From the NCBI GenBank assembly GCA_964613715.1, contig CAZTJK010000002.1, positions 40,355 through 104,354 on the forward strand: a stretch of 64,000 nt of DNA, given 5' to 3'. The translations under genes and the position numbers were made by a program. Below are positions 1-64,000 of the stretch, piece after piece (positions within the stretch are counted from its first letter, which is position 1; the number at the start of each line of letters is the position of its first letter). A model generated the notes under the pieces. That model was not told the origin of the DNA and searched no databases. It saw only the letters and a list, made by a program, of their open reading frames with translations. This stretch comes from an uncultured Candidatus Saccharibacteria bacterium (GTDB lineage: Bacteria; Patescibacteriota; Minisyncoccia; Phycocordibacterales; GWA1-40-21).

Positions 1-500
1 CAAAGCCGCGAATCCGAGCTGTTATGGCGATTGTCTCCCATGACGAAGTATTCATTGTCACCAAGCGTGATCTTTTCCTGTATCTTCGCAAAGAGCGGCG
101 AGCCGTTTGGATCAATATGGGTATATGGTTCGGACAACGTGAAGCCGTTTGGATGCGCTGCATTATAAATAGTGACGGCATCTCCGTCTATTTGAACCGT
201 TTCTTTCGGCAAGCCGATGATGCGCTTGATATAGAACACAGTCTTGTCGGCCGCATAATGCTGCAGCTCGAGGCCTTTCGGTGGCACCTTGAAGATGATC
301 ACGTCGCCGCGGGCAGGCGCATGGAATCGGTATGATAATTCGTCGACGATGAGGTAATTGCCGTCATGGAATGTATTATCCATCGAATCGCCCGAGACCA
401 TAAATGGCTGAGCGATGAAGACCCGTACCGGGACCACAATAATGAGGGACAGAATGATGATCGAGAGCGATTCCCGTATGAAGTTTTTTGCGTTTTGCAT
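1..500 (-). CDS. lepB: Signal peptidase I (LepB), C-terminally truncated by window edge
   Basis: Reverse-strand translation from ATG (rc of 498-500) gives MQNAKNFIRESLSIIILSLIIVVPVRVFIAQPFMVSGDSMDNTFHDGNYLIVDE...GDNRHNSSDSRL: N-terminal TM anchor, catalytic Ser box (SGDSM) and the GDNRxxSxDSR box typical of type I signal peptidases; ORF runs off the window start so absent from ORF track. Confidence 0.85.
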   Translation of the reverse strand, partial: MQNAKNFIRESLSIIILSLIIVVPVRVFIAQPFMVSGDSMDNTFHDGNYLIVDELSYRFHAPARGDVIIFKVPPKGLELQHYAADKTVFYIKRIIGLPKETVQIDGDAVTIYNAAHPNGFTLSEPYTHIDPNGSPLFAKIQEKITLGDNEYFVMGDNRHNSSDSRL

Positions 501-637
501 CCGATTCTATGGCTTATAATGGCCGTTTTCAGCAATTCTCGGCATAGTATAGATGAAAAGCATCTTTGATGCAAGAAAGCAGCATATCCGTCTTCCGCGC
601 GCTTTTCATTTTTTTTCGTCTGCCGTACAATGCAACT

Positions 638-1237
638 ATGCATTACATTATCGTTGGTCTCGGCAACCCGGGACAGGAATATGATCATACGCGGCACAAT
701 ACCGGCCGCATGGCGGTGGATGCGCTCGCCAAACGGATCGGGGAGGATGAATGGACGGAGGATGGGAAACTGAAAGCAGAAACGCTGAAGGCGAAAATCG
801 CCAAGAATACCGCGCTCTTGGTAAAGCCGAACACGTTCATGAATAAGTCGGGCGATGCAGTCCGCAGTCTGGTAAAAAGCAAGAAAGCAGCCGAGACGCT
901 CGTCGTCGTCCATGACGACCTCGACATGCCGTTTGGCACGATCAAGATCTCTTTCAACAAGAGCGCAGGCGGTCATCGTGGCGTGATGTCCGTGATCAAG
1001 GCAGTAAAAACTGAAGGCTTTATCCGGATGCGCATCGGCATTTCAGGAGCAACAGCAAGCGGCAAGCTCAAAAAGCCGCAAGGAGAGAAGGCAGTGGAAG
1101 CCCTCATTCTCGGAAAATTCAAACCAGGCGAAGATGCGATGCTGAAGAAAGTGATGAAGCGCGCTGCAGAAGGCCTTGAACTGCTCGTCACTGACGGCCG
1201 GGATATCGCCACGGGAAAGGTAAATTCGGAAAACTGA
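638..1237 (+). CDS. pth: Peptidyl-tRNA hydrolase
   Basis: MHYIIVGLGNPGQEYDHTRHNTG... matches the Pth N-terminal signature (GLGNPG..Y..TRHN.G); likely start is the ATG at 638 inside ORF 566..1237; -10-like tacaat 7 nt upstream of ATG suggests leaderless transcript. Confidence 0.9.
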   Translation: MHYIIVGLGNPGQEYDHTRHNTGRMAVDALAKRIGEDEWTEDGKLKAETLKAKIAKNTALLVKPNTFMNKSGDAVRSLVKSKKAAETLVVVHDDLDMPFGTIKISFNKSAGGHRGVMSVIKAVKTEGFIRMRIGISGATASGKLKKPQGEKAVEALILGKFKPGEDAMLKKVMKRAAEGLELLVTDGRDIATGKVNSEN

Positions 1238-1238
1238 T

Positions 1239-1616
1239 ATGGCGATGGAAAAAATGAATCCAGAAGTGCTTGAGACGAAAAAGCAGGGCGAGCGGCTCAT
1301 GGATGACCTGACCAAAAAATATCAGAAGCTCAAAGAAATGCTCGCGGCTGAGATCAAGGAAAAGCTTGCCGACCGGGATGAAATCATGAAAATCAAGAAC
1401 GGCCTCGTAAAAGATGTCGACGAATTGAAAAAAGAATATCGCGAGCTTGCAGAGGGAAGTGATGAGCGGATGAAAGCCAAGGAAGCTGCCCGCCAGAAAA
1501 TAGACCATATCACCCAATTGATTGAACAGCTCGATCTCGAGCAGAACGAAGTGCTTGATAAGCTCATTGCCTTGCAAGGGGAGCTCAAGTCGGCGAATTT
1601 TGATTCAGTATCTTAA
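1239..1616 (+). CDS. Hypothetical coiled-coil protein (charged, K/E-rich)
   Basis: 125 aa ORF immediately after pth, heptad-like K/E/L-rich sequence, followed by a strong terminator; no recognisable family. Confidence 0.55.
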   Translation: MAMEKMNPEVLETKKQGERLMDDLTKKYQKLKEMLAAEIKEKLADRDEIMKIKNGLVKDVDELKKEYRELAEGSDERMKAKEAARQKIDHITQLIEQLDLEQNEVLDKLIALQGELKSANFDSVS

Positions 1617-1625
1617 AATAAAAAA

Positions 1626-1660
1626 CAAGGGGGCTGCTTCGCGGCCCCCTTGTTTTTTAT
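1626..1660. terminator. Bidirectional rho-independent terminator between convergent genes
   Basis: aagggggc-tgcttcgcg-gccccctt hairpin flanked by A-run upstream and T-run downstream; sits between ORF 1239..1616(+) and rpsA(-). Confidence 0.8.
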
Positions 1661-1668
1661 TTTCTTCC

Positions 1669-2778
1669 TTATTTCACGAAACTCAATCCCATTTTCTGGC
1701 TTTTCGGCTCGAACGTATTGATCTTGAATGTGTAGCTCTTGCCGAGGCTGATCTTTTCCTTCATCTTCGCTTCCGTGCCGAAGTCTGAGATGTGGACGAG
1801 GCCGGATACGCCTTCTTCAATCGAAGCAAGCGCGCCATATTTGTTGAACTTGATGATGACCGCAGACACCTCGTCGCCTTTCTTGTATTTCTTTTCCGCT
1901 TCAAGCCATGGGTTTGCCTTGAGCGCCTTAATGGAGAGGGATACCTTGCCTTCTTTGACATCGATCACTTTCACATGCACCTTGTCTCCGACTTTGTAGA
2001 GGGCGCGAGGATCCTCGACAAGCGCCCAGTCGATTTCCGAGATGTGCACAAGGCCTTCGAGCCCGTCCTCGAGCTTCACGAAGATGCCGAAATCTACTGC
2101 GCCCGTGATCGTGCCCTCGAGCGTATCGCCGATCTTGTATTTGTCTGCCATTTTCTGCTTCTCCTTCTTTTCCAGATTCTTTTCGGAGAAGATGAGCTTG
2201 CCTTCTTTCGGCGCTGCCGTGATGATGGCAACCGAGATCTTCTGACCGATGAGCTTTTTGAGCTCTTCGTAGATCTTGTCCTTATCGCCATCGTCTACTT
2301 TCGGATAGTGCTCACTCTTGAGCTGGGAAGCCGGCAAAAAGCCGACAATGCCTTGCCATGAGATGATGAGACCGCCCTTGTTTGCTTCCTCGACAGGAAG
2401 CTCAAAGACTGTCTTATCCTTGATCGCTTTTTCCGCTTCATCCCAGAGCTGCGCCTGGCGTGCCTCCTTGAGGGAGAGCTCGATATAGCCTTCCTTGTTT
2501 ATCGCATCCACCACCTTTGCGGAGACAGTGTCGCCGACATTGAGCTTCTTAATGACATCGCGCGCAGTGATGAACTCCTTGCCGAAAATGAGGCCGGTGC
2601 CGTATGGCGCCAGGTCGACATAGACGCGGGTTTTTTCCACGCTGATGACTGCGCCTTCAATGACCTCGCCCGGGAGGGGAGGGTTTTTCGTTTCGTTAAA
2701 ATATTTCGCCATTGCGCCGGTCTTTTCCACCTTTGCTTCGACGATTGCTGCTTTTTTCTCTTTTGTTGCCATACTCAA
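1669..2778 (-). CDS. rpsA: 30S ribosomal protein S1 (short form with fewer S1 domains)
   Basis: 369 aa; repeated S1-domain patterns (GxVxG..GLVHISE.., G.V...V..V....V.LS); N-terminus MSMATKEKKAAIVEAKVEKTGAMAKYFNE; short S1 proteins are typical of reduced genomes. Confidence 0.85.
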   Translation of the reverse strand: MSMATKEKKAAIVEAKVEKTGAMAKYFNETKNPPLPGEVIEGAVISVEKTRVYVDLAPYGTGLIFGKEFITARDVIKKLNVGDTVSAKVVDAINKEGYIELSLKEARQAQLWDEAEKAIKDKTVFELPVEEANKGGLIISWQGIVGFLPASQLKSEHYPKVDDGDKDKIYEELKKLIGQKISVAIITAAPKEGKLIFSEKNLEKKEKQKMADKYKIGDTLEGTITGAVDFGIFVKLEDGLEGLVHISEIDWALVEDPRALYKVGDKVHVKVIDVKEGKVSLSIKALKANPWLEAEKKYKKGDEVSAVIIKFNKYGALASIEEGVSGLVHISDFGTEAKMKEKISLGKSYTFKINTFEPKSQKMGLSFVK

Positions 2779-3000
2779 ATAAAAATTGCGCCCGAAGGCG
2801 CGCGTGCGTGTGCCAAAAAGTTTCAGGAGCCCTTTGCTTCGCAGCCCATGAGGTTAGCTTTTTGCGCAACCTTGTAATAGGCCGATACTACTATATAGGA
2901 AGGAAGCCGTCAATGCCTTAGGATATATATTGACAGCATGATAAATCAAGCGTACTCTATATTCTAGAAGTTATCTGACAGCCTATGGAAAGGGGGAAGT

Positions 3001-3315
3001 ATGACCGTCCGAAAAGTCTTGCTGTTTGTTGCCCTGCAACTCGTTGCAGTAGTACTGCTCAGTATTTTCATGTATCGCGAGATCATGCTCTTCTGCCTGC
3101 CGCATCTGGACACCCACATGAAGTCGGTTTTCGCTTTTGGCTTTGCCATCATTCTTGCTATTTTTGATGCGATCATCGCTTCATGCCTTGTGTGGCCGAA
3201 TGAGGGGAATATTCCTCCCTGGGAAACCATGCTGCAGGTATTTCTTGGATCAGTCCTGCCGCTTGTCGAGTCATTTCTTGTTATGCAATGGCTGATAAAC
3301 CGTTTCCCGCAATGA
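3001..3315 (+). CDS. Hypothetical small membrane protein (3 predicted TM segments)
   Basis: 104 aa, hydrophobic segments; good RBS aaagggggaag 5 nt upstream of ATG. Confidence 0.5.
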   Translation: MTVRKVLLFVALQLVAVVLLSIFMYREIMLFCLPHLDTHMKSVFAFGFAIILAIFDAIIASCLVWPNEGNIPPWETMLQVFLGSVLPLVESFLVMQWLINRFPQ

Positions 3316-3379
3316 AGCCCGAGTATTTCGCTCGGGCTTTTTCATTGATTCAGAAGCCTTATTTTGCTATACTAATGCA

Positions 3380-4003
3380 ATGGTTATCACATATTTTGGC
3401 GCCGAATTCTTCAAGATACAGTTCGGCGATACGACGCTCGCATTCAATCCAATCTCCAAGGATTCAAAGCTGAAGCCGACGCGCTTTTTTGCGGATGTGG
3501 CGCTTGTCTCCGTGAATCATGCTGATATGAACGGCGTGGAGAATATGGCCTACAATGGCAAGGAGCCAGTGGTCATTTCCGGTCCGGGCGAATACGAGAT
3601 CAAAGGTGTTTTCATTAAGGGCTTCGGATCAAAATCAGAGTACGGCGGGAAGGACAAGATCAATACCATCTATTCGGTCTCGCTTGAGAACATGAATCTT
3701 TGTTTTCTCGGCGCGCTTTCGGATATCAATCTCTCGAGTCAGGTGAAGGAGGAGCTCGGCGATGTGGACATTCTTTTCTTGCCGGTCGGGGGCGATGGTG
3801 TGCTTGATGCGGCGAAGGCAGAAAAGCTTTCTGTGGAAATCGAGCCGAAAATCATCATTCCGATGCACTATGACGCAGCTGGCCTGAAAAAATATCTGAA
3901 AGAAGCGGGCGAGGAAGGCGTCAAGCCGATCGACAAGCTGACGATCAAACGCAAAGATTTGGAAGGCAAGCAAGGGGAGAGCATCGTGCTTGCAGAAGCC
4001 TAA
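3380..4003 (+). CDS. Metal-dependent hydrolase, beta-lactamase fold (UPF0173-like)
   Basis: 207 aa; N-terminus MVITYFGAEFFKIQFGDTTLAFNPIS resembles the UPF0173 / MBL-fold hydrolase start (ITxxGHSxFxI....I.IDP) with partly degenerate His motifs (VNHADMNG, IIIPMHYD). Confidence 0.6.
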   Translation: MVITYFGAEFFKIQFGDTTLAFNPISKDSKLKPTRFFADVALVSVNHADMNGVENMAYNGKEPVVISGPGEYEIKGVFIKGFGSKSEYGGKDKINTIYSVSLENMNLCFLGALSDINLSSQVKEELGDVDILFLPVGGDGVLDAAKAEKLSVEIEPKIIIPMHYDAAGLKKYLKEAGEEGVKPIDKLTIKRKDLEGKQGESIVLAEA

Positions 4004-4014
4004 CCTTATTCTCC

Positions 4015-4359
4015 ATGAGCTTTTTGGGAGGAATGCGACAATGGCCGGATGGGAAGAAAAGGAATTTTTCCCTGTTTATCGCATTCTGCGTCACGAGCTT
4101 GCTTGTCAGTGGCTGGGGAATCTTTGATCGGATACATAATCGTAGTTCAGCACCGGCGTCTGATGACTCATTTGCATACTTGAAAGAAACCGCAAAGACA
4201 TTCGTAAATGGCTTCAATGCGGCTAAGGAGCAATACTTCGGAGCGACCACGACTGCGCTTCTCACGAGTCTCTTGCATGGGGTGGGGACGAGCACGGTTG
4301 CAACAACAAGCACGAGCACAACGCTTGTTTCGACCACATCCGCGTCGAAAAAACGATAG
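4015..4359 (+). CDS. Hypothetical secreted/membrane-anchored protein with Thr/Ser-rich C-terminus
   Basis: 114 aa, one N-terminal hydrophobic segment then low-complexity TSTVATTSTSTTLVSTTSAS tail; weak RBS. Confidence 0.35.
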   Translation: MSFLGGMRQWPDGKKRNFSLFIAFCVTSLLVSGWGIFDRIHNRSSAPASDDSFAYLKETAKTFVNGFNAAKEQYFGATTTALLTSLLHGVGTSTVATTSTSTTLVSTTSASKKR

Positions 4360-4407
4360 TGCAATTTTTATAAAATACGCTAGTATACGGAGGTATTTCA
4401 GACTCAT

Positions 4408-6858
4408 ATGGAAAAGGGAAAAGAGGCAAAAACAGACATAAAAGCGCTTTCAAATCGCAGCATCACTGCGGAAATGAAGGAATCGTATCTCGACTATGCA
4501 ATGTCCGTCATCACGGCGCGCGCATTGCCTGATGTCCGCGACGGCCTGAAGCCGGTGCATCGCAGAATCCTTTTCGCGATGCATCAGATGGGCTTTACAG
4601 CAGGCGGCAAGACCAGAAAGTCTGCCACGGTCGTCGGCGAAGTGCTCGGTAATTATCATCCGCACGGCGATGTCGCGGTGTATGACTCCATGGTAAAAAT
4701 GGCGCAGGATTTCAACTATCGCTATCCGCTCATCATGGGGCAGGGTAATTTCGGCAATATCGACGGCGACAGCGCGGCAGCCATGCGCTATACCGAGGCG
4801 AAGATGTCGAGGATTTCGGGCGAAATGCTGAAAGACCTCGAGAAAGATACTGTCGAATGGCGCCCGAACTATGACAATACGAAAAAAGAGCCGGAAGTGT
4901 TGCCGAGCGCGGTGCCGAACCTTCTTTTGAATGGCACGCTCGGCATCGCTGTCGGCATGGCCACTGATATCCCGCCGCATAATCTCAATGAGATCATCGA
5001 TGCGACGCTGCATCTTGTCGACAATAAGGACGCGACGACCGAAGACTTGCTCCAGTTCGTGAAAGGCCCGGATTTCCCAACGGGCGGCACTATCTATAAT
5101 CAGACTGATATCAATCATGCCTATGCCACTGGCCGGGGCGGTATCGTCACGAGAGGGCACGCGGAAATCGTCGAGGACAAGAAGGAGAATTACGCGATCA
5201 TCATCACTTCGATCCCGTATCGCGTGAACAAGTCGACGCTTATCATGTCGATCGCCGATCTCGTGCGCGACAAGAAAATCGAAGGCATCAAGGGCCTGCG
5301 GGATGAATCCACGAAGGATATCCGCATCGTCATCGATCTCAAGAATAATGCCAATCCCCAGAGCGTCCTGAACTATCTCTACAAGCATACGCAGCTCGAG
5401 GAGACATTCCATATGAATCTCGTCGCGCTTGTCAAAGGCGTGCCGAAGACGCTGTCGCTCAAGAGCTGCCTCGATGAATTTATCGAGCACAGAAAGATTG
5501 TCGTGAAGCGCCGCACGGAGTTTGACCTCAAGAAAGCCGAAGCGCGCGAGCATATCCTGCTTGGCCTCAAGAAAGCGCTCGACCATATCGACGAGATCAT
5601 CAAGCTCATCAAGAAATCGAAAGATGTCGATGATGCGCGTCAGGGATTGATGAAAACATTCAAGTTCTCTGAAATCCAGGCTAATGCCATTTTGGAAATG
5701 CGCTTGCAGAAGCTTGCCGGCCTTGAGCGCAAGAAGGTGGAAGACGAGCTTGCAGAAGTACAGGCCATCATTGCCGATCTCAAGGATATTCTCGCCAAGC
5801 CAAAGAGAATTCTCACTATCATCAAGACTGAGCTTGCCGACATCAAGGCAAAATACGGCGATGATCGCCGCACGAAAGTGGTGAAAGGCGGCGTAAAGAT
5901 GCTCTCCGAGGAAGATCTCATCGCTGATGAGCCGAATATGCTCGTGCTGACCGCAGGCGGCTATGTGAAGCGCACGAATCCGGACGAATACAGGAAGCAG
6001 AAGCGCGGCGGCGTCGGCGTCGTCGATCTCGATACCAAGGACGAGGATTTCATCACGCATTTCCTCAATGCCTCGGCACATAGCGATATCCTCTTCTTCA
6101 CGAATAAGGGCAAGGCATACCAGATAAAGATGTATGAACTGCCGGAAGGGAAGCGTGCGACCAAAGGCAAAGCAATCGTCAATTATTTGGCGCTCACGGC
6201 GGATGAGAAGATCACCTCGGTACTCGCCATGCCAAAATCGCTCAAGAACCAGAAGCTCTCGCTCATCTTCGTGACGAAAGGCGGCACGGCAAAGCGCGTG
6301 GACGCTGAATCATTCAAGGATGTTCGTCGCTCCGGTCTCATTGCTATTTCGCTTGATGCCGGCGATGAATTGCGCAGCGCACTCTTTATGACCGAAGGCG
6401 ATGAAGTGATACTCGCGACTGCAGAAGGCCAGGCTATCAGATTCAAAGACAAGGACGTGCGCGTCATGGGCCGCTCGGCCGGCGGCGTGCGCGGTATGAA
6501 GCTTGATAGGGGCGACAGTATCATCGCGGCGGACGTCATTTCGAAATCCATGAAGAATCCAGAGCTTCTCGTCGTCTCCGCAAAAGGCTATGGCAAGAAG
6601 ACGCCGCTTGATGAATACAAAGTGCAGGGTAGGGGCGGCTCGGGCATCATCACTATGAAAGTCACCGACAAGACCGGCAAGATCATGGCAGCCAAGGTCA
6701 TCACCGAAGAGCAGGAAGAGATTGCGACCATCTCGAAGAAAAGCCAGGTCATCCGCACGGGTCTCAAAGAAATCCCGAGCTTGGGCCGTCAGACGCAGGG
6801 CGTGCGCATCATGAAGCTCTACGAAGGCGACTCGCTTGCTTCGATGACGATTATTTAG
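4408..6858 (+). CDS. gyrA: DNA gyrase subunit A
   Basis: 816 aa; canonical GyrA N-terminus ([34 protein letters not shown], active-site region [10 protein letters not shown]) and C-terminal beta-pinwheel repeats. Confidence 0.95.
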
Positions 6859-6934
6859 GTTGACTTTTGTTATAAAAACAGATATTTTATTTTGACGCTC
6901 TTTGTCTTTTGTAAAATTTCTTAGGAGGATAGCA

Positions 6935-7189
6935 ATGTCCGACACCCTTGAAGTTTCCAAGCAGCTGACTGACAAGATCGAGGCCGTGATCGTCATTATC
7001 AAAGACGAAAAACGGTCGTCGTACAGGCTCCGGGTCGGTGTTGTTGGCAAACGGAAGTGGAAATGTGGAGGCAACCTGAAAAGTTACTCCGACTTCCTTG
7101 ATGGACTGAAACTCGCAGAGAAAAACTGCGGGCTCAAGCGAGGAACTTTGTTAGCACTCATTCCTCCTGCTTTTCGAGAGAAAGCGTAA
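6935..7189 (+). CDS. Hypothetical small basic protein
   Basis: 84 aa from ATG at 6935 (ORF track start 6902 is upstream of the RBS); strong RBS aggagg 6923-6928; followed by a clean terminator; no family recognised. Confidence 0.55.
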   Translation: MSDTLEVSKQLTDKIEAVIVIIKDEKRSSYRLRVGVVGKRKWKCGGNLKSYSDFLDGLKLAEKNCGLKRGTLLALIPPAFREKA

Positions 7190-7213
7190 AAAGAAACGAT
7201 ATGATTTCTAACT

Positions 7214-7250
7214 AAGCCCCGCGGCATAGCACGCGGGGCTTTTTTATTTC
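7214..7250 (+). terminator. Rho-independent terminator
   Basis: aagccccgcg-gcatagca-cgcggggctt hairpin followed by TTTTTTATTT. Confidence 0.85.
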
Positions 7251-7276
7251 CTGCTTTCCTAGTATACTTTTCCTAT

Positions 7277-7813
7277 ATGTTCTCCGACCCGCAGCGCACT
7301 ATCGATCAATTCAATATCGGCAAAGGCACAGTTGTCGCCGATTTCGGCGCGGGATCGGGCTTTTATGCGCTCGCAGCGGCAGAGGCTGTGGGCGAGACTG
7401 GTAAGGTGTATGCCGTCGATGTGCAGAAGGACCTCTTGCAGAAGCTCAAGAGCGAGGCGAAGAATGTCCGCCATCTCAATAATGTCGAGATCATCTGGGC
7501 CGACCTCGATCATCTCGGCGGCACGCGGCTGCGCGAAGCATCCATGGATGCCGTCATTGCCGCGAATCTTTTCTTCCAGCTGCCGAACAAGGACAATACC
7601 TGCATGGAAATCCGCCGCATATTGAAGAAAAACGGCCGCGTACTCATCGTCGACTGGTCCGCATCGTTCGGCGGCATGGGCCCGCAGGCAAAAGAGGTAT
7701 TTTCTGAAGATGCTGCCAAGAAGCTCTTTGCCAAGCATGGCTTCACGCTCGACAAGGAGATCATCATGTCGGGCGCCCAGCATTACGGCCTCGTATTCAG
7801 GAAAACGGTCTGA
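7277..7813 (+). CDS. Class I SAM-dependent methyltransferase
   Basis: 178 aa; motif I VVADFGAGSGFYAL, motif post-I VYAVDV, consistent with Rossmann-fold methyltransferases; -10-like tatact just upstream of ATG. Confidence 0.75.
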   Translation: MFSDPQRTIDQFNIGKGTVVADFGAGSGFYALAAAEAVGETGKVYAVDVQKDLLQKLKSEAKNVRHLNNVEIIWADLDHLGGTRLREASMDAVIAANLFFQLPNKDNTCMEIRRILKKNGRVLIVDWSASFGGMGPQAKEVFSEDAAKKLFAKHGFTLDKEIIMSGAQHYGLVFRKTV

Positions 7814-7839
7814 TATAATATTCCGAAAGGGGATTTTCG

Positions 7840-9141
7840 ATGGAACCGAACAAGAACAAATTCAAATTGGTGCTGACGGGCATATTCGGCTTCTTCATCA
7901 TTCTCGGCCTCGTGGCATTTTCCACCTATCGCTCAAATTCGATCGCGAACAACGAGACGCCGATTGCGGTCTGGGGCACGCTCGACAAGGATACATTCGA
8001 TAATTTCGTCGCCAAATACAAGCAGGACAAGACCATTGATTTTAAGCTGACCTATATTCAAAAAGATATTTCCGTGATCGATGGCGATCTCGTGGAAGCC
8101 ATCGCGACCGGCAAAGCACCGGATGCGATACTCATTCCGCAGGAGCTCATGAAGCGCTATCTCGACAAAGTGTCACTCATCACGTCCATCCCGGAGCGCA
8201 CGTTCAAGGATACCTATGTGCAGGAAGCGGAAATGTATATACAGCCGGACGGCATGTTCGCCCTGCCGTTTTTCGTCGATCCGCTTGTGATGTATTGGAA
8301 CCGCGATATTTTCACGACAGCGGGCATCGCCACGCCACCAAAGCTCTGGTCGGAGTTTCCGCTCCTTGCCGGCAAGCTTTTCCAGTCTGATGATTCCGGC
8401 ACTGTCACGCAAACGCTCGCATCGCTTGGCGAATACTCGAATGTGACGAATGCCAAGGCACTCATTTCCGCACTCATTCTCCAGGCGGGCAGTCCGATTG
8501 TGAATACCGATGATGCCGGCGCGCTGAAATCTGCTCTCTATGACCGCGTGGAGGGAGTGCCAGTGATGCCTGCAGTATCGGCACTGTCATTCTTTACCGA
8601 TTATGCGAATCCGAAAAAGTCCGTCTATTCCTGGAATCGGGCGCTTCCGGCTTCGCAGAAATTCTTCCTATCCGGGAATCTTGCCACCTACTTTGGCTTT
8701 GCAAGCGAAGCAGCAAGCTTGCATGCGAAGAATCCGAACCTGAATTTCGATATCGCCGAAATGCCGCAGACAGTCGGCGCAAAAGTGCGAACGACTTTCG
8801 GCGAGCTCTATGGTTTTGCATTTTTGAAGAGCTCGCCGAACCTGGTGCCGGCATTCAACCTCCTTTCCACCCTTGCAAGCCCAGACGGGGTGAACGAGCT
8901 CATGCAATTTGCCGATGTCGCGCCGGCCCGCCGCGATATGCTTGCCGCAGGCACGACAGATCCTGAAAAGGCGGTCTTTTTCAGCTCAGCCCTTATTGCC
9001 AAAGGTTGGCTCGATGTGAGCGCGAAAGACACATCGCAGATTTTCCAGGAAATGGTCGAGAATATCACGACCGGCCGTATGACGGCGGATGATGCCGTGC
9101 AGAAGGCAAGCACGGAGCTTGATATTTTGCTACAATCATAG
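7840..9141 (+). CDS. Membrane-anchored extracellular solute-binding-protein-like protein (SBP family 1 fold)
   Basis: 433 aa; N-terminal TM anchor, then IAVWGT..., GKAPDAILIPQE, FALPFFVDPLVMYWNRDIF..AGIATPPKLWSEF resembling family-1 sugar SBPs; stop codon 2 nt before the first pilin-like gene suggests co-transcription with the pilin-like array. Confidence 0.55.
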   Translation: MEPNKNKFKLVLTGIFGFFIILGLVAFSTYRSNSIANNETPIAVWGTLDKDTFDNFVAKYKQDKTIDFKLTYIQKDISVIDGDLVEAIATGKAPDAILIPQELMKRYLDKVSLITSIPERTFKDTYVQEAEMYIQPDGMFALPFFVDPLVMYWNRDIFTTAGIATPPKLWSEFPLLAGKLFQSDDSGTVTQTLASLGEYSNVTNAKALISALILQAGSPIVNTDDAGALKSALYDRVEGVPVMPAVSALSFFTDYANPKKSVYSWNRALPASQKFFLSGNLATYFGFASEAASLHAKNPNLNFDIAEMPQTVGAKVRTTFGELYGFAFLKSSPNLVPAFNLLSTLASPDGVNELMQFADVAPARRDMLAAGTTDPEKAVFFSSALIAKGWLDVSAKDTSQIFQEMVENITTGRMTADDAVQKASTELDILLQS

Positions 9142-9143
9142 CT

Positions 9144-9521
9144 ATGACAAACCGTCGTATTATCGCTTCGCTTTCCGCAGCTGCCATCCTTGCGCCGCTC
9201 GCTGTTTTGGCAGCGGATCTCATCCCATGCGATGGGGTGAATACGCCATGCAATTTCGGCTCGCTTGCCACGCTCGTGAACAATATCATAAACTGGTTCC
9301 TCGGCATTTCAGTATCCGTTGCGGCAATTACCTGTGCGGTTGCCGGCGCAAAGATTCTTTTTAATCCTGGCAATCAGAGCGAGATCGAGGCGGGGAAGAC
9401 CATGCTCTGGAAGACCATCCAAGGCATGTTCATCATCCTGCTTGCATGGCTCGTGGTGCATACCGTCATTGCGGCGCTTGTAAATCCGTCGACCGGTGCG
9501 CTCCGATTCCTCGGCAATTAA
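9144..9521 (+). CDS. Pilin-like small membrane protein, paralog 1 (TrbC/VirB2-like architecture: signal peptide, TM1, charged loop, TM2)
   Basis: 125 aa; signal peptide with AxA site (AVLA|AD), two long hydrophobic helices separated by NPGNQSEIEAGK; same architecture as the four following ORFs. Confidence 0.6.
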   Translation: MTNRRIIASLSAAAILAPLAVLAADLIPCDGVNTPCNFGSLATLVNNIINWFLGISVSVAAITCAVAGAKILFNPGNQSEIEAGKTMLWKTIQGMFIILLAWLVVHTVIAALVNPSTGALRFLGN

Positions 9522-9538
9522 TCATTTATCATAATCCT

Positions 9539-9889
9539 ATGAAATTCATCACCCGTTTCTATACAGCAGTGCTTTCAGTACTTTCATTTTCAGTGCCAGC
9601 TCTTTCATTTGCCCAATCAAGCGTGATTCAGAATCCACTCAAGGGCGTTTCAAGCATCCCTGCATTCATTGCGACTGTGCTCGGCTATGTCGTGAAGATC
9701 GGCGGCATCATTGCCATCTTCGCGTTCATCTATGCCGGCTTCAAGTTCGTGGCTGCTCGCGGCAATCCGAAAGAGCTCGAAGATGCCAAGAGGATTTTTA
9801 TCAATACCTGCATTGGCGTTGCTGTGCTTCTCGGTGCCCAAGTGATCGCGACTATCATTGTCGGCACGATCAAGAATATCCAGCAATAA
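9539..9889 (+). CDS. Pilin-like small membrane protein, paralog 2
   Basis: 116 aa from ATG at 9539 (ORF 9446..9889 has an implausible N-extension overlapping paralog 1); signal peptide ALSFA|QSS; TM1, loop ARGNPKELEDAKR, TM2. Confidence 0.65.
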   Translation: MKFITRFYTAVLSVLSFSVPALSFAQSSVIQNPLKGVSSIPAFIATVLGYVVKIGGIIAIFAFIYAGFKFVAARGNPKELEDAKRIFINTCIGVAVLLGAQVIATIIVGTIKNIQQ

Positions 9890-9892
9890 TCC

Positions 9893-10300
9893 ATGAAGAG
9901 ATTTTTTGCCATCATTGCATCATTCCTCGTCTCATTTTCGGCGATTGGCATCGCTTATGCTGCGACAAATAGTGTTGCGGCGGCTGCTTTGGCCGGCTGC
10001 GTTCCGGGAAGGATCGGCAATTTCCATGACCTCGTATTCAATCTCTTCATCGGCTGTATCCTGTCGCCAGCCGTGTATCTGATCATCGGCATCGCAGTCG
10101 TTGTATTCCTCTACGGCATCGTCAAATTCATCATGTCTGACGGCGAAGGCCGCGAGGAAGGGAAGCAATTCATGTTTTACGGCATCGTGGGGCTTTTCAT
10201 TATCGTGTCCTTGTGGGCGTTCGTGCGTATTCTCCAGAGCACGTTCAACTTGAACTCGACCGATCTCAATATCCGGCCGACGACCGCTATCGGCCAATAG
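9893..10300 (+). CDS. Pilin-like small membrane protein, paralog 3
   Basis: 135 aa; signal peptide GIAYA|AT; TM1, loop SDGEGREEGKQ, TM2 YGIVGLFIIVSLWAFVRILQ closely matching paralogs 4 and 5. Confidence 0.7.
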   Translation: MKRFFAIIASFLVSFSAIGIAYAATNSVAAAALAGCVPGRIGNFHDLVFNLFIGCILSPAVYLIIGIAVVVFLYGIVKFIMSDGEGREEGKQFMFYGIVGLFIIVSLWAFVRILQSTFNLNSTDLNIRPTTAIGQ

Positions 10301-10336
10301 GTGTCGATAACCCCCTTGTGCGGCTGCCAAGGGCGC

Positions 10337-10344
10337 TGTATAAT
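10337..10344 (+). promoter_or_regulatory. Extended -10 promoter element (TGTATAAT) upstream of pilin-like paralog 4
   Basis: tgtataat in the 98-nt AT-rich gap between paralogs 3 and 4. Confidence 0.35.
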
Positions 10345-10398
10345 AATAGTCATAGAAAACGGTACGTTTATTAGATTATTTTAGACAAATATTTATTT

Positions 10399-10755
10399 AT
10401 GATGAAAAGAATACTGGCAGCCGCAGCAGCATCGACCCTTCCGCTTGTCGCCCTTGCGCAAGGATATGCCCCGAATCAGGGTGTCATGGGCCTCTTTAAT
10501 TTTGCTGGCGCAATCCTCAATAGAATCGTTCCGCTCCTTATCTCCATTGCCATCGTCTATTTCATCTGGCAGGTCTTCAAATACACCATTGCAGCCGATG
10601 AAGAAGCAAAGGGCGCGGCAAAGACCCATATCATTTACGGCATCGTCGGCATCTTTATCATGGTGTCCATCTGGGGCCTCGTAGCGATTCTCCAGGCGAC
10701 CTTCGGCACTTCGGGCGTCACCGGCACGATCGGCAATCAGATTCCGCAGATATAA
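10399..10755 (+). CDS. Pilin-like small membrane protein, paralog 4
   Basis: 118 aa; signal peptide ALA|QGYAP; TM1, loop ADEEAKGAAKTH, TM2 IIYGIVGIFIMVSIWGLVAILQATFG. Confidence 0.7.
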   Translation: MMKRILAAAAASTLPLVALAQGYAPNQGVMGLFNFAGAILNRIVPLLISIAIVYFIWQVFKYTIAADEEAKGAAKTHIIYGIVGIFIMVSIWGLVAILQATFGTSGVTGTIGNQIPQI

Positions 10756-10763
10756 GCGCGCCC

Positions 10764-11066
10764 ATGACTGCTCTCGTCGAGCGTGCATATGCACAGGATG
10801 TAGCCGCTGTCGGCAGCGGTGCTACCGGCTTCAACCGCCTTCTCCAAAACATCATCAATCAAATCGGCGTACCGATCATCTATCTTCTTTTGGCGCTTGC
10901 GGTCGTCTATTTTATGTGGGGCGTCGTCCTCTTCATCAAGAATGGCGATAATCCTGAGAAGCGCGAAGAGGGTTTCCAGCATATTATCTGGGGTATCATC
11001 GGCATCTTCATCATGGTGTCGGCAAAGGGGATCATCAATATCATTCTCGCGACGATCGGAGCTTAG
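10764..11066 (+). CDS. Pilin-like small membrane protein, paralog 5
   Basis: 100 aa; signal peptide AYA|QD; TM1, loop NGDNPEKREEGFQH, TM2 IIWGIIGIFIMVSAKGIINIILATIG. Confidence 0.7.
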   Translation: MTALVERAYAQDVAAVGSGATGFNRLLQNIINQIGVPIIYLLLALAVVYFMWGVVLFIKNGDNPEKREEGFQHIIWGIIGIFIMVSAKGIINIILATIGA

Positions 11067-11099
11067 GAAAAAACGCCAAACGGCGCTTTTTCATTTTCC

Positions 11100-11127
11100 T
11101 TGCTTTTTTATTATTTGATTGTATAGT
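11100..11127 (+). promoter_or_regulatory. Sigma-70-like promoter for RNase P RNA
   Basis: ttgctt (-35), 16 nt spacer, tatagt (-10) placed just upstream of the rnpB 5' end. Confidence 0.4.
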
Positions 11128-11134
11128 AATAGGG

Positions 11135-11470
11135 CCTTTTTATTAGGTAGCTGCTCGGGCGAAAGCCCGGGAGGAAAGTCCGAACATTCCCATGGGCGAC
11201 CATGGAGCAGGGTAGCGGGTAACGCCCGTCCGGAGCGATCCGAGAGGTGCGAACAGTGACGTCTGCGGCGAAAGCCAAAGACATCCTTCGGGATGAATCT
11301 CGTCGAAAGGCGAGGGTGCAACGGCAAAATCCTTACTTGAATGCAAGGCCGTGCCTGCCGCAAGGCAGGAGCGCCGCTCGAGCCCGCGGGTAACCGCCGG
11401 CCCAGATAGATGGCTATCGTGTCCGGGCGACCGGGCATACAGAATTCGGCTTACAGGTATAAAGGTTATG
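11135..11470 (+). ncRNA. rnpB: RNase P RNA (bacterial type A)
   Basis: Contains universally conserved P4 strands: GGGAGGAAAGTCCGAAC near 5' end and ACAGAATTCGGCTTAC near 3' end, plus AGGGTAGCGGGTAACGCCCG and GAGGGTGCAACGGC...AGGAGCGCC regions; the ORFs 11091..11438(-) and the N-terminal extension of 11351..13228(+) overlap this RNA and are not coding. Boundaries approximate (about +/-15 nt). Confidence 0.85.
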
Positions 11471-11471
11471 G

Positions 11472-11505
11472 AAAGGGTCCGCGATGAGCGGGCCCTTTTC
11501 TTTTT
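11472..11505 (+). terminator. Rho-independent terminator after rnpB
   Basis: gggtccgc-gatga-gcgggccc hairpin followed by TTTTCTTTTT. Confidence 0.7.
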
Positions 11506-11551
11506 ACAACCTTCGGGAATGCGCTATACTACAGACTGCATTTCCGAGCGT

Positions 11552-13228
11552 ATGGTCAAGAATCTCTTTCATATCTTCAATAAAAAAATAGAAGGGTTGC
11601 ACGAGGCGGCATATCTGTTGGGCGTTTTCGCGCTTCTTTCCCAGGTCCTTGCGCTCTTGCGCGATCGCGTGCTCGCATCATCATTTGGCGTCGGGCATAC
11701 GCTCGATATCTATTATTCCTCATTCGAGATCCCGGATTTCATATTCGCGACGGTTGCATCCATCGTTTCGATCTCGGTGCTCGTGCCATTTATCACCGAG
11801 CGGCTCGAGCGTTCAGCGGAAGAAACGAAGCGCTTTATCAATGCGATTTTCTCCTGCTTCTCGCTTATTATCGTGTCTGTGAGCATCATCGTGTTTCTCG
11901 CCATGCCATATCTGGCTCCAAAGGTATTTCCCGGCATCGCCGATACGGCCACGCTCATTCATATGGCGCGGATTCTCCTGCTCTCCCCGATACTTTTGGG
12001 CTTGTCGAATTTCGTGGCGAGCCTGACACAAGTCGGCAAGCGCTTTCTCGTCTATGCGCTTTCTCCATTGTTTTATAATCTTGGTATCATTCTTGGCGCG
12101 GCGTTTCTCTACCCGATATTCGGCATATATGGCCTGGCGTACGGCGTCATAATCGGAGCGTTCATGCACCTTGCTATACAATTGCCATTCGTATTTCGGA
12201 CGGGGCTTTTGTCCGTCTGGCCGCTTCATTTCGATTTCCGGGCCGTCAAAGAAGTGTTCCTGATCTCCATTCCGCGCACGATCACACTTGGCATGACGCA
12301 AATCACGACCTTGGCGCTTGTCGGCATGGCGAGCGTGATGTCCGTCGGGTCCATCTCCATCTTCAATTTCTCGAACAATCTCGAATCAGTACCACTCTCG
12401 ATCATTGGCGTATCGTATTCGCTCGCCGCATTTCCGACCCTGTCGCGCTTCGTGAGCCGCAATCAGATAGGGGAATTCGTCGCGCATATTTCGGCGGCGC
12501 TGCGCCACGTGATCTTCTGGTCCATACCCATTTCGGTGCTTTTCATCGTCCTGCGCGCGCAGATCGTACGTACCATTTACGGAGCAGGGAAATTCGATTG
12601 GAACGGCACGAAGCTTACTGCTGCTGCCCTTGCCGTGTTCGCCATTTCGGTCCTTGCGCAGTCGCTCGTGCTTATTTTCATCCGTGGCTATTACGCAATG
12701 GGTAATACCAGAAAATCGCTTTATGCGAGCATCGCAACCGGCATACTCTCCATCGGCTTGTCATTCCTTTTCATGAAGCTTTTTTATCTGGCACCGACGT
12801 TCCGCTATTTCGTCGAGCATCTGTTCCGCGTGGATGACATTCCAGGCACTGAAGTGCTCATGCTTGCGCTCGGCTTTTCTCTTGCCCAAGTCATAAACTG
12901 CGTCATGCTGTGGCGATGGTTTGAACGGGAGCATCCCGGACTGTCTCTCTCCCTTTATCGCACCCTTTTCCAGAGCTTTGCCGCTTCTGTCATCATGGGC
13001 TTCGTTTCCTATCTCGGCCTCAATCTCTTCGACAATATCTTCAATCTGAACAAAGTAGCTGGCATCTTCATGCAGGGATTATGCTCCGGCCTTATCGGCA
13101 TCGCAGTATTCGTTCTTGTCCTCAAGCTCTTAAACAGCGAGGAACTTGCTGAAACTGCCACGACGCTTCGCAAGCGCTTCTGGACGGCGCGGCCGATTGC
13201 GCCTGATATCAGCGCCACCGATCTCTAG
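11552..13228 (+). CDS. murJ: Lipid II flippase MurJ (MviN)
   Basis: About 558 aa polytopic membrane protein; MVKNLFHIFNKKIEG...LLGVFALLSQVLALLRDRVLASSFG start and overall 14-TM MOP-superfamily pattern typical of MurJ; start chosen downstream of rnpB at ATG 11552. Confidence 0.8.
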   Translation: MVKNLFHIFNKKIEGLHEAAYLLGVFALLSQVLALLRDRVLASSFGVGHTLDIYYSSFEIPDFIFATVASIVSISVLVPFITERLERSAEETKRFINAIFSCFSLIIVSVSIIVFLAMPYLAPKVFPGIADTATLIHMARILLLSPILLGLSNFVASLTQVGKRFLVYALSPLFYNLGIILGAAFLYPIFGIYGLAYGVIIGAFMHLAIQLPFVFRTGLLSVWPLHFDFRAVKEVFLISIPRTITLGMTQITTLALVGMASVMSVGSISIFNFSNNLESVPLSIIGVSYSLAAFPTLSRFVSRNQIGEFVAHISAALRHVIFWSIPISVLFIVLRAQIVRTIYGAGKFDWNGTKLTAAALAVFAISVLAQSLVLIFIRGYYAMGNTRKSLYASIATGILSIGLSFLFMKLFYLAPTFRYFVEHLFRVDDIPGTEVLMLALGFSLAQVINCVMLWRWFEREHPGLSLSLYRTLFQSFAASVIMGFVSYLGLNLFDNIFNLNKVAGIFMQGLCSGLIGIAVFVLVLKLLNSEELAETATTLRKRFWTARPIAPDISATDL

Positions 13229-13230
13229 TG

Positions 13231-13259
13231 CTTGCGCGAAGGCCTATTTTAGGCTATAC
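13231..13259 (+). promoter_or_regulatory. Putative promoter of rpmG
   Basis: ttgcgc - 17 nt - tatact. Confidence 0.35.
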
Positions 13260-13281
13260 TCCGAGGGCTAGAAAAAACATC

Positions 13282-13440
13282 ATGTCACAGGACCACCTCA
13301 TCAAACTCGCCTGCAAGGATTGCAAACGCATCAATTACTGGACGACCAAGAACAAAAAGAAAGTCGAGCGCAAGATCGAGTTGAAGAAGTATTGCAAATG
13401 GTGCAGGAAGCAGACCGTGCACAAAGAAATCAAGAAATAA
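13282..13440 (+). CDS. rpmG: 50S ribosomal protein L33
   Basis: MSQDHLIKLACKDCKRINYWTTKNKKKVERKIELKKYCKWCRKQTVHKEIKK: zinc-ribbon CxxC...CxxC and NYxTTKNK motif of L33; start at ATG 13282 inside ORF 13228..13440. Confidence 0.9.
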   Translation: MSQDHLIKLACKDCKRINYWTTKNKKKVERKIELKKYCKWCRKQTVHKEIKK

Positions 13441-13468
13441 AAAACCGCTGAGAAGGCGGTTTTTTCTT
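13441..13468 (+). terminator. Rho-independent terminator after rpmG
   Basis: aaccgc-tgagaag-gcggtt hairpin + TTTTTTCTTT. Confidence 0.8.
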
Positions 13469-13499
13469 TCAACATTTCATGCTATAGTGTTGCCCGAAC

Positions 13500-13570
13500 G
13501 GGCGATTAGTTAAGTGGTATAACTGCGGTCTCCAAAACCGCTGTCCGAGGTTCGATTCCTCGATCGCCCG
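13500..13570 (+). tRNA. trnW: tRNA-Trp (anticodon CCA)
   Basis: Manual cloverleaf: acceptor GGGCGAT/ATCGCCC, D-stem GTTA/TAAC, anticodon stem GCGGT/ACCGC with loop CTCCAAA (anticodon CCA), T-arm CGAGG-TTCGATT-CCTCG, discriminator G; CCA not encoded. rpmG followed by tRNA-Trp is a widely conserved arrangement. Confidence 0.85.
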
Positions 13571-13585
13571 CAGATTAACATAAGT

Positions 13586-13921
13586 ATGGAATCATCATTC
13601 GAAAAAAACGAAACATCACAGGCAGAAAGGCGTGCATGGCTTGTTGCTAACCTGAGAGAAAAGGGATATCAAGATCCTGAAGCAAGAGAAACTCTTATTG
13701 CATGGATGCAAACGGAAGAAGAGCATGCTGCTCGAATAAATTCTTCGGAAGCTAACATAGAGGTTATTATCAACAAAGCACTGTTATTAAAAGAATGCGG
13801 GCTTATTGCTGACGCAGAGGAAGAGCTCGGTATTGCATGGGATAATGCTATCCAGGAGGGAAATGATGAATTGCGTGAAAAATTAAAAATCGCAATCGCA
13901 GGAGCTATAAGGAATTTATAA
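13586..13921 (+). CDS. Hypothetical acidic protein
   Basis: 111 aa, AT-richer than surroundings, no recognised family; lies directly downstream of tRNA-Trp. Confidence 0.45.
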   Translation: MESSFEKNETSQAERRAWLVANLREKGYQDPEARETLIAWMQTEEEHAARINSSEANIEVIINKALLLKECGLIADAEEELGIAWDNAIQEGNDELREKLKIAIAGAIRNL

Positions 13922-13924
13922 GGT

Positions 13925-14176
13925 TTATTGAATCAATCCTTCCTCTTTTGCTTTTTTCACAGCATGGGCTATGAGCTCTTCTGCTGCAACGCCTAGCCGT
14001 TCAGCAACTTCTTCGAAATATGCAGGATTTTCATTCTCCTCATTGCCTGGATAGGGCGCGAAGGTGATGAAATCGGATCGGATATCTTCGAGGGGCATTT
14101 CTTCCTGTTCAGCAAACCGTTCGATCATCAAATCTATTTCTTTTTCGCGATTCTCAAAATTCGGCGGCTGTTCCAT
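13925..14176 (-). CDS. Hypothetical highly acidic small protein
   Basis: 83 aa, E/D-rich, convergent with 13586..13921. Confidence 0.4.
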   Translation of the reverse strand: MEQPPNFENREKEIDLMIERFAEQEEMPLEDIRSDFITFAPYPGNEENENPAYFEEVAERLGVAAEELIAHAVKKAKEEGLIQ

Positions 14177-14257
14177 AGCGCCAGTGTACCATATATTGTC
14201 TTGCGTTTCTTTTTATGCTTTATTTACTTCTAGTCAGCACTTTCTCAGGAGGCTTAC

Positions 14258-14749
14258 ATGAAGAAAAAGGCATTGGTCAAGCTTTCGGGCAGCTTGCTTC
14301 GAAGCAGCAAAGTGCTTCGGTGGCTCAAAGAGCTTACGAAGATATACCGTGTCGTTATCCTTGTCGGCGGGGGAGACCAGATCAATCAGGCATTCCGCCG
14401 GCGCGGCTGGACAATTGATTTTGGCCCCTTCGGCAGGAAAACAGAGTCTACCGAACAGCAGCGGGTGCAGCGCATGGTCCTGAAGAAAAATCAGGCATCG
14501 GTGCGCATGCTGCTTGCAAAGCATCGCATACGGGCGAAAGTCGGTATTCCGGTCATTTCGGTTGCTGGCGAACTGTGCAATGTCAATGGCGATACGCTTG
14601 CCCTTATCGTCTACGACAGTTTTGAAAAGATTTTTGTCGTGACGAAAGGGGCAGACCGTCAGAACATCAAGCAGGCTGCATTTCATAATAGCGGCTTGCG
14701 GCACAACAGCGGCGATCCGCTGCATAAGATCGAAGTGGTCGCATTTTAA
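14258..14749 (+). CDS. Short amino-acid-kinase-family-like protein
   Basis: 163 aa; ALVKLSGSLL and VVILVGGGDQIN resemble the two N-terminal glycine-rich motifs of the aspartate/glutamate/uridylate kinase fold, NVNGDTLALIVYDSFEKIFVVT resembles the nucleotide-binding strand; unusually short for the family. Confidence 0.4.
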   Translation: MKKKALVKLSGSLLRSSKVLRWLKELTKIYRVVILVGGGDQINQAFRRRGWTIDFGPFGRKTESTEQQRVQRMVLKKNQASVRMLLAKHRIRAKVGIPVISVAGELCNVNGDTLALIVYDSFEKIFVVTKGADRQNIKQAAFHNSGLRHNSGDPLHKIEVVAF

Positions 14750-14752
14750 ACG

Positions 14753-14784
14753 GAGCTGCTCGTCTCACGCGAGCAGCTTTTTCG
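14753..14784. terminator. Bidirectional terminator between convergent genes
   Basis: gctgctcg-tctcac-cgagcagc hairpin with T-run after; miaA stop codon lies in the loop. Confidence 0.75.
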
Positions 14785-15655
14785 TTCTCCTGTATATGCG
14801 AGAGAATTGTTGTGGCTTAGACCACTGGATCTTCCTATTTTTCTTGAACCAGGTACGCTGGCGCTTTACATAGTGCCAGATTTCTTTTTTCAGGCTTTCC
14901 AGCATCTCGCTGTGCGAGATTTTTTTCTGTAGCAATAGCGCGATTTGACGGTATTCGAGCCCGAATGATTCGAGCCGTTTCCAGGAAACACCACCAGCAT
15001 GAAGCTTTCGCACTTCCTCAATCATACCAAGCTGCAAGCGTTTCTTGAGCCGTGTGGCAATCCTTTCTTTCAATGCCGCATCGGGCATATCGAGACCGAT
15101 ATAGGCAACTTCGTATTTTTCCGGTAATGCTTTTATTTCCGGCACATGGCCGAGCGTTTTCGCTATCTCGATTGCGCGGATGAGGCGGACTTTATTATGC
15201 TCGTCTATCGTTATTGCACGCTTTGGTGCATGCTTTCGGAGCATTGCAAAAAGTTCTGATGCCGATTTTGTTTCAAGATGTTTGCGCAGTTTCATATCGG
15301 GCTTTACGTCCGGCAATGAAATATTTTTTACGAGGCTATCTATATAAAATCCGGTACCGCCGACGATGATTGGCAGTTTTACTTTTGCAATGATTTTCTC
15401 GATCGCTTGTTCCCCGAGCTTTTTATATTGAGCGACTGAAAATCGAGTATTCGGGGAAACAACATCGAGCAGATGATGGGGAATGCCATGCATTTCATGT
15501 TTCGTGATCTTGCCCGAGCCGAGATTCATTCCTCGGTATACTTGGCGCGAATCGGCGGAAACGATTTCGCCATTGAATTTCTTGGCAAGCTGTACCGCGA
15601 TATCGCTTTTGCCGGTAGCCGTCGGACCGAGAATAACGAGAATATGAGGTTTCAT
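14765..15655 (-). CDS. miaA: tRNA dimethylallyltransferase
   Basis: MKPHILVILGPTATGKSDIAVQLAKKFNGEIVSADSRQVY...: P-loop GPTATGKS and ADSxQVY motif of MiaA; start trimmed to ATG 15655 because the longer ORF (to 15745) would overlap tRNA-Leu. Confidence 0.9.
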   Translation of the reverse strand: MKPHILVILGPTATGKSDIAVQLAKKFNGEIVSADSRQVYRGMNLGSGKITKHEMHGIPHHLLDVVSPNTRFSVAQYKKLGEQAIEKIIAKVKLPIIVGGTGFYIDSLVKNISLPDVKPDMKLRKHLETKSASELFAMLRKHAPKRAITIDEHNKVRLIRAIEIAKTLGHVPEIKALPEKYEVAYIGLDMPDAALKERIATRLKKRLQLGMIEEVRKLHAGGVSWKRLESFGLEYRQIALLLQKKISHSEMLESLKKEIWHYVKRQRTWFKKNRKIQWSKPQQFSRIYRRTKKLLA

Positions 15656-15660
15656 GTATG

Positions 15661-15743
15661 TGCCCGGGGAGAGACTCGAACTCTCATGACCTTGCGATCG
15701 CAGCATTTTGAGTGCTGTGCGTCTACCATTCCGCCACCCGGGC
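15661..15743 (-). tRNA. tRNA-Leu (anticodon CAA), class II with long variable arm
   Basis: rc sequence GCCCGGGTGGCGGAATGGTAGACGCACAGCACTCAAAATGCTGCGATCGCAAGGTCATGAGAGTTCGAGTCTCTCCCCGGGCA folds with acceptor GCCCGGG/CCCGGGC, anticodon loop CTCAAAA, 15-nt variable arm, T-arm GAGAG-TTCGAGT-CTCTC. Confidence 0.85.
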
Positions 15744-15821
15744 ATTTCTTCGCCATCATAGCAGTTTGGAACAAAAAATCAATTTTGCTGCCCGATTGTG
15801 GCATGATACAATCCAAACGCA

Positions 15822-16814
15822 ATGACACAATTTTACAGCGATTCTATATTCTGGGTCGAGCTCGACAAGGTGAGCCCAAACCCGTTCCAGCCGAGAAAGG
15901 AATTCGATGAGGCGCGCCTCAAAGACCTTGCTGATTCGATCCGCCAGTACGGCGTGCTGCAGCCGATCGTGGTCACGAGAAAAGAGACTGAGCGTCCGGA
16001 CGGAGGGATTTCCGTCGAATATGAGCTCATTTCGGGCGAGCGCCGCTTGCGCGCTTCAAAGCTTGCCGGGGTCAAGCAGATCCCGGTCGTCATCCGCTCA
16101 GCAGAAGATTCTGACCTGATGAAGCTCGAGCTGGCGATCATCGAAAACCTGCAGCGCGAGGATTTGAACTGCGTGGACCGCGCCAAGGCATTTCAGCGCC
16201 TCGCCGAGGATTTCAAGCTTAAGCATGTGCAGATCGCACAGAAGATCGGCCGCAGCCGCGAATATGTCTCGAATAGCCTGCGCATCCTGGCATTGCCCGA
16301 GCATATGCTGCTGGCCATTTCCGAAGGGAAGCTTTCCGAGGGCCATACGAGGCCGCTTCTCATGCTTTCCGACCGCAAGGACGAGCAGGAAACGCTCTTC
16401 AAGGAAATCGTCTACAAGAAGATCACGGTGCGCGACGCGGAAATCATCGCGAGAAAGATCGCAGTGGAAAAAGCGAGAAAGAAGGAGACGATCGCAGACC
16501 CTGAGCTTATTGCGCTTGAGGAAAAATTCGCCGAGTCGCTCGGCACCCGCGTGCATATCGAAAAGAGCGAGAAAGGAGGCACGATTACGATCGATTTCTT
16601 CTCGAATGATGATGCCCGGGCGATTCTCGATCTCGTAGCTTCGGAAAAAAAGCGCAAGGTCAGCGAGCTCTTGGATAAGCATATTGCAACGACCGGCGAA
16701 AAAGACGGCGAGAAGCTCGATGTAACAGAGCGCGAGACGATAGACGATCGCAGTATCGATGAGAAAAAGAAGGACGAGGAGGATCTCTATTCGGTGAAGA
16801 ATTTCAGCTTGTAA
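15822..16814 (+). CDS. parB: Chromosome partitioning protein ParB/Spo0J
   Basis: 330 aa; ParB N-terminal box (LQPIVV...YELISGERRLRA), HTH region KIGRSREYVSNSLRILALPE. Confidence 0.9.
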   Translation: MTQFYSDSIFWVELDKVSPNPFQPRKEFDEARLKDLADSIRQYGVLQPIVVTRKETERPDGGISVEYELISGERRLRASKLAGVKQIPVVIRSAEDSDLMKLELAIIENLQREDLNCVDRAKAFQRLAEDFKLKHVQIAQKIGRSREYVSNSLRILALPEHMLLAISEGKLSEGHTRPLLMLSDRKDEQETLFKEIVYKKITVRDAEIIARKIAVEKARKKETIADPELIALEEKFAESLGTRVHIEKSEKGGTITIDFFSNDDARAILDLVASEKKRKVSELLDKHIATTGEKDGEKLDVTERETIDDRSIDEKKKDEEDLYSVKNFSL

Positions 16815-16886
16815 TCCTCATGTTTCGATAGATATGTTATAGTAAAAGAAGTTCTTTTCAATACGCGAAAAAGAGGTAACTTCTCT

Positions 16887-17234
16887 ATGCTCGTGCATAT
16901 TTCACCGACGGGTCGGGTACAATGGTTTCGTGTCGTCCGCTGGTTTTTTAGTTATAATGGCTATATTGATTTGTTGATTTTGTGGCTGCTTATCCAGATG
17001 TGGGCACGTCTTCCATCTAGATCTGGAGAAATGGATATTTCTCTTGAAGACGGTGCAGTATATCTTGATAAAAGAAAATCGATTTCACGTCTTCTTGCAC
17101 AGCATTATAATCTCGACACTTCAGAGAAATATCTGGCAATCAGATATGATGACATTGTCGGTCAAATGAAGTTTGTCGTTCGCAGGATTCAAAAGAAAAG
17201 AGGAATAGCAATATATTTTCGTTCATCCTCATAG
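16887..17234 (+). CDS. Hypothetical protein in AT-rich spacer
   Basis: 115 aa, RBS aagagg 9 nt upstream; AT-rich; followed by hairpin terminator shared with relA 3' end. Confidence 0.4.
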   Translation: MLVHISPTGRVQWFRVVRWFFSYNGYIDLLILWLLIQMWARLPSRSGEMDISLEDGAVYLDKRKSISRLLAQHYNLDTSEKYLAIRYDDIVGQMKFVVRRIQKKRGIAIYFRSSS

Positions 17235-17249
17235 CCGGTTATCTACCGG

Positions 17250-18767
17250 CTATTTCTTTTTCTTCTGCTTTTCGAGGAAGCTGTTCACATGGCGCTTTGC
17301 CATGCTTGTTTTTGCGATCTCAAGCCATTTTGCCGACGGCTTTGCCGCATCGCGGGTGATTATTTCCACCACGTCGCCATTGTGGAGCGCAGTATCGAGC
17401 GAGACCATCCTGCCATTTATCTTCGCGCCGCTCGTGTGATCGCCGACCGATGAATGGATCGAGTATGCGAAATCAAGCGGCATGGCACCGCGCGGCAGGT
17501 CGAGCACGTCGCCCGAGGGCGTCATGACGAAGATGCGCTCATTGAAGAAGTCCGCTTTCAAATCCTTGATGAACTCGTTCTTCTCGAGATCTGTCTTGAT
17601 GTTCTTCTGCGAATCGGCAAGCTCGGTAATCCATTTCGGCACCGGTTTCTGCGTTTCGTGCGAGGCAGCAGCATAATTGATCATGCTCGGCAGGAATTGC
17701 TTGAACCATCCTTGTTCGGATACCGCTGGCTTTTTCGAGCCGCTTTTCTTGTAGGCGATATGCGAGGCGATGCCGTATTCGGCTTCCTCGTGCATGCCAT
17801 GCGTGCGGATCTGGACTTCGATGATCGCCTGATCGCTCGTGATGATCGTGGTATGCAAGCTCTTGTAGCCGTTCGGCTTCGGCAAAGCTATGTAATCTTT
17901 GATGCGGCCAGGGAGCGGGCGCCAGAGGCTGTGGATGATACCGAGCACCTTATAGCAGTCCTCGACGGTATTTACATAAATGCGGATCGCGAGCATGTCA
18001 TAGACTTTCGTGATATCGCCATCATGGCTTTTGAGCTTCTTGTACAGGCTATAAATGCCTTTCTGGCGGTAATCGGTCTTGAAGTCGGTCAGGCCGCGCT
18101 CGGCAAGCGCCTTCTTTACTGCTTTGGTGAATTTCTCGAGCTGCGGCACATTCGCTTCGCGAGCGCCGCGGATGAGCTTGACCGTCTCTTCATATTCTTT
18201 CGGATAGAGATATTTGAATGAAAGGTCTTCAAGCTCGCGCGATAAGAGGCGGATAGACAGGCGATAGGCGAGCGGCGCATAGATCTCAAGCGTCTCAAGC
18301 GCGATGCGATGCTGCTTTTCTTCCGGCACGTACTGGAGTGTGCGCATATTATGCAGGCGATCAGCGATCTTTATGATCAGCACGCGGATATCCTGGGCCG
18401 CTGCGACGAGGAATTTTCGCAAGGACTCGATATAGCGCTCGGCGCCGCGGTATTTGACCTTGCCGAGCTTCGTCACGCCCTGGACGAGAAACAGCACTTC
18501 GTCGCCGAATTCGCTGCGGACGATTTCATCGGTCGTCAGGCCGTCCTCGATCGCATCATGCAGAAAGCCCGCGGCGATGGTCGGTGCATCGACATTGAGC
18601 TCGGCGAGAATCATGGCGGTCGCGAAGAGGTGATTGAAATACGGCTCGCCGGATTTGCGCAGGTGCCCCTCATGGGCTTTCAGGGAAAAAGCATAGGCTT
18701 TTTTGACAAGCTCCTTGTCTTTCTCGGTCGGGGAATCCAAGAGTTTCAGGATATCTTCGGGACGCAT
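17250..18767 (-). CDS. relA/spoT: Bifunctional (p)ppGpp synthetase/hydrolase, RelA/SpoT family (HD + synthetase + TGS, no ACT domain)
   Basis: 505 aa; HD hydrolase motifs (HLFATAMIL..HDAIED), synthetase motifs (DMLAIRIYV, YKSLHTTI, EVQIRT) and C-terminal TGS-like region. Confidence 0.9.
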   Translation of the reverse strand: MRPEDILKLLDSPTEKDKELVKKAYAFSLKAHEGHLRKSGEPYFNHLFATAMILAELNVDAPTIAAGFLHDAIEDGLTTDEIVRSEFGDEVLFLVQGVTKLGKVKYRGAERYIESLRKFLVAAAQDIRVLIIKIADRLHNMRTLQYVPEEKQHRIALETLEIYAPLAYRLSIRLLSRELEDLSFKYLYPKEYEETVKLIRGAREANVPQLEKFTKAVKKALAERGLTDFKTDYRQKGIYSLYKKLKSHDGDITKVYDMLAIRIYVNTVEDCYKVLGIIHSLWRPLPGRIKDYIALPKPNGYKSLHTTIITSDQAIIEVQIRTHGMHEEAEYGIASHIAYKKSGSKKPAVSEQGWFKQFLPSMINYAAASHETQKPVPKWITELADSQKNIKTDLEKNEFIKDLKADFFNERIFVMTPSGDVLDLPRGAMPLDFAYSIHSSVGDHTSGAKINGRMVSLDTALHNGDVVEIITRDAAKPSAKWLEIAKTSMAKRHVNSFLEKQKKKK

Positions 18768-18803
18768 GCTTCCATACTAGCGGCTTTATCAGCAAATGCA
18801 AAC

Positions 18804-18842
18804 AAAAGAGCGGCGGGCCGAAGGCCCGCCGCTCTTTTGTTT
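18804..18842 (-). terminator. Rho-independent terminator downstream of topA
   Basis: agagcggcgggcc-gaag-ggcccgccgctct hairpin, T-run on the minus-strand transcript. Confidence 0.8.
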
Positions 18843-21036
18843 ATTCTTCCTTCTTCTTTTTCGCGAATCGGCCGCGGCGCAGCTTTTTCTCCTCTTTCAA
18901 TATCTCGAGCGCGCGAAGCAAATCTATCGCATACACGTCATCTGTCTTGAGCGAGCGGAAATCAGGCTTCGGCTTCGTCATGTGCGCGATATATGGGCCG
19001 AAGCGGCCGGTATTGGCGACGATCTTTTCTCCAGTTTCAGGATGGGCACCGAGCTCGCGCGGGAGCGAGAGATATTTCAGTGCCTGTTCCATCGTCACCT
19101 CATCCGGGTTCACGCCTTTCGGGATCGATGCCTTTCGGGATTTTACTTTCTTCTTGCCTTTGCCACTGTCTTCACCAAGCTGCACGTACGGGCCATATTT
19201 TCCGCTCTTCTGGGTGATATCGAGGCCGGTTGCCGGATCGGTGCCGATGACCTTGTCTTTCGGCAGCTCCGTGCCATCGATCATCAAGGCGCCATTGCAG
19301 TCCGGATATCGCGAGCAGGAGAGGAATTTGCCATTTCTGCCGAGCTTCACGATCATCGAAGAGCCGCAGACAGGGCATTTGAATTTCGATTCGGCCTCGC
19401 CGAGATTTGTTACTTTCGCCATCTTGTCTTTCGACTTCACGTCTTTGGCAAATGGGCCGTAGAAATCCTTCAGCGTCTTCTCGTATTCACGCTTGCCCTC
19501 GGCGATATCGTCGAGCTCGTCTTCCATTTCTGCGGTAAAGGAGTCGCTGATGTACTCAGCAAAATTATTCTCCAAAAAGCTTGAGACCACGTCGCCGGTA
19601 TCAGTCGGGATGAGCGCCTTACCTTCTTTGTTCACATAGCCGCGCTCCTCGATCGTCTTCATGATTGAGGCATAGGTCGACGGACGTCCGATGCCGCGCT
19701 TCTCGAGCTCTTTGATGAGCCCTGCTTCGGTATAGCGGGTCGGCGGCTCGGTGAATTTCTCTTGGCTGCGAATATCGAGGAGTTTAAGTGTCTCGCCTTC
19801 AGAGACTTTCGGCAATTCCACATCTTCGCCGCGGGCATCCGGGTCGGCTTTGAGCCAGCCATCGAAAAGCATGCGCGAGCCGTTGATGGAAAAGTTCGGA
19901 ATATCGCCCGCGCCGACCTGCGCCGTGATTTTCGTGCGGAGAATCTTCGCATCGCTCATCTGGCTTGCGGCTGTGCGTCGCCAGATCAGGGCGTAGAGCG
20001 CGCGCTGCTCGTCGGTGCCCGCCATTTCTTTTGATATATCCGTCGGGCGGATAGCCTCGTGCGCTTCCTGGGCATTCTTGCTTTTTGTTGCGTAGACAGT
20101 GCGCTTGGCATAGTCAGCACCGTATTTCTTGCTGACGAGCGCGCCGATCTGGTCGAGCGCGCTTGCCGCAAGGTTCGTGCTGTCCGTACGCATATACGTG
20201 ATGAAGCCCGCTTCATAGAGCTTTTGTGCAATGCGCATCGTGTTGGCTGGCGAATAGCCGAGGCGCGTGCTTGCCGCCTGCTGGAGGGTCGACGTCGTAA
20301 ACGGTGCGCGCGGAGAGCGCTTCGCTTCTGTTTCGGTCACGCTTTTGACCGCCCAAGCTTCCTTATTGCCGGTATCGAGTATCTTTTTTACGAGCTTTGC
20401 GTCCCGCGGCTCTTCGTCGCAGTTCAAAGTCATTTTCACTTTGGCTTTCGTGTCGGTATCTGCCTCGATGACCCAATACTGCTCGGGCTTGAATGCGCGG
20501 ATCTCGCGCTCGCGCTCCATGATGATGCGCAAAGCGGGAGACTGCACGCGTCCAGCAGAGAGGCCGTAGCGGACTTTTTTCCAAATGAGGCCGGAGAGAT
20601 CATAGCCGACGAGGCGGTCGAGCACGCGGCGCGCCTCCTGCGCGCGACGCAGATTTTCGTCGATATCGGTCGGATGAGTGATGGCCTCCTTTACTGCGTC
20701 TTTGGTGATCTCATAAAAGCGCACGCGCTTCGGTTTTTTCAATCCCACTGCCTGCTGAATATGCCAAGCGATGGCCTCTCCTTCGCGGTCAGGGTCGGTG
20801 GCAAGCAGCACTTCGTCAGCTTTTTTTGCAAGCGACTGTATTTCGCTGATGACCTTTTCCTTGCCCGGAGAGATGACATAGCGGGGGACAAATCCTGCCT
20901 TCACGTCGATCGCATCTTTGTTCGATTTCGGCAAGTCGCGCACGTGGCCGACCGATGCACGCACGGTATAGTCGCTTCCCAAATATTTTTCTATGGTCTT
21001 TGCTTTCGACGGAGATTCAACGATGACTAATTTCAT
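18841..21036 (-). CDS. topA: DNA topoisomerase I
   Basis: 731 aa; MKLVIVESPSKAKTIEKYLG...VRASVGHVRDLP Toprim start, active-site region, C-terminal Zn ribbons (CPVCGSSM...CSRYPDC). Confidence 0.95.
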   Translation of the reverse strand: MKLVIVESPSKAKTIEKYLGSDYTVRASVGHVRDLPKSNKDAIDVKAGFVPRYVISPGKEKVISEIQSLAKKADEVLLATDPDREGEAIAWHIQQAVGLKKPKRVRFYEITKDAVKEAITHPTDIDENLRRAQEARRVLDRLVGYDLSGLIWKKVRYGLSAGRVQSPALRIIMEREREIRAFKPEQYWVIEADTDTKAKVKMTLNCDEEPRDAKLVKKILDTGNKEAWAVKSVTETEAKRSPRAPFTTSTLQQAASTRLGYSPANTMRIAQKLYEAGFITYMRTDSTNLAASALDQIGALVSKKYGADYAKRTVYATKSKNAQEAHEAIRPTDISKEMAGTDEQRALYALIWRRTAASQMSDAKILRTKITAQVGAGDIPNFSINGSRMLFDGWLKADPDARGEDVELPKVSEGETLKLLDIRSQEKFTEPPTRYTEAGLIKELEKRGIGRPSTYASIMKTIEERGYVNKEGKALIPTDTGDVVSSFLENNFAEYISDSFTAEMEDELDDIAEGKREYEKTLKDFYGPFAKDVKSKDKMAKVTNLGEAESKFKCPVCGSSMIVKLGRNGKFLSCSRYPDCNGALMIDGTELPKDKVIGTDPATGLDITQKSGKYGPYVQLGEDSGKGKKKVKSRKASIPKGVNPDEVTMEQALKYLSLPRELGAHPETGEKIVANTGRFGPYIAHMTKPKPDFRSLKTDDVYAIDLLRALEILKEEKKLRRGRFAKKKKEE

Positions 21037-21093
21037 TAGGCAGTAGTATTACATGGAAAGGGAAAAAGATGCAAACCGAGCGTATAAATGTAC

Positions 21094-21984
21094 TTATTGT
21101 AATCTCATCTCTCCCATACTCTCTATAATCAATCCTTTAATTTCCATCATCGAGAGTATCGCGCTTGCTTTTGAAATAGGTATTTTCATTTGGCGGAGCA
21201 GCTCGTTTTTTTGGAGTGGCTCGGACAAGAGTTTCACTACGAGCAATTCGTCTTCCGAACAATCGGCATATTTCAATTTAAGATTTTCCGTTTTTTCCTC
21301 CGCATGAAAGCCGAGTGCTTCGAGTATATCTGCACTGTTTCTAATAGGCGTGGCGCCCAGGCGTATCAGCATGTGTGGGCCGTCGGAATTTTTTGAGAAT
21401 ATGCTGCCCGGTACGGCGAGTACATCGCGATTGTATTCGGTAGCGAATTTCGACGTGATGAGTGTGCCGGATTTTGTTTCTGCCTCAATGACGAGCACGG
21501 CGTCTGAAAGTCCCGCCATGATGCGATTCCTCTGCGGGAAACTCCATGGCGTCGCGCGGAAATCAGGCTCGAATTCGGAGACGAGCGCGCCGCCTGACCG
21601 GAGTATCTTTTCAGCAAGCTGCTTGTGCATGGCAGGGTAAAGGGCCTTTTCATCGAGACCCGAGCCGGGCACTGCAATCGTCTTCAATCCCGCATCAAGC
21701 GCTGCGCGATGGGCAATCGCGTCGATGCCAAGTGCGAGACCCGAGATGATGCAAATATCATATCCGCGAAGGCCTGCGATGAGCGCTTCACAGGCATCTT
21801 TGCCATAGCTCGTATGCTTTCGCGAGCCCACGACGCAGAGCATTTTTGTCCCGCTTTTCGGCAGTGCGCCTTTTGCCCACAGCTTTTTGGGAGCATCGGG
21901 AATCTCGCGGAGCTTTTCCGGAAACTCATCAGGTGAAAGTGCAATCATGTCGAAGTCGGCGTACATTTGAAGGGATTCTATCAT
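21094..21984 (-). CDS. dprA: DNA processing protein DprA (Smf)
   Basis: 296 aa; Rossmann-like core GLALGIDAIAHRAALDAG..TIAVPGSGLD.. and C-terminal winged-helix; dprA-topA adjacency is conserved. Confidence 0.9.
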   Translation of the reverse strand: MIESLQMYADFDMIALSPDEFPEKLREIPDAPKKLWAKGALPKSGTKMLCVVGSRKHTSYGKDACEALIAGLRGYDICIISGLALGIDAIAHRAALDAGLKTIAVPGSGLDEKALYPAMHKQLAEKILRSGGALVSEFEPDFRATPWSFPQRNRIMAGLSDAVLVIEAETKSGTLITSKFATEYNRDVLAVPGSIFSKNSDGPHMLIRLGATPIRNSADILEALGFHAEEKTENLKLKYADCSEDELLVVKLLSEPLQKNELLRQMKIPISKASAILSMMEIKGLIIESMGEMRLQ

Positions 21985-22012
21985 GTGCTATGATGAAACG
22001 AAACGGAAAAAT

Positions 22013-23287
22013 ATGCTCGACATCAAGTTCATCCGCGAGAATCAGGATCTCATCCGCGAAGCTGCCCGGAAAAAGCATGTGAAATTTGACGTTGCCGAGC
22101 TCGTGAAGCTTGATGATGCCCGCCGCGAGCTCCTCACCTCGATCGAGAAGAAGCGCGCGAATCAGAACGAGGTCTCGCAGCGCCTCCCGCAGCTGAAAGA
22201 TGATGCGCAGAAGCGCGAGCTTTTGAATCAGATGAAGCTCTTGAAGGAAGACTTGCAGAAAGAGGAGGAAAAGCTCAAAGAAACCATGAAAGCCTGGCAG
22301 GAGCTTATGCTCAAGGTACCGAATGTGCCGGATGTTTCCGTGCCGGAAGGCGAGAGCGATGCGGATAATAAGGAAACGAAAAAATGGGGCGAGCCGAAAA
22401 AATTCGATTTCGTGCCGAAAGACCATATCGCGCTCATGGAAGCACTTGATCTCGCCGATTTCGAGACTGGCGCTAAAGTCGCAGGCTTCCGCGGCTACTT
22501 CCTGAAGAACGAAGGCGCCGAGCTCGAGTTTGCCGTCTGGCAGCTTGCCGTCGATCTTTTCCGCGAGAAGAAATCAGACTACAGAATGATGTTCGTGCCG
22601 TCCCTCGTGCGTCGCGAGACGCTCCTCGGCACCGGCTATTTGCCGCAGGGCGAGGACGATTTGTATAAAACGCAAGACGCCGACTATCTCGCGGGCACTG
22701 CAGAAGTGGCGACGATGAGCTATTTCGCCGACAAGGTCCTCAAGAAAGAAGAATTGCCGAAAAAGGTGCTCGCATTTTCGCCGGCATTCCGTCGCGAAGC
22801 AGGCAGCTATTCGAAAGACGTGAAGGGCCTCTATCGCGTGCACGAGTTTATGAAGTTCGAGCAGGTGATACTCTGCGAAGCCTCACATGAGGAAAGCATG
22901 AAGCATCATGAGGAATTGCTTGCGAATGCCGAAGACATACTCCAGGCGCTCGAGATTCCGTACCATGTTGTCCTTTCCTGCGGAGGCGATCTCGGCCTCG
23001 GCCAGGTAAAGAAATACGATATCGAAGCATGGATGCCGTCGAAAAACAAATACGGTGAGACACATTCCTGTTCCTATTTTCATGATTTCCAGACGCGCCG
23101 CCTGAATATCAAGTACAAAGACGCCGATGGCAAGCAGAAATTCGCCCACTCGCTCAACAACACCGCTATTGCTACGCCGCGCATCCTGATCCAGATCATC
23201 GAGAATTATCAGAATGCCGACGGCTCTATCACTATTCCGAAAGCACTCCAAACATACATGGGCGGCAAGACGGTGATCGCAAAATAA
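22013..23287 (+). CDS. serS: Seryl-tRNA synthetase
   Basis: MLDIKFIRENQDLIRE... N-terminal coiled-coil arm, class II motifs (FRREAGS, GLYRVHEF, ...SLNNTAIATPRIL); start trimmed to ATG 22013. Confidence 0.9.
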   Translation: MLDIKFIRENQDLIREAARKKHVKFDVAELVKLDDARRELLTSIEKKRANQNEVSQRLPQLKDDAQKRELLNQMKLLKEDLQKEEEKLKETMKAWQELMLKVPNVPDVSVPEGESDADNKETKKWGEPKKFDFVPKDHIALMEALDLADFETGAKVAGFRGYFLKNEGAELEFAVWQLAVDLFREKKSDYRMMFVPSLVRRETLLGTGYLPQGEDDLYKTQDADYLAGTAEVATMSYFADKVLKKEELPKKVLAFSPAFRREAGSYSKDVKGLYRVHEFMKFEQVILCEASHEESMKHHEELLANAEDILQALEIPYHVVLSCGGDLGLGQVKKYDIEAWMPSKNKYGETHSCSYFHDFQTRRLNIKYKDADGKQKFAHSLNNTAIATPRILIQIIENYQNADGSITIPKALQTYMGGKTVIAK

Positions 23288-23295
23288 TAAGACCT

Positions 23296-23619
23296 ATGCT
23301 GAAGGATACGGTATATGTCCAAGTGTCTACGACCGTCGCTACAAAAAAAGATGCCGAGCGAATAGCCGCATGCCTGGCAGATCGGAAACTTTCAGCTTGT
23401 ACGCAGATTGCCGGACCGATCGAGAGTATCTATCGGTGGAACGGGAAGCGCGAGCGGGCGAAAGAATGGCTTTGTATCATCAAGACAAAAAAGATCCTCT
23501 CTGTGCTGCTCGAGAAAGTGCTCAAGGAAATCCATCCCTATACGCTGCCAGAAATTATTGTCACGCCGATTGTCGGGGGGAGCGACGAGTACCTTACTTG
23601 GATGGGTCAGCAATTTTAA
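23296..23619 (+). CDS. cutA: Divalent-cation tolerance protein CutA
   Basis: 107 aa; CutA1 pattern (A.C.Q...IESIYRW.G......EW....KT, HPYTLPEII). Confidence 0.75.
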   Translation: MLKDTVYVQVSTTVATKKDAERIAACLADRKLSACTQIAGPIESIYRWNGKRERAKEWLCIIKTKKILSVLLEKVLKEIHPYTLPEIIVTPIVGGSDEYLTWMGQQF

Positions 23620-23622
23620 CCT

Positions 23623-24444
23623 ATGCGTGAACGATCCACTATCGGCGTTATTCTGAAAAAGAAAAAGCGGGCGAGCACCGCAAAACGGATCGGCGTATGG
23701 GCAGTATTCATTGTCTTTTTTATTTCTCTCGCAGTCCTCGGCTTGACGGCATATCAGGTACGCGTACACGATGTCGTGATTACTGGCAATAGCGCTGTGC
23801 ATACGGCTGACATTGCGGCAGTGGCCGATACGCTGCTCGATAAGCGGTATCTTGGCATCGTTGCTACCGACAATATTCTTCTCTTGGATCGTGCGGGTAT
23901 CAAAAATACACTGCTTGCGACTTTCAAGAATATACATACCGTCGAGATCTCATTTTCGGGTCTCAATACACTCCATATCAGCGTGACGGAACGCCTGATG
24001 CAGAGCCTCTGGTGCGCCGGCATGCCGGATCATCCGGGCGCATGCTTTTTTATGGATAGCGACGGATTCGTATTCGCAAAGGCGACAAGCACTGCGATAA
24101 GCATACCGCGTTATTTCGGTTTGATCGCAAGTTCCAGTCCGATCGGTGAATCATATGCAAGCTCGAGCTTTTTCGCGCTCCTTGCGAAAGTCTTCGATAC
24201 CGTCCGTGCCATGCAGTTTGCGCCATATGCATTTTCGGCACAGAGCATAGACGAATACGAGATCACGCTGAAGGGAGGCGGCATACTGTATCTGAATAAC
24301 GGGAAACCGTTCAGTCAGTCGCTCATGAATCTGCAGGCACTTATCGATAATGGCTATATCAAAACGGACGATGGATTTCTTAAGAAAATCCAATATATAG
24401 ATTTGCGCTACGGCAACAAGGTAGACTTCAAGCTCATTCAATAG
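23623..24444 (+). CDS. ftsQ: Cell division protein FtsQ/DivIB-like (POTRA domain)
   Basis: 273 aa; N-terminal TM anchor then V.V.GN... POTRA-like start (VHDVVITGNSAVHTADI) and C-terminal beta domain; family assignment by architecture. Confidence 0.55.
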   Translation: MRERSTIGVILKKKKRASTAKRIGVWAVFIVFFISLAVLGLTAYQVRVHDVVITGNSAVHTADIAAVADTLLDKRYLGIVATDNILLLDRAGIKNTLLATFKNIHTVEISFSGLNTLHISVTERLMQSLWCAGMPDHPGACFFMDSDGFVFAKATSTAISIPRYFGLIASSSPIGESYASSSFFALLAKVFDTVRAMQFAPYAFSAQSIDEYEITLKGGGILYLNNGKPFSQSLMNLQALIDNGYIKTDDGFLKKIQYIDLRYGNKVDFKLIQ

Positions 24445-24447
24445 CGA

Positions 24448-26343
24448 TTACAAGAGGCTTTCGGGATCAACATTCACTGAGAAGTTTTGTGGAAGACTTC
24501 GTAGCTTCTCGACGAGCACTGGATCCGGCCATGCACCCGGCGCCAGGCGCACGATGCCATGGATGGCGAACAAGCCTTTCTTTTCGGGAATGAATGCGGG
24601 AAAGACATCCATTGCATAAGGAGCAATGAGTGTTTGTGCTTTTTCCATAGCGTCCGTGGCTTGCTGCTTTTTGCCGGAAACGGAAATCTTGATGATAGTG
24701 GCAAACGGGGGATACGAGAGCCGCTTGCGGTCTTCGGTTTCATCGCGAAAAAAATCGATCAGATTGCCTGCGTGCGCGTACCCGAAGACCTTCTGCTCCG
24801 CATCCCGCGTCTGGATGATCATCGTGCGGTCGGTGATCGAGCGCATTTTCAGGAGGATGCCGAGCACGCGTTCATTGATCCGGAAATCCGGAATGGCAAA
24901 AAAGGTATCCATGGATGCGACCGCCGAGTTTTCTATTTTCTGATCGAGATAGAGGAGTGCGCGCTCCGTGCCAACGAGAATGCCTTGCGGCGCCGCATAG
25001 AATTTCTCCGCGACAGCAAGGGCTTTCGCATGAGTCGGCGTCTTGTCGGCATCGATGCGGAAGAAATTGCCATTCGGAAAGAGCCGCTTCAATTCTTCTT
25101 CGACGCGCTCTATGCCGATGCCAAGCTGCGCGAGACGCCATCCGCCGCAGTGCCGACATGCTTCATGGGCGTTCCGGCGCTCGCCGCAGTTATGGCAGAG
25201 GAAGAAATTGCCGGACGGCGCGCTATGGAGCACCGTATGCGCGCCGCAAGTATTGCATGCGAATATCGTACCGCAATCGGAGCAGACGGTTGATGGCGAC
25301 AGGCCCCGCCGCGCAGCAAATATGAACATATGCTCATTCTCCTCGACATTTTTCATGATGGCAGACAAGAGCGCATGGCTGAAGAGAGAGAATCCTTGTT
25401 TCTCATGTTCGGGAGCTTTCTGTGTTCTCATGTCGACGAGGGATTCGGTCGCCGTCGAAAGAGATCGGAATTTCAAAGGTACGATATCAAAGAGCTCGCC
25501 CTGCTTGTGGCGGTACATGGTTTCTACGCGGACAATCATGTCGCCAAAAATGATTCGCGCTTTTGTTTCTTTGGCGATAAGCTCCGCACATGTCCGCAGG
25601 TCAAGATACGGCCGGGAGAGCTGCTTATATGCCCGGGAGCTTTCCCGATCAAGGATGATGGTGCTCACATTCTGCTTCGGTACCGACAAAAAGCCTGCCG
25701 TTGCGATGATGAGGATCGGATGCTTTTCGGCGAGGATCGCCTGTACCGTTTCCGTAACTTGCTTCTTGTTCAAGAGCCCGTGCAGAATGAATGTATAACG
25801 CTCAATACCTTTCGACAGGATATCGTGTGCCTTCTTGATATCTTGGATCGTCGGCAGGCAGAAAAAGACCGAGCCACCCCTGACGAATTCTTCGCGGATG
25901 ATGCTCTTATACTGGGCATAGCGTTCCTCGTCCGGCGATTGGATTAGATAGTGCTCCTTCGCGGTATGCTCGATGCCGTGCTCATGCTCTGGCAGGGTGA
26001 ATACTTCAGCTTTTTCAAAGAGAATGTGCGGGACAAGCGCGCTCGCTACCGTACCCGTGTATGTCGCGTAATAGGTAGCGATATGCTCGCATGCGCGAAT
26101 GAATGCAGGGGAGAGCAGACGCGTCGCTTTCACTTTCTCGACGCGCTTGAGTGCGAAGGGCGACTGCTTGACCGCTGATTTTGCTTCGAGCATATTGACG
26201 CTTTTGATCACGAGTGCCGGCACTGTCTTTTTCCGCAACGGCACTTTCACAATCGAGCCAACCATCACGTCATTTGCCGTGAAGTATGTAAGCGTTTCTT
26301 TTGCGACCGATTTCGCGATCGGCACTACTTCGAGGATGTTCAT
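24448..26343 (-). CDS. priA: Primosomal protein N' (PriA) homolog with degenerate helicase ATPase motifs
   Basis: 631 aa; aligns to PriA through 3'BD N-domain, helicase core and the Cys-rich zinc region (CSDCGTIFACNTCGAHTVLH...CHNCGERR..CRHCGG), but Walker A position reads HYLIQSPDEER instead of GVTGSGKTE and motif II reads IILDRESS instead of VIDEEHD. Confidence 0.65.
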   Translation of the reverse strand: MNILEVVPIAKSVAKETLTYFTANDVMVGSIVKVPLRKKTVPALVIKSVNMLEAKSAVKQSPFALKRVEKVKATRLLSPAFIRACEHIATYYATYTGTVASALVPHILFEKAEVFTLPEHEHGIEHTAKEHYLIQSPDEERYAQYKSIIREEFVRGGSVFFCLPTIQDIKKAHDILSKGIERYTFILHGLLNKKQVTETVQAILAEKHPILIIATAGFLSVPKQNVSTIILDRESSRAYKQLSRPYLDLRTCAELIAKETKARIIFGDMIVRVETMYRHKQGELFDIVPLKFRSLSTATESLVDMRTQKAPEHEKQGFSLFSHALLSAIMKNVEENEHMFIFAARRGLSPSTVCSDCGTIFACNTCGAHTVLHSAPSGNFFLCHNCGERRNAHEACRHCGGWRLAQLGIGIERVEEELKRLFPNGNFFRIDADKTPTHAKALAVAEKFYAAPQGILVGTERALLYLDQKIENSAVASMDTFFAIPDFRINERVLGILLKMRSITDRTMIIQTRDAEQKVFGYAHAGNLIDFFRDETEDRKRLSYPPFATIIKISVSGKKQQATDAMEKAQTLIAPYAMDVFPAFIPEKKGLFAIHGIVRLAPGAWPDPVLVEKLRSLPQNFSVNVDPESLL

Positions 26344-26408
26344 GCAGCTTCATCATCGCAAAAAAACGCATTTTGTTCAAACAGCCAGCCGGTTCAGAGG
26401 ACCTGCGT

Positions 26409-27716
26409 TTAGAATATCTTGATCTTTGCACCGAGCGCGTTCAGCCGGGCAGCAATATCCTCGTACCCGCGGTTGATGCTGTAGACATTGCGCAAAATGG
26501 ATGTACCTTTGGCGCCAAGCATGCCAATGAGGATGATTGCGGCAGGGCGAAGTGCTGGCGGGCAGATGATTTCAGCAGGTTTGAGTTCGGTTTTCCCATT
26601 CACGTAAAAGCGATGCGGATCGGCGAGAATAGTATCCGCGCCGAGCTTGTCGAGCTCTTTATAATGTATTGCGCGTTTCTCATAGACCCAGTCATGGATG
26701 AGCGTCTGGCCTTTTGCCTGTGTAGCAATGACTGCGAAGAAGGGGAGATTATCAATATTGAGGCCCGGATACGGGCGGGATTCTATTTTGTCATGGAGCG
26801 CAATCAGATTGGATGCATAGGTCTTGATGTCGACAAGATTCGTTGTGCCATTCTCTGCCCTATAGCGTTTTATAATCTCGTACTTGAAGCCCATTTTTTT
26901 CAATTTCAAAAGCTCGATCTCCAGGAAATCAATCGGGCAGCGGGTGATGGTGATGCCGGATCGCGTGACTGCCGCCGCTGCAAGGAAGAACATGCTGTCG
27001 ATCGGGTCTTCGGAAAGATAATAGGTTACATCTTTCTCGATGGATGAAATGCCGTGGATGGTAAGCGTCGTCGTGCCGATGCCGTCTATTTTCACGCCGA
27101 GCTTCTCAAGAAAGAAGCAGAGATCCTGTACTTGGTAATTTGCCGAGGCAAACTTGATGATAGTGTCGCCCGGGATAAGTGCTGCAGCCATGATGGCATT
27201 TTCCGTCACGGTATCGCCTGATTCATAGAGGGCGAATTCCGCCGGGCGGAGCGCAGCGTGCGTTATCTCAAAGCTCCGCTCTTTCGCAACAATCTCAATG
27301 TCAAAATTCTCGAGCGCGAAGAAATGCGGGCTGACGGTACGGGCACCGAGCTTGCAGCCGCCCGATTGTGGCAAGGAGAATTTCTTGAAGAAATGCACGA
27401 GTGGGCCAATGAGCATGATGATACTTCTCGTTTTCTCGGCAGAAACCTTATTTATTTTCGCAAGATCGATCTTGCCCGCACGGATCTCGAGATCATTGTC
27501 GATCCAGCGCGCGGCGACATTGATACTTTCAAGTACTTCTACCATACGATAGACTTCTTCGATCTTCGGAACATTTTTCAGGAGCGTTTTGCCGCGATTG
27601 AGGAGCGCTGCGGAAATGATGCCCATAGCGCCATTTTTCGAGGTTTTCGTCGCGACAATGCCAGAAAGCTTTTTGCCGCCCTCGATTTCGAAATTGATCG
27701 GTCCTTTTTCCTGCAT
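26409..27716 (-). CDS. murA: UDP-N-acetylglucosamine 1-carboxyvinyltransferase
   Basis: 435 aa; EPSP-synthase fold MurA motifs (KNG.M....A.LL..G...L.NVP, active-site loop region, C-terminal ...NRGYEDI..L..LGA.I). Confidence 0.9.
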   Translation of the reverse strand: MQEKGPINFEIEGGKKLSGIVATKTSKNGAMGIISAALLNRGKTLLKNVPKIEEVYRMVEVLESINVAARWIDNDLEIRAGKIDLAKINKVSAEKTRSIIMLIGPLVHFFKKFSLPQSGGCKLGARTVSPHFFALENFDIEIVAKERSFEITHAALRPAEFALYESGDTVTENAIMAAALIPGDTIIKFASANYQVQDLCFFLEKLGVKIDGIGTTTLTIHGISSIEKDVTYYLSEDPIDSMFFLAAAAVTRSGITITRCPIDFLEIELLKLKKMGFKYEIIKRYRAENGTTNLVDIKTYASNLIALHDKIESRPYPGLNIDNLPFFAVIATQAKGQTLIHDWVYEKRAIHYKELDKLGADTILADPHRFYVNGKTELKPAEIICPPALRPAAIILIGMLGAKGTSILRNVYSINRGYEDIAARLNALGAKIKIF

Positions 27717-27788
27717 AAGTCTCGTGAGTATAGCATATTCGTTTGCAAAAAATAGCCGAACAGGTAGTATACAAACTAAGAAAAACCT

Positions 27789-28802
27789 ATGTCTTTTTTT
27801 ACTCGCAAACTCGGCATCGATCTCGGTACGGCGAATACTCTTGTCTTTCTGCCGAATAAGGGCGTAGTCCTTTTTGAGCCATCGGTGGTTGCCATCGCCG
27901 AGCAGGACAATAAGATTCTCGCAGTAGGACTTGAAGCGAAATCCATGATCGGCCGCACGCCGGATTCAATCATCGCGTATCGCCCGATGAAGGACGGCGT
28001 CATCGCGGACTATCGCGTGACGGAAGCGATGCTGCGCTATTTCATCGACAAGGCACTCGGCAAGTGGAATATCTTCAAGCCAGAGGTCATGGTTTCGGTG
28101 CCGGCTGGTATCACGTCGACGGAGCGCCGTGCAGTCGTTGAAGCAGCTATTCGCGCCGGTGCCAAGAATGCATATGTCGTGAAAGAGCCGATCCTTGCAG
28201 CGATCGGCGCGGGCATTCCTATTTATGAGCCGATGGGGCATATGATCGTGGATATTGGTGGTGGCACGACGGACGTTGCGGTTATATCGCTTGGTGGCAT
28301 CGTGGCATCGACATCAGTGAAATGCGCGGGCAATAAGATCGATGCGGCGATTGCTGACTATATCAAGAAAACATTCAATCTTGCGATCGGCGACAAGACA
28401 GCCGAGGATATCAAGATCAATATCGGTTCTGCCGTGCCGGTTGAGGACGAGCTTGCCATGATGATCAAGGGCCGTGATTTCCTCACAGGGCTTCCGCGCT
28501 CGACCGAAATCAAGACGAATGAAATTGTCAAAGCCATTTCAAAAGAATTGAAAGACATGATCAAGGCGATCAAGGATGTCTTGCAGGATACGCCGCCCGA
28601 GCTTGCCGCGGATATTATTGATAATGGTATCATCATGACCGGCGGCTCTTCGCAGCTGCGCAATCTGACCGAGCTTGTCTTCCGCCGTACGGGCGTCAAA
28701 GCGCAGGTTGCCAAGGACCCGCTCTATTGTGTGGCGAAGGGGACTGGTACTGCCCTTGAGCATCTTGATACCTACAAGAAGTCGATCATTGCAAAGCGAT
28801 AA
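27789..28802 (+). CDS. mreB: Rod shape-determining protein MreB paralog (Mbl-like second copy)
   Basis: 337 aa; actin-fold phosphate-1 (GIDLGTANTLV), DIGGGTTDVAVIS, GIIMTGGSSQLRNL. Confidence 0.85.
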   Translation: MSFFTRKLGIDLGTANTLVFLPNKGVVLFEPSVVAIAEQDNKILAVGLEAKSMIGRTPDSIIAYRPMKDGVIADYRVTEAMLRYFIDKALGKWNIFKPEVMVSVPAGITSTERRAVVEAAIRAGAKNAYVVKEPILAAIGAGIPIYEPMGHMIVDIGGGTTDVAVISLGGIVASTSVKCAGNKIDAAIADYIKKTFNLAIGDKTAEDIKINIGSAVPVEDELAMMIKGRDFLTGLPRSTEIKTNEIVKAISKELKDMIKAIKDVLQDTPPELAADIIDNGIIMTGGSSQLRNLTELVFRRTGVKAQVAKDPLYCVAKGTGTALEHLDTYKKSIIAKR

Positions 28803-28855
28803 TTTTTGTGGTATTATAAAAAAAGAGCTGTTATACATAGCAAAAGGAGTTTCTC

Positions 28856-29161
28856 ATGGAAACTGTTGCCCTGGTTCTTTTTAGTATTATCATCGTTTGT
28901 TCAGTACTGTCATTTCCTTGCGTAAGCGTCCTTGTGGGAGGCATACGCGGATTACAAGTACTATTTCCAGCTTTCGGCAAGCTATTCAATGCATCAAGTT
29001 TCTTAAGCATTGTGGCGATGCTTGGAATCTTCCTGCTTTTGTTTGCAGGCATTTACTGCGATTGGCATTTGCAAGAATGGCTGCGAAAAAAGATCGGCTT
29101 CAAAGGATTCCTGTATTGGTATTCCAAAACCGTACTTCCATACCCGCTCGATATCCAATAG
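28856..29161 (+). CDS. Hypothetical small membrane protein
   Basis: 101 aa, RBS aaaaggag, 3 hydrophobic segments; stop codon sits in the loop of a perfect 12-bp hairpin terminator. Confidence 0.5.
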   Translation: METVALVLFSIIIVCSVLSFPCVSVLVGGIRGLQVLFPAFGKLFNASSFLSIVAMLGIFLLLFAGIYCDWHLQEWLRKKIGFKGFLYWYSKTVLPYPLDIQ

Positions 29162-29178
29162 GATATCGAGCGTTTTTG
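29145..29178 (+). terminator. Rho-independent terminator
   Basis: cgctcgatatcc-aata-ggatatcgagcg perfect hairpin + TTTTT. Confidence 0.85.
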
Positions 29179-29185
29179 TTATATT

Positions 29186-29884
29186 ATGTCTCACTATATG
29201 AAGTCTTTTCTTGATGTGCACCATCTCCACCACGCTTATTGTATCCTTGGTGAACGGGAACTAATCAAAAAAAATCTCCGGTCATTTTTTGCCAAACATC
29301 TCTACACGGATATTGCCGGGAATCCGGATGTGATAGAACGCGATTTCGACACCCTTGATATCGAGGATGCGCGCATGATCAAAAACATGCATGCATCGAA
29401 GCCAGCCGTATCTGATAGGAAGCTCTTCGTCGTAAGCGCGAATTTCATCACCGAGAAGGCGCAGAACGCCATGCTCAAGATGTTCGAGGAGCCGCGCGGT
29501 GACACGCATTTTTTCCTCGTTATGCCGTCTGCCGCTGGTATCATTGCGACGCTTCGCTCCCGTCTGTTCATGGCCGATGAGCGGATGGAAGAAAAAACAG
29601 CTTTGTCCGCGGATAATTTCCTGTCAGGCTCTATTACCAAACGCCTATCGATTATCAAGGACCTTATGGAAAAAGTAAGCGATGAGGAGGAAAGCAAAAT
29701 CACCGTCCTTGCATGCATCAACGGTATTGAAATAGCGCTTCACAAGCGGGCATTGCAGGCGAAGGACCGATCATTCGATTCTCTATTGGAACGGATCGAA
29801 ACTGCCCGCCGATATGCCATGGGCCCCTCGCCGTCTTTGAAAATGATTCTCGAATATCTTGCGCTTGTCATTCCGCTCGCATAA
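29186..29884 (+). CDS. holB: DNA polymerase III subunit delta' (short form)
   Basis: 232 aa; HAYCILGE (HAYLF-like), LKMFEEPRGDTHFFLV (LKTLEEP box), no P-loop, consistent with delta' clamp-loader subunit. Confidence 0.65.
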   Translation: MSHYMKSFLDVHHLHHAYCILGERELIKKNLRSFFAKHLYTDIAGNPDVIERDFDTLDIEDARMIKNMHASKPAVSDRKLFVVSANFITEKAQNAMLKMFEEPRGDTHFFLVMPSAAGIIATLRSRLFMADERMEEKTALSADNFLSGSITKRLSIIKDLMEKVSDEEESKITVLACINGIEIALHKRALQAKDRSFDSLLERIETARRYAMGPSPSLKMILEYLALVIPLA

Positions 29885-29906
29885 CCGAGCTTTTTCCGCT
29901 ATACTT

Positions 29907-30182
29907 ATGAGCATCATGGAACAGCCAATAGAGAATATGCAAGCGAAGAAAAAGCCGATGCTCGAGCAGCTTGGTGAGATGAATGTCGCGAGCCTCATCG
30001 AATTTTTCAAGGGTAATCCGAACTTCATTATCCAGACGCTCGGCAAGAAGATGGAAGACGAAGCGCATGCAGGCGGCATCACGCCGGAAACATTTCGTAC
30101 TGCACTTCGCCGCATCATGACCAAAGTACCGGAGCCGGGCGATACCGAAGAGTTGCTCAATGTTATAAAAGCAAACAGATAA
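29907..30182 (+). CDS. Hypothetical protein
   Basis: 91 aa from ATG 29907, immediately upstream of frr; no family recognised. Confidence 0.45.
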   Translation: MSIMEQPIENMQAKKKPMLEQLGEMNVASLIEFFKGNPNFIIQTLGKKMEDEAHAGGITPETFRTALRRIMTKVPEPGDTEELLNVIKANR

Positions 30183-30184
30183 TC

Positions 30185-30736
30185 ATGGCTTACGATTTCA
30201 AACAGCTGAAGGAAAAGGTGAAAGGAGTTGATGAATGGCTCAAGAAAGAATATCTCGCATTGCGCACCGGCATTGCCACGCCAGCCGTGCTTGACGGCGT
30301 GCAGGTGGACGCATACGGGTCAAAAATGCATCTCAATCAAGTAGCAAGCATTGCGGTAGAAGATGCGCGTGCTATTCGCGTGAATCCGTATGACAAGTCG
30401 CAAGGCAAGGAAATAGAAAAGGCGATCGTCGCCGCGAATCTCGGTGTTTCGGTCGCGGTGGATGAAAAAGGCGTCCGCGTATTCTTTCCGCAGCTGACCG
30501 GCGAAAGCCGCGCGCTTCTCGTGAAGAATGCCAAAGCAAAGCTCGAGGATGCTCGTATACGCATTCGTGCGGCTCGGGATGAATGTTTGAAGGATATTGA
30601 TGCGAAAGAAAAAGAGGGCGGCATGAGCCAGGATGACAAGTTTCGTCATAAGAATGAAATGCAGAAGATTGTTGATGAAGCCAATAAGGCACTCGAAGTA
30701 TTGCTTGAGAAAAAGGAAAAGGAAATACATTCCTAG
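30185..30736 (+). CDS. frr: Ribosome recycling factor
   Basis: 183 aa; LKEKVKGVDEWLKKEYLALRTGIATPAVLDGVQVDAYGSKMHLNQVASI..., RNEMQKI..DEAN pattern of RRF. Confidence 0.9.
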   Translation: MAYDFKQLKEKVKGVDEWLKKEYLALRTGIATPAVLDGVQVDAYGSKMHLNQVASIAVEDARAIRVNPYDKSQGKEIEKAIVAANLGVSVAVDEKGVRVFFPQLTGESRALLVKNAKAKLEDARIRIRAARDECLKDIDAKEKEGGMSQDDKFRHKNEMQKIVDEANKALEVLLEKKEKEIHS

Positions 30737-30739
30737 CAT

Positions 30740-31834
30740 ATGACTATCATCCTTTTCCTCATCATACTGACGGCACTTGTCTTCGTGCATGAGCTCGGTC
30801 ATTTTCTTACCGCAAAATTCTTCGGCGTGCGCGTCGACGAATTCGCCATTGGCTTTCCGCCGCGCCTCATTTCCCGTACGCGCGGCGAGACAAAATATTC
30901 GATCAATCTCATCCCATTTGGGGGGTACGTGAAAATTTTCGGAGAAAACCCCGAAGAGGGCATTGCGGATGGCCCGGACAGTCATCAGAGCTTCGCTCAT
31001 GCATCATGGTGGAAACAGCTTGTCATCCTGCTTGCCGGCATCAGCATGAACATTATTTTTGCCTGGCTCTTGATATCCATCTCGTTCAATATCGGCCTTT
31101 TGACATCAGTTGATGAAAGTTATCGCGATGTCGCCACCGATGTATCCGTCATCGTCTTATCGGTCGTGAAGAATTCTCCGAGCGACAAGGCGGGCTTGAA
31201 GGAAGGGGACAGCATCACCGATATCCAATCCGCCGGCATCGACAAGCAATATCCGACTATTTCCGATATTCAGTCTATTGTCGCTGACAGCCGCAGCCTG
31301 ATCACCCTGGATTACAAGCGCGGCAATGCGACTGCCACTGCGCAGGTCCTTGCCACGGACGGCCTCGTGGATGGTAAGAAAGCAATCGGCATTTCCATGG
31401 GCCTTGCCGGTACCGTCAAATACGGTTTTTTCAGATCGTTCTGGGAAGGGGCAAAGCTCACGGTGAGCGAAACGAAGAATATCACTGCAGGCATTTACGG
31501 ATTTATCATGGGCGCATTCCAAGGCCAAAGCGGCATCCTGAACAATATTTCCGGGCCGGTCGGCATCGCCGGCATGGTCGGCGAGGCGAGCCATCTCGGC
31601 ATCTCGTATCTTTTCGGATTCATCGCGATGATCTCGATCAATCTCGCCGTGCTTAACTGTGTTCCATTCCCAGCGCTTGACGGGGGCAGGGCGCTTTTCG
31701 TCGTGATTGAGGCTGTGATACGCCGCAAAATCAAGCCTTCTATCCTGAACTGGGTCAATATGCTCGGGTTCATCATACTCATCGCATTGATGATTTTCAT
31801 CACTTATACCGATATTGCGCGTCTCGTGCATTAA
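30740..31834 (+). CDS. rseP: RIP zinc metalloprotease RseP (site-2 protease, M50)
   Basis: 364 aa; HELGH zinc site in TM1, internal PDZ domain, C-terminal LDGG motif (FPALDGGRALFVVIE). Confidence 0.9.
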   Translation: MTIILFLIILTALVFVHELGHFLTAKFFGVRVDEFAIGFPPRLISRTRGETKYSINLIPFGGYVKIFGENPEEGIADGPDSHQSFAHASWWKQLVILLAGISMNIIFAWLLISISFNIGLLTSVDESYRDVATDVSVIVLSVVKNSPSDKAGLKEGDSITDIQSAGIDKQYPTISDIQSIVADSRSLITLDYKRGNATATAQVLATDGLVDGKKAIGISMGLAGTVKYGFFRSFWEGAKLTVSETKNITAGIYGFIMGAFQGQSGILNNISGPVGIAGMVGEASHLGISYLFGFIAMISINLAVLNCVPFPALDGGRALFVVIEAVIRRKIKPSILNWVNMLGFIILIALMIFITYTDIARLVH

Positions 31835-31865
31835 AAAAGCCCTCGAATCTGTTCGTGGGCTTTTT

Positions 31866-32054
31866 CTATTGCGGCAGTGGCAACAGTTTTATTTTTTCAT
31901 GATCAGCGTTCGATCTGAAAAAAACATCGCCGCTTTTTCCGACCGCAAGAGCTGCTTTCTGTGCTTCAGGCGTGAGCATGTCGAATGTTACCTCCGAGGA
32001 GGCCGCATGCTTGTATGCTCGCGCAAGATCATCTTCTGATAGTATGAGCTGCAT
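31866..32054 (-). CDS. Hypothetical small protein
   Basis: 62 aa; strong RBS gaggagg 5 nt upstream of ATG on minus strand; terminator-like hairpin at its 3' end (31838-31866). Confidence 0.5.
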   Translation of the reverse strand: MQLILSEDDLARAYKHAASSEVTFDMLTPEAQKAALAVGKSGDVFFRSNADHEKIKLLPLPQ

Positions 32055-32159
32055 GAATCCTCCTCAAAAGATCGTTTCTGGTACTATAAATAGAATACAA
32101 TAATGAACTCATTTGTCAAATAATTGTTTTTTCCCTCTGCTTCATGTACTATTGTCCGC

Positions 32160-33422
32160 ATGTTGCAGTCGAAGTTGCTCACCAAGACCAGGAAAGAAGG
32201 TCCGAAGGACGAAGTGTCGAAAAATGCGAATCTCCTCATTCGCGCCGGTTTCATTCACAAGGAAATGGCGGGCGTCTATTCCTATTTGCCACTGGGCTTG
32301 CGCGTCATGAAAAAGATCGAAGCGATCATCCGTGACGAGATGAATGCCGTCGGCGGAACGGAAATGAAGACCTCCGTCATCCAGTCGAAAGAGGTCTGGG
32401 AAAAATCAAATCGCTGGGACGACAAGATCGTCGATAATTGGTTCAAGACTACATTGAAGAACGGCACGGAAGTCGGTCTGTCATTTACCAATGAAGAAGC
32501 ATACTCGAATCTCTTGAAGCAATATATCAGCTCATACAAGGATTTGCCCCTCTATCCGTATGATTTCAAGGAAATTTTCAGAAATGAGGCTCGCAGCAAG
32601 TCTGGGATACTGCGCGGCCGGGAATTCTATTGGAAAGCGCTCTATTCATTTTCAAAAGACAAACAAGAACATGACAGCTTTTATGCAATGATGACGAAGG
32701 CCTATGAGAATATTTTCAAAAAGGTCGGCATCGGCGATATCACCTATATCACTTTCGCATCCGGCGGCTCATTTTCGAAATATTCCCATGAATTCCAGAC
32801 GATCACCGAAGCAGGTGAAGACATTATCCATATTGATGAAAAGAAAAAGCTCGCAGTAAATAAGGAAGTGCTCGATGATGCCGGACTTTTGAAAGAAATG
32901 GGATTCGACAAGGCGAAGCTCGTCGAGAAGAAAGCCATCGAAGTCGGCAATATCTTCTCTCTTGGCACGAGATTCTCGGAGCCGTTCGACCTTTCTTATA
33001 AAGATGAGAAAGGCGAGAAGCAGTTCGTGTTCATGGGTAGCTATGGCATCGGCCTCGGGCGGCTTATGGGCACCATCGTGGAAGTGCTTGCGGATGAGAA
33101 AGGCCTCGTGTGGCCGGCTTCGATTGCTCCTTTTTCAGTGCATATTGTCGAGATTCCGTCTGAAAAATCAGCAGTGAAGAAAGCGGCTGAAAAGCTCTAT
33201 GCGACACTCCAGGCAGCAGGCATCGAAGCACTCTATGATGATCGCGATGCACGTGCAGGCGAGAAATTTGCCGACAGCGACCTTATCGGCATTCCACTGC
33301 GCATCGTCGTATCTGAAAAAGGACTTGAGAATGGAGTGTTTGAAGTGAAGGAACGAAAAAGCGGCAGCATCTCGCTCTTGAAAGAAAAAGAATTGCTTGC
33401 ATTCGTACACAAATATATATAG
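32160..33422 (+). CDS. proS: Prolyl-tRNA synthetase (short form lacking the large editing insertion)
   Basis: MLQSKLLTKTRKEG...NANLLIRAGFIHKEMAGVYSYLPLGLRVMKKIEAIIRDEMN matches the ProRS N-terminus; class II motifs and anticodon-binding C-terminus (FVFMGSYGIGLGRLMG); about 420 aa. Confidence 0.85.
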   Translation: MLQSKLLTKTRKEGPKDEVSKNANLLIRAGFIHKEMAGVYSYLPLGLRVMKKIEAIIRDEMNAVGGTEMKTSVIQSKEVWEKSNRWDDKIVDNWFKTTLKNGTEVGLSFTNEEAYSNLLKQYISSYKDLPLYPYDFKEIFRNEARSKSGILRGREFYWKALYSFSKDKQEHDSFYAMMTKAYENIFKKVGIGDITYITFASGGSFSKYSHEFQTITEAGEDIIHIDEKKKLAVNKEVLDDAGLLKEMGFDKAKLVEKKAIEVGNIFSLGTRFSEPFDLSYKDEKGEKQFVFMGSYGIGLGRLMGTIVEVLADEKGLVWPASIAPFSVHIVEIPSEKSAVKKAAEKLYATLQAAGIEALYDDRDARAGEKFADSDLIGIPLRIVVSEKGLENGVFEVKERKSGSISLLKEKELLAFVHKYI

Positions 33423-33424
33423 CC

Positions 33425-34486
33425 ATGTTCGAAAGTCTCAAGAAAAAAATCCAGAAATATTTTTCAAACGATATCGGCATCGATCTCGGTACGGCCAATA
33501 CGCTGGTTTACCTTGCTGGCAAAGGCATCGTCATCAATGAGCCATCAGTGGTCGCGCTCAATCAAAAGACCGACCGCGTGGTCGCAGTCGGCGTGCAAGC
33601 GAAGGAAATGCTCGGCCGCACCCCGCCGCATATCGTTGCAGTCCGGCCGCTTGTCGACGGCGTTATTTCTGATTTCGAAGTGACGGAAGAAATGATCGCA
33701 TATCTCGTGAAAAAGGCTGAAGAGCTTTTGCCGAAAGTCATCGGGCCACGCGTGGTGGTCGGCGTGCCATCCGGCGTTACGAACGTGGAAATACGCGCTG
33801 TGCGTGATGCGACGCGAAATGCCGGCGCGCGCGAAGTGCATATCGTCGAGGAGCCAATGGCAGGTGCCATCGGCATTCGTCTGCCGATTCATGATCCGGT
33901 CGGCTCGATGGTAATCGATATCGGCGGGGGAACAACGGATATCGCCGTCATATCGCTTGGTGGCATCGTGCGTTCGAAGAATCTCAAGATCGCGGGCGAC
34001 AAGCTCAACAACGACATCGTGAGCTATATCCGCGGTGAGTTCAAGATACTCATCGGCGAAAAAACGGCCGAACAGATCAAAATGTCGATCGGTGCAGTCG
34101 TTTCCGGCGGGCATCTCGAATCGTCCATCAAAGGCCGCGACCTCATCACTGGCCTGCCACGCGAAGTAATACTCACAGATTCGGATGTCCGCGAAGCGAT
34201 GTCCCAATCGATCGAATCACTTGTCGATGCCACGAAAGAAGTGCTCGAGACCACGCCACCCGAGATTCTTGCCGATATCATGCAGCGTGGTATCTATCTT
34301 TTTGGCGGCGGCGCGCTCATCAAGGGCTTGGACGCGCTCTTGCACGAATATCTGAAAATTCCGGTGCGTATTGCTGATGACCCGCTTACGGCGGTTGCGC
34401 GCGGCACCGGCATCATCCTCGAGAATCTCGACACGTATCGCGACGTATTAATCCAGAACGAAGATGCCTTACCGCCAAAGAAATAA
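33425..34486 (+). CDS. mreB: Rod shape-determining protein MreB
   Basis: 353 aa; GIDLGTANTLVY, DIGGGTTDIAVIS, GIYLFGGGALIKGLD; followed by mreC-mreD-PBP2 as in canonical mre operons. Confidence 0.9.
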   Translation: MFESLKKKIQKYFSNDIGIDLGTANTLVYLAGKGIVINEPSVVALNQKTDRVVAVGVQAKEMLGRTPPHIVAVRPLVDGVISDFEVTEEMIAYLVKKAEELLPKVIGPRVVVGVPSGVTNVEIRAVRDATRNAGAREVHIVEEPMAGAIGIRLPIHDPVGSMVIDIGGGTTDIAVISLGGIVRSKNLKIAGDKLNNDIVSYIRGEFKILIGEKTAEQIKMSIGAVVSGGHLESSIKGRDLITGLPREVILTDSDVREAMSQSIESLVDATKEVLETTPPEILADIMQRGIYLFGGGALIKGLDALLHEYLKIPVRIADDPLTAVARGTGIILENLDTYRDVLIQNEDALPPKK

Positions 34487-35264
34487 TGAATTCGAGCGCG
34501 TCAATCGCCGGCTGAAGCTCATGCCGCTTGCTCTTGCTGCGCTCATCCTTCTCATCGTCCTGTTTTCTTTCTCCGGTCCGCGATCATTTCTATTTGCAGT
34601 TGCGAGACCTTTTTGGGGCGTGCGTGATAGTATCGCATCATTTTTCGATGAAGCCATCAGTCTTGTGGTATCGAAGTCATCGCTCATTGCTGAAAATGTA
34701 GCACTGAAAAAGCAGGTAAGCGATATGGCTCGCCAGCAGGCCCTCTACCTGATTACTCAAGAGGAGAATGCTGATCTGAAAGCGCTGTTTGGCAGAAAAA
34801 GCACGGAACGGCCAGTGCTTGCCCGCGTGCTGGTCAAGCCGACCTTTTCACCCTTTGACACCCTTTTGATTGATCTGGGCAGCGCCGACGGCATTGCCAT
34901 CGGCAATATCGTGCGCGCGGCGAGCTCTACCTCTATCGGCTTCGTATCAGAAGTATATGATCATACCGCAAAAGTAACGCTCTATTCGTCAGACGGGCAA
35001 AAGACGAAAGTCGAAGTGGGGAAGGCAGCAACACTCAAGGAAGCGACCGGTCTCGGCGGCGGGAATTTTTCCCTACAAATGCCGGTTGGCTCGGGCGTTC
35101 ATGTGGGCGATGCGATTGTCATGCCGTCAGTGTCCCCGAATATATTCAGCACGGTGCAGAAAGTGGAATTCAAGCCGACAGACTCGTTCGAGCGGGTGCT
35201 GTTTCAGCTGCCGGTCAATGTAAGCGAACTTGTATTTGTCGAAGTGCTCTTGTCGCAAAAATAA
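34464..35264 (+). CDS. mreC: Rod shape-determining protein MreC
   Basis: 266 aa; N-terminal TM, coiled-coil (ENVALKKQVSDMARQQA), C-terminal beta-barrel region with VLVKPT...D.LLIDLGS.DGI..G..V; start may be an internal ATG (34521) rather than the overlapping 34464. Confidence 0.75.
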   Translation: MPYRQRNNEFERVNRRLKLMPLALAALILLIVLFSFSGPRSFLFAVARPFWGVRDSIASFFDEAISLVVSKSSLIAENVALKKQVSDMARQQALYLITQEENADLKALFGRKSTERPVLARVLVKPTFSPFDTLLIDLGSADGIAIGNIVRAASSTSIGFVSEVYDHTAKVTLYSSDGQKTKVEVGKAATLKEATGLGGGNFSLQMPVGSGVHVGDAIVMPSVSPNIFSTVQKVEFKPTDSFERVLFQLPVNVSELVFVEVLLSQK

Positions 35265-35266
35265 TC

Positions 35267-35536
35267 ATGGTTCGGCGCATCTGTTTCAATATACTTTGTT
35301 TTCTATCGGTCCTGCTGCTGCCGGTGTTGGTGGCCGTCGCGGTGCTTGTCCTGGCTATTTTTCTCTGTGACGCGTTTGTCGAAGCGGTCGGCTGGGCATT
35401 CCTTATTGATACCTTGTACAGCGATGGCACAGTATTCGGCATCACATTCCATTATCCAGTTACCGCCTGCATGCTGCTTGTCCTGTGTGCTTCGCTCTTT
35501 ATCAAGCGGATGATGACCTGGTATCCGCGCCCATAA
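35267..35536 (+). CDS. mreD: Rod shape-determining protein MreD (putative)
   Basis: 89 aa hydrophobic protein directly after mreC and before PBP2; assignment by position and hydrophobicity only. Confidence 0.45.
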   Translation: MVRRICFNILCFLSVLLLPVLVAVAVLVLAIFLCDAFVEAVGWAFLIDTLYSDGTVFGITFHYPVTACMLLVLCASLFIKRMMTWYPRP

Positions 35537-35547
35537 ATGAGCTTCCC

Positions 35548-37260
35548 ATGTCCAAGAAGATCAAAACACTGTTTGGCAATACAATAGATACGAAACGGAT
35601 CAAAGATATCGAGCCGGACGAGATTTTCCTTGATTCCGAAAATCTGCCGAAATTCGACGTGAACCAGTTCGAAGGACGCATCGAGAAATCAATTTCTACG
35701 GGCACATTCCTCGTATTCGGTATTGTATGCGCTCTTATTTTTGGTATATTCTTTGCGCGCTCCATTATTCTGCAAGGCGTTCGCGGTGCAGCCTATCTTG
35801 CCAAAAGTGAAAGCAATCGCCTGCGTTATACGGTGCTCTTTCCCGAGCGAGGGATCATCACGGACAGAAATGACGAAAAGCTTGCCTGGAATAGTGCAAG
35901 TGATACGAACAGTGAATTTTCATTCCGTACGTACAAAGATACTCCCGGCCTGTCGCATGCCGTGGGCTATGTGCAGTATCCATCGAAGGACGCTTCAGGG
36001 TTTTATTACAATGAGGATTTTCTTGGCGAAGACGGAGTCGAGAAATATTATAATGATGTATTGTCAGGTACGAACGGCCAGCAGATTATCGAGATCGATG
36101 CTGCAGGGAAACTTTCCTCTGAAAGCGTTGTCCGTCCTCCGGAAGACGGCACGAATCTCAAGCTGTCCATCGATGCCGGCTTGACCTCATTTCTGTATCA
36201 GACGATCCGCTCGCTTGCGCAGCAAGTCGGCTTTACAGGTGGCGGCGGGGTGATCATGGATGTGCATACCGGGGAAGTAATCGCACTGACGAGCTTTCCG
36301 GAATACGATTCGCAAGTCATGACCGATCGCGCAAATAAGAAAATCATCAATCAGTATCTTACCGATTCCAATAATCCGTTTCTCGATCGCATCATCGACG
36401 GCCTCTATACGCCAGGCTCCATCGTGAAGCCCTATATGGCATTCGCAGCGCTTACTGAAAAAATCATCGATCCGCTCACTACTATTTTGAGTACTGGTTC
36501 AATTTCGATTCCAAATCCCTATGATCCTGCGCATCCATCGGTCTTCCGCGACTGGCGACCGCAGGGTTATGTGGATGTTCGCCATGCGCTTGCCGTTTCT
36601 TCCGACGTGTATTTCTATGAAGTCGGCGGCGGATACCAGAATCAGAAAGGGCTCGGCATCAATCTTATCGATACATACATGAACATGTTCGGCTTCGGCA
36701 ATAGTCTGCCCGACGGATTTTTCAAAGGAAGCATCGGCGTGATCCCGACGCCCGATTGGAAGAAAGCGAATTTCAATGGTGAGGAGTGGAATATCGGAGA
36801 CACGTATCATACCTCGATCGGTCAATACGGCTTTCAGGTGACGCCGATGCAGGTGGTGCGAGCGGTTGCCGCAATTGCAAATGGCGGGACACTTGTGAAC
36901 CCATCGATACTCTTTGGCGGCGATGCGCATGGCACGGTCAAGCTCGACCTCGATCAGAATAATCTCCAGATCGTCCGCGAAGGCATGTCTTTGTCGGCCT
37001 CCGCCGGAGGGGTTGCGAGCGGCTTGGATGTCGGCTATGTCAAAGTCGGTGCAAAGACCGGCACCGCCGAGCTCGGCTCAAAGAAGCAATTCGTCAATTC
37101 CTGGGTTACCGGCTTTTTCCCGTATGATCATCCGAAATACGCCTTCGCCGTAATCATGGAAAAGGGGCCGGTGACCAATACTGTCGGCGGCGTTTATGTC
37201 ATGCGTCAGGTGCTTGATTGGCTCCATGCCACGAAGCCTGACTATCTCTCCAGTAACTGA
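35548..37260 (+). CDS. mrdA: Penicillin-binding protein 2 (elongasome transpeptidase)
   Basis: About 570 aa from ATG 35548; N-terminal TM, dimerisation domain, transpeptidase motifs SIVKP (SxxK), SSD (SxN) and KTGTA; follows mreBCD. Confidence 0.85.
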   Translation: MSKKIKTLFGNTIDTKRIKDIEPDEIFLDSENLPKFDVNQFEGRIEKSISTGTFLVFGIVCALIFGIFFARSIILQGVRGAAYLAKSESNRLRYTVLFPERGIITDRNDEKLAWNSASDTNSEFSFRTYKDTPGLSHAVGYVQYPSKDASGFYYNEDFLGEDGVEKYYNDVLSGTNGQQIIEIDAAGKLSSESVVRPPEDGTNLKLSIDAGLTSFLYQTIRSLAQQVGFTGGGGVIMDVHTGEVIALTSFPEYDSQVMTDRANKKIINQYLTDSNNPFLDRIIDGLYTPGSIVKPYMAFAALTEKIIDPLTTILSTGSISIPNPYDPAHPSVFRDWRPQGYVDVRHALAVSSDVYFYEVGGGYQNQKGLGINLIDTYMNMFGFGNSLPDGFFKGSIGVIPTPDWKKANFNGEEWNIGDTYHTSIGQYGFQVTPMQVVRAVAAIANGGTLVNPSILFGGDAHGTVKLDLDQNNLQIVREGMSLSASAGGVASGLDVGYVKVGAKTGTAELGSKKQFVNSWVTGFFPYDHPKYAFAVIMEKGPVTNTVGGVYVMRQVLDWLHATKPDYLSSN

Positions 37261-37350
37261 TTTTGACTTTCACCCTTTTTATTGCTAGACTTCGCCTAAG
37301 TTTTACTGCGGCGATTGCGGATTATCAGGCTTACTAACAACCACATAACC

Positions 37351-37818
37351 ATGTCTGACGTGCAACGGGAATACCTTACGAAGCAGAAATACGAAGAGCT
37401 GTCCCACGAGCTCAAGGACTTGAAGAATGTCAAGCGAAAAGAAGTCGCAGAAGCGCTCGATTATGCCCGCGGCCTCGGCGATCTCTCCGAAAACGCCGAA
37501 TACCATGAAGCACGCGCCGAACAGGCCGAGATCGAAGAGCGCATTGCCAAGCTCGAATCCATCCTGAAGAATTCAGTCGTCGTCGAAGACCGCCATGGCG
37601 ACCATGCCATGATCGGCAGCACCGTCACCGTCGAGAAAAGCGACGGCACGAAGCGTACCTTCATGATCGTCGGTTCCGCAGAGTCCGATATGGCAGTCGG
37701 CAAAATCTCAAATCGCTCGCCGATCGGCCAGGCAGTCCTCGGCAAGAAAAAAGGCGAATCATTCTCGTTCAATTCGCCGAACGGCAAAATGGAATACAAG
37801 GTCGTCGAGGTGAAATAA
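37351..37818 (+). CDS. greA: Transcription elongation factor GreA
   Basis: MSDVQREYLTKQKYEELSHELKDLKNVKRKEVAEALDYARGLGDLSENAEYHEARAEQAEIEERIAKLE: coiled-coil with conserved acidic tip DLSENAEY, C-terminal FKBP-like domain. Confidence 0.9.
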   Translation: MSDVQREYLTKQKYEELSHELKDLKNVKRKEVAEALDYARGLGDLSENAEYHEARAEQAEIEERIAKLESILKNSVVVEDRHGDHAMIGSTVTVEKSDGTKRTFMIVGSAESDMAVGKISNRSPIGQAVLGKKKGESFSFNSPNGKMEYKVVEVK

Positions 37819-37827
37819 TCTCTGCCC

Positions 37828-39285
37828 ATGTCATCGTTCGAAGAGCTTCGCAATACCAGGATTCAGAAACTCAATGCGCTCAAAGCCGCGGACGTCAATC
37901 CTTACCCGGCATCCGTTACGTGCGACGCAACGCTTGCTGAAGCTGCGGAAGATTTTGAAAAACTCGCGAAGAAAAAATTGCTTCATCTCGTCGGCCGCAT
38001 CATGGCGATTCGCGGGCAGGGAGGACTTATTTTCTTCACACTCTTTGACGGCACCGGATCATTCCAGGGGCTTTTGAAAAAGGATGAGATGGATGAAAAA
38101 ACATTCGAGCTCTTCACCGCAACGACCGATATCGGTGATTTTATTGAAATTGCTGGGAAATTGTTCACAACGAAGCGCGGAGAAAAAACGCTCCAAGTCG
38201 CTACCTGGCGCATGCTCGCGAAATCACTCCGGCCATTGCCGGAAAAATGGCATGGCCTGACAGATGAGGAAGAACGCTTTCGAAAGCGCTACCTCGATAT
38301 CCTGTCGAACTCAGAATCCAAGGACCTTATCGAAAAACGGGCTACTTTTTTCCGCTCCATGCGCGCATTCCTTGAAAAGAAAGGATTCATGGAGGTGGAC
38401 ACGCCGGTGCTCGAAAGCACGGCAGGTGGCGCCGAAGCCCGGCCGTTCATAACCCATTACAATGCCTATGACACGGATGTGTACCTGCGTATTTCTCCCG
38501 AGCTCTGGCTCAAGCGCCTCATGGTTGCAGGCTTCCGCAAGGTCTATGAAATCGGCCGCATCTTCAGGAATGAAGGAGCCGACAATGAGCATTTGCAGGA
38601 TTATACGCAGATGGAATTTTACAGCGCCTATACCGATTACACGGAAGGGATGCAGCTTGTCGAAGAGATGTATAAATATATCGCGAAGGAAACCTTCAGC
38701 ACGCTGAAATTCACCATACGCGGGTTTGAGATCGATCTTGGAAAAAAATGGACATCGATCGATTTCGTCGCGCTTATCCAGGAAAAAACAGGCATTGATG
38801 TCATGTCCGCATCGCTTTCTGCCATCGAGAAAAAGCTCCATGAACTTTCCATCGAATATGACCGGAAAGGCTTTAATATGAATCGCGGCATCGATGCATT
38901 GTGGAAGCATTGCCGCAAGCAGATTGCCGGCCCCGCGTTTCTGGTGAATATCCCGGTTGCCCTCGAACCGCTTGCCAAGCGCAGTGAAAAAAATCCGAAT
39001 ATCGTCGAACGCTTTCAAGTGATCCTTGCCGGCAGCGAAATGGGCAAGGGCTTCAGCGAGCTCAATGATCCGATCGACCAGCTCGGCCGCTTCGAAGAGC
39101 AGGCCAAGCTCCGCAAAGCAGGCGATGACGAAGCGCAGATGATGGACGGTGATTTTGTCGAAGCGCTCGAATACGGCATGCCGCCGACGTGCGGCTTTGG
39201 ACTTTCCGAACGCCTCTTCAGCTTCCTTGCCGACAAGCCGGTGCGCGAAGCACAGATTTTCCCATTCATGCGGCCGAAAGGATAA
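37828..39285 (+). CDS. lysS: Lysyl-tRNA synthetase (class II)
   Basis: 485 aa; N-terminal OB anticodon-binding domain, class II motifs (FRNEG...HNPEFT-like region YTQMEFY, GLGIDR-like GFGLSERL); greA-lysS linkage is conserved. Confidence 0.9.
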   Translation: MSSFEELRNTRIQKLNALKAADVNPYPASVTCDATLAEAAEDFEKLAKKKLLHLVGRIMAIRGQGGLIFFTLFDGTGSFQGLLKKDEMDEKTFELFTATTDIGDFIEIAGKLFTTKRGEKTLQVATWRMLAKSLRPLPEKWHGLTDEEERFRKRYLDILSNSESKDLIEKRATFFRSMRAFLEKKGFMEVDTPVLESTAGGAEARPFITHYNAYDTDVYLRISPELWLKRLMVAGFRKVYEIGRIFRNEGADNEHLQDYTQMEFYSAYTDYTEGMQLVEEMYKYIAKETFSTLKFTIRGFEIDLGKKWTSIDFVALIQEKTGIDVMSASLSAIEKKLHELSIEYDRKGFNMNRGIDALWKHCRKQIAGPAFLVNIPVALEPLAKRSEKNPNIVERFQVILAGSEMGKGFSELNDPIDQLGRFEEQAKLRKAGDDEAQMMDGDFVEALEYGMPPTCGFGLSERLFSFLADKPVREAQIFPFMRPKG

Positions 39286-39308
39286 AAATATTCCTCACGC
39301 TTTGCATC

Positions 39309-39337
39309 AAAAAAGCCTTACCGTGTAAGGCTTTTTT
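39309..39337 (+). terminator. Rho-independent terminator after lysS
   Basis: agccttac-cgtg-gtaaggct hairpin + TTTTTT. Confidence 0.85.
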
Positions 39338-39371
39338 GATGCATGTTATCCACACAATGGATTGTTGTATT

Positions 39372-39417
39372 GTGGGATAAAGTGCTATAAAATATTCATT
39401 GAGTGGGAATAAGTGGG
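39372..39417 (+). promoter_or_regulatory. Putative MraZ operator: GTGGG direct repeats at 10-bp phasing within the mraZ promoter
   Basis: GTGGG at 39372, GTGCT (degenerate) at 39382, GTGGG at 39403 and 39413, with tataaaat -10-like box at 39386-39393; MraZ proteins bind arrays of GTGGG repeats separated by 5 nt upstream of their own gene. Confidence 0.55.
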
Positions 39418-39453
39418 AGATAGTATTTTTCCGCGAATATCCCGCGCACACGT

Positions 39454-39888
39454 ATGCTTATCGGCGAATATATCCACACGCTCGACGAAAAGAAACGGGT
39501 ATCGCTGCCGGTCAAATTCCGCAAGGAAATCGGCAAGCGGATTGTCGTGACTACCGGTCTCGACAATTGCCTGTGGCTTTTTACGCTCGCGCAATGGAAG
39601 AAAATCTCCGATAAGCTTTCGAATTTCTCGATGCTTGCGGCCGATAACCGCAGTTTCAACCGATATATGTTCGGTTCAGCCACGGAAGTGGAAGTCGATA
39701 CGATTGGCCGCATCCTGGTGCCGGAATTCCTCGTCAAACGAGCCGGCCTCAAGAGTAAGGTCGCGGTTGTCGGCGTTCAGGATCGGGTGGAAATCTGGAA
39801 CGAAGAGGATTGGAATGGGTATAAGGCAGGCGTCGAGAAGCGGGCAGACCAGCTCGCTGAAAAGCTCGGGGCAGCAGGCGCCCTGTAA
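39454..39888 (+). CDS. mraZ: Transcriptional regulator MraZ
   Basis: 144 aa; duplicated MraZ/SpoVT-AbrB halves (LDEKKRVSLPVKFR and DTIGRILVPEFL), first gene of dcw cluster. Confidence 0.85.
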   Translation: MLIGEYIHTLDEKKRVSLPVKFRKEIGKRIVVTTGLDNCLWLFTLAQWKKISDKLSNFSMLAADNRSFNRYMFGSATEVEVDTIGRILVPEFLVKRAGLKSKVAVVGVQDRVEIWNEEDWNGYKAGVEKRADQLAEKLGAAGAL

Positions 39889-39892
39889 GGCT

Positions 39893-40786
39893 ATGAAGCA
39901 TACGAGCGTTCTTTTACATGAATCAATAGACAATCTGAATCTTGCACCGGGGAAAACGTATTTCGATGGTACGCTCGGTGCTGCAGGCCATGTGCAGGAA
40001 GTCGAAAAGCGTTTCGGCCCGACTGTCCGTATCATTGCCGTGGATCGGGATGCGGGAGCATTACGTCATGCAGAAGAGATATTCCGTGCAAAGGCAGGGA
40101 AGCATGATTTCATCCTTTCGGATTATCGTGCGATTGACAGAGTCCTTGCCCAGCTTGGCGTCGAGCATGTTGATGCCATCCTGATAGACCTCGGTTTGTC
40201 GTCTGATCAGCTTGAAAGCTCCGGCCGCGGATTCTCGTTCAAGCACCATGAGCCGCTCAAGATGACCTTTGCGGAAGATACGCAATCGCGGGTTACTGCT
40301 GAGACGATCGTCAACTTGTGGCGGGAAGAGACGATCGCGGACATCCTGTATGGGTATGCCGATGAACGTTATGCGCGCCGCATTGCTAAAGCGATCGTGT
40401 CTGCTCGAACTGAAAAGCCGATTCAGACAACGGATGATCTCGTTGCCATCGTCGAAGGCGCAGTGCCACTTGCGTATCGGAAAGGAAAAATCCATCCGGC
40501 GACAAAAACTTTCCAGGCGCTGCGCATCGCGGTAAATGATGAGATCGGCGCGCTGAAAGAAGGATTGGAAAAGGGATGGCAGGCGCTCGTGCCCGGTGGC
40601 CGCATGGGCATTATCTCTTTCCATAGTGTTGAAGACCGGGAAGTCAAGAATTTTTTTAAGGATAAATCAAAAGCGACAGAAGGCCGTTTGATACAGAAAA
40701 AGCCACTCGTGCCGACACAGATCGAGGTAACAGCAAATCCCCGCGCACGAAGCGCAAAATTGCGAGTGATAGAAAAAATACGATGA
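39893..40786 (+). CDS. rsmH: 16S rRNA (cytosine1402-N4)-methyltransferase RsmH
   Basis: MKHTSVLLHESIDNL...YFDGTLGAAGH...DLGLSSDQL...HSVEDREVKNFF: RsmH/MraW signatures; start ATG 39893 inside ORF 39635..40786. Confidence 0.9.
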   Translation: MKHTSVLLHESIDNLNLAPGKTYFDGTLGAAGHVQEVEKRFGPTVRIIAVDRDAGALRHAEEIFRAKAGKHDFILSDYRAIDRVLAQLGVEHVDAILIDLGLSSDQLESSGRGFSFKHHEPLKMTFAEDTQSRVTAETIVNLWREETIADILYGYADERYARRIAKAIVSARTEKPIQTTDDLVAIVEGAVPLAYRKGKIHPATKTFQALRIAVNDEIGALKEGLEKGWQALVPGGRMGIISFHSVEDREVKNFFKDKSKATEGRLIQKKPLVPTQIEVTANPRARSAKLRVIEKIR

Positions 40787-41112
40787 CACACTACATGAAA
40801 AACAGCATAGAATCATTCGAGCTCAGAGAGCAAAAGCTTTTCTGGGTTCTTTCCGGCATGCTGCTGTTCCTCATCATCGCCTATGGCGTGCTCGTCAATA
40901 AGACGATCGCAAACGCAGTATCGCTGCAGAATATGCAGAAGCGCATGACGGCGCTCAATGCCGCCGTGAATTCGCTCGAGTTCACCTATTTGAATATGGA
41001 AAATGGCATCACGCTCGACACTGCGCATGCCAAAGGCTTCGAAAATGTTACAGAAGACAACTTTGCACTGATCGATTCCGGCCGCTCCTCACTCTCGCTC
41101 AATGCACGCTAG
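40783..41112 (+). CDS. ftsL: Cell division protein FtsL-like (small bitopic protein)
   Basis: 109 aa, single TM, coiled-coil; ATGA overlap with rsmH stop and position between rsmH and ftsI. Confidence 0.55.
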   Translation: MTHYMKNSIESFELREQKLFWVLSGMLLFLIIAYGVLVNKTIANAVSLQNMQKRMTALNAAVNSLEFTYLNMENGITLDTAHAKGFENVTEDNFALIDSGRSSLSLNAR

Positions 41113-42844
41113 CGTCTTTCAGGGCAGGGTGCGGCTTCTCTTCGGACTGCTTGTCCTGGTCGCGCTTGTCATGATCATCCGCCTCTATTTCCTGCAGGTC
41201 GTCTACACGAATGTCTATGCCGAGCGAGCGGATCGCCAGTATACCAGCATGTCGGTTGACGCTTTCGATCGCGGAAGCATTTTTTTCGAGGATAGGGACG
41301 GGTCACTCGTATCGGCTGCCGGCATCAAGACCGGCTATGTAATAGCGCTCAATATGCGTTCGGTGGCTACCGATACTGAGCGCTATTTTAGCGAGCTTTC
41401 AAGCATTCTGCCTATTTCCGCGGCAGATTTCTATGCCATTGCAGCAAAGAAGGATGATCCATACGAAGTCATCGCCAAGCATGTCGATGATGCGGCCGTG
41501 GCAAAAGTAAGCGCCTTGTCGCTTCCCGGCGTCATCATTGAAAAAGAGAAGTGGCGCTATTATCCGGGCGACTCGCTCGCTGCTCGCATCATCGGCTTTG
41601 TCGGCTTCGATGATAGCGGCACAAGCTTGACTGGCAGATACGGATTGGAAAAATATTATAATACCGTGCTATCGCGCGATTCGAGCGCCCTGTCAGTAAA
41701 TATCTTTGCCCAGCTTTTTTCGGATATTCAGACGAATTTTATCGATGACAGCAAGAAGGAGGGGGATATCGTGACCTTGATCGATCCCCAAGTCGAAAGC
41801 TATGTCGAGCAAGTGGTCAAGCAGGCCAATGCTAAATGGAGCTCGAAACTGACCGGTGCGATCGTCATCGATCCGAAGACCGGAGCGCTTTATGCAATGG
41901 GCGTGATGCCGGCATTCAACCTCAATGATTTCAGCGGTGAGAAAGATGTCAGCATTTTCGGCGACCCGCTCGTCTCGAATGCATATGAAATGGGATCAAT
42001 CGTAAAGCCGCTGACCATGGCTGCGGGTCTGGATGCCGGCGTCGTACGTGCCGACACGACCTACCATGATACCGGGTTTGAGACGCTTGATGGCAAGACG
42101 ATACACAACTATGACAATAAGGCGCGCGGCACGGTCGACATGCAAACGGTACTGAACCAATCGCTCAATATCGGCGCAGCATTCGTGGCTGACCGGCTGG
42201 GCAAAAGCACAATGCTCCAGTATTTTAAAGGGTACGGCATCGGATCGGAGACGGGCATTGATCTGCCCGATGAGGCTGCGGGGAATATTTCCAATCTCCT
42301 GACGAATGAGACGAATGACAAGAAAATCGAATATGCGACCGCCTCGTTTGGCCAGGGCATTTCCATGACACCGATCATCACTGCGCGAGCGCTCTCGGTG
42401 CTTGCCAATGGCGGTAAACGCATCATTCCGCATGTCGCATCGGAAATAGACTACAAGACGGGCCTGACGAAGAAAGTCGACTATGTGGACGAGGCAGTGC
42501 AGGTGCTCCAGCCGAAGACATCGGAGGAAATCACCCGCATGCTCGTGAAGGTCGTAGACACCTCGCTTGCGAACGGGACAATGAAAATGCAGCATTACAG
42601 TATCGCGGCGAAAACCGGCACGGCGCAGATTGCCCGGCCGGCGAACCAAGGCGGTGGCTACTATCCGGACAGATACCTGCATTCATTTTTCGGCTATTTT
42701 CCGGCATATAATCCGCGCTTCCTGGTATTTCTCTATACCGTCGAGCCGCAAGGAGTCAACTATGCCTCGCAGACGCTCACCGAGCCGTTTTTCGACATAG
42801 CGAAATTCCTGATTAATTATTATGAGATAGCGCCGGACCGATAG
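41102..42844 (+). CDS. ftsI: Penicillin-binding protein FtsI-like (divisome transpeptidase)
   Basis: 580 aa; N-terminal TM, transpeptidase motifs GSIVKP (SxxK), SLN (SxN), KTGTAQ (KTG); dcw position after ftsL. Confidence 0.85.
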   Translation: MHASVFQGRVRLLFGLLVLVALVMIIRLYFLQVVYTNVYAERADRQYTSMSVDAFDRGSIFFEDRDGSLVSAAGIKTGYVIALNMRSVATDTERYFSELSSILPISAADFYAIAAKKDDPYEVIAKHVDDAAVAKVSALSLPGVIIEKEKWRYYPGDSLAARIIGFVGFDDSGTSLTGRYGLEKYYNTVLSRDSSALSVNIFAQLFSDIQTNFIDDSKKEGDIVTLIDPQVESYVEQVVKQANAKWSSKLTGAIVIDPKTGALYAMGVMPAFNLNDFSGEKDVSIFGDPLVSNAYEMGSIVKPLTMAAGLDAGVVRADTTYHDTGFETLDGKTIHNYDNKARGTVDMQTVLNQSLNIGAAFVADRLGKSTMLQYFKGYGIGSETGIDLPDEAAGNISNLLTNETNDKKIEYATASFGQGISMTPIITARALSVLANGGKRIIPHVASEIDYKTGLTKKVDYVDEAVQVLQPKTSEEITRMLVKVVDTSLANGTMKMQHYSIAAKTGTAQIARPANQGGGYYPDRYLHSFFGYFPAYNPRFLVFLYTVEPQGVNYASQTLTEPFFDIAKFLINYYEIAPDR

Positions 42845-42872
42845 GGAATTTCATGCTAGAGTATCCAATCAT

Positions 42873-44165
42873 ATGAAGGCCATATTCAAGAACATCGTCG
42901 TCGCAGCGCTCATCTGGGAATCGCAGATGATCCTTGCGAAATATAAGCCGAAAATAGTCGCAGTAACGGGCAGCGTGGGAAAGACATCGACGAAAGATGC
43001 GATCTTTACCGTCATGTCTCATTTTTTTCATGTCAGGAAGAGTGAAAAGAGCTTCAATAGCGATATCGGCATCCCGCTCACAATCATCGGCTGTGCCAAT
43101 GCCTGGTCTGATCCGGTGCTCTGGCTCAAGAATATCTTGCAGGGATTATTTCTCATCGTATTTCCGCATCATTATCCCGAGTGGCTCGTTCTTGAGGTGG
43201 GTGCTGACCGGCCCGGAGACATACAGAATATAACGCGCTGGCTGAAGCCAGATGTCGCTGTCGTCACTGCATTTGCCAAAGTGCCCGTCCATGTGGAGTT
43301 TTTTGCCGGCCGCGAAGCAGTCATTCGTGAAAAGCAGTACCTGGTAGAGGCGCTGAAGCATGACGGAATTCTCGTCGCCAATGGCGATGATGATGATGTG
43401 ATGCGCATGAAAGATGCCTCGAAAAACAAAGCAATTGTCTATGGCACCGATGCCGTAGCGGATCTTGTCGGTTCTGATAGCCAGATCCATTATGGACCAA
43501 ACAAAGAGATCGATGGCATGACCTTCAAGGTGCAATCAGAAAACAATATCGTGCCGATCGTCATCCGCGGCTCTCTCGGCATGCAGAATATGTATTCCGC
43601 GCTCGCTGCGCTTGCCGTAGGCCTCTCGCAGAAAGTGAATCTCGTCAAAGCGGCTGAAGCGTTTCTCGATCACGAAACGCCGCGCGGCCGCATGCGCATC
43701 ATTCCTGGCATCAAGGGCTCGACGGTCATCGATGATACCTATAATTCATCGCCGATCGCCGTTGCTTCAGCGCTTGCTACTCTGAAAAATATCAACACAA
43801 AAGGGACAAAGATCGCAGTGCTCGGCGACATGCTCGAGCTCGGCAAGCATTCCGTGGATGAGCATTATCGAGCAGGGAAGCAGGCCGCGGAAACAGCGGA
43901 TATTCTGATAGCAATCGGCATACGCGCGCGTAAAATTGCAGAAGGCGCGCTTGATGCCGGCATGCCCGACGGCAATATTTTTGAATATGACACTGCAGCA
44001 GAAGTGAAGACTGAGCTTGCCAACATGGTCAAAAAGCATGACATCATTCTCGTGAAAGGATCGCAGTCTATGCGCATGGAGCGCATTGTGGAAGCGCTCA
44101 TGGCCGCGCCAGAACAAGCGAAGGATCTTCTCGTGCGCCAGGATGAAGAGTGGAAAAAGAAATGA
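42873..44165 (+). CDS. murF: UDP-N-acetylmuramoyl-tripeptide--D-alanyl-D-alanine ligase
   Basis: 430 aa; Mur ligase P-loop VTGSVGKTSTK, central and C-terminal Mur ligase domains (IDDTYNSSP, GDMLELG). Confidence 0.8.
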   Translation: MKAIFKNIVVAALIWESQMILAKYKPKIVAVTGSVGKTSTKDAIFTVMSHFFHVRKSEKSFNSDIGIPLTIIGCANAWSDPVLWLKNILQGLFLIVFPHHYPEWLVLEVGADRPGDIQNITRWLKPDVAVVTAFAKVPVHVEFFAGREAVIREKQYLVEALKHDGILVANGDDDDVMRMKDASKNKAIVYGTDAVADLVGSDSQIHYGPNKEIDGMTFKVQSENNIVPIVIRGSLGMQNMYSALAALAVGLSQKVNLVKAAEAFLDHETPRGRMRIIPGIKGSTVIDDTYNSSPIAVASALATLKNINTKGTKIAVLGDMLELGKHSVDEHYRAGKQAAETADILIAIGIRARKIAEGALDAGMPDGNIFEYDTAAEVKTELANMVKKHDIILVKGSQSMRMERIVEALMAAPEQAKDLLVRQDEEWKKK

Positions 44166-44200
44166 TCAATTTTTTTGCTCAAGCGGACCTTCTTTTTTAT

Positions 44201-44228
44201 TTGACAATATAAGTAAATACTATATAAA
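44201..44228 (+). promoter_or_regulatory. Sigma-70-like promoter for the lipoprotein gene
   Basis: ttgaca - 16 nt - tataaa; followed by a structured leader of about 130 nt. Confidence 0.5.
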
Positions 44229-44266
44229 CCATAGCAGCTATCTGCTCTTTTAAAATCTACTTGCCT

Positions 44267-44327
44267 ACGGTCATAGCCAAGAGTTCTTCTACATTCTTTT
44301 GTATGGAGAATTGCTGGCTATGACCGT
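44267..44327 (+). promoter_or_regulatory. Large leader hairpin: 13-bp perfect inverted repeat (acggtcatagcca ... tggctatgaccgt) with 35-nt loop in the 5' UTR of the lipoprotein gene
   Basis: Arms at 44267-44279 and 44315-44327; preceded by a small hairpin + T-run at 44233-44252 and followed by RBS aaaaaggag at 44352. Confidence 0.4.
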
Positions 44328-44366
44328 TACCGGTCCTAGACTACTATTTGAAAAAGGAGCCTTACA

Positions 44367-44951
44367 ATGAAGCAAGGAAAGCCTGGCTTATGGATAGGCA
44401 GTATCGCATGCCTGCTGTTCGTATTCCTGTCTGGATGCGGACAGACAAAGATGGCAAGCATCCATAGGAAAATTTCAACTATGGAGGTTTGTCCAAGCAC
44501 CAACCAGCATTATGCCATCAACTTGCACAATGCTGGGATAGCATCTGGCACTGATCTCGTGGTAAGTGCGCCGAGCAATAGCGATCTCGGATTCCAATGG
44601 ATCTTCGACCAAGACTTGCCGATAAATCTTGGCCAAACGGTCAATACTGCGATTTACAGTGCAAAGGGGCAAATGGAGGGACCTTCGATGAATAATCCTT
44701 CCGTCCTTTTCATGAATTCAGGGAATCCGGGGACCTTTACCAAGGCTATCGTTACCCGGAACAGCCTTGATCAGGCAGGCAATTATCTGTGGGCTGTAAA
44801 GCTCGAAGCTAATTCCGGTGGTACAAATGTGTACTCCATTTCGTACAGTTCAGGAAATGGCTTCATCTATTTTCCGGAACATATCAGGAATTGCGAACCG
44901 TATTCGGAGGTGCACATCACCGGGGTTCTTAGTCGCTTCTTTATCCAGTAG
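44367..44951 (+). CDS. Putative lipoprotein (cargo gene 0 of islet)
   Basis: 194 aa; signal peptide with lipobox LSGC (Cys at position 24), strong RBS; no family recognised; G/S/N-rich mature domain. Confidence 0.6.
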   Translation: MKQGKPGLWIGSIACLLFVFLSGCGQTKMASIHRKISTMEVCPSTNQHYAINLHNAGIASGTDLVVSAPSNSDLGFQWIFDQDLPINLGQTVNTAIYSAKGQMEGPSMNNPSVLFMNSGNPGTFTKAIVTRNSLDQAGNYLWAVKLEANSGGTNVYSISYSSGNGFIYFPEHIRNCEPYSEVHITGVLSRFFIQ

Positions 44952-44985
44952 TGTTAACAGCTTACGCAAATGTGCTCAACATTGC

Positions 44986-45014
44986 ACCTCGTAGAAATAC
45001 GAGGTTTTTCTTTT
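44986..45014 (+). terminator. Rho-independent terminator after lipoprotein gene
   Basis: cctcgta-gaaa-tacgagg hairpin + TTTTTCTTTT. Confidence 0.75.
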
Positions 45015-45043
45015 GTGACCTCTGTTATCCAGAATTGGAACAC
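45015..45043. repeat. Repeat R1: tRNA-3'-end-like element (gtgacctctgttatccagaattggaacac)
   Basis: About 80% identical to R2 at 47103-47131; shares GTGACC with the tRNA-Glu acceptor end; contains conserved mini-hairpin tctg-ttatc-caga with compensatory changes relative to R2. Confidence 0.6.
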
Positions 45044-45186
45044 GATTTTTGAACATGTCAAAAACTTCTGGTCATTCCGACCCGATGAACAGGTAACCGA
45101 TACGGCATTCCTCGCCGCATGAATGAATTGTATGCAATACCGATTCATCCAAAAGAGGAAGAAAAATATCCATTTGGATAGGAAGA

Positions 45187-45429
45187 TCAGAACTGTCCTG
45201 TCCGCTTACTCCTGCTTTTCTTTCCGATTGATTTCATATGGTCCGGCAATGGCTCGGGGCTGGTATGGTCATACGCAATGCTCGGATTCTCAACCCCTTT
45301 ACTCTCCAGGAAGCACTGAAGGGCCAGCTGTGCTTGCTGGTAGAGGAGGTCACGGATCTCCCAGAGCTCGTCATCCGAGACATCCTTCAGTGCAGGATCG
45401 ACTTTTCTCAATTCTTCAAAGCTCAACAT
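45187..45429 (-). CDS. Hypothetical small protein A1 (divergent partner of XRE regulator, module 1)
   Basis: 80 aa; paralogous to 47217..47546(-) (MLSFEELRKVDPALKDVSDDELWEIRDLLYQQAQLALQCFLE vs MMTLKQLRELEPSLKDLPDHEVFRIRQLLYDHAMLALSCFLE). Confidence 0.55.
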   Translation of the reverse strand: MLSFEELRKVDPALKDVSDDELWEIRDLLYQQAQLALQCFLESKGVENPSIAYDHTSPEPLPDHMKSIGKKSRSKRTGQF

Positions 45430-45541
45430 GGTGTGTATTGGTTAGGTGGATAAAAGCACTCGTGTACGGTAGCACCTACAGGACGATTCAGGACCTATCC
45501 AAAAGGATGCTTTTCTCTAGCTTCTTCGTGCTACGTTCATT

Positions 45542-45760
45542 TTGTATCATCGCACTATGACTCTCAAAAACCATATTGGGCTCAATATCCGTCTCTATCG
45601 CCGGCTCAAAGGGCTGACGCAGGAGGAATTAGCCATCCAGGCAGGGATGCATGTGAATACAATCATTCAGCTTGAGGATCTAAGAAGGAAAGCGAATCCG
45701 AGGGTGGAGACGTTGGAGAGACTGGGGAGAGTGTTAAGGGTAAAGGTATGTTATATTTAA
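45542..45760 (+). CDS. XRE-family HTH transcriptional regulator (module 1)
   Basis: 72 aa; HTH LTQEELAIQAGMHVNTIIQLE; paralog of 47657..47896 including shared C-terminal ANPRVETLERLGRVL. Confidence 0.75.
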   Translation: MYHRTMTLKNHIGLNIRLYRRLKGLTQEELAIQAGMHVNTIIQLEDLRRKANPRVETLERLGRVLRVKVCYI

Positions 45761-45781
45761 GTTTTAAACTACAGTTATCAT

Positions 45782-46984
45782 ATGCTCGAAAAGTTGAAGA
45801 ATATTTCAAAGATCATATTCTTGGTTGCCACAGTCTTTTATATCTTCGGTTTTATAACCATTAGTTCTTTTTGGGGACGTTTTGGAATTATTACATTTGA
45901 TATCGTAAATGCCCGTTTTTTGATTGCGGGTTTTTTCTGCGTAGTTTCAATTATTGTTTGTCTTTTGTTAGCCTGGGTTGTTTATAAAAGAGCGCCATTT
46001 AAGGATTTTTTTAATACTGAAAAATGGCGTGACAGATTTTTAGGATTTTTTGGTATTTGGGGTCTTCTTTACAGTGCGGGAGCAGTACTAACTAGTCTTT
46101 TAAATCTTGGTAGCTATCAACCACCTGCAGTAGAGACTTCATTAAAATTTAGTAATGTGACCGGATTTGACTATATTGGTATTTTTATAAAAAACCACAT
46201 CAATCTTGGTAATGGTGGATATGACTACGTCATTAAGGTAACACTAGAAATGTTCAGTTATATTTTTTTAGTTTTTTTATTAATAACTGCCTGTGTAATT
46301 ATTCATGGTTGGTTTCCTAAGAAGGACAAAAAATCTCTGGTCAGTGTCGATCAAGCTAGTCCTGAAATAGTAACGGAAAAAGCTCAAGATATTTTGGTAA
46401 CAGATAAAAAACCGCTTAATAAATACCTCCTCTTGCTAATGGTTAATGTAGAAATACTTGCAATCTGCGGTTTTATTAGCCTCTATATATTTTGTATATC
46501 AAAAGTAGGTACTGCATTTATTGATTTTTCTACTATCCAAAATGAGCCAAAACTTACAGCAACACTCTATTTTTCCTGGTTGTATGTTCTAGTAATGACT
46601 ACTTATGTTTTTTTAAATATTTCTTTTAAAAATGATTCTTTTTCCAATTTCAATCTTTTTAAAAAGATTGAAAATATTACTAATTATGATGATTTAATCC
46701 GACAAATTATTATCCCCATATTCAGCGCTGCAGTTGTGTTTGGTTGGACAATTTATCCACGTATACCTTTTGCTTTCGGCGGAGGACAACCAAGGTTAAT
46801 TCAACTCCAGTTGACTACTCCTTTGAATGTTTCTTCAACTTCAAAAGTTTACCTTTTAGGGGAATCAAGCCAATTTGTTTTTGTCGCAATTGTTAATAAA
46901 ATCAATTCGGAAGCACTAGAAATAAATAAAAATCAAATTGAATATATACAAACAAAAACCTTATCTGTGACCAGCGCTAAATAA
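45782..46984 (+). CDS. Hypothetical polytopic membrane protein, strongly AT-rich (cargo gene 1)
   Basis: 400 aa, about 9-10 hydrophobic helices, F/I/L/N/K-rich; composition sharply different from host genes; 21 nt after the XRE gene, so probably co-transcribed. Confidence 0.6.
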   Translation: MLEKLKNISKIIFLVATVFYIFGFITISSFWGRFGIITFDIVNARFLIAGFFCVVSIIVCLLLAWVVYKRAPFKDFFNTEKWRDRFLGFFGIWGLLYSAGAVLTSLLNLGSYQPPAVETSLKFSNVTGFDYIGIFIKNHINLGNGGYDYVIKVTLEMFSYIFLVFLLITACVIIHGWFPKKDKKSLVSVDQASPEIVTEKAQDILVTDKKPLNKYLLLLMVNVEILAICGFISLYIFCISKVGTAFIDFSTIQNEPKLTATLYFSWLYVLVMTTYVFLNISFKNDSFSNFNLFKKIENITNYDDLIRQIIIPIFSAAVVFGWTIYPRIPFAFGGGQPRLIQLQLTTPLNVSSTSKVYLLGESSQFVFVAIVNKINSEALEINKNQIEYIQTKTLSVTSAK

Positions 46985-47131
46985 AAGTTAGGCCAGATCC
47001 ATTTCTTTTCTTGTTTCCAAATCCCGTTAGGGTAGCCACTAAACATATTTTGGGAACCAAAAAATAACGCCTTATTTCTTCAAAAATCTATATTTAAATG
47101 TGGTGACCTCCGTTATCCGGGATTGGAACAC
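46985..47131. repeat. Repeat copy A: about 145-bp element starting at the cargo-1 stop codon and ending in tRNA-3'-like R2 (tggtgacctccgttatccgggattggaacac)
   Basis: Roughly 75-80% identical (by eye) over about 100 bp to the segment 48626-48730 that forms the 3' trailer plus 3' end of tRNA-Glu. Confidence 0.6.
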
Positions 47132-47216
47132 CATTATTCTGTACCTCAAGAATTTCAAGGAGGTAATGGGGCAAGAAGTGGTCGACGGAATGGATAGTAA
47201 TATTTTATTACCTGCA

Positions 47217-47546
47217 TTATGACGTAGCTTCTTCCTGTTTCCGTTTCTTTTCCTTCAAGGTCTTTTCATCAAGCAGATATTCTTCAATAGCTCCTGACAG
47301 CTTGTTCGCAAACCGATTCTGCATATACATCTCTTCATTCCCGGTATGTGAATCTCTATCTGGCCATTCGGTCAGATACGGCAGGGTAGTAGGTAGCTCA
47401 ATGGATTTACCCGTTTTCGTCTCCAAGAAGCAGGATAGGGCAAGCATGGCATGGTCATAGAGAAGCTGTCGAATACGAAAGACTTCATGATCAGGAAGGT
47501 CTTTCAAACTAGGTTCAAGTTCGCGTAATTGTTTCAAGGTCATCAT
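47217..47546 (-). CDS. Hypothetical small protein A2 (divergent partner of XRE regulator, module 2)
   Basis: About 109 aa from the internal Met pair (MMTLKQLRE...), which aligns with the module-1 paralog start; ORF track extends to 47609. Confidence 0.55.
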   Translation of the reverse strand: MMTLKQLRELEPSLKDLPDHEVFRIRQLLYDHAMLALSCFLETKTGKSIELPTTLPYLTEWPDRDSHTGNEEMYMQNRFANKLSGAIEEYLLDEKTLKEKKRKQEEATS

Positions 47547-47656
47547 AGGTGTGGATAATTTAATAGCTTGTAATAGGGGAACTCTGCGGATATTTTCCGA
47601 GAACGGCACATTAGACCGTCTTACCTACAGAGCAGGGGGAACGTATAGTAAAAAAC

Positions 47657-47896
47657 ATGTATACAAATAATATTGGATTTAATCTCCGTATTCATCGGAG
47701 AGCAAAGGGACTCACCCAGGATCAGCTAGCCCAACAGTCAGGAGTGCACTACAACACTATCGTGCAGCTGGAGAATCTTACCCGGAAGGCGAATCCGAGG
47801 GTGGAGACGTTGGAGAGGTTGGGGAAGGTTCTTGGAGTAGAAATTGAAAAATTATTACAACAAAAGGTACAAGGGTTAGAAATTTTACAAAATTAA
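47657..47896 (+). CDS. XRE-family HTH transcriptional regulator (module 2)
   Basis: 79 aa; HTH LTQDQLAQQSGVHYNTIVQLE; paralog of 45542..45760. Confidence 0.75.
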   Translation: MYTNNIGFNLRIHRRAKGLTQDQLAQQSGVHYNTIVQLENLTRKANPRVETLERLGKVLGVEIEKLLQQKVQGLEILQN

Positions 47897-47923
47897 TATT
47901 TCGATTTAGAATTAGTTAAATTT

Positions 47924-48625
47924 ATGGGTACAGAATCAAAAGTTACTTTTTGGAATCCAGAGCAGGTTGAATTTGTTTTTCAAAGCTATTTACTTTTAGA
48001 GCGTAAGTTATTAGAAATTCTTAAAGTTTTACCTTTGACACCCGAGAATGAAAATTCTTGGTCTCCCGAGTTGGTAAACATATTTTTGGATACAAGCAGT
48101 TTATTTGAGTCTGTTTGTAAATACGGTGCCTTATATGAGAGTTCTGAACCAAAAATTACAGAAATGAAGGAAAAATTTTTAGAAAAAGATGAGATTAATC
48201 AAGCTCGGGCGATTGTCTACGTATATCCGATACGCATTCTTAATCCATATGATCATTTTTCTTCCGCTGATGGATGGTGGAGGGTCTATCAAGGTTTTAA
48301 ACACAATCGAATAGAAAATTACAAACAAGCAAATCTTATTAATACGCTAAATGTATTGGCCGCACTCTTTCTTATTTTAGCAAAATACAAACAAGAAGAA
48401 TTCTCTAAAGCTCTACTCAGATTCCGGATTACTGACACTGGTTTTGCACCGGAGTTTTTCCATAGAGAGAGGAGTGGCGATCCCCATAAATTTTGGTATG
48501 ACAGCGAACTTTTTGGTACCCCAGAACAAACTAATTCACTTTCTTCTAATGATCCAGCAGATATTAAGACTTATGGAAGCAAGAAATTTCATGCCTTTAT
48601 GGGTCGTTTTAACTTAGCTGCCTAA
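47924..48625 (+). CDS. Hypothetical soluble protein, AT-rich (cargo gene 2)
   Basis: 233 aa; no recognisable motifs; 27 nt after the XRE gene; composition foreign. Confidence 0.55.
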   Translation: MGTESKVTFWNPEQVEFVFQSYLLLERKLLEILKVLPLTPENENSWSPELVNIFLDTSSLFESVCKYGALYESSEPKITEMKEKFLEKDEINQARAIVYVYPIRILNPYDHFSSADGWWRVYQGFKHNRIENYKQANLINTLNVLAALFLILAKYKQEEFSKALLRFRITDTGFAPEFFHRERSGDPHKFWYDSELFGTPEQTNSLSSNDPADIKTYGSKKFHAFMGRFNLAA

Positions 48626-48720
48626 AGTTAGTGGTTCCAAATCCTGTTAGGGTACCCATGTTTAGAATTTCAAACCTCTGAAAATATTGCCTCATTTTCT
48701 CACAAATCTACATTTAACTG
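48626..48720. repeat. Repeat copy B: conserved 3' trailer of tRNA-Glu, homologous to copy A
   Basis: Begins at the cargo-2 stop codon, runs to the CCA end of tRNA-Glu; shares ccaaatcc(c/t)gttagggta... and aaatcta(t/c)atttaa(a/c)tgtggtgacc with copy A. Confidence 0.6.
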
Positions 48721-48795
48721 TGGTGACCTTACGGGGAATCGAACCCCGATTACAGGCTTGAGAAGCCCGTGTCCTAACCGTTAGACGATAAGGCC
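48721..48795 (-). tRNA. tRNA-Glu (anticodon CTC) with encoded CCA
   Basis: rc sequence GGCCTTATCGTCTAACGGTTAGGACACGGGCTTCTCAAGCCTGTAATCGGGGTTCGATTCCCCGTAAGGTCACCA: acceptor 7 bp (one GT), D-stem GTCT/GGAC, anticodon stem CGGGC/GCCTG, loop TTCTCAA, T-arm CGGGG-TTCGATT-CCCCG, discriminator A, CCA. Confidence 0.8.
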
Positions 48796-48875
48796 TGATA
48801 AGAAACCGCACTACTGTACCAATTTTTCAGAGCTTAGGCAAATAAAAAGGGAGACGTATATGTCTCCCCGAGGCA

Positions 48876-49133
48876 TTATTTTGAAGGAATCAGTTTGCAT
48901 AAGCCTCCGTATGCAATCCGCTTGTTGAAAAGATGTTTGCGTTCAGCTTTCTTTCGTCGCGTTCGCTTGTACTGACCGGCAAGGTGATCATGTACGAGTG
49001 CCGAGATATAATTCTCGTTCTCGCTACAGAGCTTTGCCGTACGCCTGATCGCCACATCCATCTTATCGTCGCACTTCTTCATTTCCTCCTTGAAGACCTT
49101 CAGCATGCCATCGAGCGTCAGTGTTGTTGCCAC
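48876..49133 (-). CDS. Hypothetical small basic protein B1
   Basis: 85 aa; strong minus-strand promoter (ttgcaa - 16 - TGgtataaaat) and RBS aaggag; paralogous to 49231..49554 (AIRRTAKLCSENENYISALVHDHLAGQYKRTRRKKAERK vs VIRKAVLKVCGEQHGSVQFCRYIASRLARYRNERKARRK). Confidence 0.6.
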   Translation of the reverse strand: MATTLTLDGMLKVFKEEMKKCDDKMDVAIRRTAKLCSENENYISALVHDHLAGQYKRTRRKKAERKHLFNKRIAYGGLCKLIPSK

Positions 49134-49196
49134 TTTGTTTGCTCCTTCTTTTGGGATTTATCTGAATATTTTATACCATATTTTGAGAATTTTGCA

Positions 49197-49230
49197 AAGA
49201 AAAAGGGAGCACGCATCGCTCCCTTTTGCC
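49197..49230 (-). terminator. Rho-independent terminator (functional on minus strand, also T-run on plus)
   Basis: gggagc-acgcatc-gctccc hairpin with T-runs on both sides. Confidence 0.7.
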
Positions 49231-49554
49231 TTAGTATTCAAGCTGTGGCCAGCCTGGATCTTCGGGCTTCTCTTCTTTTTCCCAGCTCGGCACAGATGCT
49301 TGGCGCAGCATCTCTTCCGTTTCTTTCCTGCGGGCTTTGCGTTCGTTTCGATATCGCGCCAGCCGCGAAGCGATGTACCTGCAGAATTGGACACTGCCAT
49401 GCTGCTCGCCGCAGACCTTCAACACGGCTTTCCGAATGACACTAAATGCATGCCATTTCGGATGCTCTTTCCGTAGATCGTCGAATGCCTTCTTGATCTT
49501 GTGAAAAGTGTTGTTGTCGATCGATAGACTTGATTGCTGTCTGATGATTTCCAC
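49231..49554 (-). CDS. Hypothetical small basic protein B2 (GTG start)
   Basis: 107 aa; RBS aaggagg 6 nt upstream of GTG; paralog of B1. Confidence 0.55.
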   Translation of the reverse strand: MEIIRQQSSLSIDNNTFHKIKKAFDDLRKEHPKWHAFSVIRKAVLKVCGEQHGSVQFCRYIASRLARYRNERKARRKETEEMLRQASVPSWEKEEKPEDPGWPQLEY

Positions 49555-49648
49555 CGCCTACCTCCTTGCAAAATATGTGTGAAAAAGAGCGAACCAGCCA
49601 ACATTATACCAGCAGCTCTTCCTGTTTGTCAAATAGGAGAAATAGGCC

Positions 49649-50101
49649 TTATTTCGTAAGGCTTTCAATCACTTCCTTTACCAGCATGCCGTCGGCCTTG
49701 CCCTTCAGATCCTTCATGATGGAGCCCATGAATTGGCCCATTTTGGCTTTGTCGATAGCTCCTGCGGCAGCGATCTTTTCTTTGACGATTTTTTCGACTT
49801 CTTCCTTGCTCATCATCTGTGGAAGGAATACTTCGAGGATTTTCATTTCAGCAGTCTCATTATCAGCAAGATCCTTTCTGCCGCCCTTTGTAAATTGTTC
49901 AATGGAGTCCTTGCGCTGCTTGACCATGCGGCGGATGACAGCGATCACATCCTCGTCTCCCAGCTCGTCGCCTGCGATCTTTTTCGCGATGATCTCGTTC
50001 ATGAATGCCGCCTGGAGTCCGCGCAGCACCGTAAGGCGCAGCTCGTCTTTCTTGATCATCGCATCCTTGATACCGTCCTTGATTTGCTTGTGTAATGTCA
50101 T
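49649..50101 (-). CDS. yqeY: GatB/YqeY domain protein
   Basis: 150 aa; MTLHKQIKDGIKDAMIKKDELRLTVLRGLQAAF... typical YqeY start and C-terminal GatB-YqeY domain. Confidence 0.85.
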   Translation of the reverse strand: MTLHKQIKDGIKDAMIKKDELRLTVLRGLQAAFMNEIIAKKIAGDELGDEDVIAVIRRMVKQRKDSIEQFTKGGRKDLADNETAEMKILEVFLPQMMSKEEVEKIVKEKIAAAGAIDKAKMGQFMGSIMKDLKGKADGMLVKEVIESLTK

Positions 50102-50145
50102 GCCGGCATTTTAGCATATTCCGGGCTTTTTGATAGAATGGGCGC

Positions 50146-51192
50146 ATGGTTTCCATAATTATCATCATCGCACTCGTCATTATCCTCATTGCGCTCATCG
50201 GCTACATGCTCCTGTCAAAGAAAGGCGCCGCAAAGCCTGATACCGGCCTCCAGCTCGTCTTAAACCAGATCAACGAGCTTTCCCGGACAGTCGATGCCAA
50301 GCTCGGTGACAATGCCAAGCAGATGCATCAGTCACTCAAGGATCAATCAAGCCAATCATTCACCATCATCCGCGATATTACCGAAAAGCTCACGCGCCTC
50401 GACGAGACGAACAAGCAGGTGGTCTCGTTTGCCGATCAGCTGCAGTCGCTCCAGGACATTCTCAAGAATCCGAAACAGCGCGGCATCCTTGGCGAATACT
50501 ATCTCGAGACGCTTTTGAAGAATGTGCTGCCGGCCGGCAGCTACCAGATGCAGCATCCGTTTTCTGACGGCACGATTGTTGATGCTATTGTACGGGTAAA
50601 GGACAAGATCATTCCGGTGGATTCCAAATTCTCACTTGAGAATTACAATCGTATGGCAGAAACCTCTGATAAGACGGAGCGCGATCGCTTGGCGAAGCTC
50701 TTCGTGAATGATCTGAAGATGCGCATCGTCGAGACATCAAAATATATACAGCCGAAAGAGGGGACGATGGATTTCGCATTCATGTTTATTCCACATGAGG
50801 CCATATACTACGATCTCCTGATCAACAAGATCGGCGGCCTCGACGGCGATGATGAGAATCTCATCCAACGCGCAGCATCGAAATACAAAGTCATCATCGT
50901 CTCGCCGACATCATTCCTTGCATATTTGCAGACGGTGCTCCAAGGCCTCAAGGCGCTGCAGATCGAGGAGTCGGCAAAGGATATTAAAAAGAACATTGAA
51001 TCCCTTCAAAAACATCTGAAAAGCTACGAGGAATACCAGAACCGCCTCGGTAATGCACTCTCAACGACAGTGAATCATTTTAATAATTCGAACAAGGAGT
51101 TCAAGAAAATAGATAAGGACGTCGTGCGCATCACCGGTAGGGAATCAGATGTCGAGCTCATCGATGCTATGCGGCCCGAAAGCGACGAATAA
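50146..51192 (+). CDS. rmuC: DNA recombination protein RmuC
   Basis: 348 aa; N-terminal TM, long coiled-coil, C-terminal RmuC nuclease-like region (DFAFMFIPHEAIYYDLL...VIIVSPTSFLAYLQTV). Confidence 0.85.
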   Translation: MVSIIIIIALVIILIALIGYMLLSKKGAAKPDTGLQLVLNQINELSRTVDAKLGDNAKQMHQSLKDQSSQSFTIIRDITEKLTRLDETNKQVVSFADQLQSLQDILKNPKQRGILGEYYLETLLKNVLPAGSYQMQHPFSDGTIVDAIVRVKDKIIPVDSKFSLENYNRMAETSDKTERDRLAKLFVNDLKMRIVETSKYIQPKEGTMDFAFMFIPHEAIYYDLLINKIGGLDGDDENLIQRAASKYKVIIVSPTSFLAYLQTVLQGLKALQIEESAKDIKKNIESLQKHLKSYEEYQNRLGNALSTTVNHFNNSNKEFKKIDKDVVRITGRESDVELIDAMRPESDE

Positions 51193-51396
51193 TAATAGCC
51201 CCGATACGTGTATCGAGGCTATTCTTTTGTATCTGGTTGGAAGACAATACTTTTGAGCGGCGTATCCCTCCGTTCCGCTTTGAGCTTTTGAACTCGTTTT
51301 TCTACCTTTAGAGAGTTCTGCTTTCGTTTCCTCCTCCAGTTCCTCAACCTGTTTTACATCATTTGTATTAACGATGATCAGCTTGCCTTTCGCCAT
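51145..51396 (-). CDS. Questionable small ORF (strong RBS but reads through the rmuC terminator hairpin and overlaps rmuC 3' end)
   Basis: 83 aa; RBS aaaggag 7 nt upstream of ATG on minus strand; 48-nt convergent overlap with rmuC. Confidence 0.3.
   Translation of the reverse strand: MAKGKLIIVNTNDVKQVEELEEETKAELSKGRKTSSKAQSGTEGYAAQKYCLPTRYKRIASIHVSGLLLFVAFGPHSIDELDI
51184..51226 (+). terminator. Palindromic hairpin terminator after rmuC
   Basis: aatagcc-ccgatacgtgtatcg-aggctatt near-perfect palindrome followed by CTTTTGT. Confidence 0.6.
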
Positions 51397-51519
51397 GATT
51401 CATCTCCTTTCCATGGCTTGATCGATGCCAATATGAAGTACCTACTGGCTGTAGTATCTCGGTTCATTGCGTCTTTGTCAACAAGGCTCGGCGTATGCGG
51501 TATGCTACTATGAAAACCT

Positions 51520-53964
51520 ATGAAAAAAGAGGCGAAAAAGACTTTTGCTCCATATGATCATTCCAAAATAGAAGCGAAGTGGCAGAAGGCTTGGGCGGCA
51601 AAAAAAGCCTTTGTTTCGAAGAATGACTCGAAGGATCCGAAGAAATATATCCTGATTGAATTTCCATATCCGTCCGGTGCGGGCCTCCATATGGGCCATA
51701 TGCGGCCATATATCGCCGGAGACGTGGTATCCCGCTATTTCCGCCTCAAAGGCTTCAATGCCATGTATCCGATCGGCTGGGATGCATTCGGCCTGCCTGC
51801 GGAAAACTATGCCATCAAGAATAAAGTGCATCCGCGGGTCTCGACCGCAGCGAATGTGGCAAATGCCAAAAAGCAGCTCCTGTCATGGGGCGTCGGCTTC
51901 GACTGGTCGCGCGAGGTGAATACGACCGACCCTGCATACTACAAGTGGACGCAGTGGCTCTTCCTGCAATTTTTTAAGGCAGGACTTGCGTATGAGAAAG
52001 AAGGCCCGATCAACTGGTGCCCGCAGGATAAGACCGGTCTCGCGAATGAAGAGGTGATCGACGGCAAATGCGAACGCTGTGGCGCAGTCGTGGAAAAGAA
52101 GACGCTCCGGCAATGGTATCTGAAAATTACCGAGTATGCCGACTCGCTCGTCGATGGCCTTGCCAATCTGTCCGAATGGCCCGAGCATATCAGGAAGCAG
52201 CAGGAAAACTGGATTGGCCGCAGCGAAGGCGCGGAGATTGAATTCCAGATCAAGGGTTCGGATAAGAAAATAAAAGTATTCACCACGCGGCCGGATACGC
52301 TTTTCGGCGTTACCTATGTCGTGCTTGCGCCAGAATCGAAATATGTCGATGAGCTGAAATCGAAAATCAAGAATTGGCCGGATGTTGAGAAATATATCGA
52401 GTCACAGAAAGGCAGGACGGATATCGAGCGCACAGCAGAAGGAAAAGAAAAGAGCGGTATCGCACTTGAAGGCATTTCAGTCATAAATCCTGTGAACAAA
52501 GAGGAGGTTCCAGTCTGGCTCGCTGACTACGTGCTCGCCAACTATGGCACTGGCGCCGTCATGGCCGTTCCTGCGCATGACGAGCGCGATTTTGCATTTG
52601 CAGGAAAATATGGCCTGAAAATGATTGATGTTATAGAACCCAATGAAAAATTGATTGATGAATATTATATTCGAAAAAGTATTGATAAGAGATGCTATAC
52701 AGGACAGGGTTTATTGAAAAATTCTGGTAAATTTAATGGAAGAAAGAATACCGAAGTAACGCGCGATATCACCGCATTCGCCGGCGGGAGGATGACCAAG
52801 AAATACCGTCTGCAGGATTGGCTCTTTTCGCGCCAGCGCTATTGGGGCGAGCCGATACCGCTCATTCACTGCGAAAAATGCGGCGTGGTGGCCGTACCAG
52901 AAAAAGACTTGCCGGTAAAATTACCGGATGTGAAGAATTATGAGCCGACGGGCACCGGCGAGTCGCCACTTGCTGCGATTGAAAAATGGGTGAATACCAA
53001 GTGTCCGCAGTGCGGCGGCAAGGCGAAGCGTGAGACGAATACCATGCCGCAATGGGCAGGAAGCTCCTGGTACTGGCTCCGCTATGCTGATCCGAAAAAT
53101 ACAAAAGCATTTGCAGCAAAGGATGCACTGAAATACTGGACGCCAGTAGACCTTTATTTTGGCGGGCTTGAACATACGACGCTCCATCTCCTGTATGCTC
53201 GTTTCTGGAACCAATTTTTATTCGATCAGAAGCTTGTACCGACGAAAGAGCCATTCACGAAGCGTGTGCCGCATGGCATTGTGCTTGGCCCGGACGGCGA
53301 AAAGATGTCAAAAAGCCGCGGTAATGTAGTGAATCCCGATGATATCGTGAAGACATATGGCGCTGATACTATGCGCCTCCATATGCAGTTCCTCGGCCCG
53401 CATGAGGCGCAAGTTGCCTGGAACGATCAGGGCATCATCGGCACTCGCCGTTTTATCGAAAGAGTTTGGAATGCCCAGAAATTCATTGCAGATGCAGAAA
53501 GCACGGAGGTCACTCAGCTTTTGCATAAGACTATCAAGAAAGTTTCTGATGATGTTGAGCAGGCGAGCTTCAATACTGCCATTTCAGCCATGATGATCTT
53601 CATTAAGAATATTGATGAAGCTCACCCAGTCACTCTCGCAAGCTTCAAGGCATTTATTACGCTCCTGTCGCCATTTGCACCGCATGCATGTGAGGAGATA
53701 TGGAAGAATCTCGGCGGGAAAACATTGCTCGTATCTGGCGCCTGGCCGGTATATGATGAAAGCAAGCTAGCCGCGTCGAACGTGAGCATTGCGGTTCAGG
53801 TCAATGGCAAGGTGCGTGCCACCCTTGACGTAGCCTTCGATTCGCCACAGGAAGCAGTCGAAGCGATTGCTTTGAAAAATGAGCATATTGTCAAGTGGAC
53901 CCTCGGCAAGCAAATCCTCAAAAAAATCTTCGTCAAAAACAAAATTCTGAACTTTGTGGTCTAG
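51520..53964 (+). CDS. leuS: Leucyl-tRNA synthetase
   Basis: 814 aa; class I HIGH-type motif (PYPSGAGLHMGHM), KMSKS (EKMSKSRGN), CP1 editing domain, zinc-ribbon CxxC pairs (CERCG, CPQCGG). Confidence 0.95.
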   Translation: MKKEAKKTFAPYDHSKIEAKWQKAWAAKKAFVSKNDSKDPKKYILIEFPYPSGAGLHMGHMRPYIAGDVVSRYFRLKGFNAMYPIGWDAFGLPAENYAIKNKVHPRVSTAANVANAKKQLLSWGVGFDWSREVNTTDPAYYKWTQWLFLQFFKAGLAYEKEGPINWCPQDKTGLANEEVIDGKCERCGAVVEKKTLRQWYLKITEYADSLVDGLANLSEWPEHIRKQQENWIGRSEGAEIEFQIKGSDKKIKVFTTRPDTLFGVTYVVLAPESKYVDELKSKIKNWPDVEKYIESQKGRTDIERTAEGKEKSGIALEGISVINPVNKEEVPVWLADYVLANYGTGAVMAVPAHDERDFAFAGKYGLKMIDVIEPNEKLIDEYYIRKSIDKRCYTGQGLLKNSGKFNGRKNTEVTRDITAFAGGRMTKKYRLQDWLFSRQRYWGEPIPLIHCEKCGVVAVPEKDLPVKLPDVKNYEPTGTGESPLAAIEKWVNTKCPQCGGKAKRETNTMPQWAGSSWYWLRYADPKNTKAFAAKDALKYWTPVDLYFGGLEHTTLHLLYARFWNQFLFDQKLVPTKEPFTKRVPHGIVLGPDGEKMSKSRGNVVNPDDIVKTYGADTMRLHMQFLGPHEAQVAWNDQGIIGTRRFIERVWNAQKFIADAESTEVTQLLHKTIKKVSDDVEQASFNTAISAMMIFIKNIDEAHPVTLASFKAFITLLSPFAPHACEEIWKNLGGKTLLVSGAWPVYDESKLAASNVSIAVQVNGKVRATLDVAFDSPQEAVEAIALKNEHIVKWTLGKQILKKIFVKNKILNFVV

Positions 53965-53982
53965 AAGTCAAGGGGAGTGTTG

Positions 53983-54011
53983 ACTTATTTGGTAACAAGT
54001 GATAGTATGCC
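53983..54011 (+). promoter_or_regulatory. Sigma-70-like promoter
   Basis: ttgact - 17 nt - tagtat upstream of 54065 gene. Confidence 0.45.
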
Positions 54012-54064
54012 TTGACACGACATTGTTGCAATATATCAGCGAATTTTGATTATCAATCACACGC

Positions 54065-55099
54065 ATGAAAACGACTATCAGTTTCAAGCCGAAACAGTCC
54101 GTCAAAAAGCTCCTCACGGCGCTCGGTGATCGTTCCCATGACATCATTGTGAAGCGCTACGGTCTCGGCAAAGATCCTGAACCGATGACGCTCGATGGCA
54201 TCGGCAAGTCCTATGGCATCACCCGTGAACGCGTTCGCCAGATAGAAAATCACGCTATCAGCGTCATTCGCAAATCAAAAGCCTATGGCGAAGAAAAGGC
54301 GGTATTCGAAGAGATCGAAAAGCTCATCCATTCGCTTGGCGGCATTGTGGTCGAGCAGGACCTGCTCGACCATGTTTCAAAGGATGCAAGCACCCAGAGC
54401 CAGATGAATTTCCTTTTGACTGTTGGTCATCCGTTTACCAAGATGAAAGAAGACGACGATTTCCGCCACCGCTGGTTCATCGACAAGGAACTTCGCGAAC
54501 GGATCGAAATTTCCCTCAAAAAGCTCTATGAGAGCCTGAAAGACGATGAGCTCGTTTCCGAGCCGGAAATGATCAAGAAATTCCTCAGCTACATCGAGAA
54601 TGTTTCCGACCAATATAAGAACGAGGAAATCGCCAAGCGCTGGCTCTCGCTTTCGAAGCGTGTGGGCAAGAATCCGCTCGGCGAATGGGGCAGATCAAAG
54701 TCTCCGAATATTTCGACGAAAGGCATGCGCGACTATGCGTATTTGGTTATCCGCAAGCATGGCTCGCCGATCCATTTCCGCGAAGTGGCCAAGGCCATCA
54801 CGACCGTTTTCAATAAGAAGGCGCATGTCGCGACGACCCATAACGAGCTCATTAAGGATCCGCGCTTCGTGCTTGTCGGTCGCGGTCTCTATGCGCTGTC
54901 CGAGTGGGGCTATATGTCCGGCGTGGTAAAAGATGTCATCAAAAAGCTCATCGACAAGAACGGCCCGATGACGAAGAAAGACATTGTCGAGAAGGTTATG
55001 AAGGAGCGCTATGTGAAGGAAAATACCATCGTCATCAATCTCCAGAACAAGAAATATTTCAAGAAGAATAAGGACGGGAAATACGAAGTAGCGAAATAA
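54065..55099 (+). CDS. Sigma-70 region 4 domain + HARE-HTH domain protein (putative transcription-associated DNA-binding protein)
   Basis: 344 aa; N-terminus LTALGDRSHDIIVKRYGLG...TLDGIGKSYGITRERVRQIENHAISVIRK is a textbook sigma-70 region 4 HTH; C-terminus PIHFREVAKAIT...RFVLVGRGLYALSEWGY resembles the HARE-HTH / RNAP delta N-terminal fold; no sigma region 2. Confidence 0.5.
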   Translation: MKTTISFKPKQSVKKLLTALGDRSHDIIVKRYGLGKDPEPMTLDGIGKSYGITRERVRQIENHAISVIRKSKAYGEEKAVFEEIEKLIHSLGGIVVEQDLLDHVSKDASTQSQMNFLLTVGHPFTKMKEDDDFRHRWFIDKELRERIEISLKKLYESLKDDELVSEPEMIKKFLSYIENVSDQYKNEEIAKRWLSLSKRVGKNPLGEWGRSKSPNISTKGMRDYAYLVIRKHGSPIHFREVAKAITTVFNKKAHVATTHNELIKDPRFVLVGRGLYALSEWGYMSGVVKDVIKKLIDKNGPMTKKDIVEKVMKERYVKENTIVINLQNKKYFKKNKDGKYEVAK

Positions 55100-55104
55100 G
55101 GAAC

Positions 55105-55140
55105 AAAGGGCGGCGGGCCTTCGGCCCGCCGCCCTTTTGT
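55105..55140 (+). terminator. Rho-independent terminator
   Basis: gggcggcgggcc-ttcg-ggcccgccgccc hairpin + TTTTGT. Confidence 0.85.
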
Positions 55141-55178
55141 ATTCAAGCCCATTTTTGCTATACTGTCCCTATACAGCC

Positions 55179-56465
55179 ATGTCAAACGTCGTTCTCAATT
55201 CCATACAACACTCCCTGTCCCCGGCAGTCCTCAAGTTCCTCATCATCGTCTTGCCGATAGCGATCCCGCTCATCCTGATCTATACCTGGTGGGTGCTGCG
55301 CCTGCGCTATATCCAGATAAAGTTCATTGAAAAGCAGAAGCCCTGTTTGCTTGAAATCAAGCTGCCGAAGGAGATATTCAAGTCTCCGGCCGCTATGGAA
55401 ATATTCTTCTCCTACCTGGCTCCCGGCGGCGCCGGAAATATCGGCGAGGCGTTCATCGATGGCGAAACGCGACCATGCTTTTCCTGCGAGCTTGTTTCCA
55501 CCGAAGGGGAAGTGCGTTTTTTCATTTGGTGCCGCCAGGTCAAGTATAAGTCGATAGTCGAGGCACAACTCTATGCCCAGTATCCGAATGTTGAGATTTA
55601 CGAAGTGCCGGAGGCCGAAGCCTATACGAATAGTATCGTATTTGATCTCGACAAATATGCGATCAATTTGATGCAATTCGGCTTTACGAAGCCCGATCCA
55701 TACCCGATAAAGACATACATTGACTATGGCCTCGACCAGGATCAGAAAGACGAATACAAGATCGACCCGATGACTGCCGTTATCGAATTCTTGGGCTCCA
55801 TAAAGAAAGGCGAGCATGTCTGGATACAGATTCTCATTCAGAAGCACGAAAAGGAGGATTGGAAGCATGGCGTCTGGAAGGCCGAGAAAGATCTCAAAAA
55901 GGAGACCGAAAAGGAGATAGAAGCAATCCGCCAGAAAGCCGTGCCGAAATCAGAAGATGACGACGAGAAGACATTCAAATTCCCGAATCCGACGAAGACC
56001 CAGACGGAAATCATCACCGCGCTTGAGCGTAGTGCCGGCAAGCAGGCATTCGATACCATGATCCGCACGGCATATATCGCTGAGAAAAGTTCCTTCAACA
56101 AGATCATGCTTTCAGCGATGTCCGGCGCATTCCGCCAGTATGGTTCCCAGCATCTAAACGGCCTGAAGCCAGTATTCGGTACGGACTTAAATAATTTCCA
56201 GAAGGATATCAGCCGCATTTTTCCGTTCCTTGAAAAAGGATTTACAAAAAAGGTAAACGGCTATCGCAAAAAGCTTTTCCATGCCTACAAGCTCCGCTCA
56301 TTCTTCCAGTGGCCGTACAAGTTTTACAAGGCAAAGCCATTTATCATGACCACCGAAGAGCTTGCCACCATTTTCCATTTCCCGAGTATCATCGTCTCCC
56401 AGACGCCGACTTTGAAGCGCGTCAGCTCGAAGAAATCCGAGGCGCCGTCAAACCTGCCGATATAA
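55179..56465 (+). CDS. Hypothetical membrane-anchored protein
   Basis: About 428 aa from ATG 55179 (tatact -10 box 13 nt upstream, leaderless-like); N-terminal TM, then soluble K/E-rich domain; no family recognised. Confidence 0.55.
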   Translation: MSNVVLNSIQHSLSPAVLKFLIIVLPIAIPLILIYTWWVLRLRYIQIKFIEKQKPCLLEIKLPKEIFKSPAAMEIFFSYLAPGGAGNIGEAFIDGETRPCFSCELVSTEGEVRFFIWCRQVKYKSIVEAQLYAQYPNVEIYEVPEAEAYTNSIVFDLDKYAINLMQFGFTKPDPYPIKTYIDYGLDQDQKDEYKIDPMTAVIEFLGSIKKGEHVWIQILIQKHEKEDWKHGVWKAEKDLKKETEKEIEAIRQKAVPKSEDDDEKTFKFPNPTKTQTEIITALERSAGKQAFDTMIRTAYIAEKSSFNKIMLSAMSGAFRQYGSQHLNGLKPVFGTDLNNFQKDISRIFPFLEKGFTKKVNGYRKKLFHAYKLRSFFQWPYKFYKAKPFIMTTEELATIFHFPSIIVSQTPTLKRVSSKKSEAPSNLPI

Positions 56466-56468
56466 TTC

Positions 56469-57461
56469 ATGGAGCAACCTACTTTTCGCCCGAGCATGCT
56501 GTGGGAATTTGTGCGTGCGCATAGAAACGGATCCCTGTTTTCAGGAATCTTGGTTCTTGTTTGCTTCTACGCATTTGCCATTGCCGCTCCGGCGAATTTT
56601 CCGGTTGGTTCCGTCTACCGACTGACAGCGGGTGATACTGCATCAGCCGTATCAGCAGACCTGGCAAGCTTGCAGGCTGTCCGTTCACCGTTTTTTCTCA
56701 AATCATTTCTGTATATTTTTACGTTAGGGGATATGAAGGTGGTTGAAGGCTATTACTCGCTTCATGCGCGACAAAATGTTCTGATCATGGCATGGCGCCT
56801 GTCTCATGGGGCATTTGACGTAAATCCGGTAAAGGTGACCATTCCCGAGGGCTTGAGTTCCGCCGATATTGCTGCGCTGTACGCTCGCACATTTGATACC
56901 TTTGACGCAGCCGGCTTTCTTGCTAGCGTGCGGAATCAGAAGCTTGAGGGATATCTCTTTCCCGATACGTATCTCTTCCTGCCGAATGCGACTACACTCG
57001 ACATTATCAAGATCATGCACGATAATTTTATGCAGAAAACCGCTCCGCTTACGCCCAGAGTGAAGTCATCCGGACATTCCTTTGCTGATATCATAAAAAT
57101 GGCTTCCATACTCGAAAAAGAGGCGCGAGTGGAGGATATGCCGATGGTCGCCGGCATACTCTGGAAACGTCTGGCAATCGGCATGCCGCTCCAGGTGGAC
57201 TCATCATTCGCCTATATCAACGGCAAGACCACATCCACCCTCACTACTGCGGATCTGAAGATAGATTCTCCATACAATTCGTATACCCATCGGGGGTTGC
57301 CGCCGACGCCGATATCAAATCCCGGTCTTGATTCCCTCAATGCTGCGCTCAATCCAACAAGCTCGCCGTATCTTTATTTTCTCAGCGACAAGAAGGGAAA
57401 TATGCACTATGCCAAGACGAATGAGGAGCAATCAGCAAACAAGGTAAAATATCTCCGCTAA
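56469..57461 (+). CDS. mltG: Endolytic murein transglycosylase MltG (YceG-like)
   Basis: 330 aa; N-terminal TM, signature EGYLFPDTY and YNSYTHRGLPPTPISNPG. Confidence 0.9.
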   Translation: MEQPTFRPSMLWEFVRAHRNGSLFSGILVLVCFYAFAIAAPANFPVGSVYRLTAGDTASAVSADLASLQAVRSPFFLKSFLYIFTLGDMKVVEGYYSLHARQNVLIMAWRLSHGAFDVNPVKVTIPEGLSSADIAALYARTFDTFDAAGFLASVRNQKLEGYLFPDTYLFLPNATTLDIIKIMHDNFMQKTAPLTPRVKSSGHSFADIIKMASILEKEARVEDMPMVAGILWKRLAIGMPLQVDSSFAYINGKTTSTLTTADLKIDSPYNSYTHRGLPPTPISNPGLDSLNAALNPTSSPYLYFLSDKKGNMHYAKTNEEQSANKVKYLR

Positions 57462-58033
57462 AACGGTAGCGTGAACGTCATGGATGATGATTCCTTCGTA
57501 TCCCAGAGAGACGTATCTAGGCTGATCTCTTTCAATTCTTTTCCGTCGAGGTATTTGAGGCTCTTGTTTTTGAGGGCGTATTCATAGATGTCTTTGGTGA
57601 TGCGCACGTCCTCAATGCAGTAGTCGATGACTTTCTGCTTTTCGCCTTTCTTCCACCAGATGATGGCCTCGAGGCCATGGCCGGTCTTATTGCGGCCAAG
57701 CGTTGCTTCTGCAAGGGTATCGAGCTTGATGCGGCGGCCAAGCGTTTTTTTCACCTCTTTCATCAGGTCAAGGCTCTTGATGCGGGTCAGATCGCCCGGG
57801 TAATACTTGTTTAAAAGGGGAATATCGAAGTGATCGCTATTGAAGCCAATGAGCATATCCGCCTTTTCGAGTATCGGCCACAGATTTTTCAACGTTTCCT
57901 GGGTAAAGGAAAGGTACTTGTCAGTCTCATAGTCGTAAATGCAGATGACGGACAAGTCGAGCGCGGCAGAATCATTCGAGCCGACATCCTCGAATACATT
58001 GCTTGTCTCAATATCAAAAACGACCTTCTTCAT
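57458..58033 (-). CDS. DEDD-family 3'-5' exonuclease (RNase H-like fold)
   Basis: 191 aa; Exo I motif VVFDIETS, Exo II GFNSDHFDIPLL, Exo III YCIEDVRITKDIY. Confidence 0.7.
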   Translation of the reverse strand: MKKVVFDIETSNVFEDVGSNDSAALDLSVICIYDYETDKYLSFTQETLKNLWPILEKADMLIGFNSDHFDIPLLNKYYPGDLTRIKSLDLMKEVKKTLGRRIKLDTLAEATLGRNKTGHGLEAIIWWKKGEKQKVIDYCIEDVRITKDIYEYALKNKSLKYLDGKELKEISLDTSLWDTKESSSMTFTLPF

Positions 58034-58034
58034 G

Positions 58035-59129
58035 CTATTTCAGGAGTTTTGCGACAGTGTCTAGAGTTGCAACGGTTTCGGTACCAGCCGCAAGATTCTT
58101 CAGCTTGAATGAGCTATTTTTTACTTCATCAGCACCGATAACTGCAATGTACGGAATCTTGTTCTTGTCGGCATATTTGATCTGATCACCTACTTTCTTG
58201 CCGCTATAGTCTACGGCGACATTTACTCCAGCCGCGCGGATTTTCTCGGCAAGCTGCTGTGCATAGGCGATTTCGTTTTCAGACATCGGGCAGAGATAGA
58301 GCTTTGTAGTAGATGGCAGAGCAGGGAGCAGGTTATACGTCTCAAGCATATTCCGAATGCCGACATCTCCCATGCCAATGCCGGTTGCCGGCACTTTTTC
58401 CTCGCCGAATATGTCGAGGAGATTGTCATAGCGTCCGCCGCCAAAAATCGCGCGTGGATTGGCAATACCGGTATCATAAATCTCGAAGACGATGCCGGTA
58501 TAGTAATCCATGCCGCGAGCAATTTCAGCGTCAAAACGGGTATTCTCGATGCCAATTTCCTTCAATTTTTTCATAAGAAGCTCGGCATCCTTTTGAGCAG
58601 CATTTGCGCCGACATTCAAACGTATCTCGAATTGATAATCTTTCAGACCAAAATTCTTCATAATTCCATAGGCGAGCATGACGATTTCCATATCAGCTTC
58701 CATGCTGTCCACGCCGAAAATATCGGCATTGAATTGGAAAAATTCGCGCAGGCGGCCGCGCTGCGGCTTCTCGTAGCGGAAGAGATTCGGGATCGAGTAC
58801 CAGCGGATGGGGAATTTGAGCTCCTTGCGCTTGGCAGCGATCATGCGTGCCGCGGTCGGCGTCATCTCGGGCCGCAAGGTTACCTCGCGCTCGCCGCGAT
58901 CGGTAAAGGTATAGGTCTGCTCATTCACAAGCTCGCTGCCGGATTTCGCCTTGTAAAGCTCGGTCGGTTCGAGGACGGAAGCGGCATATTCGGAGTAGCC
59001 GAAAGATTCAGCCGTCTTCTTCCAGACGCTGAAAATATAGTTCTCTATGGCCATATCTTCAGGATAAAAATCCCGTACGCCTTTGTACGGTTCTGTCGAT
59101 ATGCTTTGCTTTTTTTCGGCGTTTGCCAT
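58035..59129 (-). CDS. hisS: Histidyl-tRNA synthetase
   Basis: About 364 aa from Met-18 of the ORF (MANAEKK...); KGVRDFYPEDM, class II motif 2 (FRYEKPQRGRLREFFQ), anticodon-binding C-terminus; start chosen downstream of the typA terminator, tagaat -10 box immediately upstream. Confidence 0.85.
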   Translation of the reverse strand: MANAEKKQSISTEPYKGVRDFYPEDMAIENYIFSVWKKTAESFGYSEYAASVLEPTELYKAKSGSELVNEQTYTFTDRGEREVTLRPEMTPTAARMIAAKRKELKFPIRWYSIPNLFRYEKPQRGRLREFFQFNADIFGVDSMEADMEIVMLAYGIMKNFGLKDYQFEIRLNVGANAAQKDAELLMKKLKEIGIENTRFDAEIARGMDYYTGIVFEIYDTGIANPRAIFGGGRYDNLLDIFGEEKVPATGIGMGDVGIRNMLETYNLLPALPSTTKLYLCPMSENEIAYAQQLAEKIRAAGVNVAVDYSGKKVGDQIKYADKNKIPYIAVIGADEVKNSSFKLKNLAAGTETVATLDTVAKLLK

Positions 59130-59156
59130 GAGGGCTATTCTAGCAAAAGAAGGCCC

Positions 59157-59196
59157 TAAAACAAAGGCGGCGGTCCGCATGCGGACCGCCGCCTTA
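59157..59196 (-). terminator. Rho-independent terminator downstream of typA
   Basis: ggcggcggtccgc-atgc-gcggaccgccgcc palindrome, T-run (tttgtttt) on minus-strand transcript. Confidence 0.8.
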
Positions 59197-59204
59197 TCTC
59201 TTAT

Positions 59205-60989
59205 TTATTTCCCCCTATTCTTATCGCGCAGTGTCTTCGTCAGATATTTCTTGCGCAGGCGGACGGATTTCGGCGTGATCTCGAGATATTCGTCATTGCC
59301 CATGATCTCGAGGCCTTTCTCGATATCGAGCTTCATTGGGGGCACGAGATAAAGCGCTTCGTCACTTGAAGAGGCGCGGACGTTCGTGAGGTTCTTGTTC
59401 TTGATCGGGTTCACCTCGAGGTCTTCGCCGTTGAGCACATGGCCAATGACCATGCCTTCATATACTTCGACTGCTGCGTCGATATAGAGCACGCCGCGCT
59501 CTTGGAGGTTCCAGAGCGAGTATGCCATAGCCTTGCCGGTCATCATGGAAGTCATCGCGCCGAATTCCTGCTTCTGGATCTCGCCAGCATACGGCTGGAA
59601 GCCGGTGAAGCGGGAAGCGAGGATGCCGAGGCCTTTGGTATCCACCATGAAAGCGCCGCGATAGCCGAGGAGGCCGCGGGTCGGGACTTCGAATATCATG
59701 CGGACCTGGTTGTCCTTGATCTTCATATCGCGCATGATGCCCTTGCGCTTGCCGAGCTTCTCGATGACGGTGCCCTGGAACTCTTCCGGCACATCTACCG
59801 TCACTTCCTCATACGGCTCGGACTCGACGCCGTCTATCATCTTCACGATAGCCTGCGGCTGGGAGACCTGGAGCTCAAAGCCTTCGCGGCGCATATTTTC
59901 GATGAGGATAGCGATATGAAGCTCGCCGCGGCCGTAGACGGTCATCGGGTCGGTATTGAAATCAACTTTGAGGCCGACGTTCACTTCGAGCTCTTTCTCG
60001 AGGCGCTCGCGGATTTGGCGGCCGGTGACGAATTTTCCTTCCTTGCCGGCGAATGGAGAGTCGTTGACCAGAAAATTCATGGAAATGGTCGGCTCATCGA
60101 TATTGATAGACGGCAGCGCCACCTGGTCAGCATTCACGCAGACCGTTTCGCCGATATAGGCGTCCGCGATGCCCGCGATCATCACGATATCGCCCGCGAA
60201 CGCTTCCGCGACGGCGTCTTTCTGGATGCCTTTAAAGGTATAGAGCTTCGTGATGCGGGCGCTGCGCGACTCGCCAGATGATTTCTTTACGACAATGGTC
60301 TGTCCATCTTTGACGCTGCCGGTGTAGATACGGGCGATGCCGAGGCGGCCGAGGAAATTGTCATAGGCAAGATTGAAGATCTGCGCGGTAAAGGTGGCGG
60401 CGAGATTTTCCGGCGTGGAGGCGGATGGCACTTTCTCGAGGATCATGTCGAGGAGTGGGGTGAGATCTTTCTGCTCATCTGTAAGGGCGCGCATGGCCAC
60501 GCCTTTTCTGCCGATGGCATAGACCACCGGGAAATCGAGCTGGGCATCGTTTGCGCCGAGCTCGAGAAAGAGCTCGAGCACTTCTTCATGCACTTCGGCA
60601 GCGCGGGAGGCAGGCTTGTCGATCTTATTGATGACGACGATAGGTTTGAGGCCGAGCTCGAGCGACTTCTTCAAAACGAAGCGCGTCTGCGGCATCGGGC
60701 CTTCCTGGGCATCGACGACAAGAAGCACCGTATCGATGGAGCGGAGCACGCGCTCGACTTCGGAGCCGAAATCGGCGTGGCCCGGCGTGTCCACGATATT
60801 GATCTTCGTGTCCTTATAGAAGATCGAGGTGTTCTTGGCATAAATGGTAATGCCGCGCTCCTGCTCGAGCTTGTTCGAGTCCATGGACACGCCATCGACG
60901 ACCATACCGGTCTGCTTGAGGATGGCGTCGGTAAGGGTAGTCTTGCCGTGGTCGACGTGCGCGATGATGGCGATATTGCGGATTTCCAT
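59205..60989 (-). CDS. typA: Translational GTPase TypA/BipA
   Basis: 594 aa; G1 [11 protein letters not shown]3 DTPGH, G4 NKID, EF-G-like domains and BipA C-terminal domain. Confidence 0.95.
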
Positions 60990-61099
60990 TTTCGTTCAAA
61001 AATTAAAAGCGCCGAGGCGCGATTGGGCCTTTATTGAACCAAATTCTTATCCGAAAGTCAAATCAGTGGATAGGCTTCTTTCCATCAACCAGTATTTCC

Positions 61100-61108
61100 T
61101 GGTATAAT
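61100..61108 (+). promoter_or_regulatory. Extended -10 element TGGTATAAT upstream of xfp (leaderless-like spacing)
   Basis: tggtataat ends 9 nt before the ATG at 61118. Confidence 0.45.
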
Positions 61109-61117
61109 TTCGATCAA

Positions 61118-63511
61118 ATGAGTTCCGAGATAGAGCGAATAAAGAAATACGTCCGCGCGACAAATTATTTGTCAGTGGGCCAGATCTACCTCGAAAGCAA
61201 TTTTCTCCTGAAGGATAAGCTTACCTTCGACCATATCAAAACCCGCCTCCTCGGTCATTGGGGCACCTGCCCAGGCATCAATTTCACTTATGCCTGCCTC
61301 AACAATCTCATCGTGAAGACCGGGGCAAACATGATGTTCGTCCTTGGTCCGGGCCATGGCTTTCCGGCGATACAGGCAAATGTTTTTCTCGAAGGCACGC
61401 TTGGCAAGTATTACAAGGACGCTACGAAAGACGAGGCCGGCGTGAGCTATATCATGAAGAATTTCTCCTGGCCGTACGGCTTTCCGTCGCACTCATCGCC
61501 GGCAACCCCAGGCGTCATCCTTGAAGGCGGCGAACTCGGCTATTCGCTTTCTACCTCATATGGCGCAGTGCTTGATAATCCTGATCTCATCGTGGCGTGT
61601 CTTGTCGGCGATGGCGAGGCGGAAACAGCAAGCGCCTCTGCGGCATGGCATCTCTCGAAATTCATTGATCCGGCAAAAAATGGCGCCGTGCTCCCGATAC
61701 TGCACTTGAACGGCTACAAGATTTCTGGTCCGACTGTATTCGGCCGCATGACAAACAAGGATCTGAAAGCGCTCTTTTACGGCTATGGCTACGAGCCGAT
61801 CATTGTCGAAGGAAACGATGACGGCGTCTACAAGCAAATGGTCAAGGCGCTCGATGCATCCTATGCTCGTATCAGGAAGATTCAGACGAAAGCCAGGAAG
61901 AATCCAACGAAGAAACTCAACGAATATTTCCGCTTTCCGATGATCGTACTCCGCACGCCAAAAGGTTGGACTGGTATCAAGTATCTGAAAAGTTGGGCGC
62001 TTGAAGGCCGTGGTACGCCGTTTACCGCAAAGGTAGAAGGGAATTGCTTCTCGCATCAGGTGGTCGGCCGCGAGATGAAGACAGATGCAACGGAGCTTAC
62101 ACTTCTCGAACAATGGCTGAAGTCATACCGATTTGGCGAGCTGTTTAGCCCTGCGTCCGGCTTCATAAAAGAAATCCAGATGAATATCCCGCGCGAGGGC
62201 CTGCGCATGGGCGACAACCCGATCGCGCATGGCATCAAAAAAGGCGATACATCGCGCGACCTCATCTTGCCCGATATTGCTGAATTCCAGACGGCAATTC
62301 CGGCTCCGGGCGAAACCGCACTCGGTGCTATGCAACGCATCGGCGAATATTTCAGGGATATCGTCGCGCTGAATCGCGATCGCCGTAATTTCCGCGTTTT
62401 CAGTCCGGATGAGACATATTCGAATCGCTTGCATTATATGTTCGCTGCGACGCCGCGTGCTTTTGCCGGCAGGATCGAGCCATGGGATATCGACCTTGCT
62501 CGCGACGGCCGCGTGATCGAGATGCTCTCTGAAAACTCGATCCAGGGCCTTGCACAAGGCTATGCGCTTACCGGGCGTTTCGCCGTTTTTCCATCATACG
62601 AGTCATTCATCATGATCGTCGCAAGCATGGCCGAGCAATACAGCAAATTTATGAAGATCGCGAGAAAGACAGAATGGCGAGGGGATGTGCCATCCTTGAA
62701 TTATATTGTTACTTCGAGCGGCTGGCGCCAGGAGCATAACGGTTTCTCGCATCAGAATCCTGGCTTTATCGCTGATATCCTCCTGAAGAAGCATGATTTC
62801 ATCAATGTCTATTTTCCGGCCGATGCCAATAGTGCTGCACTTGTTGCTGAAAAGTGCCTGAAATCAAAGAATGAGATCAATGTTATCGTATCTGAAAAAA
62901 CACCCGAGCCGATATGGCTTTCTCCAGAAGCCGCGAAGCGCGAGCTTGAACAAGGAATTTCCATTTGGGATTTTGCAAGCGATGAAAATCCGGATATCAT
63001 CATTGCCGGCTGCGGCCAGTACTTGGTAAAAGAGGCTCTTGCCGCACTCATGCTCTTGAAGCAGGAAGCGCCGGAAATAAAGGTGCGCTTCGTGAATATC
63101 CTCGAGCTCTCGCCGAATACGATGAACCATTACAACAAACTCTCGCTTGAGGCATTCGAAAAATATTTCACTGCCGACAAGCCAGCGATATTCAATTTCC
63201 ATGGCTATCCGGAAACGCTCGAGCAGATACTCTTCTATTATGTAAATTCCCTCGAGCGCTTTTCAGTGCATGGATACATGGAATCCGGCTCGACGACTAC
63301 GCCGCTTGATCTGCATATCAGGAACAAGACCGACCGCTATAATCTTTTTATTGAAGCAGTAGAGAAAGTAGCTGCTCGGGGCGTGATATCAAAAGAAAAG
63401 ATGACCGAGCTCCGCGACAAGTATCTCGGAAAGATAAAAGCTCATAAGGAATATATCCTCGCGCATGGGGAAGATCCGGACGAGATCTTGCATTGGAAGT
63501 GGCAACGATAA
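61118..63511 (+). CDS. xfp: Xylulose-5-phosphate/fructose-6-phosphate phosphoketolase
   Basis: About 797 aa from ATG 61118; phosphoketolase signatures GHWGTCPG, EGGELGYSLS, TPP-binding GDGEAET, and NGYKISGPT. Confidence 0.9.
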   Translation: MSSEIERIKKYVRATNYLSVGQIYLESNFLLKDKLTFDHIKTRLLGHWGTCPGINFTYACLNNLIVKTGANMMFVLGPGHGFPAIQANVFLEGTLGKYYKDATKDEAGVSYIMKNFSWPYGFPSHSSPATPGVILEGGELGYSLSTSYGAVLDNPDLIVACLVGDGEAETASASAAWHLSKFIDPAKNGAVLPILHLNGYKISGPTVFGRMTNKDLKALFYGYGYEPIIVEGNDDGVYKQMVKALDASYARIRKIQTKARKNPTKKLNEYFRFPMIVLRTPKGWTGIKYLKSWALEGRGTPFTAKVEGNCFSHQVVGREMKTDATELTLLEQWLKSYRFGELFSPASGFIKEIQMNIPREGLRMGDNPIAHGIKKGDTSRDLILPDIAEFQTAIPAPGETALGAMQRIGEYFRDIVALNRDRRNFRVFSPDETYSNRLHYMFAATPRAFAGRIEPWDIDLARDGRVIEMLSENSIQGLAQGYALTGRFAVFPSYESFIMIVASMAEQYSKFMKIARKTEWRGDVPSLNYIVTSSGWRQEHNGFSHQNPGFIADILLKKHDFINVYFPADANSAALVAEKCLKSKNEINVIVSEKTPEPIWLSPEAAKRELEQGISIWDFASDENPDIIIAGCGQYLVKEALAALMLLKQEAPEIKVRFVNILELSPNTMNHYNKLSLEAFEKYFTADKPAIFNFHGYPETLEQILFYYVNSLERFSVHGYMESGSTTTPLDLHIRNKTDRYNLFIEAVEKVAARGVISKEKMTELRDKYLGKIKAHKEYILAHGEDPDEILHWKWQR

Positions 63512-63537
63512 AGGGCACGGTATTCGTGCCCTTTTAC
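63510..63537 (+). terminator. Rho-independent terminator after xfp
   Basis: aagggcacg-gtatt-cgtgccctt hairpin + TTTT. Confidence 0.8.
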
Positions 63538-63725
63538 TGTGATACAGCGAGACTCTTCTTTATCTCTTTGCCGGTCTGAAATCCTTGGCCATCAACTGCG
63601 AAAATCGCCTGATCGCCGAGAGGGCACGGACACGGATCGTATTCGCCATTGCTCAGTTTTCGGTAGATTCTGCCGGTGCCTCTGCATTTGCAGCGCTTGC
63701 TCAGAACCTTTTTCCGTTTCGCCAT
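63534..63725 (-). CDS. Hypothetical small Cys-rich protein (possible zinc-binding)
   Basis: 63 aa MAKRKKVLSKRCKCRGTGRIYRKLSNGEYDPCPCPLGD...; strong RBS aaaggagg 7 nt upstream on minus strand; four Cys in CxC...CxC arrangement. Confidence 0.55.
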   Translation of the reverse strand: MAKRKKVLSKRCKCRGTGRIYRKLSNGEYDPCPCPLGDQAIFAVDGQGFQTGKEIKKSLAVSQ

Positions 63726-63829
63726 AGATTCCTCCTTTCGGATAGCTTCTCATGTCATTCTACTGGCTAGAGGCAGCATCCGTCAATTATGCTTTCATCG
63801 GTAAATACGGTATACTATAGGGCAAAGAT

Positions 63830-64000
63830 CATGAAAAGGTATTTGGTCGTCAACACCGGCAGCGTTTCTGCGAAATATTCGATTTATTCGGAACTCGAGG
63901 AGCTTTTTTTCGGTCATTTCGAGATAGAAGCAGGGAAAAGTATCGTTTCTTTTTTTGATTCTGGCCGCAAAGGTAAAGAACGCATTGTACCCATATCTGA
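63830..64000 (+). CDS. ackA: Acetate kinase, N-terminal fragment (continues beyond window)
   Basis: MKRYLVVNTGSVSAKYSIY... matches the acetate/propionate kinase N-terminal motif (ILVLNCGSSSIKYQL-like). Confidence 0.7.

Follow-up and report, generated by a model that had tools for sequence, protein, structure and literature searches.

Five T4SS-pilin-like genes in a conserved block with a MalE-fold binding protein gene in a CPR bacterium

Results

Organisation of the locus

Five consecutive genes for small pilin-like proteins, designated P1 to P5, are located within the 64-kb stretch of DNA analysed in this work (the window), all on the plus strand together with the two genes preceding them. 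A terminator-like hairpin was found by a consensus scan at 7214..7241 (+), with a 10-pair stem including 8 G-C pairs and a T run behind it. It likely marks the end of the upstream gyrA unit and the 5' boundary of the operon. The hairpin is followed by a gene coding for a 178-aa class I SAM-dependent methyltransferase (7277..7813; Pfam Methyltransf_31/25/11 and Ubie_methyltran) and by a gene for a 433-aa membrane-anchored solute-binding protein (SBP) of the MalE or type II periplasmic-binding-protein fold (7840..9141). The pilin-like genes come next: P1 (9144..9521, 125 aa), P2 (9539..9889, 116 aa), P3 (9893..10300, 135 aa), P4 (10399..10755, 118 aa, preceded by a 98-nt gap) and P5 (10764..11066, 100 aa). 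The SBP-like protein and the five reading frames lie where the first-pass annotation had placed them, and P1 indeed starts 2 nt past the SBP stop codon. The mechanically called P2 reading frame is longer (9446-9889, 147 aa), but the true start is almost certainly the ATG at 9539, since a separate gene call on a Logan contig of identical sequence has the same start. The best explanation of this arrangement is a single operon comprising the methyltransferase, the anchored binding protein and five non-redundant PF18895 pilins.

Family membership of P1-P5

All five proteins exceed the curated gathering cut-off of the PF18895 T4SS_pilin family, which is 26.6 bits: P1 scores 36.0, P2 37.3, P3 28.9, P4 33.8 and P5 59.3 bits, so the resemblance is far beyond chance. 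P2 (29.2 bits) and P5 (28.3 bits) are also marginally above the cut-off of PF04956 TrbC/VirB2 (27.9 bits), while the Pfam search gave no PF04956 match for P1, P3 and P4. The NCBIfam model NF045849, a pilin-like conjugal transfer protein with a cut-off of 40, is passed by P5 (42.4 bits) and matched below the cut-off by P1-P4. The earlier assignment of the array to TrbC/VirB2-like or T4SS-pilin-like proteins is therefore upheld by the HMM search. The families it had named as incompatible with this assignment, holins and small multidrug exporters (SMR), were absent from the Pfam and NCBIfam matches with E up to 1. Orthologues of the pilins in related genomes bear the same precomputed PF18895 annotation.

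P3, P4 and P5 share 39-42% identity among themselves (42% for P3 and P4), in agreement with the kinship noted for them before. P1 and P2 share 21-27% identity with the other paralogues, with an E of about 1e-5 against a database of six sequences. When PDB sequences were searched with a profile, no match was obtained, and Foldseek against PDB returned non-specific hairpins only (best E 0.88, not significant). When the P5 family was compared by hhalign with seven plasmid VirB2/TrbC sequences, the two aligned co-linearly over 67 columns with an E of 0.0029 and a probability of only 10.7%.

Architecture, leaders and topology

Hydropathy and charge analysis shows the same architecture in all five proteins, as had been described from the first reading. 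Each has a pair of long hydrophobic helices (mean Kyte-Doolittle 1.7-2.3) with a charged loop of 11-18 residues in between. There are 2-4 Lys/Arg residues per loop versus 0-1 in the N- and C-terminal tails. P5 was modelled by AlphaFold as a hairpin of two helices (20-59 and 64-98, pLDDT 80).

Leader and topology calls were made by hydropathy and charge heuristics. By these, a classical leader (charged n-region, hydrophobic core, AxA site) is present in P1-P4, with predicted cleavage at LAA^D in P1, SFA^Q in P2, AYA^A in P3 and ALA^Q in P4. P5 begins with MTALVERAYA^QD and has no hydrophobic signal peptide; its best 10-residue hydropathy within the first 30 residues is 1.11 versus 1.96-2.82 for P1-P4. 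The AxA signal peptide previously ascribed to all five proteins thus stands for P1-P4 but not for P5. No start codon and no hydrophobic extension were found in frame upstream of P5, and its short 10-residue N-terminus is kept in 39 aligned orthologues (consensus MDFLIxKAYAA), so it is no artefact of truncation.

P1 has a conserved Cys-x(n)-Cys-[DN]-Phe motif between the leader and the first TM helix and a C-terminal GALRFLG motif. P3 orthologues carry a variable N-terminal insert, either Cys-rich or Gly-rich, and reach 262 aa in length. Some pilins have extracellular domains fused to their N-termini, e.g., Kre9_KNH on P1 of one relative (L008).

A conserved methyltransferase-SBP-pilin block

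Related loci were surveyed in 80 species-level genomes found via the SBP, 77 of which include any sequence downstream of it. P1 is located directly 3' of the SBP gene in all 77, and in all 77 it is followed by P2 and then by one to five P3/P4-type genes. With three exceptions, complete arrays end with a P5-type gene. Across about 80 species P1, P2 and P5 almost always occur as single copies and in fixed order, with occasional atypical arrays (e.g., L057, L072). The spacing between SBP and P1 in relatives is 1-10 nt (often 1-4 nt) or a 4-nt overlap. The methyltransferase gene is immediately upstream of the SBP gene in 76 of the 77 related loci with enough upstream sequence, and overlaps its start by 4 nt in L005, L007, L008 and L097-L099. 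A reverse search starting from P1 matches recovered the same methyltransferase-SBP-P1 block, again with 4-nt overlaps, and the block is retained where the flanks differ (L007/L028, L081). The SBP had been taken for a mere neighbour of the array; with 77 of 77 loci it is instead its most conserved partner. gyrA is found upstream in 64 of the 80 loci. Since synteny is this sticky in the clade, adjacency taken by itself exaggerates how closely genes are linked in function, above all for the methyltransferase.

The relatives carrying these arrays are named Paceibacterota, Taylorbacteria, Wolfebacteria or Minisyncoccia, and the pilin-array genes are conserved in hundreds of genomes. The conserved block of SAM-methyltransferase, SBP, P1, P2, P3/P4-type and P5 genes looks new.

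Positional orthology of the pilins

The best match of a pilin in another genome occupies the same position of the array in 146 of 150 comparisons. Orthologues share 34-75% identity, paralogues within a genome 21-52%. Position-1 orthologues of P1 in five other genomes are 34-64% identical to it, and the corresponding ranges are 43-63% for P2, 36-45% for P3 and 47-69% for P4, the most conserved member of the array. Judging by these comparisons, the five pilin genes are ancient positional orthologues and neither recent nor variable copies, which also looks new. The datable duplications implied by the first-pass annotation give way to five old, order-conserved orthologue groups.

The binding protein and its fusion to P1

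The description of the SBP as a membrane-anchored SBP-fold protein of 433 aa is supported by the SBP_bac_8 match (53.1 bits), by a predicted N-terminal TM helix (around residues 4-33 of an AlphaFold model with pLDDT 84.6) and by a Foldseek search against PDB, in which maltose/maltodextrin (MalE-type) binding proteins were matched with E of about 1e-22 and TM-scores up to 0.72. It has more than 2,000 homologues, occurs in at least 581 species-level genomes and is annotated in the sources as a sugar or glycerol-3-phosphate binding protein. No ABC permease or ATPase genes (BPD_transp, ABC_tran) were found in the window or beside the SBP gene in annotated relatives. One unrelated ABC_tran reading frame lies about 10 kb off in L066.

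In three species-level MAGs from separate assemblies (L042, L064, L066), all members of one small clade, SBP and P1 are fused in frame into a protein of 560-568 aa with diverged linkers. The linker stands in place of the P1 leader, which fits the SBP domain and the N-terminus of mature P1 both being outside the cell. No fused protein was present among the best 120 P1 matches.

T4SS genes are not found near the array

No VirB4, VirD4, VirB6, VirB3 or TrsD gene was found in the window, where all reading frames of at least 500 aa and nearly all of at least 150 aa are housekeeping or unassigned. Likewise, neither these nor other mating-pair-formation genes were found within 10 kb of the array in the 80 relatives (reading frames of at least 400 aa) or in annotated contexts. 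The earlier remark that VirB4 and VirD4 are missing nearby is right. One of the relatives, L079 (GCA_001821295.1), has no VirB4-like reading frame within 10 kb of the array and is scored VirB4-positive in Table S1 of a published survey (PMC12102498). In the part of Table S3 of the same work that was consulted, Paceibacteria T4SS loci have a single PF18895 gene of their own, two genes from virB4, so the T4SS machine may not need the five-pilin array.

Discussion

We consider it somewhat better than an even bet (about 55%) that the locus is the Paceibacteria (CPR/Patescibacteria) form of a VirB2-like pilin array, in which the non-redundant pilins and the binding protein build a surface structure driven by a T4SS that is encoded elsewhere. 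P1-P4 would be exported by Sec and cleaved at the AxA site, with P5 inserted without a classical leader. The charge bias and the SBP-P1 fusions suggest that all five would form N-out/C-out hairpins in the cytoplasmic membrane with the charged loop in the cytoplasm. VirB2 and TraA have this N-out/C-out topology before assembly. By homology with VirB2/TrbC, the hairpins may then be pulled out of the membrane and built into a short structure that spans the envelope or lies at the surface, presumably driven by a VirB4/TrsD/VirB3/VirB6-type machine elsewhere on the chromosome; polymerisation and T4SS dependence are both inferred here. As P1-P5 each form an orthologue group of their own and keep their order, they most likely take up different places in the structure (such as base, shaft and tip or adaptor) and would not be interchangeable variants. 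The binding protein might be physically associated with P1 and supply recognition of a ligand or host surface. A role of the array as a surface appendage or in adhesion, as was suggested initially, would be in line with this scheme.

It is possible, though doubtful, that neither a filament nor VirB4 is involved and that the anchored SBP and one each of the five hairpins form a fixed hetero-oligomer. Such a T4SS-independent complex of about 10 TM helices plus the anchor could serve as a channel, dependent on the binding protein, for uptake or for tapping the host, or as a scaffold resembling a 'bindosome' that keeps the SBP in the envelope. The fixed composition, conserved order and separate orthologue groups agree with it, and a complex of defined stoichiometry is suggested by the translational coupling and by the fusion of SBP and P1. 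The absence of T4SS genes within 10 kb in 80 genomes, the pilin beside virB4 that Paceibacteria T4SS loci have of their own in the consulted part of Table S3, and the ABC-importer-type fold of an SBP that nevertheless lacks permease and ATPase genes nearby also speak for it. However, the block encodes no energising component or known channel family, and the characterised relatives of the family are pilins or T4SS components. The varying number of P3/P4-type genes is more easily reconciled with a polymer or a variable shaft than with a rigid channel of set stoichiometry, and the N-terminal extracellular domains of some pilins suggest surface display.

Rather improbably, the SBP (and the methyltransferase) could be just a syntenic neighbour, i.e., an ordinary ABC-importer SBP with its permease elsewhere, next to an independent T4SS pilin array. 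The functionally unrelated gyrA shows that adjacency can reflect slow rearrangement, and the SBP is a normal-looking SBP_bac_8/SBP_bac_1 member with a sugar/glycerol-3-phosphate binding annotation. This is countered by the invariant position and tight spacing of P1 behind the SBP gene, by the survival of the block between differing flanks, by the maintenance of in-frame fusions with diverged linkers in three species and by the absence of permease and ATPase genes from the window. We regard it as very unlikely that the pilins are interchangeable variants serving antigenic or host-range variation. The divergence of paralogues within the array (21-42% identity), the one to five P3/P4-type genes per genome and the variable N-terminal inserts of P3 would suit such a role, but orthologues across species are more conserved than paralogues within a genome, and the nearly always single-copy P1, P2 and P5 in fixed order are the opposite of lineage-specific diversification, so that for these three genes this is largely refuted. 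As two-TM hairpins are very common and the fold search returned only generic ones, an assortment of holins, small multidrug exporters or chance hydrophobic reading frames was also considered; the PF18895 scores of all five proteins, the lack of holin or SMR matches, the conservation in hundreds of genomes, the positional orthology and the complete SBP linkage refute it, and its probability is negligible.

The kind of array is known, since VirB2-like pilin genes in tandem have been published for Patescibacteria. In Ca. Southlakia epibionticum, arrays of PF18895 pilins are located in the T4SS cluster and are essential; that of strain ML1 is SEML1_0014-0019 (Wang et al., 2023, PMC10633639). A survey listed 441 Patescibacterial VirB2 arrays of 2-11 pilins each, present in 383 CPR assemblies, most abundant in Microgenomatia and Saccharimonadia and scored as 'near virB4' (Quinonero-Coronel et al., 2025, PMC12102498). 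The present array resembles these in having at least two (here five) tandem PF18895 genes for proteins of about 100-185 aa, in the strong divergence of its paralogues (for the published arrays, identities of 25% on average and 54% at most were reported), and in its chromosomal location in a CPR host without relaxase context. The ML1 array, however, lacks a binding protein and is part of a T4SS cluster that includes VirB4, PrgI/VirB3, VirB6-like and lysozyme genes, whereas ours is detached from T4SS genes and firmly linked to the genes for a methyltransferase and a protein of MalE fold. Since all PF18895 entries in the consulted part of Table S3 have VirB4 proximity marked 'Yes' (PMC12102498), the Paceibacteria block is probably not in the published catalogue. 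A fixed set of five members that is linked to a surface protein of the sugar-binding type and placed far from a secretion motor looks new, as do the in-frame SBP-P1 fusions.

VirB2 of A. tumefaciens and TrbC of RP4 share the leader with P1-P4, and with all five proteins the two hydrophobic helices joined by a short loop with charged residues. They differ in that the present array, from a monoderm host, encodes five different subunits where those systems have a single major pilin, lacks adjacent VirB3/VirB4 and has marginal sequence similarity to them. The Mycoplasma ICE protein (NF045849, Mbov_0395 family) is likewise a small VirB2-like hairpin of a monoderm or wall-less organism, but it is encoded by a single gene in a mobile conjugative element, in contrast to a chromosomal five-gene operon with a binding protein in a housekeeping context.

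In Sulfolobus, sugar-binding proteins are assembled at the surface into a 'bindosome' by the Bas pilin-like system, in which proteins resembling type IV pilins, with class III signal peptides, work with an ATPase and a platform of the PilB/PilC type. The genetic coupling of a solute-binding protein to small pilin-like membrane proteins is similar here and would suggest an assembly displaying the binding protein at the surface, as an analogy only and not homology. The present proteins are VirB2-type hairpins, with Sec-type leaders in P1-P4.

Tandem amplified VirB2-family genes are also found in Bartonella and Anaplasma, where antigenic or host-range variation was proposed for the paralogue arrays, a role suggested for CPR arrays as well (PMC12102498). 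Those arrays are read as variable and interchangeable, whereas the positions of the present one are fixed orthologue groups across species. In Paceibacterales co-cultures, T4SS pilins were among the most highly expressed unknown genes (PMC10936435).

Organisation of the locus

On the plus strand, positions 7214-11500 read as a single unit. It begins with a terminator-like hairpin closing the gyrA unit (7214-7241, found by terminator scan), followed by a class I SAM methyltransferase gene (MTase, 7277-7813) and the gene for an SBP_bac_8 protein of 433 aa that has a TM helix at its N-terminus (SBP, 7840-9141), both assigned by Pfam. Then come the five small ORFs P1-P5 (9144-11066, ORF calling) and, directly 3' of P5, the bacterial class A RNase P RNA (RF00010, 114 bits; 11135-11469). 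A strong terminator (11470-11500, plus strand) lies between rnpB and murJ, and a promoter-like site (11503-11530, plus strand) is located ahead of murJ. The SBP stop codon is separated from the P1 start by 2 nt. The true start of P2 is the ATG at 9539, giving a 116-aa product, as an independent gene call on a short contig of identical sequence also has it. Since the mechanical 625-aa MurJ ORF (GTG 11351) overlaps the RNase P RNA, the real murJ start is later; an identical contig has a 586-aa gene call.

Family assignment and architecture of P1-P5

The first-pass annotation described the five products as TrbC/VirB2-like or T4SS-pilin-like. HMM search agrees with this: P1-P5 all score above the curated gathering cut-off of Pfam PF18895 (T4SS_pilin), and their membership in that family is solid. 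P2 and P5 also just exceed the gathering score of TrbC/VirB2 (PF04956), and P5 exceeds the cut-off of NCBIfam NF045849 (Mycoplasma ICE pilin-like protein). A holin or small multidrug exporter (SMR) identity, the alternative named in the same annotation, was rejected, as neither family was matched in the Pfam and NCBIfam searches.

The tie to experimentally solved pilins is weak. PDB sequences searched with a P5-family profile gave no meaningful match, and Foldseek comparison of the P5 model with the PDB returned generic helical hairpins (ion-channel helices, ATP synthase c, complex I subunits; best E 0.88) with no family signal. Alignment by hhalign to seven plasmid VirB2/TrbC proteins was full-length, in register and co-linear but weak (10.7% probability). 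Since these links are weak, it is from family membership that we infer P1-P5 to be VirB2 proteins polymerising into a pilus.

In each of the five proteins a charged loop of 11-18 residues joins two hydrophobic helices. Lys and Arg gather in the loop (2-4 per loop vs 0-1 in either tail), so the positive-inside rule predicts N-out/C-out hairpins. P1-P4 have predicted Sec-type leaders ending in LAA, SFA, AYA, and ALA, respectively. The signal peptide earlier ascribed to all five proteins thus holds for these four but not for P5, which opens with MTALVERAYA, a 10-residue stretch lacking a hydrophobic core. A frameshift or an upstream start supplying a P5 leader was considered and rejected: neither a start codon nor a hydrophobic stretch is present upstream in any joining frame, and the short N-terminus is itself conserved, the motif MDFLIxKAYAA being nearly invariant among 39 P5 orthologues. 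The AlphaFold model of P5, built on the alignment of these 39 orthologues, is a helical hairpin (pLDDT 80).

Just ahead of TM1, P1 orthologues have a Cys-x(3-20)-Cys-[DN]-Phe motif in common (window P1, 9144-9521), which may form a disulphide loop. The C-terminal GALRFLG motif shared by P1 of close relatives may be a processing or interaction motif.

Conservation of the MTase-SBP-pilin block

Scanning one genome per species with the SBP alignment has found at least 581 genomes encoding the SBP. The best 80 loci were analysed, with pilin order downstream of SBP read by position-specific HMMs. A P1-type gene directly follows SBP in all 77 loci with any downstream sequence; after it come P2, one to five P3/P4-type genes and usually P5. 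In the remaining three loci, which gave no pilin match, the sequence breaks off at the SBP stop codon. Where the downstream sequence exceeds 4.5 kb, 28 arrays have the order 1-2-3-4-5, and extra P3/P4-type copies account for most other arrays. MTase is directly upstream of SBP in 76 of the 77 loci. Reverse search from P1 homologues led to the same block, with 4-nt overlaps at the MTase/SBP and SBP/P1 junctions. In OY970290.1, a (near-)complete Paceibacteria genome of 681,747 bp, the block lies at about 460 kb.

The AlphaFold model of the SBP has a MalE-type fold (pLDDT 84.6), and Foldseek matches it to maltodextrin-binding proteins (E about 1e-22, TM-score up to 0.72). Across SBP sequences with 45-65% identity to that of the window, 53 positions are invariant. 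No ABC permease or ATPase accompanies the SBP.

For pilins taken from five related genomes (SBP 45-64% identical to that of the window), 146 of 150 comparisons gave the pilin in the same array slot as the best cross-genome match; all four exceptions concern position P3 in the most distant genome. Identity was 34-75% between orthologues vs 21-52% to the best within-genome paralogue. On this positional orthology a recent tandem duplication of P1-P5 was rejected, and the array reads as old and fixed in its make-up. The five order-conserved orthologue groups are present in at least 80 species, and the fixed set probably reaches 581 or more.

SBP-P1 fusions and N-terminal additions

Three species-level MAGs encode SBP and P1 as a single in-frame ORF (560-568 aa; L042 9998-11680, L064 3510-5216, and L066 9998-11683). 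The P1 leader is replaced by a diverged linker, and mature P1 (LDYSGFVKCDGV...) runs on unchanged. For topological reasons such a fusion requires the SBP domain and the N-terminus of mature P1 to lie on one side of the membrane, the outer one. The fusions also imply that SBP and P1 would work jointly, and among the block evidence they are the strongest. They are found in one clade and are rare: the best 120 matches of a P1-profile search are all unfused (122-209 aa). The adjacency of MTase is as conserved as that of SBP, without fusion, and MTase may likewise be counted as part of the block.

Large extracellular additions at the N-terminus occur on some array pilins, namely a Kre9_KNH domain on P1 of L008 and Gly-rich or Cys-rich inserts on P3, and other pilins have C-terminal tails (L008 11286-12227, L007 12588-13376, L080 3348-4619, and L081 11282-13337). 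This suggests that pilin hairpins could anchor displayed domains or act as a scaffold for them.

Relation to type IV secretion loci and published arrays

As the first-pass annotation had noticed, VirB4 and VirD4 are absent from the vicinity: the 64-kb window has no genes for VirB4, VirD4, VirB6, VirB3 or TrsD, and among ORFs of at least 400 aa in the 80 genomes no VirB4-like one lies within 10 kb of the array. ORFs of this size without a window homologue were clustered, and Pfam was run on ten representatives, picked for a Walker A motif, for the size of their cluster or for lying just downstream of an array. They were assigned to ABC_tran, Schlafen-type helicase, Band_7 or, below threshold, the lysozyme-like SLT_3, or had no Pfam assignment.

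The SLT_3 (PF18896) match (26.4 bits, just below the cut-off of 27) belongs to an ORF of 548 aa that closely follows the array in L034 (6278-7924, minus strand) and three similar loci; it may be a VirB1-like wall hydrolase. In several relatives the array is directly followed by a minus-strand gene pair, coding for a Band_7/SPFH protein (~380-410 aa) and a no-Pfam protein (~170-200 aa) (L005 13382-15111, L007 14363-16104, and L008 14093-15858), which is not present in the window.

VirB2-like pilin arrays in Patescibacteria are already published, and the window genes fall under a curated Pfam name. The role of T4SS and pilins in these bacteria is described as essential yet "completely unknown" (PMC11665869). 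Ca. Southlakia epibionticum has six essential PF18895 pilins inside a T4SS cluster (PMC10633639); that cluster combines pilins with VirB4, PrgI, and a VirB6-like protein and has no SBP, whereas the window array has an SBP and no T4SS genes in 64 kb. A survey reported 441 arrays of 2-11 pilins, scored near virB4 and commonest in Microgenomatia and Saccharimonadia (PMC12102498). In the excerpted entries of its Table S3, Paceibacteria T4SS loci include a lone PF18895 gene of their own, placed two genes away from virB4, and PF18895 entries carry only "proximity = Yes", so arrays remote from virB4, like that of the window, are probably missing from this catalogue. L079 (GCA_001821295.1), the only related block-carrying genome matched in the supplements of that survey, is VirB4-positive (PMC12102498); GCA_028709755 and GCA_028870935 are not in these supplements. 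When Paceibacterales grow with methanogens, T4SS pilins rank among their most strongly expressed unknown genes (PMC10936435). Our literature search found no account of SBP-P1 fusions or of an MTase-SBP-five-pilin operon across Paceibacteria, nor of the positional orthology of this operon or its separation from virB4.

Possible function of the block

We give a probability of about 0.55 to the block encoding a VirB2-type assembly of five non-redundant subunits plus a tethered SBP, which would be built by a T4SS encoded elsewhere and act in host or ligand recognition at the surface. An SBP-plus-hairpin membrane complex independent of T4SS is a less likely alternative. The array stands apart from virB4, which permits a clean phyletic test of the pilin need for T4SS. 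If the pilins prove independent of VirB4, "T4SS_pilin" would mislead as a name for a large share of the family. That the SBP is a mere neighbour of the pilin array we consider quite unlikely. Synteny in this clade is sticky, as gyrA is also upstream in 64 of the 80 loci; murJ is downstream in only 16, the block is kept where flanks differ (L007/L028, L081), and there are the fusions. Interchangeable variants are very improbable: antigenic or host-range variation was raised as an idea for CPR arrays (PMC12102498), but same-position orthology argues against it, at least for P1, P2, and P5. The fixed five-subunit set argues instead for a multi-subunit structure with distinct roles. Given the PF18895 scores, it is hardly credible that P1-P5 are unrelated membrane proteins.

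Apart from the T4SS-built recognition assembly that we prefer, we speculate about an unrecognised T4SS-derived, binding-protein-dependent device that is no pilus accessory, a reading which is rather doubtful as a whole. A MalE-fold receptor, tethered or in some species covalently fused to a five-hairpin VirB2-type hetero-oligomer, would form with it an envelope conduit for organisms unable to make their own building blocks, where capture of or docking to host sugars or glycans would feed uptake. If true, this would give the puzzling T4SS pilins of Patescibacteria a part in acquiring nutrients, not in export. An obligatory MalE-fold partner, fused to P1 in some species, opens the substrate or host receptor to experiment.

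Other features of the window

The 64-kb window is chromosomal housekeeping DNA, with gyrA, parB, relA, topA, dprA, priA, mreB/C, murJ, and genes for aminoacyl-tRNA synthetases, PBPs, and XFP phosphoketolase. Relatives of its proteins carry the names Paceibacterota, Taylorbacteria, Wolfebacteria or Minisyncoccia. A low-GC stretch at ~44300-49500 (0.36-0.44 vs about 0.50 elsewhere), adjoining tRNA-Glu (48721-48795, minus strand), may be an acquired island. It includes three ORFs without a Pfam match: 44367-44951 (lipoprotein-like), 45782-46984 (polytopic membrane protein), and 47924-48625. A 442-aa ORF without a Pfam match (55137-56465, plus strand) is located between a sigma-70-region-4/HARE-HTH protein and YceG; a PHROGs scan gave no match for it or for the low-GC ORFs. 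This reduced CPR genome holds two MreB paralogues, MreC, and two class B PBPs (as a set, 27789-28802, 33425-34486, 34464-35264, 35485-37260, and 41102-42844). The mechanical MiaA (IPPT) ORF (14765-15745, minus strand) overlaps tRNA-Leu(CAA) (15660-15743, minus strand); since its Pfam match begins at residue 35, the real MiaA start is downstream of the tRNA.

Follow-up and report, generated by a model that had tools for sequence, protein, structure and literature searches.

IMEXs such as those of the CTX and TLC arrays lack an integrase, use the host recombinases XerCD at dif and stack in tandem at a single chromosomal site. Cis-mobilizable elements (CIMEs) have been described as heterogeneous decay products of larger ICEs and IMEs (PMC5704250), and the tycheposons of Prochlorococcus were recognised by their own tyrosine (910/937 elements) or large serine recombinase, which all of them carry, often together with a replication module (bioRxiv 10.1101/2020.12.28.424599). 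Here we analyse a locus of a Candidatus Paceibacterota (CPR) bacterium, contained in a DNA stretch of 64,000 nucleotides (the window), in which two short units lie behind a tRNA-Glu gene. With a probability of roughly 70%, we read positions 45015-48728 as two small site-specific integrative cassettes in tandem, which entered serially at GGTCAC, the terminal bases of tRNA-Glu(ctc); the units E2 (45015-47108; 2,088 bp) and E3 (47101-48728; 1,620 bp) are best read as CIME-like cassettes whose recombinase is supplied in trans. Each unit runs in the order terminal block, small gene (-), XRE gene (+), cargo gene (+), conserved arm and core (Table 1), and units built in the same way are present at further tRNA genes of related genomes.

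Table 1. Features of the tRNA-Glu locus and its surroundings (positions in the window)
Feature	Position	Strand	Details
murF	42873-44165		gene call
Lipoprotein gene	44367-44951	+	lipobox LSGC; chromosomal neighbour of the array
Native flank downstream of tRNA-Glu	44952-45014		A-run and hairpin; now 3.7 kb from the tRNA
Core copy 1, attL-like junction R1	45015-45020		GTGACC
Terminal block of E2	45021-45186	-	non-coding end; motif GTTCCAATyyyGnATAAC
small1, 80 aa	45187-45429	-	
Divergent control region of E2	45430-45541		palindromic operator-like site 45494-45516, inverted repeat
XRE1, 72 aa, HTH_3	45542-45760	+	Pfam PF01381, E 8e-9
E2 cargo, 400-aa polytopic membrane protein	45782-46984	+	uncharacterised family
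Arm of E2	46985-47098		non-coding, cargo-proximal
Core copy 2, junction R2 between E2 and E3	47099-47109		TGTGGTGACCT; identical to 48719-48729
Terminal block of E3	47110-47216	-	
small2, 109 aa from M22	47217-47546	-	ORF runs on to 47609; M22 start probable
Divergent control region of E3	47547-47656		
XRE2, 79 aa, HTH_3	47657-47896	+	Pfam PF01381, E 4e-12
E3 cargo, p233, 233-aa soluble protein	47924-48625	+	HEPN-like fold
Arm of E3	48626-48718		
Core copy 3, junction R3	48719-48729		TGTGGTGACCT; overlaps the tRNA 3' end
tRNA-Glu(ctc), intact	48721-48795	-	ARAGORN; Rfam 61.8 bits

The structure of the junctions fits an integrated array. R1 joins the E2 block through GGTCAC to the native A-run and hairpin, which directly follow tRNA-Glu in the relatives L007 and L008, R2 consists of the E2 arm, the core and the E3 block, and R3 of the E3 arm, the core and the tRNA. 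The direct att-type repeats of a CIME array are thereby present, with the core starting at 47099 and 48719, GTGACC at 45015 and a hybrid R1. On the minus strand R1 reads GGTCAC/AAAAGAAAAACCTCGTATTTCTACGAGG, and the empty sites of L007 and L008 read GGTCAC/AAATTTAAAAGAGGTTAAACAAACCTCG; judged by its sequence, this leftmost junction, where the block is fused to the native tRNA-Glu flank, would fit the expectation for attL. Because tRNA-Glu of the relatives ends in GGTCAC and CCA is not encoded there, the encoded CCA of the window tRNA-Glu, as well as all sequence downstream of it, is predicted to derive from E3.

Common to R2 and R3 are the core of 11 nt and an arm stretch of about 100 nt. The arms are 84-89% identical, and the alignment of 46985-47108 with 48626-48729 reaches z = 21 against 500 dinucleotide shuffles. 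The E2 and E3 blocks are 76% identical across 54 nt (45015-45186 versus 47103-47216, z = 14, 500 dinucleotide shuffles), and the E2 block contains an operator-like palindrome (45160-45182). The initial annotation had postulated such repeats, and the computed alignments place them well above chance; its description of them as partial tRNAs is not borne out. The match to the tRNA end is confined to the core of 6-11 nt (the copies listed in Table 1), similarity between the blocks and the tRNA body beyond the core is not significant (z = 1.4 and -0.1), and the Rfam tRNA model finds no match in the blocks even at E <= 10. The arms, with their inverted motifs over about 100 nt, are more suggestive of a tyrosine integrase attP.

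Comparison with related genomes separates the array from its chromosomal setting. The gene order murF, tRNA-Glu(ctc) on the minus strand, yqeY, rmuC and leuS is kept in relatives, and three of them (L004, L007 and L008) retain it without any cassette; their distance from the window (62-64% MurF identity) limits this comparison. The minus-strand tRNA-Glu is located at the end of the islet as it had stated, and the dcw cluster indeed stops after murF. From the conserved order, however, this ending beside tRNA-Glu is ancestral in the lineage and not caused by the islet, at variance with the notion of about 4.5 kb of foreign DNA interrupting the operon. The lipoprotein gene, initially counted as the first of three cassettes, shows no cassette features and is not demonstrably a cassette. 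It resembles host genes in composition (GC 47.5%, GC3 0.54) and ends in a terminator of its own (hairpin at 44986-45005 followed by a T-run), neither an arm nor a block repeat was found to its left, and relatives lack it and carry other genes at that position. The segment left of the first core (44952-45014) contains this terminator and has no relation to the other arms (z = 0.9, dinucleotide shuffles), leaving only two repeat-bounded units.

The regulator modules of the two units are paralogous, as had been noted: small1 and small2 are 47% identical (E 3e-16) and XRE1 and XRE2 68% (E 2e-30), the latter pair sharing an identical 29-nt stretch where the homology ends. Both XRE proteins score above the gathering score of PF01381, in agreement with a Cro/C1-type HTH, and match the PADLOC capH, control-protein and RmrA models as well as PHROG repressor families. 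The small proteins represent a new small helical protein family; small1 has no match in Pfam, PADLOC, PHROG or NCBIfam, and small2 is all-helical in its AF2 model. Only 10 homologues were retrieved from 5.8 billion clusters and none from 2.9 million viral contigs. An XRE gene is adjacent in most recovered contigs, with the deletion variant L023, the serine recombinase loci L014/L026 and a 664-nt contig of P0025, whose contents are not part of the count, as exceptions or set aside. The control region is conserved across seven units, in which the arms of the palindrome vary in sequence and are roughly complementary (alignment read by eye), and a promoter-like site (47884-47912) lies just 5' of the E3 cargo gene.

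Other Paceibacterota contigs carry the module as well, behind either tRNA-Lys(ttt) or tRNA-Glu(ttc), so that it recurs at three tRNA species. Behind tRNA-Lys(ttt), the unit of L013 encodes a 301-aa membrane protein, and behind tRNA-Glu(ttc), L024 carries a TM-HEPN protein together with an OLD/GajA-like ATPase. At least five units are complete or nearly so (E2 and E3 of the window, L013, L024 and a Logan variant of L023) and three are partial (L010, L011 and L012); they share one minimal order and measure roughly 1.6-3.2 kb where this can be determined. The block is kept in L010, L011, L012, L013 and L024 and breaks off sharply at the core; its last 5-11 nt equal the end of the host tRNA (11 nt for E3 of the window, about 5 nt for both L010 and L024). 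DNA homology of the window to L010, L011 and L012 (75%) begins at the E3 block. An insertion polymorphism is apparent between L010 and L013, which are 99.99% identical across 9.9 kb up to a break within the tRNA-Lys 3' end, past which L010 shows the block and small gene of an additional unit. The difference between L023 and its Logan variant is an internal deletion and not a whole unit. The junctions, the recurrence at tRNA genes and the L010/L013 pair support the core idea of the initial annotation, namely serial insertion at a tRNA 3' end of integrase-less elements serviced in trans, for two elements instead of three.

No recombinase, integrase or transfer gene was detected among the islet ORFs with Pfam, PADLOC, PHROG and NCBIfam profiles, which agrees with the earlier reading of the islet. 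Likewise, phmmer searches of all ORFs of the 64-kb window with serine recombinase and XerD queries (the XerD query being approximate) and Pfam scans of 31 window ORFs, islet genes included, returned no recombinase, nor was an adjacent integrating element found that could mobilise the units in cis. In L014/L026, a gene distantly related to the small family (profile E 2.9e-14) is located 18 nt upstream of a gene for a 508-aa large serine recombinase, whose ORF extends into tRNA-Glu(ctc) at GGTCAC/CA, the same junction as in the window. Large serine recombinases are therefore candidates for the helper type. The link is weak, since the small gene of L014 is reversed relative to the tRNA and the contig stems from a higher-GC organism (55-57% GC).

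The cargo genes are AT-rich as initially described, with 31.7% (400-aa gene) and 35.3% GC (233-aa gene) compared with 50.2 +/- 3.3% for 55 other window genes, but the compositional boundary does not coincide with the unit edge. GC drops from 49.5% to 27% at 45728 in the XRE1 gene and from 49% to 25% at 47828 in the XRE2 gene; the AT-rich segment hence begins in the XRE 3' ends, the scaffold being host-like and the XRE tail, cargo and arm having 25-35% GC. This pattern would fit a fixed defence hotspot, in which a small-XRE-effector locus was duplicated in tandem by unequal crossing-over and effectors are swapped by homologous recombination via the scaffold, site-specific recombination being absent today. 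The 29-nt XRE identity would then act as the recombination breakpoint, and the window without a recombinase as well as the internal deletion in L023 would conform to this scenario. Yet unequal crossing-over does not explain a hybrid R1 at the exact tRNA end, and the hotspot model equally fails to account for block ends that match three different tRNA species, for the same block (75% DNA identity) beside unrelated flanks in L010, L011 and L012, and for the break of L010/L013 within tRNA-Lys. We consider this explanation unlikely. Against our own reading, we saw no excised circle, same-strain empty site or alternative junction for the window copies, the three matching Logan contigs being identical to the window. 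The host-like GC of the scaffold and the 29-nt XRE1/XRE2 identity show long residence and gene conversion, so these copies may now be fixed, with cargo swapped by recombination instead of whole-unit movement.

In both units the XRE gene is upstream of the cargo gene at a spacing of 21-27 nt. The 400-aa protein has no Pfam domain and belongs to a family with 75 cluster representatives at E < 1e-10, and its closest relative sits after a type III-like Mod+Res gene pair. The E3 cargo protein p233 displays the four-helix up-down fold of HEPN proteins; its family invariants are K126-H127-N128-R129 and H180/R183, an invariant Rx4-6H motif is not evident, and no match was obtained by sequence to HEPN models or to the sister HEPN cargo. 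Relatives of p233 occur in restriction-modification operons: one setting is between hsdM and hsdS, another next to the genes for a PLD-SNF2 protein and an MmeI-type methyltransferase. They are also encoded on a conjugative element. Small-family neighbourhoods elsewhere include a 225-aa protein next to DUF4145/PD-T7-4 and DUF4238, and an Abi_C protein in L011. PADLOC reported nothing for the 400-aa protein, p233, small1 or small2, and its matches were restricted to neighbour and sister genes (OLD/AriA/GajA-like, PD-T7-4). Judged by fold and neighbourhood, both cargo genes probably encode abortive-infection or defence effectors; the earlier guess of a defence role is supported by context and fold, and a direct match of the cargo to a defence model was not obtained.

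We propose the following model for the cassettes. Each is built on a fixed scaffold, which comprises a terminal non-coding block, the gene for the small helical protein, a divergent control region containing an operator-like palindrome, and the gene of an XRE repressor. The scaffold is joined to a single AT-rich cargo gene, which has a promoter-like site of its own, and a conserved non-coding arm closes the unit. After circularisation, arm, core and block would together constitute an attP of about 220 bp, and a recombinase from elsewhere would exchange strands inside the terminal acceptor bases of the tRNA, which would remain intact after insertion. A new unit would enter at the tRNA and shift the older one outward. 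The cargo probably acts as abortive-infection or defence effectors under XRE control, and the small protein probably as the partner that completes a CI/Cro-like switch, or as an accessory recombination factor.

Alternatively, E2 and E3 could be decay remnants of two larger elements, either prophages or integrative elements of the conjugative or mobilizable type, which have lost their integrase along with most of their other genes, and hence classical CIMEs formed by deletion with no dedicated minimal design. Tandem accretion with decayed, integrase-less elements is a documented route to arrays (PMC5704250), and the control regions of phages and satellites typically contain a divergent CI/Cro-like pair, in line with the PHROG repressor matches of the XREs. 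Random decay should leave heterogeneous remnants, however, and the complete, nearly complete and partial units are uniform and hold no integrase, replication, capsid or transfer pseudogenes; the small family is, moreover, absent from the viral contigs searched. This explanation is very unlikely. An integron-like array, in which the inter-cassette segments are folded attC-type sites that an IntI-like enzyme from elsewhere would recombine in single-stranded form, is extremely improbable, for even though R2 as single-stranded DNA folds better than its shuffles (z = -3.0 and -2.2) via the inverted motifs TTCCAAATCCCG / CGGGATTGGAAC, a GTTAGGC fitting GTTRRRY comes after the 400-aa gene's stop codon and each unit has a single cargo gene, the crossover maps to the tRNA-end core in the 'loop' and not to an R-box at the stem base, R3 has GTTAGTG in place of GTTRRRY, the units possess regulators and promoters of their own, a tRNA gene anchors the array, and no intI/attI/Pc platform was detected among the window ORFs screened.

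The cassettes as we propose them combine traits of several known systems. They share with integron cassettes one cargo gene per unit, the tandem array, a recombinase outside the cassette and a structured inter-cassette segment, but differ by their own regulatory pair and promoter-like sites, by the tRNA-end anchor and by the lack of IntI/attI/Pc and of attC R-box logic (RYYYAAC ... GTTRRRY with R' crossover; GTTAGGC is present in R2 only). Like IMEXs, they have no integrase, are proposed to use a recombinase in trans and stack in tandem at one site; unlike IMEXs, their target is a tRNA 3' end and not dif, and the spacing of 13-19 nt between the inverted ATAAC / GTTAA-type motifs misfits the 28-bp dif. 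With tycheposons they have in common a streamlined genome, tRNA-targeting cargo elements, displacement of older units by successive insertion and (probable) defence genes among the cargo. Tycheposons are several kb larger and are flanked by recognisable partial tRNAs, whereas E2 and E3 have neither a recombinase of their own, as tycheposon- or PICI-like elements would, nor replication genes, and match the tRNA only in a core of 8-11 nt. A short XRE HTH gene 5' of an effector is also the layout of XRE-regulated Abi, TA and defence operons, and the sister effectors (HEPN/DUF4145, Abi_C) and the HEPN-like p233 are in keeping with it; here, in contrast, a divergent small protein of a new family is the constant third partner, the unit is bounded by att-like ends, and both window cargo families fall outside the defence models catalogued in PADLOC. 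The closest resemblance is to CIMEs and tandem accretion of the Streptococcus ICESt1 type (PMC5704250), with att-type direct repeats, no integrase or transfer genes, stacking at one target 3' end and the newest unit adjoining the intact target. In contrast to CIMEs, the units bear no remnants of integration or transfer genes and repeat one uniform minimal design, from block, small gene and XRE gene through a single cargo gene (occasionally two) to the arm, across several genomes and three tRNA species.

Every open reading frame of the initial annotation was found in the window, and the paralogy it had claimed for the two regulatory modules is pronounced: the small proteins share 47% identity (E 3e-16) and the two XRE regulators, both HTH_3 proteins according to Pfam, 68% (E 2e-30). 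The cargo genes are AT-rich as described, with GC contents of 31.7% and 35.3% compared with 50.2 +/- 3.3% (minimum 39.4%) for 55 other window genes. No model in Pfam, PADLOC, PHROG or NCBIfam matched small1, small2, the lipoprotein or either cargo protein, that is, the 400-aa membrane protein and the 233-aa protein p233. The gap between murF and the lipoprotein gene holds a strong inverted repeat (44267-44327; 21-nt arms, 86% complementary, 19-nt loop) that is unrelated to the cassette ends. Elsewhere in the window, two full-length MreB paralogues and MreC are encoded at 27789-28802, 33425-34486 and 34464-35264, and the ORFs 55137-56465 (442 aa) and 299-976 (225 aa) have no Pfam domain.

Genes of the islet between murF and tRNA-Glu(ctc)
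Feature	Coordinates	Strand	Remark
murF	42873-44165		ORF
Lipoprotein gene	44367-44951		ORF
small1	45187-45429	-	ORF
XRE1	45542-45760		HTH_3
400-aa polytopic membrane protein gene	45782-46984		E2 cargo
small2	47217-47609	-	Most likely start M22 (47546)
XRE2	47657-47896		HTH_3
p233 gene	47924-48625		E3 cargo
tRNA-Glu(ctc)	48721-48795	-	

The non-coding arms at 46985-47108 and 48626-48729 have about 100 nt in common at 84-89% identity, with a local alignment score 21 s.d. above dinucleotide shuffles, and both are closed by the identical 11-mer TGTGGTGACCT. To the right of the core, the match to the tRNA end, the terminal block 47103-47216 aligns with 45015-45186 over 54 nt at 76% identity (z = 14). 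Left of the first core, positions 44952-45014 bear no relation to the two other left-hand segments (z = 0.9) and constitute the terminator hairpin and T-run of the lipoprotein gene; the islet therefore comprises two repeat-bounded units, E2 and E3, and not the three cassettes initially counted. Measured from core to core, E2 spans 2,088 bp and E3 1,620 bp. Reading off the tRNA, each unit is ordered arm, cargo, XRE, control region, small gene, block and core; its end motifs, which lend themselves to searches, are GTTCCAATyyyGnATAAC plus the tRNA end for the block and TTTAAAT ... GGATTTGGAAC for the arm. Between the small and XRE genes lies a control region that is conserved across units and carries a palindrome, which in an alignment read by eye keeps a constant position in seven units, its arms being variable in sequence and roughly complementary. 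In E2, the operator-like palindrome TATCCAnnnGGATA occurs on either side of small1, once in the control region (45494-45516) and once in the block (45160-45182).

The extended partial-tRNA repeats originally described reduce to the short core, as the blocks display no significant similarity to the tRNA body past it (z = 1.4 and -0.1) and the Rfam tRNA model gave zero matches in them at E <= 10. The block was also considered as a structured RNA and rejected (RNA fold z = 0.36, no Rfam family). The junction segment folds better than its shuffles as single-stranded DNA, which would suit an integron attC array, but the site logic of an integron fails and none of the window ORFs screened pointed to its platform, and we reject this reading. 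A dif/Xer-like site was set aside: CGCATAA and TTAAAT resemble dif arms, yet are spaced by 15-19 nt instead of 11.

At the left end of E2, a native-type tRNA flank, GGTCAC|AAAAGAAAAA plus hairpin, is fused to the E2 block, and the tRNA-Glu end of the window reads GGTCACCA|CAGTTAAAT..., running on into the E3 arm. An attP x attB exchange within GGTCAC would be expected to leave this arrangement. Accordingly labelled, the junction left of E2 (45015) would correspond to attL, that between E3 and the tRNA (48719-48729) to attR, and the E2-E3 junction (47099-47109) to what results when a second unit enters the attR left by the first. The scheme predicts an empty attB of the form ...CGAGGTTTTTCTTTTGTGACC|TTACGGGGAATCG and a helper-element attP bearing ATAACnnnGGTCACCA...TTAAAT. 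As to variation in the source strain, the Logan contigs that encode these proteins match the window at 100% identity and break off within genes or within the tRNA; alternative junctions were absent from them.

MurF relatives (62-64% identity) belong to Candidatus Paceibacterota / Patescibacteria metagenome-assembled genomes. On three of their contigs (L004, L007 and L008) the order is mraZ-rsmH-ftsL-ftsI-murF, 0.7-2.7 kb of variable genes, tRNA-Glu(ctc)(-), about 1.5 kb, and yqeY-rmuC-leuS. Since this order is kept in all three, the end of the dcw cluster at murF beside tRNA-Glu(ctc) is ancestral, and the islet does not interrupt the cluster as had been supposed. The small, XRE and cargo genes are missing from all of these relatives. 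L004, the sole locus extending that far, also encodes a counterpart of the 442-aa ORF at 55% identity. In L007 (13751-13823) and L008 (13976-14048) tRNA-Glu(ctc) ends ...GTAAGGTCAC with an A-run and then a hairpin behind it, and CCA is not encoded (GGTCAC|AAA). The occupied tRNAs of the window (48721-48728) and of two further contigs, L014 and L023, read GGTCACCA, and hence the CCA end is supplied by the inserted element.

Homologues of the small protein are rare, with 10 clusters in 5.8 billion even when a profile search is included. Several of the contigs that carry them repeat the design. On the 99-kb contig L013, tRNA-Lys(ttt) is directly followed by an arm, a gene for a 301-aa membrane protein (-), XRE (-), small (+), a block ending TGGGGCACA and then a chromosomal hairpin. 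Contig L010 is 99.99% identical to L013 over 9,895 nt; the two split inside the last bases of tRNA-Lys, and past this point L010 continues into another unit, of which it has the block and small gene and whose DNA shares 75% identity with E3. The two contigs differ by an insertion polymorphism with the geometry of the E2-E3 junction. Contig L024 contains tRNA-Glu(ttc), an OLD/AriA/GajA-like ATPase gene, a TM-HEPN/DUF4145 protein gene (-), XRE (-), small (+) and a block ending GCGTCACCA, after which another arm-like sequence (GGGTACCCTAcggGGATTTGGAACC) and a 194-aa gene are located. At the same chromosomal site, a tRNA-Glu(ttc) hotspot, L023 and a Logan variant have other content, drawn from genes for a DUF4145 protein matching PD-T7-4, a DUF4238 protein and a 225-aa protein, XRE and small. 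In the NCBI contig the DUF4238 gene is truncated and passes directly into the small gene; its Logan counterpart carries the full-length DUF4238 gene, the 225-aa gene and XRE. The two differ by an internal deletion polymorphism, not by a whole unit. On contig L011 an Abi_C protein gene adjoins the module; the inverted double small gene there (321-665 and 932-1276 of a 3.2-kb Logan contig) is probably a fold-back assembly artefact and was excluded from the evidence on architecture. From unit to unit, conservation of the block stops abruptly at the core, and the sequences past this edge are mutually unrelated. A viral origin was dismissed: a search of IMG/VR yielded no relatives of the small family, and its nine block-pattern matches are due to chance, lacking extended similarity.

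The GC content drops from about 49% to 25-27% within both XRE genes (at 45728 in XRE1, at 47828 in XRE2), exactly where DNA homology between E2 and E3 stops. Just before the break the two units share a 29-nt identical stretch (45692-45720 and 47789-47817) in XRE genes that are otherwise about 71% identical, which resembles a tract of gene conversion or a breakpoint for the exchange of cargo. The AT-rich tail of XRE2 includes a promoter-like site just upstream of the p233 gene. By its composition, the scaffold (block, small gene and the greater part of XRE) seems to have resided for long in a genome of about 50% GC, whereas XRE tail, cargo and arm look like a recent import from an AT-rich source. 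From this composition we infer that, besides the insertion of whole units, cargo may be replaced within a resident scaffold.

We regard p233 as a HEPN-like protein and as a candidate for an uncharacterised defence family. Neither the HEPN/Abi_C cargo of sister units nor PDB chains showed a sequence-level link to it. Relatives of p233 occur in three kinds of setting: in a type I restriction-modification operon, with hsdM on one side and hsdS on the other; beside a PLD-SNF2 gene and an MmeI-type methyltransferase; and on a CPR conjugative element with relaxase, coupling protein and ArdC. The family of the 400-aa protein, which lacks any Pfam domain, numbers about 75 cluster representatives at E < 1e-10, and a type III-like Mod+Res gene pair precedes the closest relative of the protein (60% identity). 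These neighbourhoods, together with the HEPN/Abi_C genes in sister units, support but do not prove that the cargo consists of defence or abortive-infection effectors under putative XRE control, in line with the earlier guess at defence. Two HEPN-type proteins, the L024 unit cargo (6708-7619) and the one beside the L011 module (2110-3009), have similar acidic C-terminal tails, EEDVPsEeEIEAavDAy...krGK, on differing bodies.

The islet encodes no recombinase, as stated at the outset. Pfam assigned 31 window ORFs, the islet genes included, to housekeeping families or to nothing, and never to a recombinase; phmmer with the L014 serine recombinase and an XerD sequence found nothing below E 0.4 among the window ORFs. 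The longest ORF of miaA (14765-15745) spans the whole of tRNA-Leu(caa) (15660-15743) on the same strand; considered as an integrase, it proved to be the IPP transferase, whose true start must lie further downstream. A candidate for the helper type comes from L014, L026 and L027, contigs of an organism of 55-57% GC. Here 18 nt separate a 63-aa gene of the small family (profile E 2.9e-14) from the gene downstream of it, which encodes a large serine recombinase (508 aa; Resolvase, Recombinase and Zn_ribbon_recom domains) and whose frame enters tRNA-Glu(ctc) with the junction GGTCAC|CA, as in the window. In L014 the recombinase gene (861-2387) reaches 41 nt into the opposite-strand tRNA (2347-2421), so that the tRNA 3' end, read as its reverse complement, makes up the last 13 codons of the recombinase. 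The small protein is all-helical in its predicted structure, and fold and sequence searches returned zero matches; as its homologue lies directly upstream of a large serine recombinase at a tRNA-Glu junction, a role as a directionality or accessory factor is conceivable. The link to this enzyme is weakened, since the L014 small gene is oriented to the tRNA oppositely to those in the units, and since conserved arms of about 100 nt bearing the inverted motifs TTCCAAATCCCG / CGGGATTGGAAC are more typical of a tyrosine-integrase attP.

Of the original proposal, serial insertion of integrase-less units at a tRNA 3' end is supported by the junctions and by the L010/L013 pair; the third cassette, the partial tRNAs and the break in the dcw cluster are not. 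We would go further only tentatively, with a probability of roughly one in five: scaffold and block/arm ends might form a dedicated integrase-free cassette vehicle of Paceibacterota, a tRNA-anchored functional analogue of the integron, in which single defence genes are swapped at the break in the XRE 3' end, whole units are inserted or excised by the recombinase of another element, and the small protein is a new directionality or accessory factor, a role that would account for the position of its homologue next to the serine recombinase. CPR genomes are tiny, and little is known of how they acquire and shuffle genes. If the present picture of the units holds, they provide a compact and recognisable way for single defence genes to enter and stack at tRNA genes in this phylum, add at least two uncharacterised candidate defence families (p233 and the 400-aa membrane protein), and define a new family of small proteins, associated with an XRE switch as well as with a serine recombinase, as a possible recombination accessory factor.

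Integrase-less Xer-dependent elements provide a functional analogy, but the site in the window does not resemble dif. Tycheposons stack at tRNAs in another streamlined genome (bioRxiv 10.1101/2020.12.28.424599), but recombinases belong to their own gene content and genuine partial tRNAs lie at their flanks. The array agrees with the definition of tandem accretion with cis-mobilizable elements (PMC5704250), in which att-flanked units lacking an integrase are stacked behind the 3' end of a target gene. Whereas those elements are heterogeneous decay products, the array in the window follows a uniform minimal design.

Follow-up and report, generated by a model that had tools for sequence, protein, structure and literature searches.

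In the staphylococcal SCCmec, ACME and pseudo-SCC elements, recombinase-less modules stand in tandem at the 3′ end of a conserved gene and are bounded by direct repeats, and they are moved in trans by the Ccr large serine recombinase (LSR) of a neighboring or other element (PMC7029739). In serine integrases, a 9-bp zinc-ribbon (ZD) motif occupies half-site positions 16-24 of attP and 11-19 of attB, and this 5-bp shift toward the center in attB underlies directionality (Rutherford et al. 2013, PMC3783163). The 3′ ends of tRNA genes are targeted by 44.5% of tyrosine-integrase elements versus 4.9% of those with a serine integrase, and as of 2020 tRNA genes had not previously been reported as serine-integrase targets and proof was still needed (PMC7192596). 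We found no description in the literature of arrays in Patescibacteria such as the one presented here.

The locus lies in a 64-kb stretch of DNA (64,000 nucleotides), the whole of which is called the window. Positions 45015-48795 are flanked on one side by a host division/cell-wall cluster of mraZ, rsmH, an ftsL-like gene, ftsI, a murF-like gene and a lipoprotein-like ORF, and on the other by yqeY, rmuC and leuS. Between them stand two units that share one plan: a core copy, the 22-nt CYGTTATCCRGRATTGGAACAC, a small ORF on the minus strand, an HTH gene on the plus strand, a cargo gene and a conserved stretch of 95-115 nt. The GC content drops to about 0.30-0.33 in the cargo region. We conclude that the repeated element is probably the attachment-site junction of two tandem, recombinase-less cassettes at the 3′ end of tRNA-Glu(CTC), served by an LSR supplied in trans. 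The features of the locus are as follows.

44986-45005, plus strand: terminator-like hairpin of the lipoprotein-like host gene; the chromosomal B′-side flank by the far junction
45015-45021: R1 core GTGACCT; attR-type far junction composed of short arm, core and host flank
45022-45075, minus strand: short arm of cassette 1, a P-type half-site that reads AAGTTTTTGACATGTTCAAAAATCGT-GTTCCAAT-N13-GGTCAC on the tRNA strand
45034-45041: T-loop-like motif in the short arm of cassette 1
45187-45429, minus strand: small ORF of cassette 1, 80 aa with two predicted helices
45542-45760, plus strand: XRE-type HTH regulator of cassette 1 (Pfam HTH_3, 8e-09)
45782-46984, plus strand: cargo gene 1, 400 aa, membrane-rich, AT-rich
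46985-47100, plus strand: long arm copy A, with GTTTCCAAATCCCGTTAGGGTAGCCA at 47013-47038, its inverted partner TTTGGGAACC at 47049-47058, and a conserved AAATCTATATTTAAATG block up to the core
47101-47109: internal core TGGTGACCT, the cassette-cassette junction, the same as the tRNA 3′ end including CCA
47110-47165, minus strand: short arm of cassette 2 (R2), with its T-loop-like motif at 47122-47129
47217-47546, minus strand: small ORF of cassette 2, ~109 aa from a conserved ATG
47657-47896, plus strand: XRE-type HTH regulator of cassette 2 (Pfam HTH_3, 4e-12)
47924-48625, plus strand: cargo gene 2, 233 aa
48626-48720, plus strand: long arm copy B, with GGTTCCAAATCCTGTTAGGGTACCCA at 48633-48658, ATTTCAAACC as its degenerate partner, and AAATCTACATTTAACTG reaching to the core
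48721-48795, minus strand: tRNA-Glu(CTC), intact (ARAGORN; Rfam tRNA, 61.8 bits)

The tRNA 3′ end recurs as a direct repeat at the borders of each unit (at 45015, 47101 and 48721), delimiting cassettes of 45015-47109 and 47103-48729, and the tRNA gene itself is left intact. The core TGGTGACCT is common to the internal junction (47101-47109) and the last 9 nt of the tRNA (48721-48729), and is represented by GTGACCT at R1; within the tRNA, a B-type half-site, GGTCAC comes 16 nt after the start of the T-loop GTTCGATT. Along the tRNA strand, the tRNA ending in AGGTCACCA is followed by long arm B and cassette 2, then by short arm R2-AGGTCACCA with long arm A and cassette 1, and last by short arm R1-AGGTCAC and the host terminator. 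Long arms are found only beside the tRNA core and the internal core, and short arms accompany only the internal core and the far one; leftward of the R1 core the sequence is that of the host, with no long arm. A long arm after the core, a short arm before it, and both together at the internal junction constitute the pattern expected of two site-specific insertions at one attB. Copy A with R2 is an intact attP-like site (short arm, core and long arm), copy B with the tRNA is the tRNA-side hybrid site, and R1 is the far hybrid site. Judging from the shared identity, the crossover would lie inside AGGTCAC and be confined to it. The original prediction had allowed the repeat to be either an RNA structure or a recombination site, and the latter option is borne out, as the repeats coincide with the tRNA-side, internal and far junctions of a tandem insertion of two cassettes.

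The duplication of an element directly after two stop codons, also part of that prediction, withstood proper alignment. Copy A (46985-47100) and copy B (48626-48720) are alignable over ~90 nt with a local score of 53, compared with 16.4 ± 2.6 in 2000 dinucleotide shuffles, none of which reached 53 (z = 14.3), and their blocks of similarity reach 89% in a stretch of 27 nt and 84% in one of 49 nt. A (G/T)GTTCCAAATCC motif begins 88 nt ahead of the core in both copies. R1 (45015-45043) and R2 (47103-47131) are identical at 26 of 29 positions, and together with their flanks they score 34, versus 13.9 ± 2.2 in shuffles (z = 9.0). As had been stated, the two copies start at the stop codons of unrelated genes: a TAA directly precedes each, and cargo 1 and cargo 2 have no significant similarity (BLASTP E = 0.61). 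Inside the 64 kb, a search for further copies returned only the known ones, with no extra arm copy when each arm pattern was searched with three mismatches (0.00-0.05 expected).

Related loci were collected from the contigs of small-ORF relatives and by scanning a genome collection with the short-arm pattern. Six other loci, from metagenomes or MAGs and probably of Patescibacteria, have arrays of the same architecture at tRNA-Glu or tRNA-Ala, each with different cargo; two further loci end before any tRNA. A MAG that is syntenic with the window (leuS-rmuC-yqeY-tRNA-Glu(CTC)-...-murF; L012) holds at tRNA-Glu(CTC) one 1.07-kb single-gene cassette without HTH or small ORF, and the same MAG has two cassettes at tRNA-Glu(TTC) (L013). 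Two cassettes with Abi_C and HNH genes occupy tRNA-Glu(TTC) in L017 and L018, and in L016 tRNA-Ala(TGC) bears four cassettes and tRNA-Ala(GGC) a single one. The contigs of L007, L008 and L009 have the core GGGCAC and end before the tRNA; L007 contains at least two cassettes and a terminator followed by the core, as at the far junction of the window, and only the right half of L008 was used because that contig is a palindromic assembly artefact (1-798 and 799-1596, 100% complementary). L014, from a Ca. Tayloriibacteriota MAG, has the core GGTCAC and one short arm, with the tRNA absent within the locus. Past the T-loop-like motif of R2, the flank is conserved and is common to L007, L008, L009 and L022.

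Across these loci, the core changes with the target tRNA and the arms are constant. Arms and a core make up the constant parts of a cassette, and the HTH gene and the small ORF are optional. The label of cargo given to the enclosed genes is apt, as every related array has other genes between its conserved arms. Moreover, the cassettes at a given tRNA differ between related genomes, a point in favor of insertion over duplication. Three of the six genome-contig matches (Paenibacillus, Opitutaceae and Promineifilaceae) have neither tRNA nor arms and were set aside as chance. Among viral contigs, one 17-mer arm pattern gave six matches to that motif only, as would be expected of chance or unrelated phage sequence, and the longer short-arm pattern gave none.

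The window contains no recombinase of any kind. Homologs of the small ORF lie directly upstream of ~505-aa LSR genes in L020-L026 (hmmsearch E 1e-15 to 1e-21 with a profile of the window-type proteins), accompanied by a rolling-circle Rep or a divergent HTH gene, and these LSRs have Resolvase, Recombinase and Zn_ribbon_recom domains. The family counts more than 3,000 members at E<=1e-20, which belong to Patescibacteria or Nomurabacteria wherever named. LSR genes abut the same tRNAs with the same arms, and in three relatives, L022 and L026 among them, the gene runs into the tRNA. In L022, an element of ~5.9 kb, the LSR ORF at one end crosses TTGGTGACC into tRNA-Glu(TTC), and the other end reads GTTCCAAT-N13-GGTCAT adjoining host DNA. 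In L026, the LSR ORF crosses the core and overlaps tRNA-Ala(GGC); at tRNA-Ala(TGC), 6 kb from there, a cassette carries a 389-aa LSR minus its catalytic domain, aligned to CcrA 118-256. Three core copies in L024 bound an LSR element and a recombinase-less segment with an HTH and a 216-aa gene, by tRNA-Glu(TTC). The short arm GTTCCAAT-N13-GGTCA(C/T) is located at the opposite end of the element in both L022 and L024. Because the LSR is absent from the window and present in L022, L024 and L026 with the same arms, the window cassettes would be dependent, non-autonomous units. With no recombinase in the window itself, we infer from these relatives that an LSR acts on the window cassettes, and assume that it does so in trans.

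The long arm appears to be linked to the recombinase gene as well. At tRNA-Ala(GGC) in L016, the long arm is a remnant of an LSR C terminus (67% identity over 42 aa, E 3e-12). The last ~160 nt of the LSR gene contain GGTTCCAAA-N40-TTTGGAACC, coding RFQN...KFGT, ~52 nt before the core, and copy A in the window contains GTTTCCAAATCC...TTTGGGAACC ~42 nt before the core, with the second member degenerate in copy B. Given this shared motif layout, we read the window long arm as the putative counterpart of the LSR gene 3′ end in the autonomous relatives, in which case the cargo would have replaced the recombinase ORF. The match between the window long arms and the LSR 3′ ends is one of motif layout only and does not extend to the protein level, and no protein-level LSR remnants were found in the window cassettes beyond the tail antisense to the tRNA. 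The HTH/small-ORF pair is inverted relative to the arms in the window compared with L021 and L026, so the cassettes are not simple deletion derivatives and their history includes rearrangement.

The same architecture could in theory have been built by a tyrosine integrase through accretion of integrase-less elements, either of CIME type or satellites, with lambda-like P and P′ arms and GGTTCCAA as arm-type binding sites. The site of ~170-190 bp with several direct and inverted motif copies does resemble a lambda-type attP, and tyrosine integrases readily form tandem arrays and have tRNA 3′ ends as their classic targets (PMC7192596). We nevertheless consider this reading unlikely, since neither the window nor the related loci (~264 kb) yielded a Phage_integrase-type gene, LSRs are the sole recombinases at these tRNA junctions, with ORFs that cross the core, and the long arm of one cassette is an LSR gene remnant. 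A motif scan and Pfam searches of candidate ORFs found no tyrosine recombinase in the window, and tblastn with XerD and lambda Int found none at E<=0.1 in the window plus 28 loci (29 sequences, 328 kb).

That no site-specific enzyme is now at work, and that the arms are homology handles or leftovers of duplication which recombine homologously, for example after DNA uptake, would fit the absence of a recombinase in cis. The arms are 75-90% identical and long enough for occasional homologous exchange, and the two SRA-derived metagenome contigs, from two runs, are both identical to the window and contain neither an alternative arrangement nor an excised circle. What makes such a history improbable is the precision of the junctions: the last 7-9 nt of the tRNA recur at a fixed register at every one of them, over three tRNA identities and many cargoes. 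Plain duplication, in addition, would have copied the cargo too, yet the cargo is unrelated, and it would not be expected to leave different cassettes at the same tRNA in related genomes.

The preferred reading, site-specific insertion by an LSR, gains further detail from the short arms. All 19 short arms have exactly 13 nt between GTTCCAAT and the core, placing the start of the motif 21 nt before the core, although all short arms are homologous, so that this constancy may be partly inherited and the spacings are not independent observations. The N13 spacers themselves differ widely (for example tctggataacaga, cctggaggatgag, tttctaaacagag and tcgctcccgttag). In the tRNAs, 8 nt separate the real T-loop, GTTCGATT or GTTCGAGT, from the same core, and the loop starts 16 nt before it; thus, the mimic lies 5 bp further out. 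This offset between cassette and tRNA matches the published attP/attB zinc-ribbon shift, a non-trivial fit that concerns one half-site only. When the motifs are set in the registers of Rutherford et al., the center falls between GG and TC inside the shared core, giving sites of ~40 bp and ~50 bp. The opposite half-sites, that is the long-arm start and the host flank, are AT-rich, vary between cassette types and are without a symmetric copy of the motif. The T-loop GTTCGATT in attB and its mimic GTTCCAAT in attP would both present the motif that is read by the zinc-ribbon domain.

R1 and R2 had originally been taken for tRNA 3′ fragments, which is not confirmed. Both have the T-loop-like GTTCCAAT and an acceptor 3′ strand, yet the two are 5 nt further apart than in the tRNA; ARAGORN and the Rfam tRNA model (E<=10) detect only the real tRNA, and there is no T-stem pairing around GTTCCAAT. 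For the ‘pseudo-tRNA 3′ end’, a recombinase half-site imitating the target T-loop at a shifted register is a better reading than a decayed tRNA.

A covarying mini-hairpin in R1 and R2 had likewise been regarded as selected for its structure. The larger sample does not uphold this, as 57.9% of cells pair over 19 short arms from 12 loci, compared with 50.6% in shuffles and 37-45% in slid controls, and each of the four pairs is broken in 4-11 of the 19 sequences. The compensatory change between R1 and R2 is one event, and there is at most a weak pairing tendency. This weak excess is one of the few observations that would favor an RNA element, such as a tRNA-like 3′ UTR, a terminator or an antisense RNA, with either the small hairpin or the GGTTCCAAA/TTTGGAACC pair under selection; the others are that the element starts at stop codons and that the inverted motif pair is able to form the base of a long fold. 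We regard an RNA function of this kind as very improbable. Single-strand folds of the junctions are no better than those of shuffles (z of -1.5 and -0.8), the hairpin is unpaired in 42% of cells, and copy B has a degenerate right-hand inverted partner. Apart from that of the real tRNA, no Rfam family comes near its gathering score, the long arms have no terminator-like site, and the motifs recur at DNA junctions regardless of gene orientation (L013 and L016). An integron-like system, in which the 147-bp element would be an attC-type single-stranded fold cut at a GTTRRRY core, is barely credible: there is an array of short cassettes, some single-gene and mostly without a recognizable promoter, the inverted motifs pair with one bulged A, and copy A begins GTTAGGC, the link drawn by the original prediction, but this start is a chance match, as ~78 GTTRRRY sites are expected per window and the GTTAGTG start of copy B does not fit, and in addition neither IntI nor any other tyrosine recombinase was found, the fold lacks significance, and the exchange point is the mid-site tRNA core rather than the edge.

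On the tRNA strand, each cassette comprises a long arm of ~95-115 nt, variable genes, a short arm ending in GTTCCAAT-N13, and a copy of the last 7-9 nt of the tRNA; the variable genes in the window are the cargo and XRE regulator on one strand and the small ORF on the opposite one. On the LSR reading, an LSR of a Patescibacteria family, provided in trans, would recombine the tRNA gene as attB with the cassette site as attP. Recombination of attP with a hybrid site is, to our knowledge, not a reaction of canonical serine integrases, and tandem stacking therefore requires an extra assumption. One speculation is that recognition is dominated by the half-site on the tRNA side or the mimic side, in which case the tRNA junction would stay attB-like and the downstream junctions attP-like, allowing both stacking and excision. 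A distal long-arm motif was also considered as a docking site for the next cassette and was rejected, since junctions are always at a tRNA-type core and the inverted pair is spaced variably, by 20-40 nt.

Excision by serine integrases requires a recombination directionality factor. In the Rep-small ORF-LSR operon of the relatives, the small ORF stands where an excision or directionality factor would be expected, and the window cassettes have retained it. The two small ORFs of the window are 34% identical and have four close relatives among 5.8 billion protein clusters, and an exhaustive profile search yielded 107 cluster representatives at E<=1e-3, nearly all of 50-110 aa with the N-terminal 45 residues in common. 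The predicted model, a confident one, consists of two helices (pLDDT 81), with no structural match in the PDB and no match in Pfam, PHROG, PADLOC or NCBIfam. The two HTH regulators are 65% identical, and that of cassette 2 resembles capH and the control (C) proteins of restriction-modification systems. Neither cargo protein of the window has a match in the same four libraries; some related cassettes carry defense-like cargo, namely Abi_C, a PD-T7-4-like protein (7e-14) and HNH.

The repeats mark a genuine mobile-element junction whose general kind is already known, and its novelty lies in a tRNA-linked serine recombinase, a shifted T-loop mimic and miniature cassettes without a recombinase. 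Together with its relatives, the locus provides a coherent set of tRNA-linked serine recombinase cases. With its readable logic of a T-loop paired with a 5-bp-shifted mimic, it would carry the zinc-ribbon register rule over to a system that occurs in nature and can be re-targeted (Glu, Ala and a third tRNA). For ultra-small genomes with few recognized mobile elements, it would offer a route for swapping small units, and serine integrases with conserved, predictable tRNA targets are possible tools for genome engineering. A broader but doubtful idea, which we put forward tentatively, is that Patescibacteria possess an integron-like serine-recombinase platform in which tRNA genes are permanent acceptors, cassettes of 1-2 kb, often single-gene, are the mobile parts, and a single half-site sets directionality. 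If so, the real T-loop in the B register would mark the tRNA side and the 5-bp-shifted mimic the cassette side, the tRNA junction would be attB-like after each insertion and the cassettes hence stackable, and their excision could proceed by the same reaction, with an LSR in trans driving it and the small ORF possibly tuning it.

Each of the known systems that come closest shares some of these properties. Integrons and tycheposons, like this locus, array small cargo units at a fixed acceptor site, and tycheposons use tRNA genes and leave partial-tRNA repeats behind. Both, however, use tyrosine recombinases, and attC is recombined at its edge as a folded single strand, whereas neither a tyrosine recombinase nor an edge-recombined fold is seen here. 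The autonomous relatives of ~6 kb resemble AICEs of the pSAM2 type in having a rolling-circle Rep, small ORF and integrase operon and in integrating at tRNA genes. The operon order of pSAM2 is repSA-xis-int, and the small ORF of the relatives, though without a structural match, stands at the xis position. Unlike in pSAM2, the integrase is a serine and not a tyrosine recombinase, and the Rep matches REP_ORF2-G2P, the match to RepSA being faint. The CIME concept reportedly stems from work on ICESt1 and CIMEs of Streptococcus thermophilus. Like CIMEs and tyrosine tandem islands, the cassettes accrete at a tRNA 3′ end, keep internal att sites, lack an integrase and depend on a relative (PMC7192596), but the associated enzyme here is a serine recombinase, and a tyrosine recombinase was not found in the window and 28 loci.

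The sites themselves are most readily compared with those defined for the Listeria phage A118 / LI integrase (Rutherford et al. 2013), in which attB and attP also share only short identity around the crossover and both have an 8-9 bp motif that is 5 bp further out in attP, within ~40 and ~50 bp. In our case, the motif occurs in only one half-site per partner, the target is a tRNA, and conserved sequence with extra motif copies extends ~100 nt beyond the 50-bp attP.

As a whole, the closest analogue, in function only, is the ccr-less module in an SCCmec/ACME composite island. There are clear differences, in that the target is a tRNA gene versus rlmH, the cassettes measure 1-2 kb versus 10-60 kb, the hosts are Patescibacteria-like, and the cassette site mimics the T-loop of its target. 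The related LSR is also not a Ccr ortholog, its best NCBIfam match being CcrB with E 2e-32 and 112 bits against a cut-off of 900. What the two have in common are stacked modules without a recombinase, bounded by direct repeats of the target and, as we propose for the window, moved by an LSR in trans.

A motif of the window's long arms recurs, almost unchanged, within coding sequence. In relatives, homologs of the small cassette ORF directly precede the gene for the large serine recombinase (LSR), and in four such loci the 3' end of this ORF, shortly upstream of the LSR start codon, contains a common motif:

L020:2790, L021:4715, L022:9941 and L024:9959: DNA motif GGTTCCAAA(N)CCCGTTAGGGT

In the small ORFs it encodes GSKxPVRV or GSKNPLG, and the distal motif of the long arms in the window (47013-47038; 48633-48658) is almost identical at the DNA level. 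The motif may be a recombinase binding site located inside a coding region, for example for autoregulation.

At its other end, the LSR ORF runs across the attachment core in three related loci:

L022:11358-11515, L024:11386-11554 and L026:11329-11509: end of the LSR ORF across the core

The final 10-20 LSR codons are formed by the antisense strand of the tRNA. Since the reading frame spans the core and its tail is antisense to the tRNA, the LSR C-terminus cannot be the same when the element is integrated as when it is excised. L026 also contains a much reduced cassette:

L026:16340-17795: cassette at tRNA-Ala(TGC), hardly more than one LSR gene

This LSR gene lacks the N-terminal catalytic domain, and the cassette looks like a decay intermediate between an autonomous element and a recombinase-less cassette.

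Two further features lie inside cassettes, the first in the window and the second in an array locus at tRNA-Glu(TTC):

47166-47222, + strand: 18-codon ORF MGQEVVDGMDSNILLPAL, with short arm R2 on one side and the small ORF on the other
L013:3925-4560: ~640 nt of non-coding, hairpin-rich sequence located between small ORF and short arm in one cassette

The 18-codon ORF is preceded by a strong GGAGGT Shine-Dalgarno sequence, overlaps the stop of the cassette-2 small ORF and has a counterpart retained in L007, a related locus (MGQEAFDVVDSNLLIPAL). The L013 stretch had no Rfam match at gathering thresholds.

The window itself encodes two full-length MreB paralogs 5 kb apart:

27789-28802 and 33425-34486: MreB paralogs

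DprA, ParB and many aminoacyl-tRNA synthetase genes are also present, and together with the MreB pair they make the genome look small and streamlined. The nearest relatives found are CPR/Patescibacteria MAGs.

The cassette arms contain additional repeats:

L016:16718 and 16782; L026:16430 and 16366: two direct GTTCCAAT copies, type-I short arms
L012:5706-5745: 40-bp near-perfect palindrome GGTTCCAAATAGGAAGGGTACCCTACGGGGATTTGGAACC in the long arm

In the type-I short arms the extra GTTCCAAT copy lies 64 nt upstream of the first, with a conserved block, TTCGTCCTCTTGTTTCTCAAAATT...AAGTTTTTGATATACAAAAAAATCTG, between the two. A perfect palindrome in the Logan contig L008 (1-1596; arms 1-798 and 799-1596), with its axis 20 nt from the cassette core, was rejected as an assembly artefact; its arms are 100% complementary without a spacer. 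The L012 palindrome matches a serine-integrase attB in size and symmetry; the two copies of the motif are spaced 24-40 nt apart in other cassettes.
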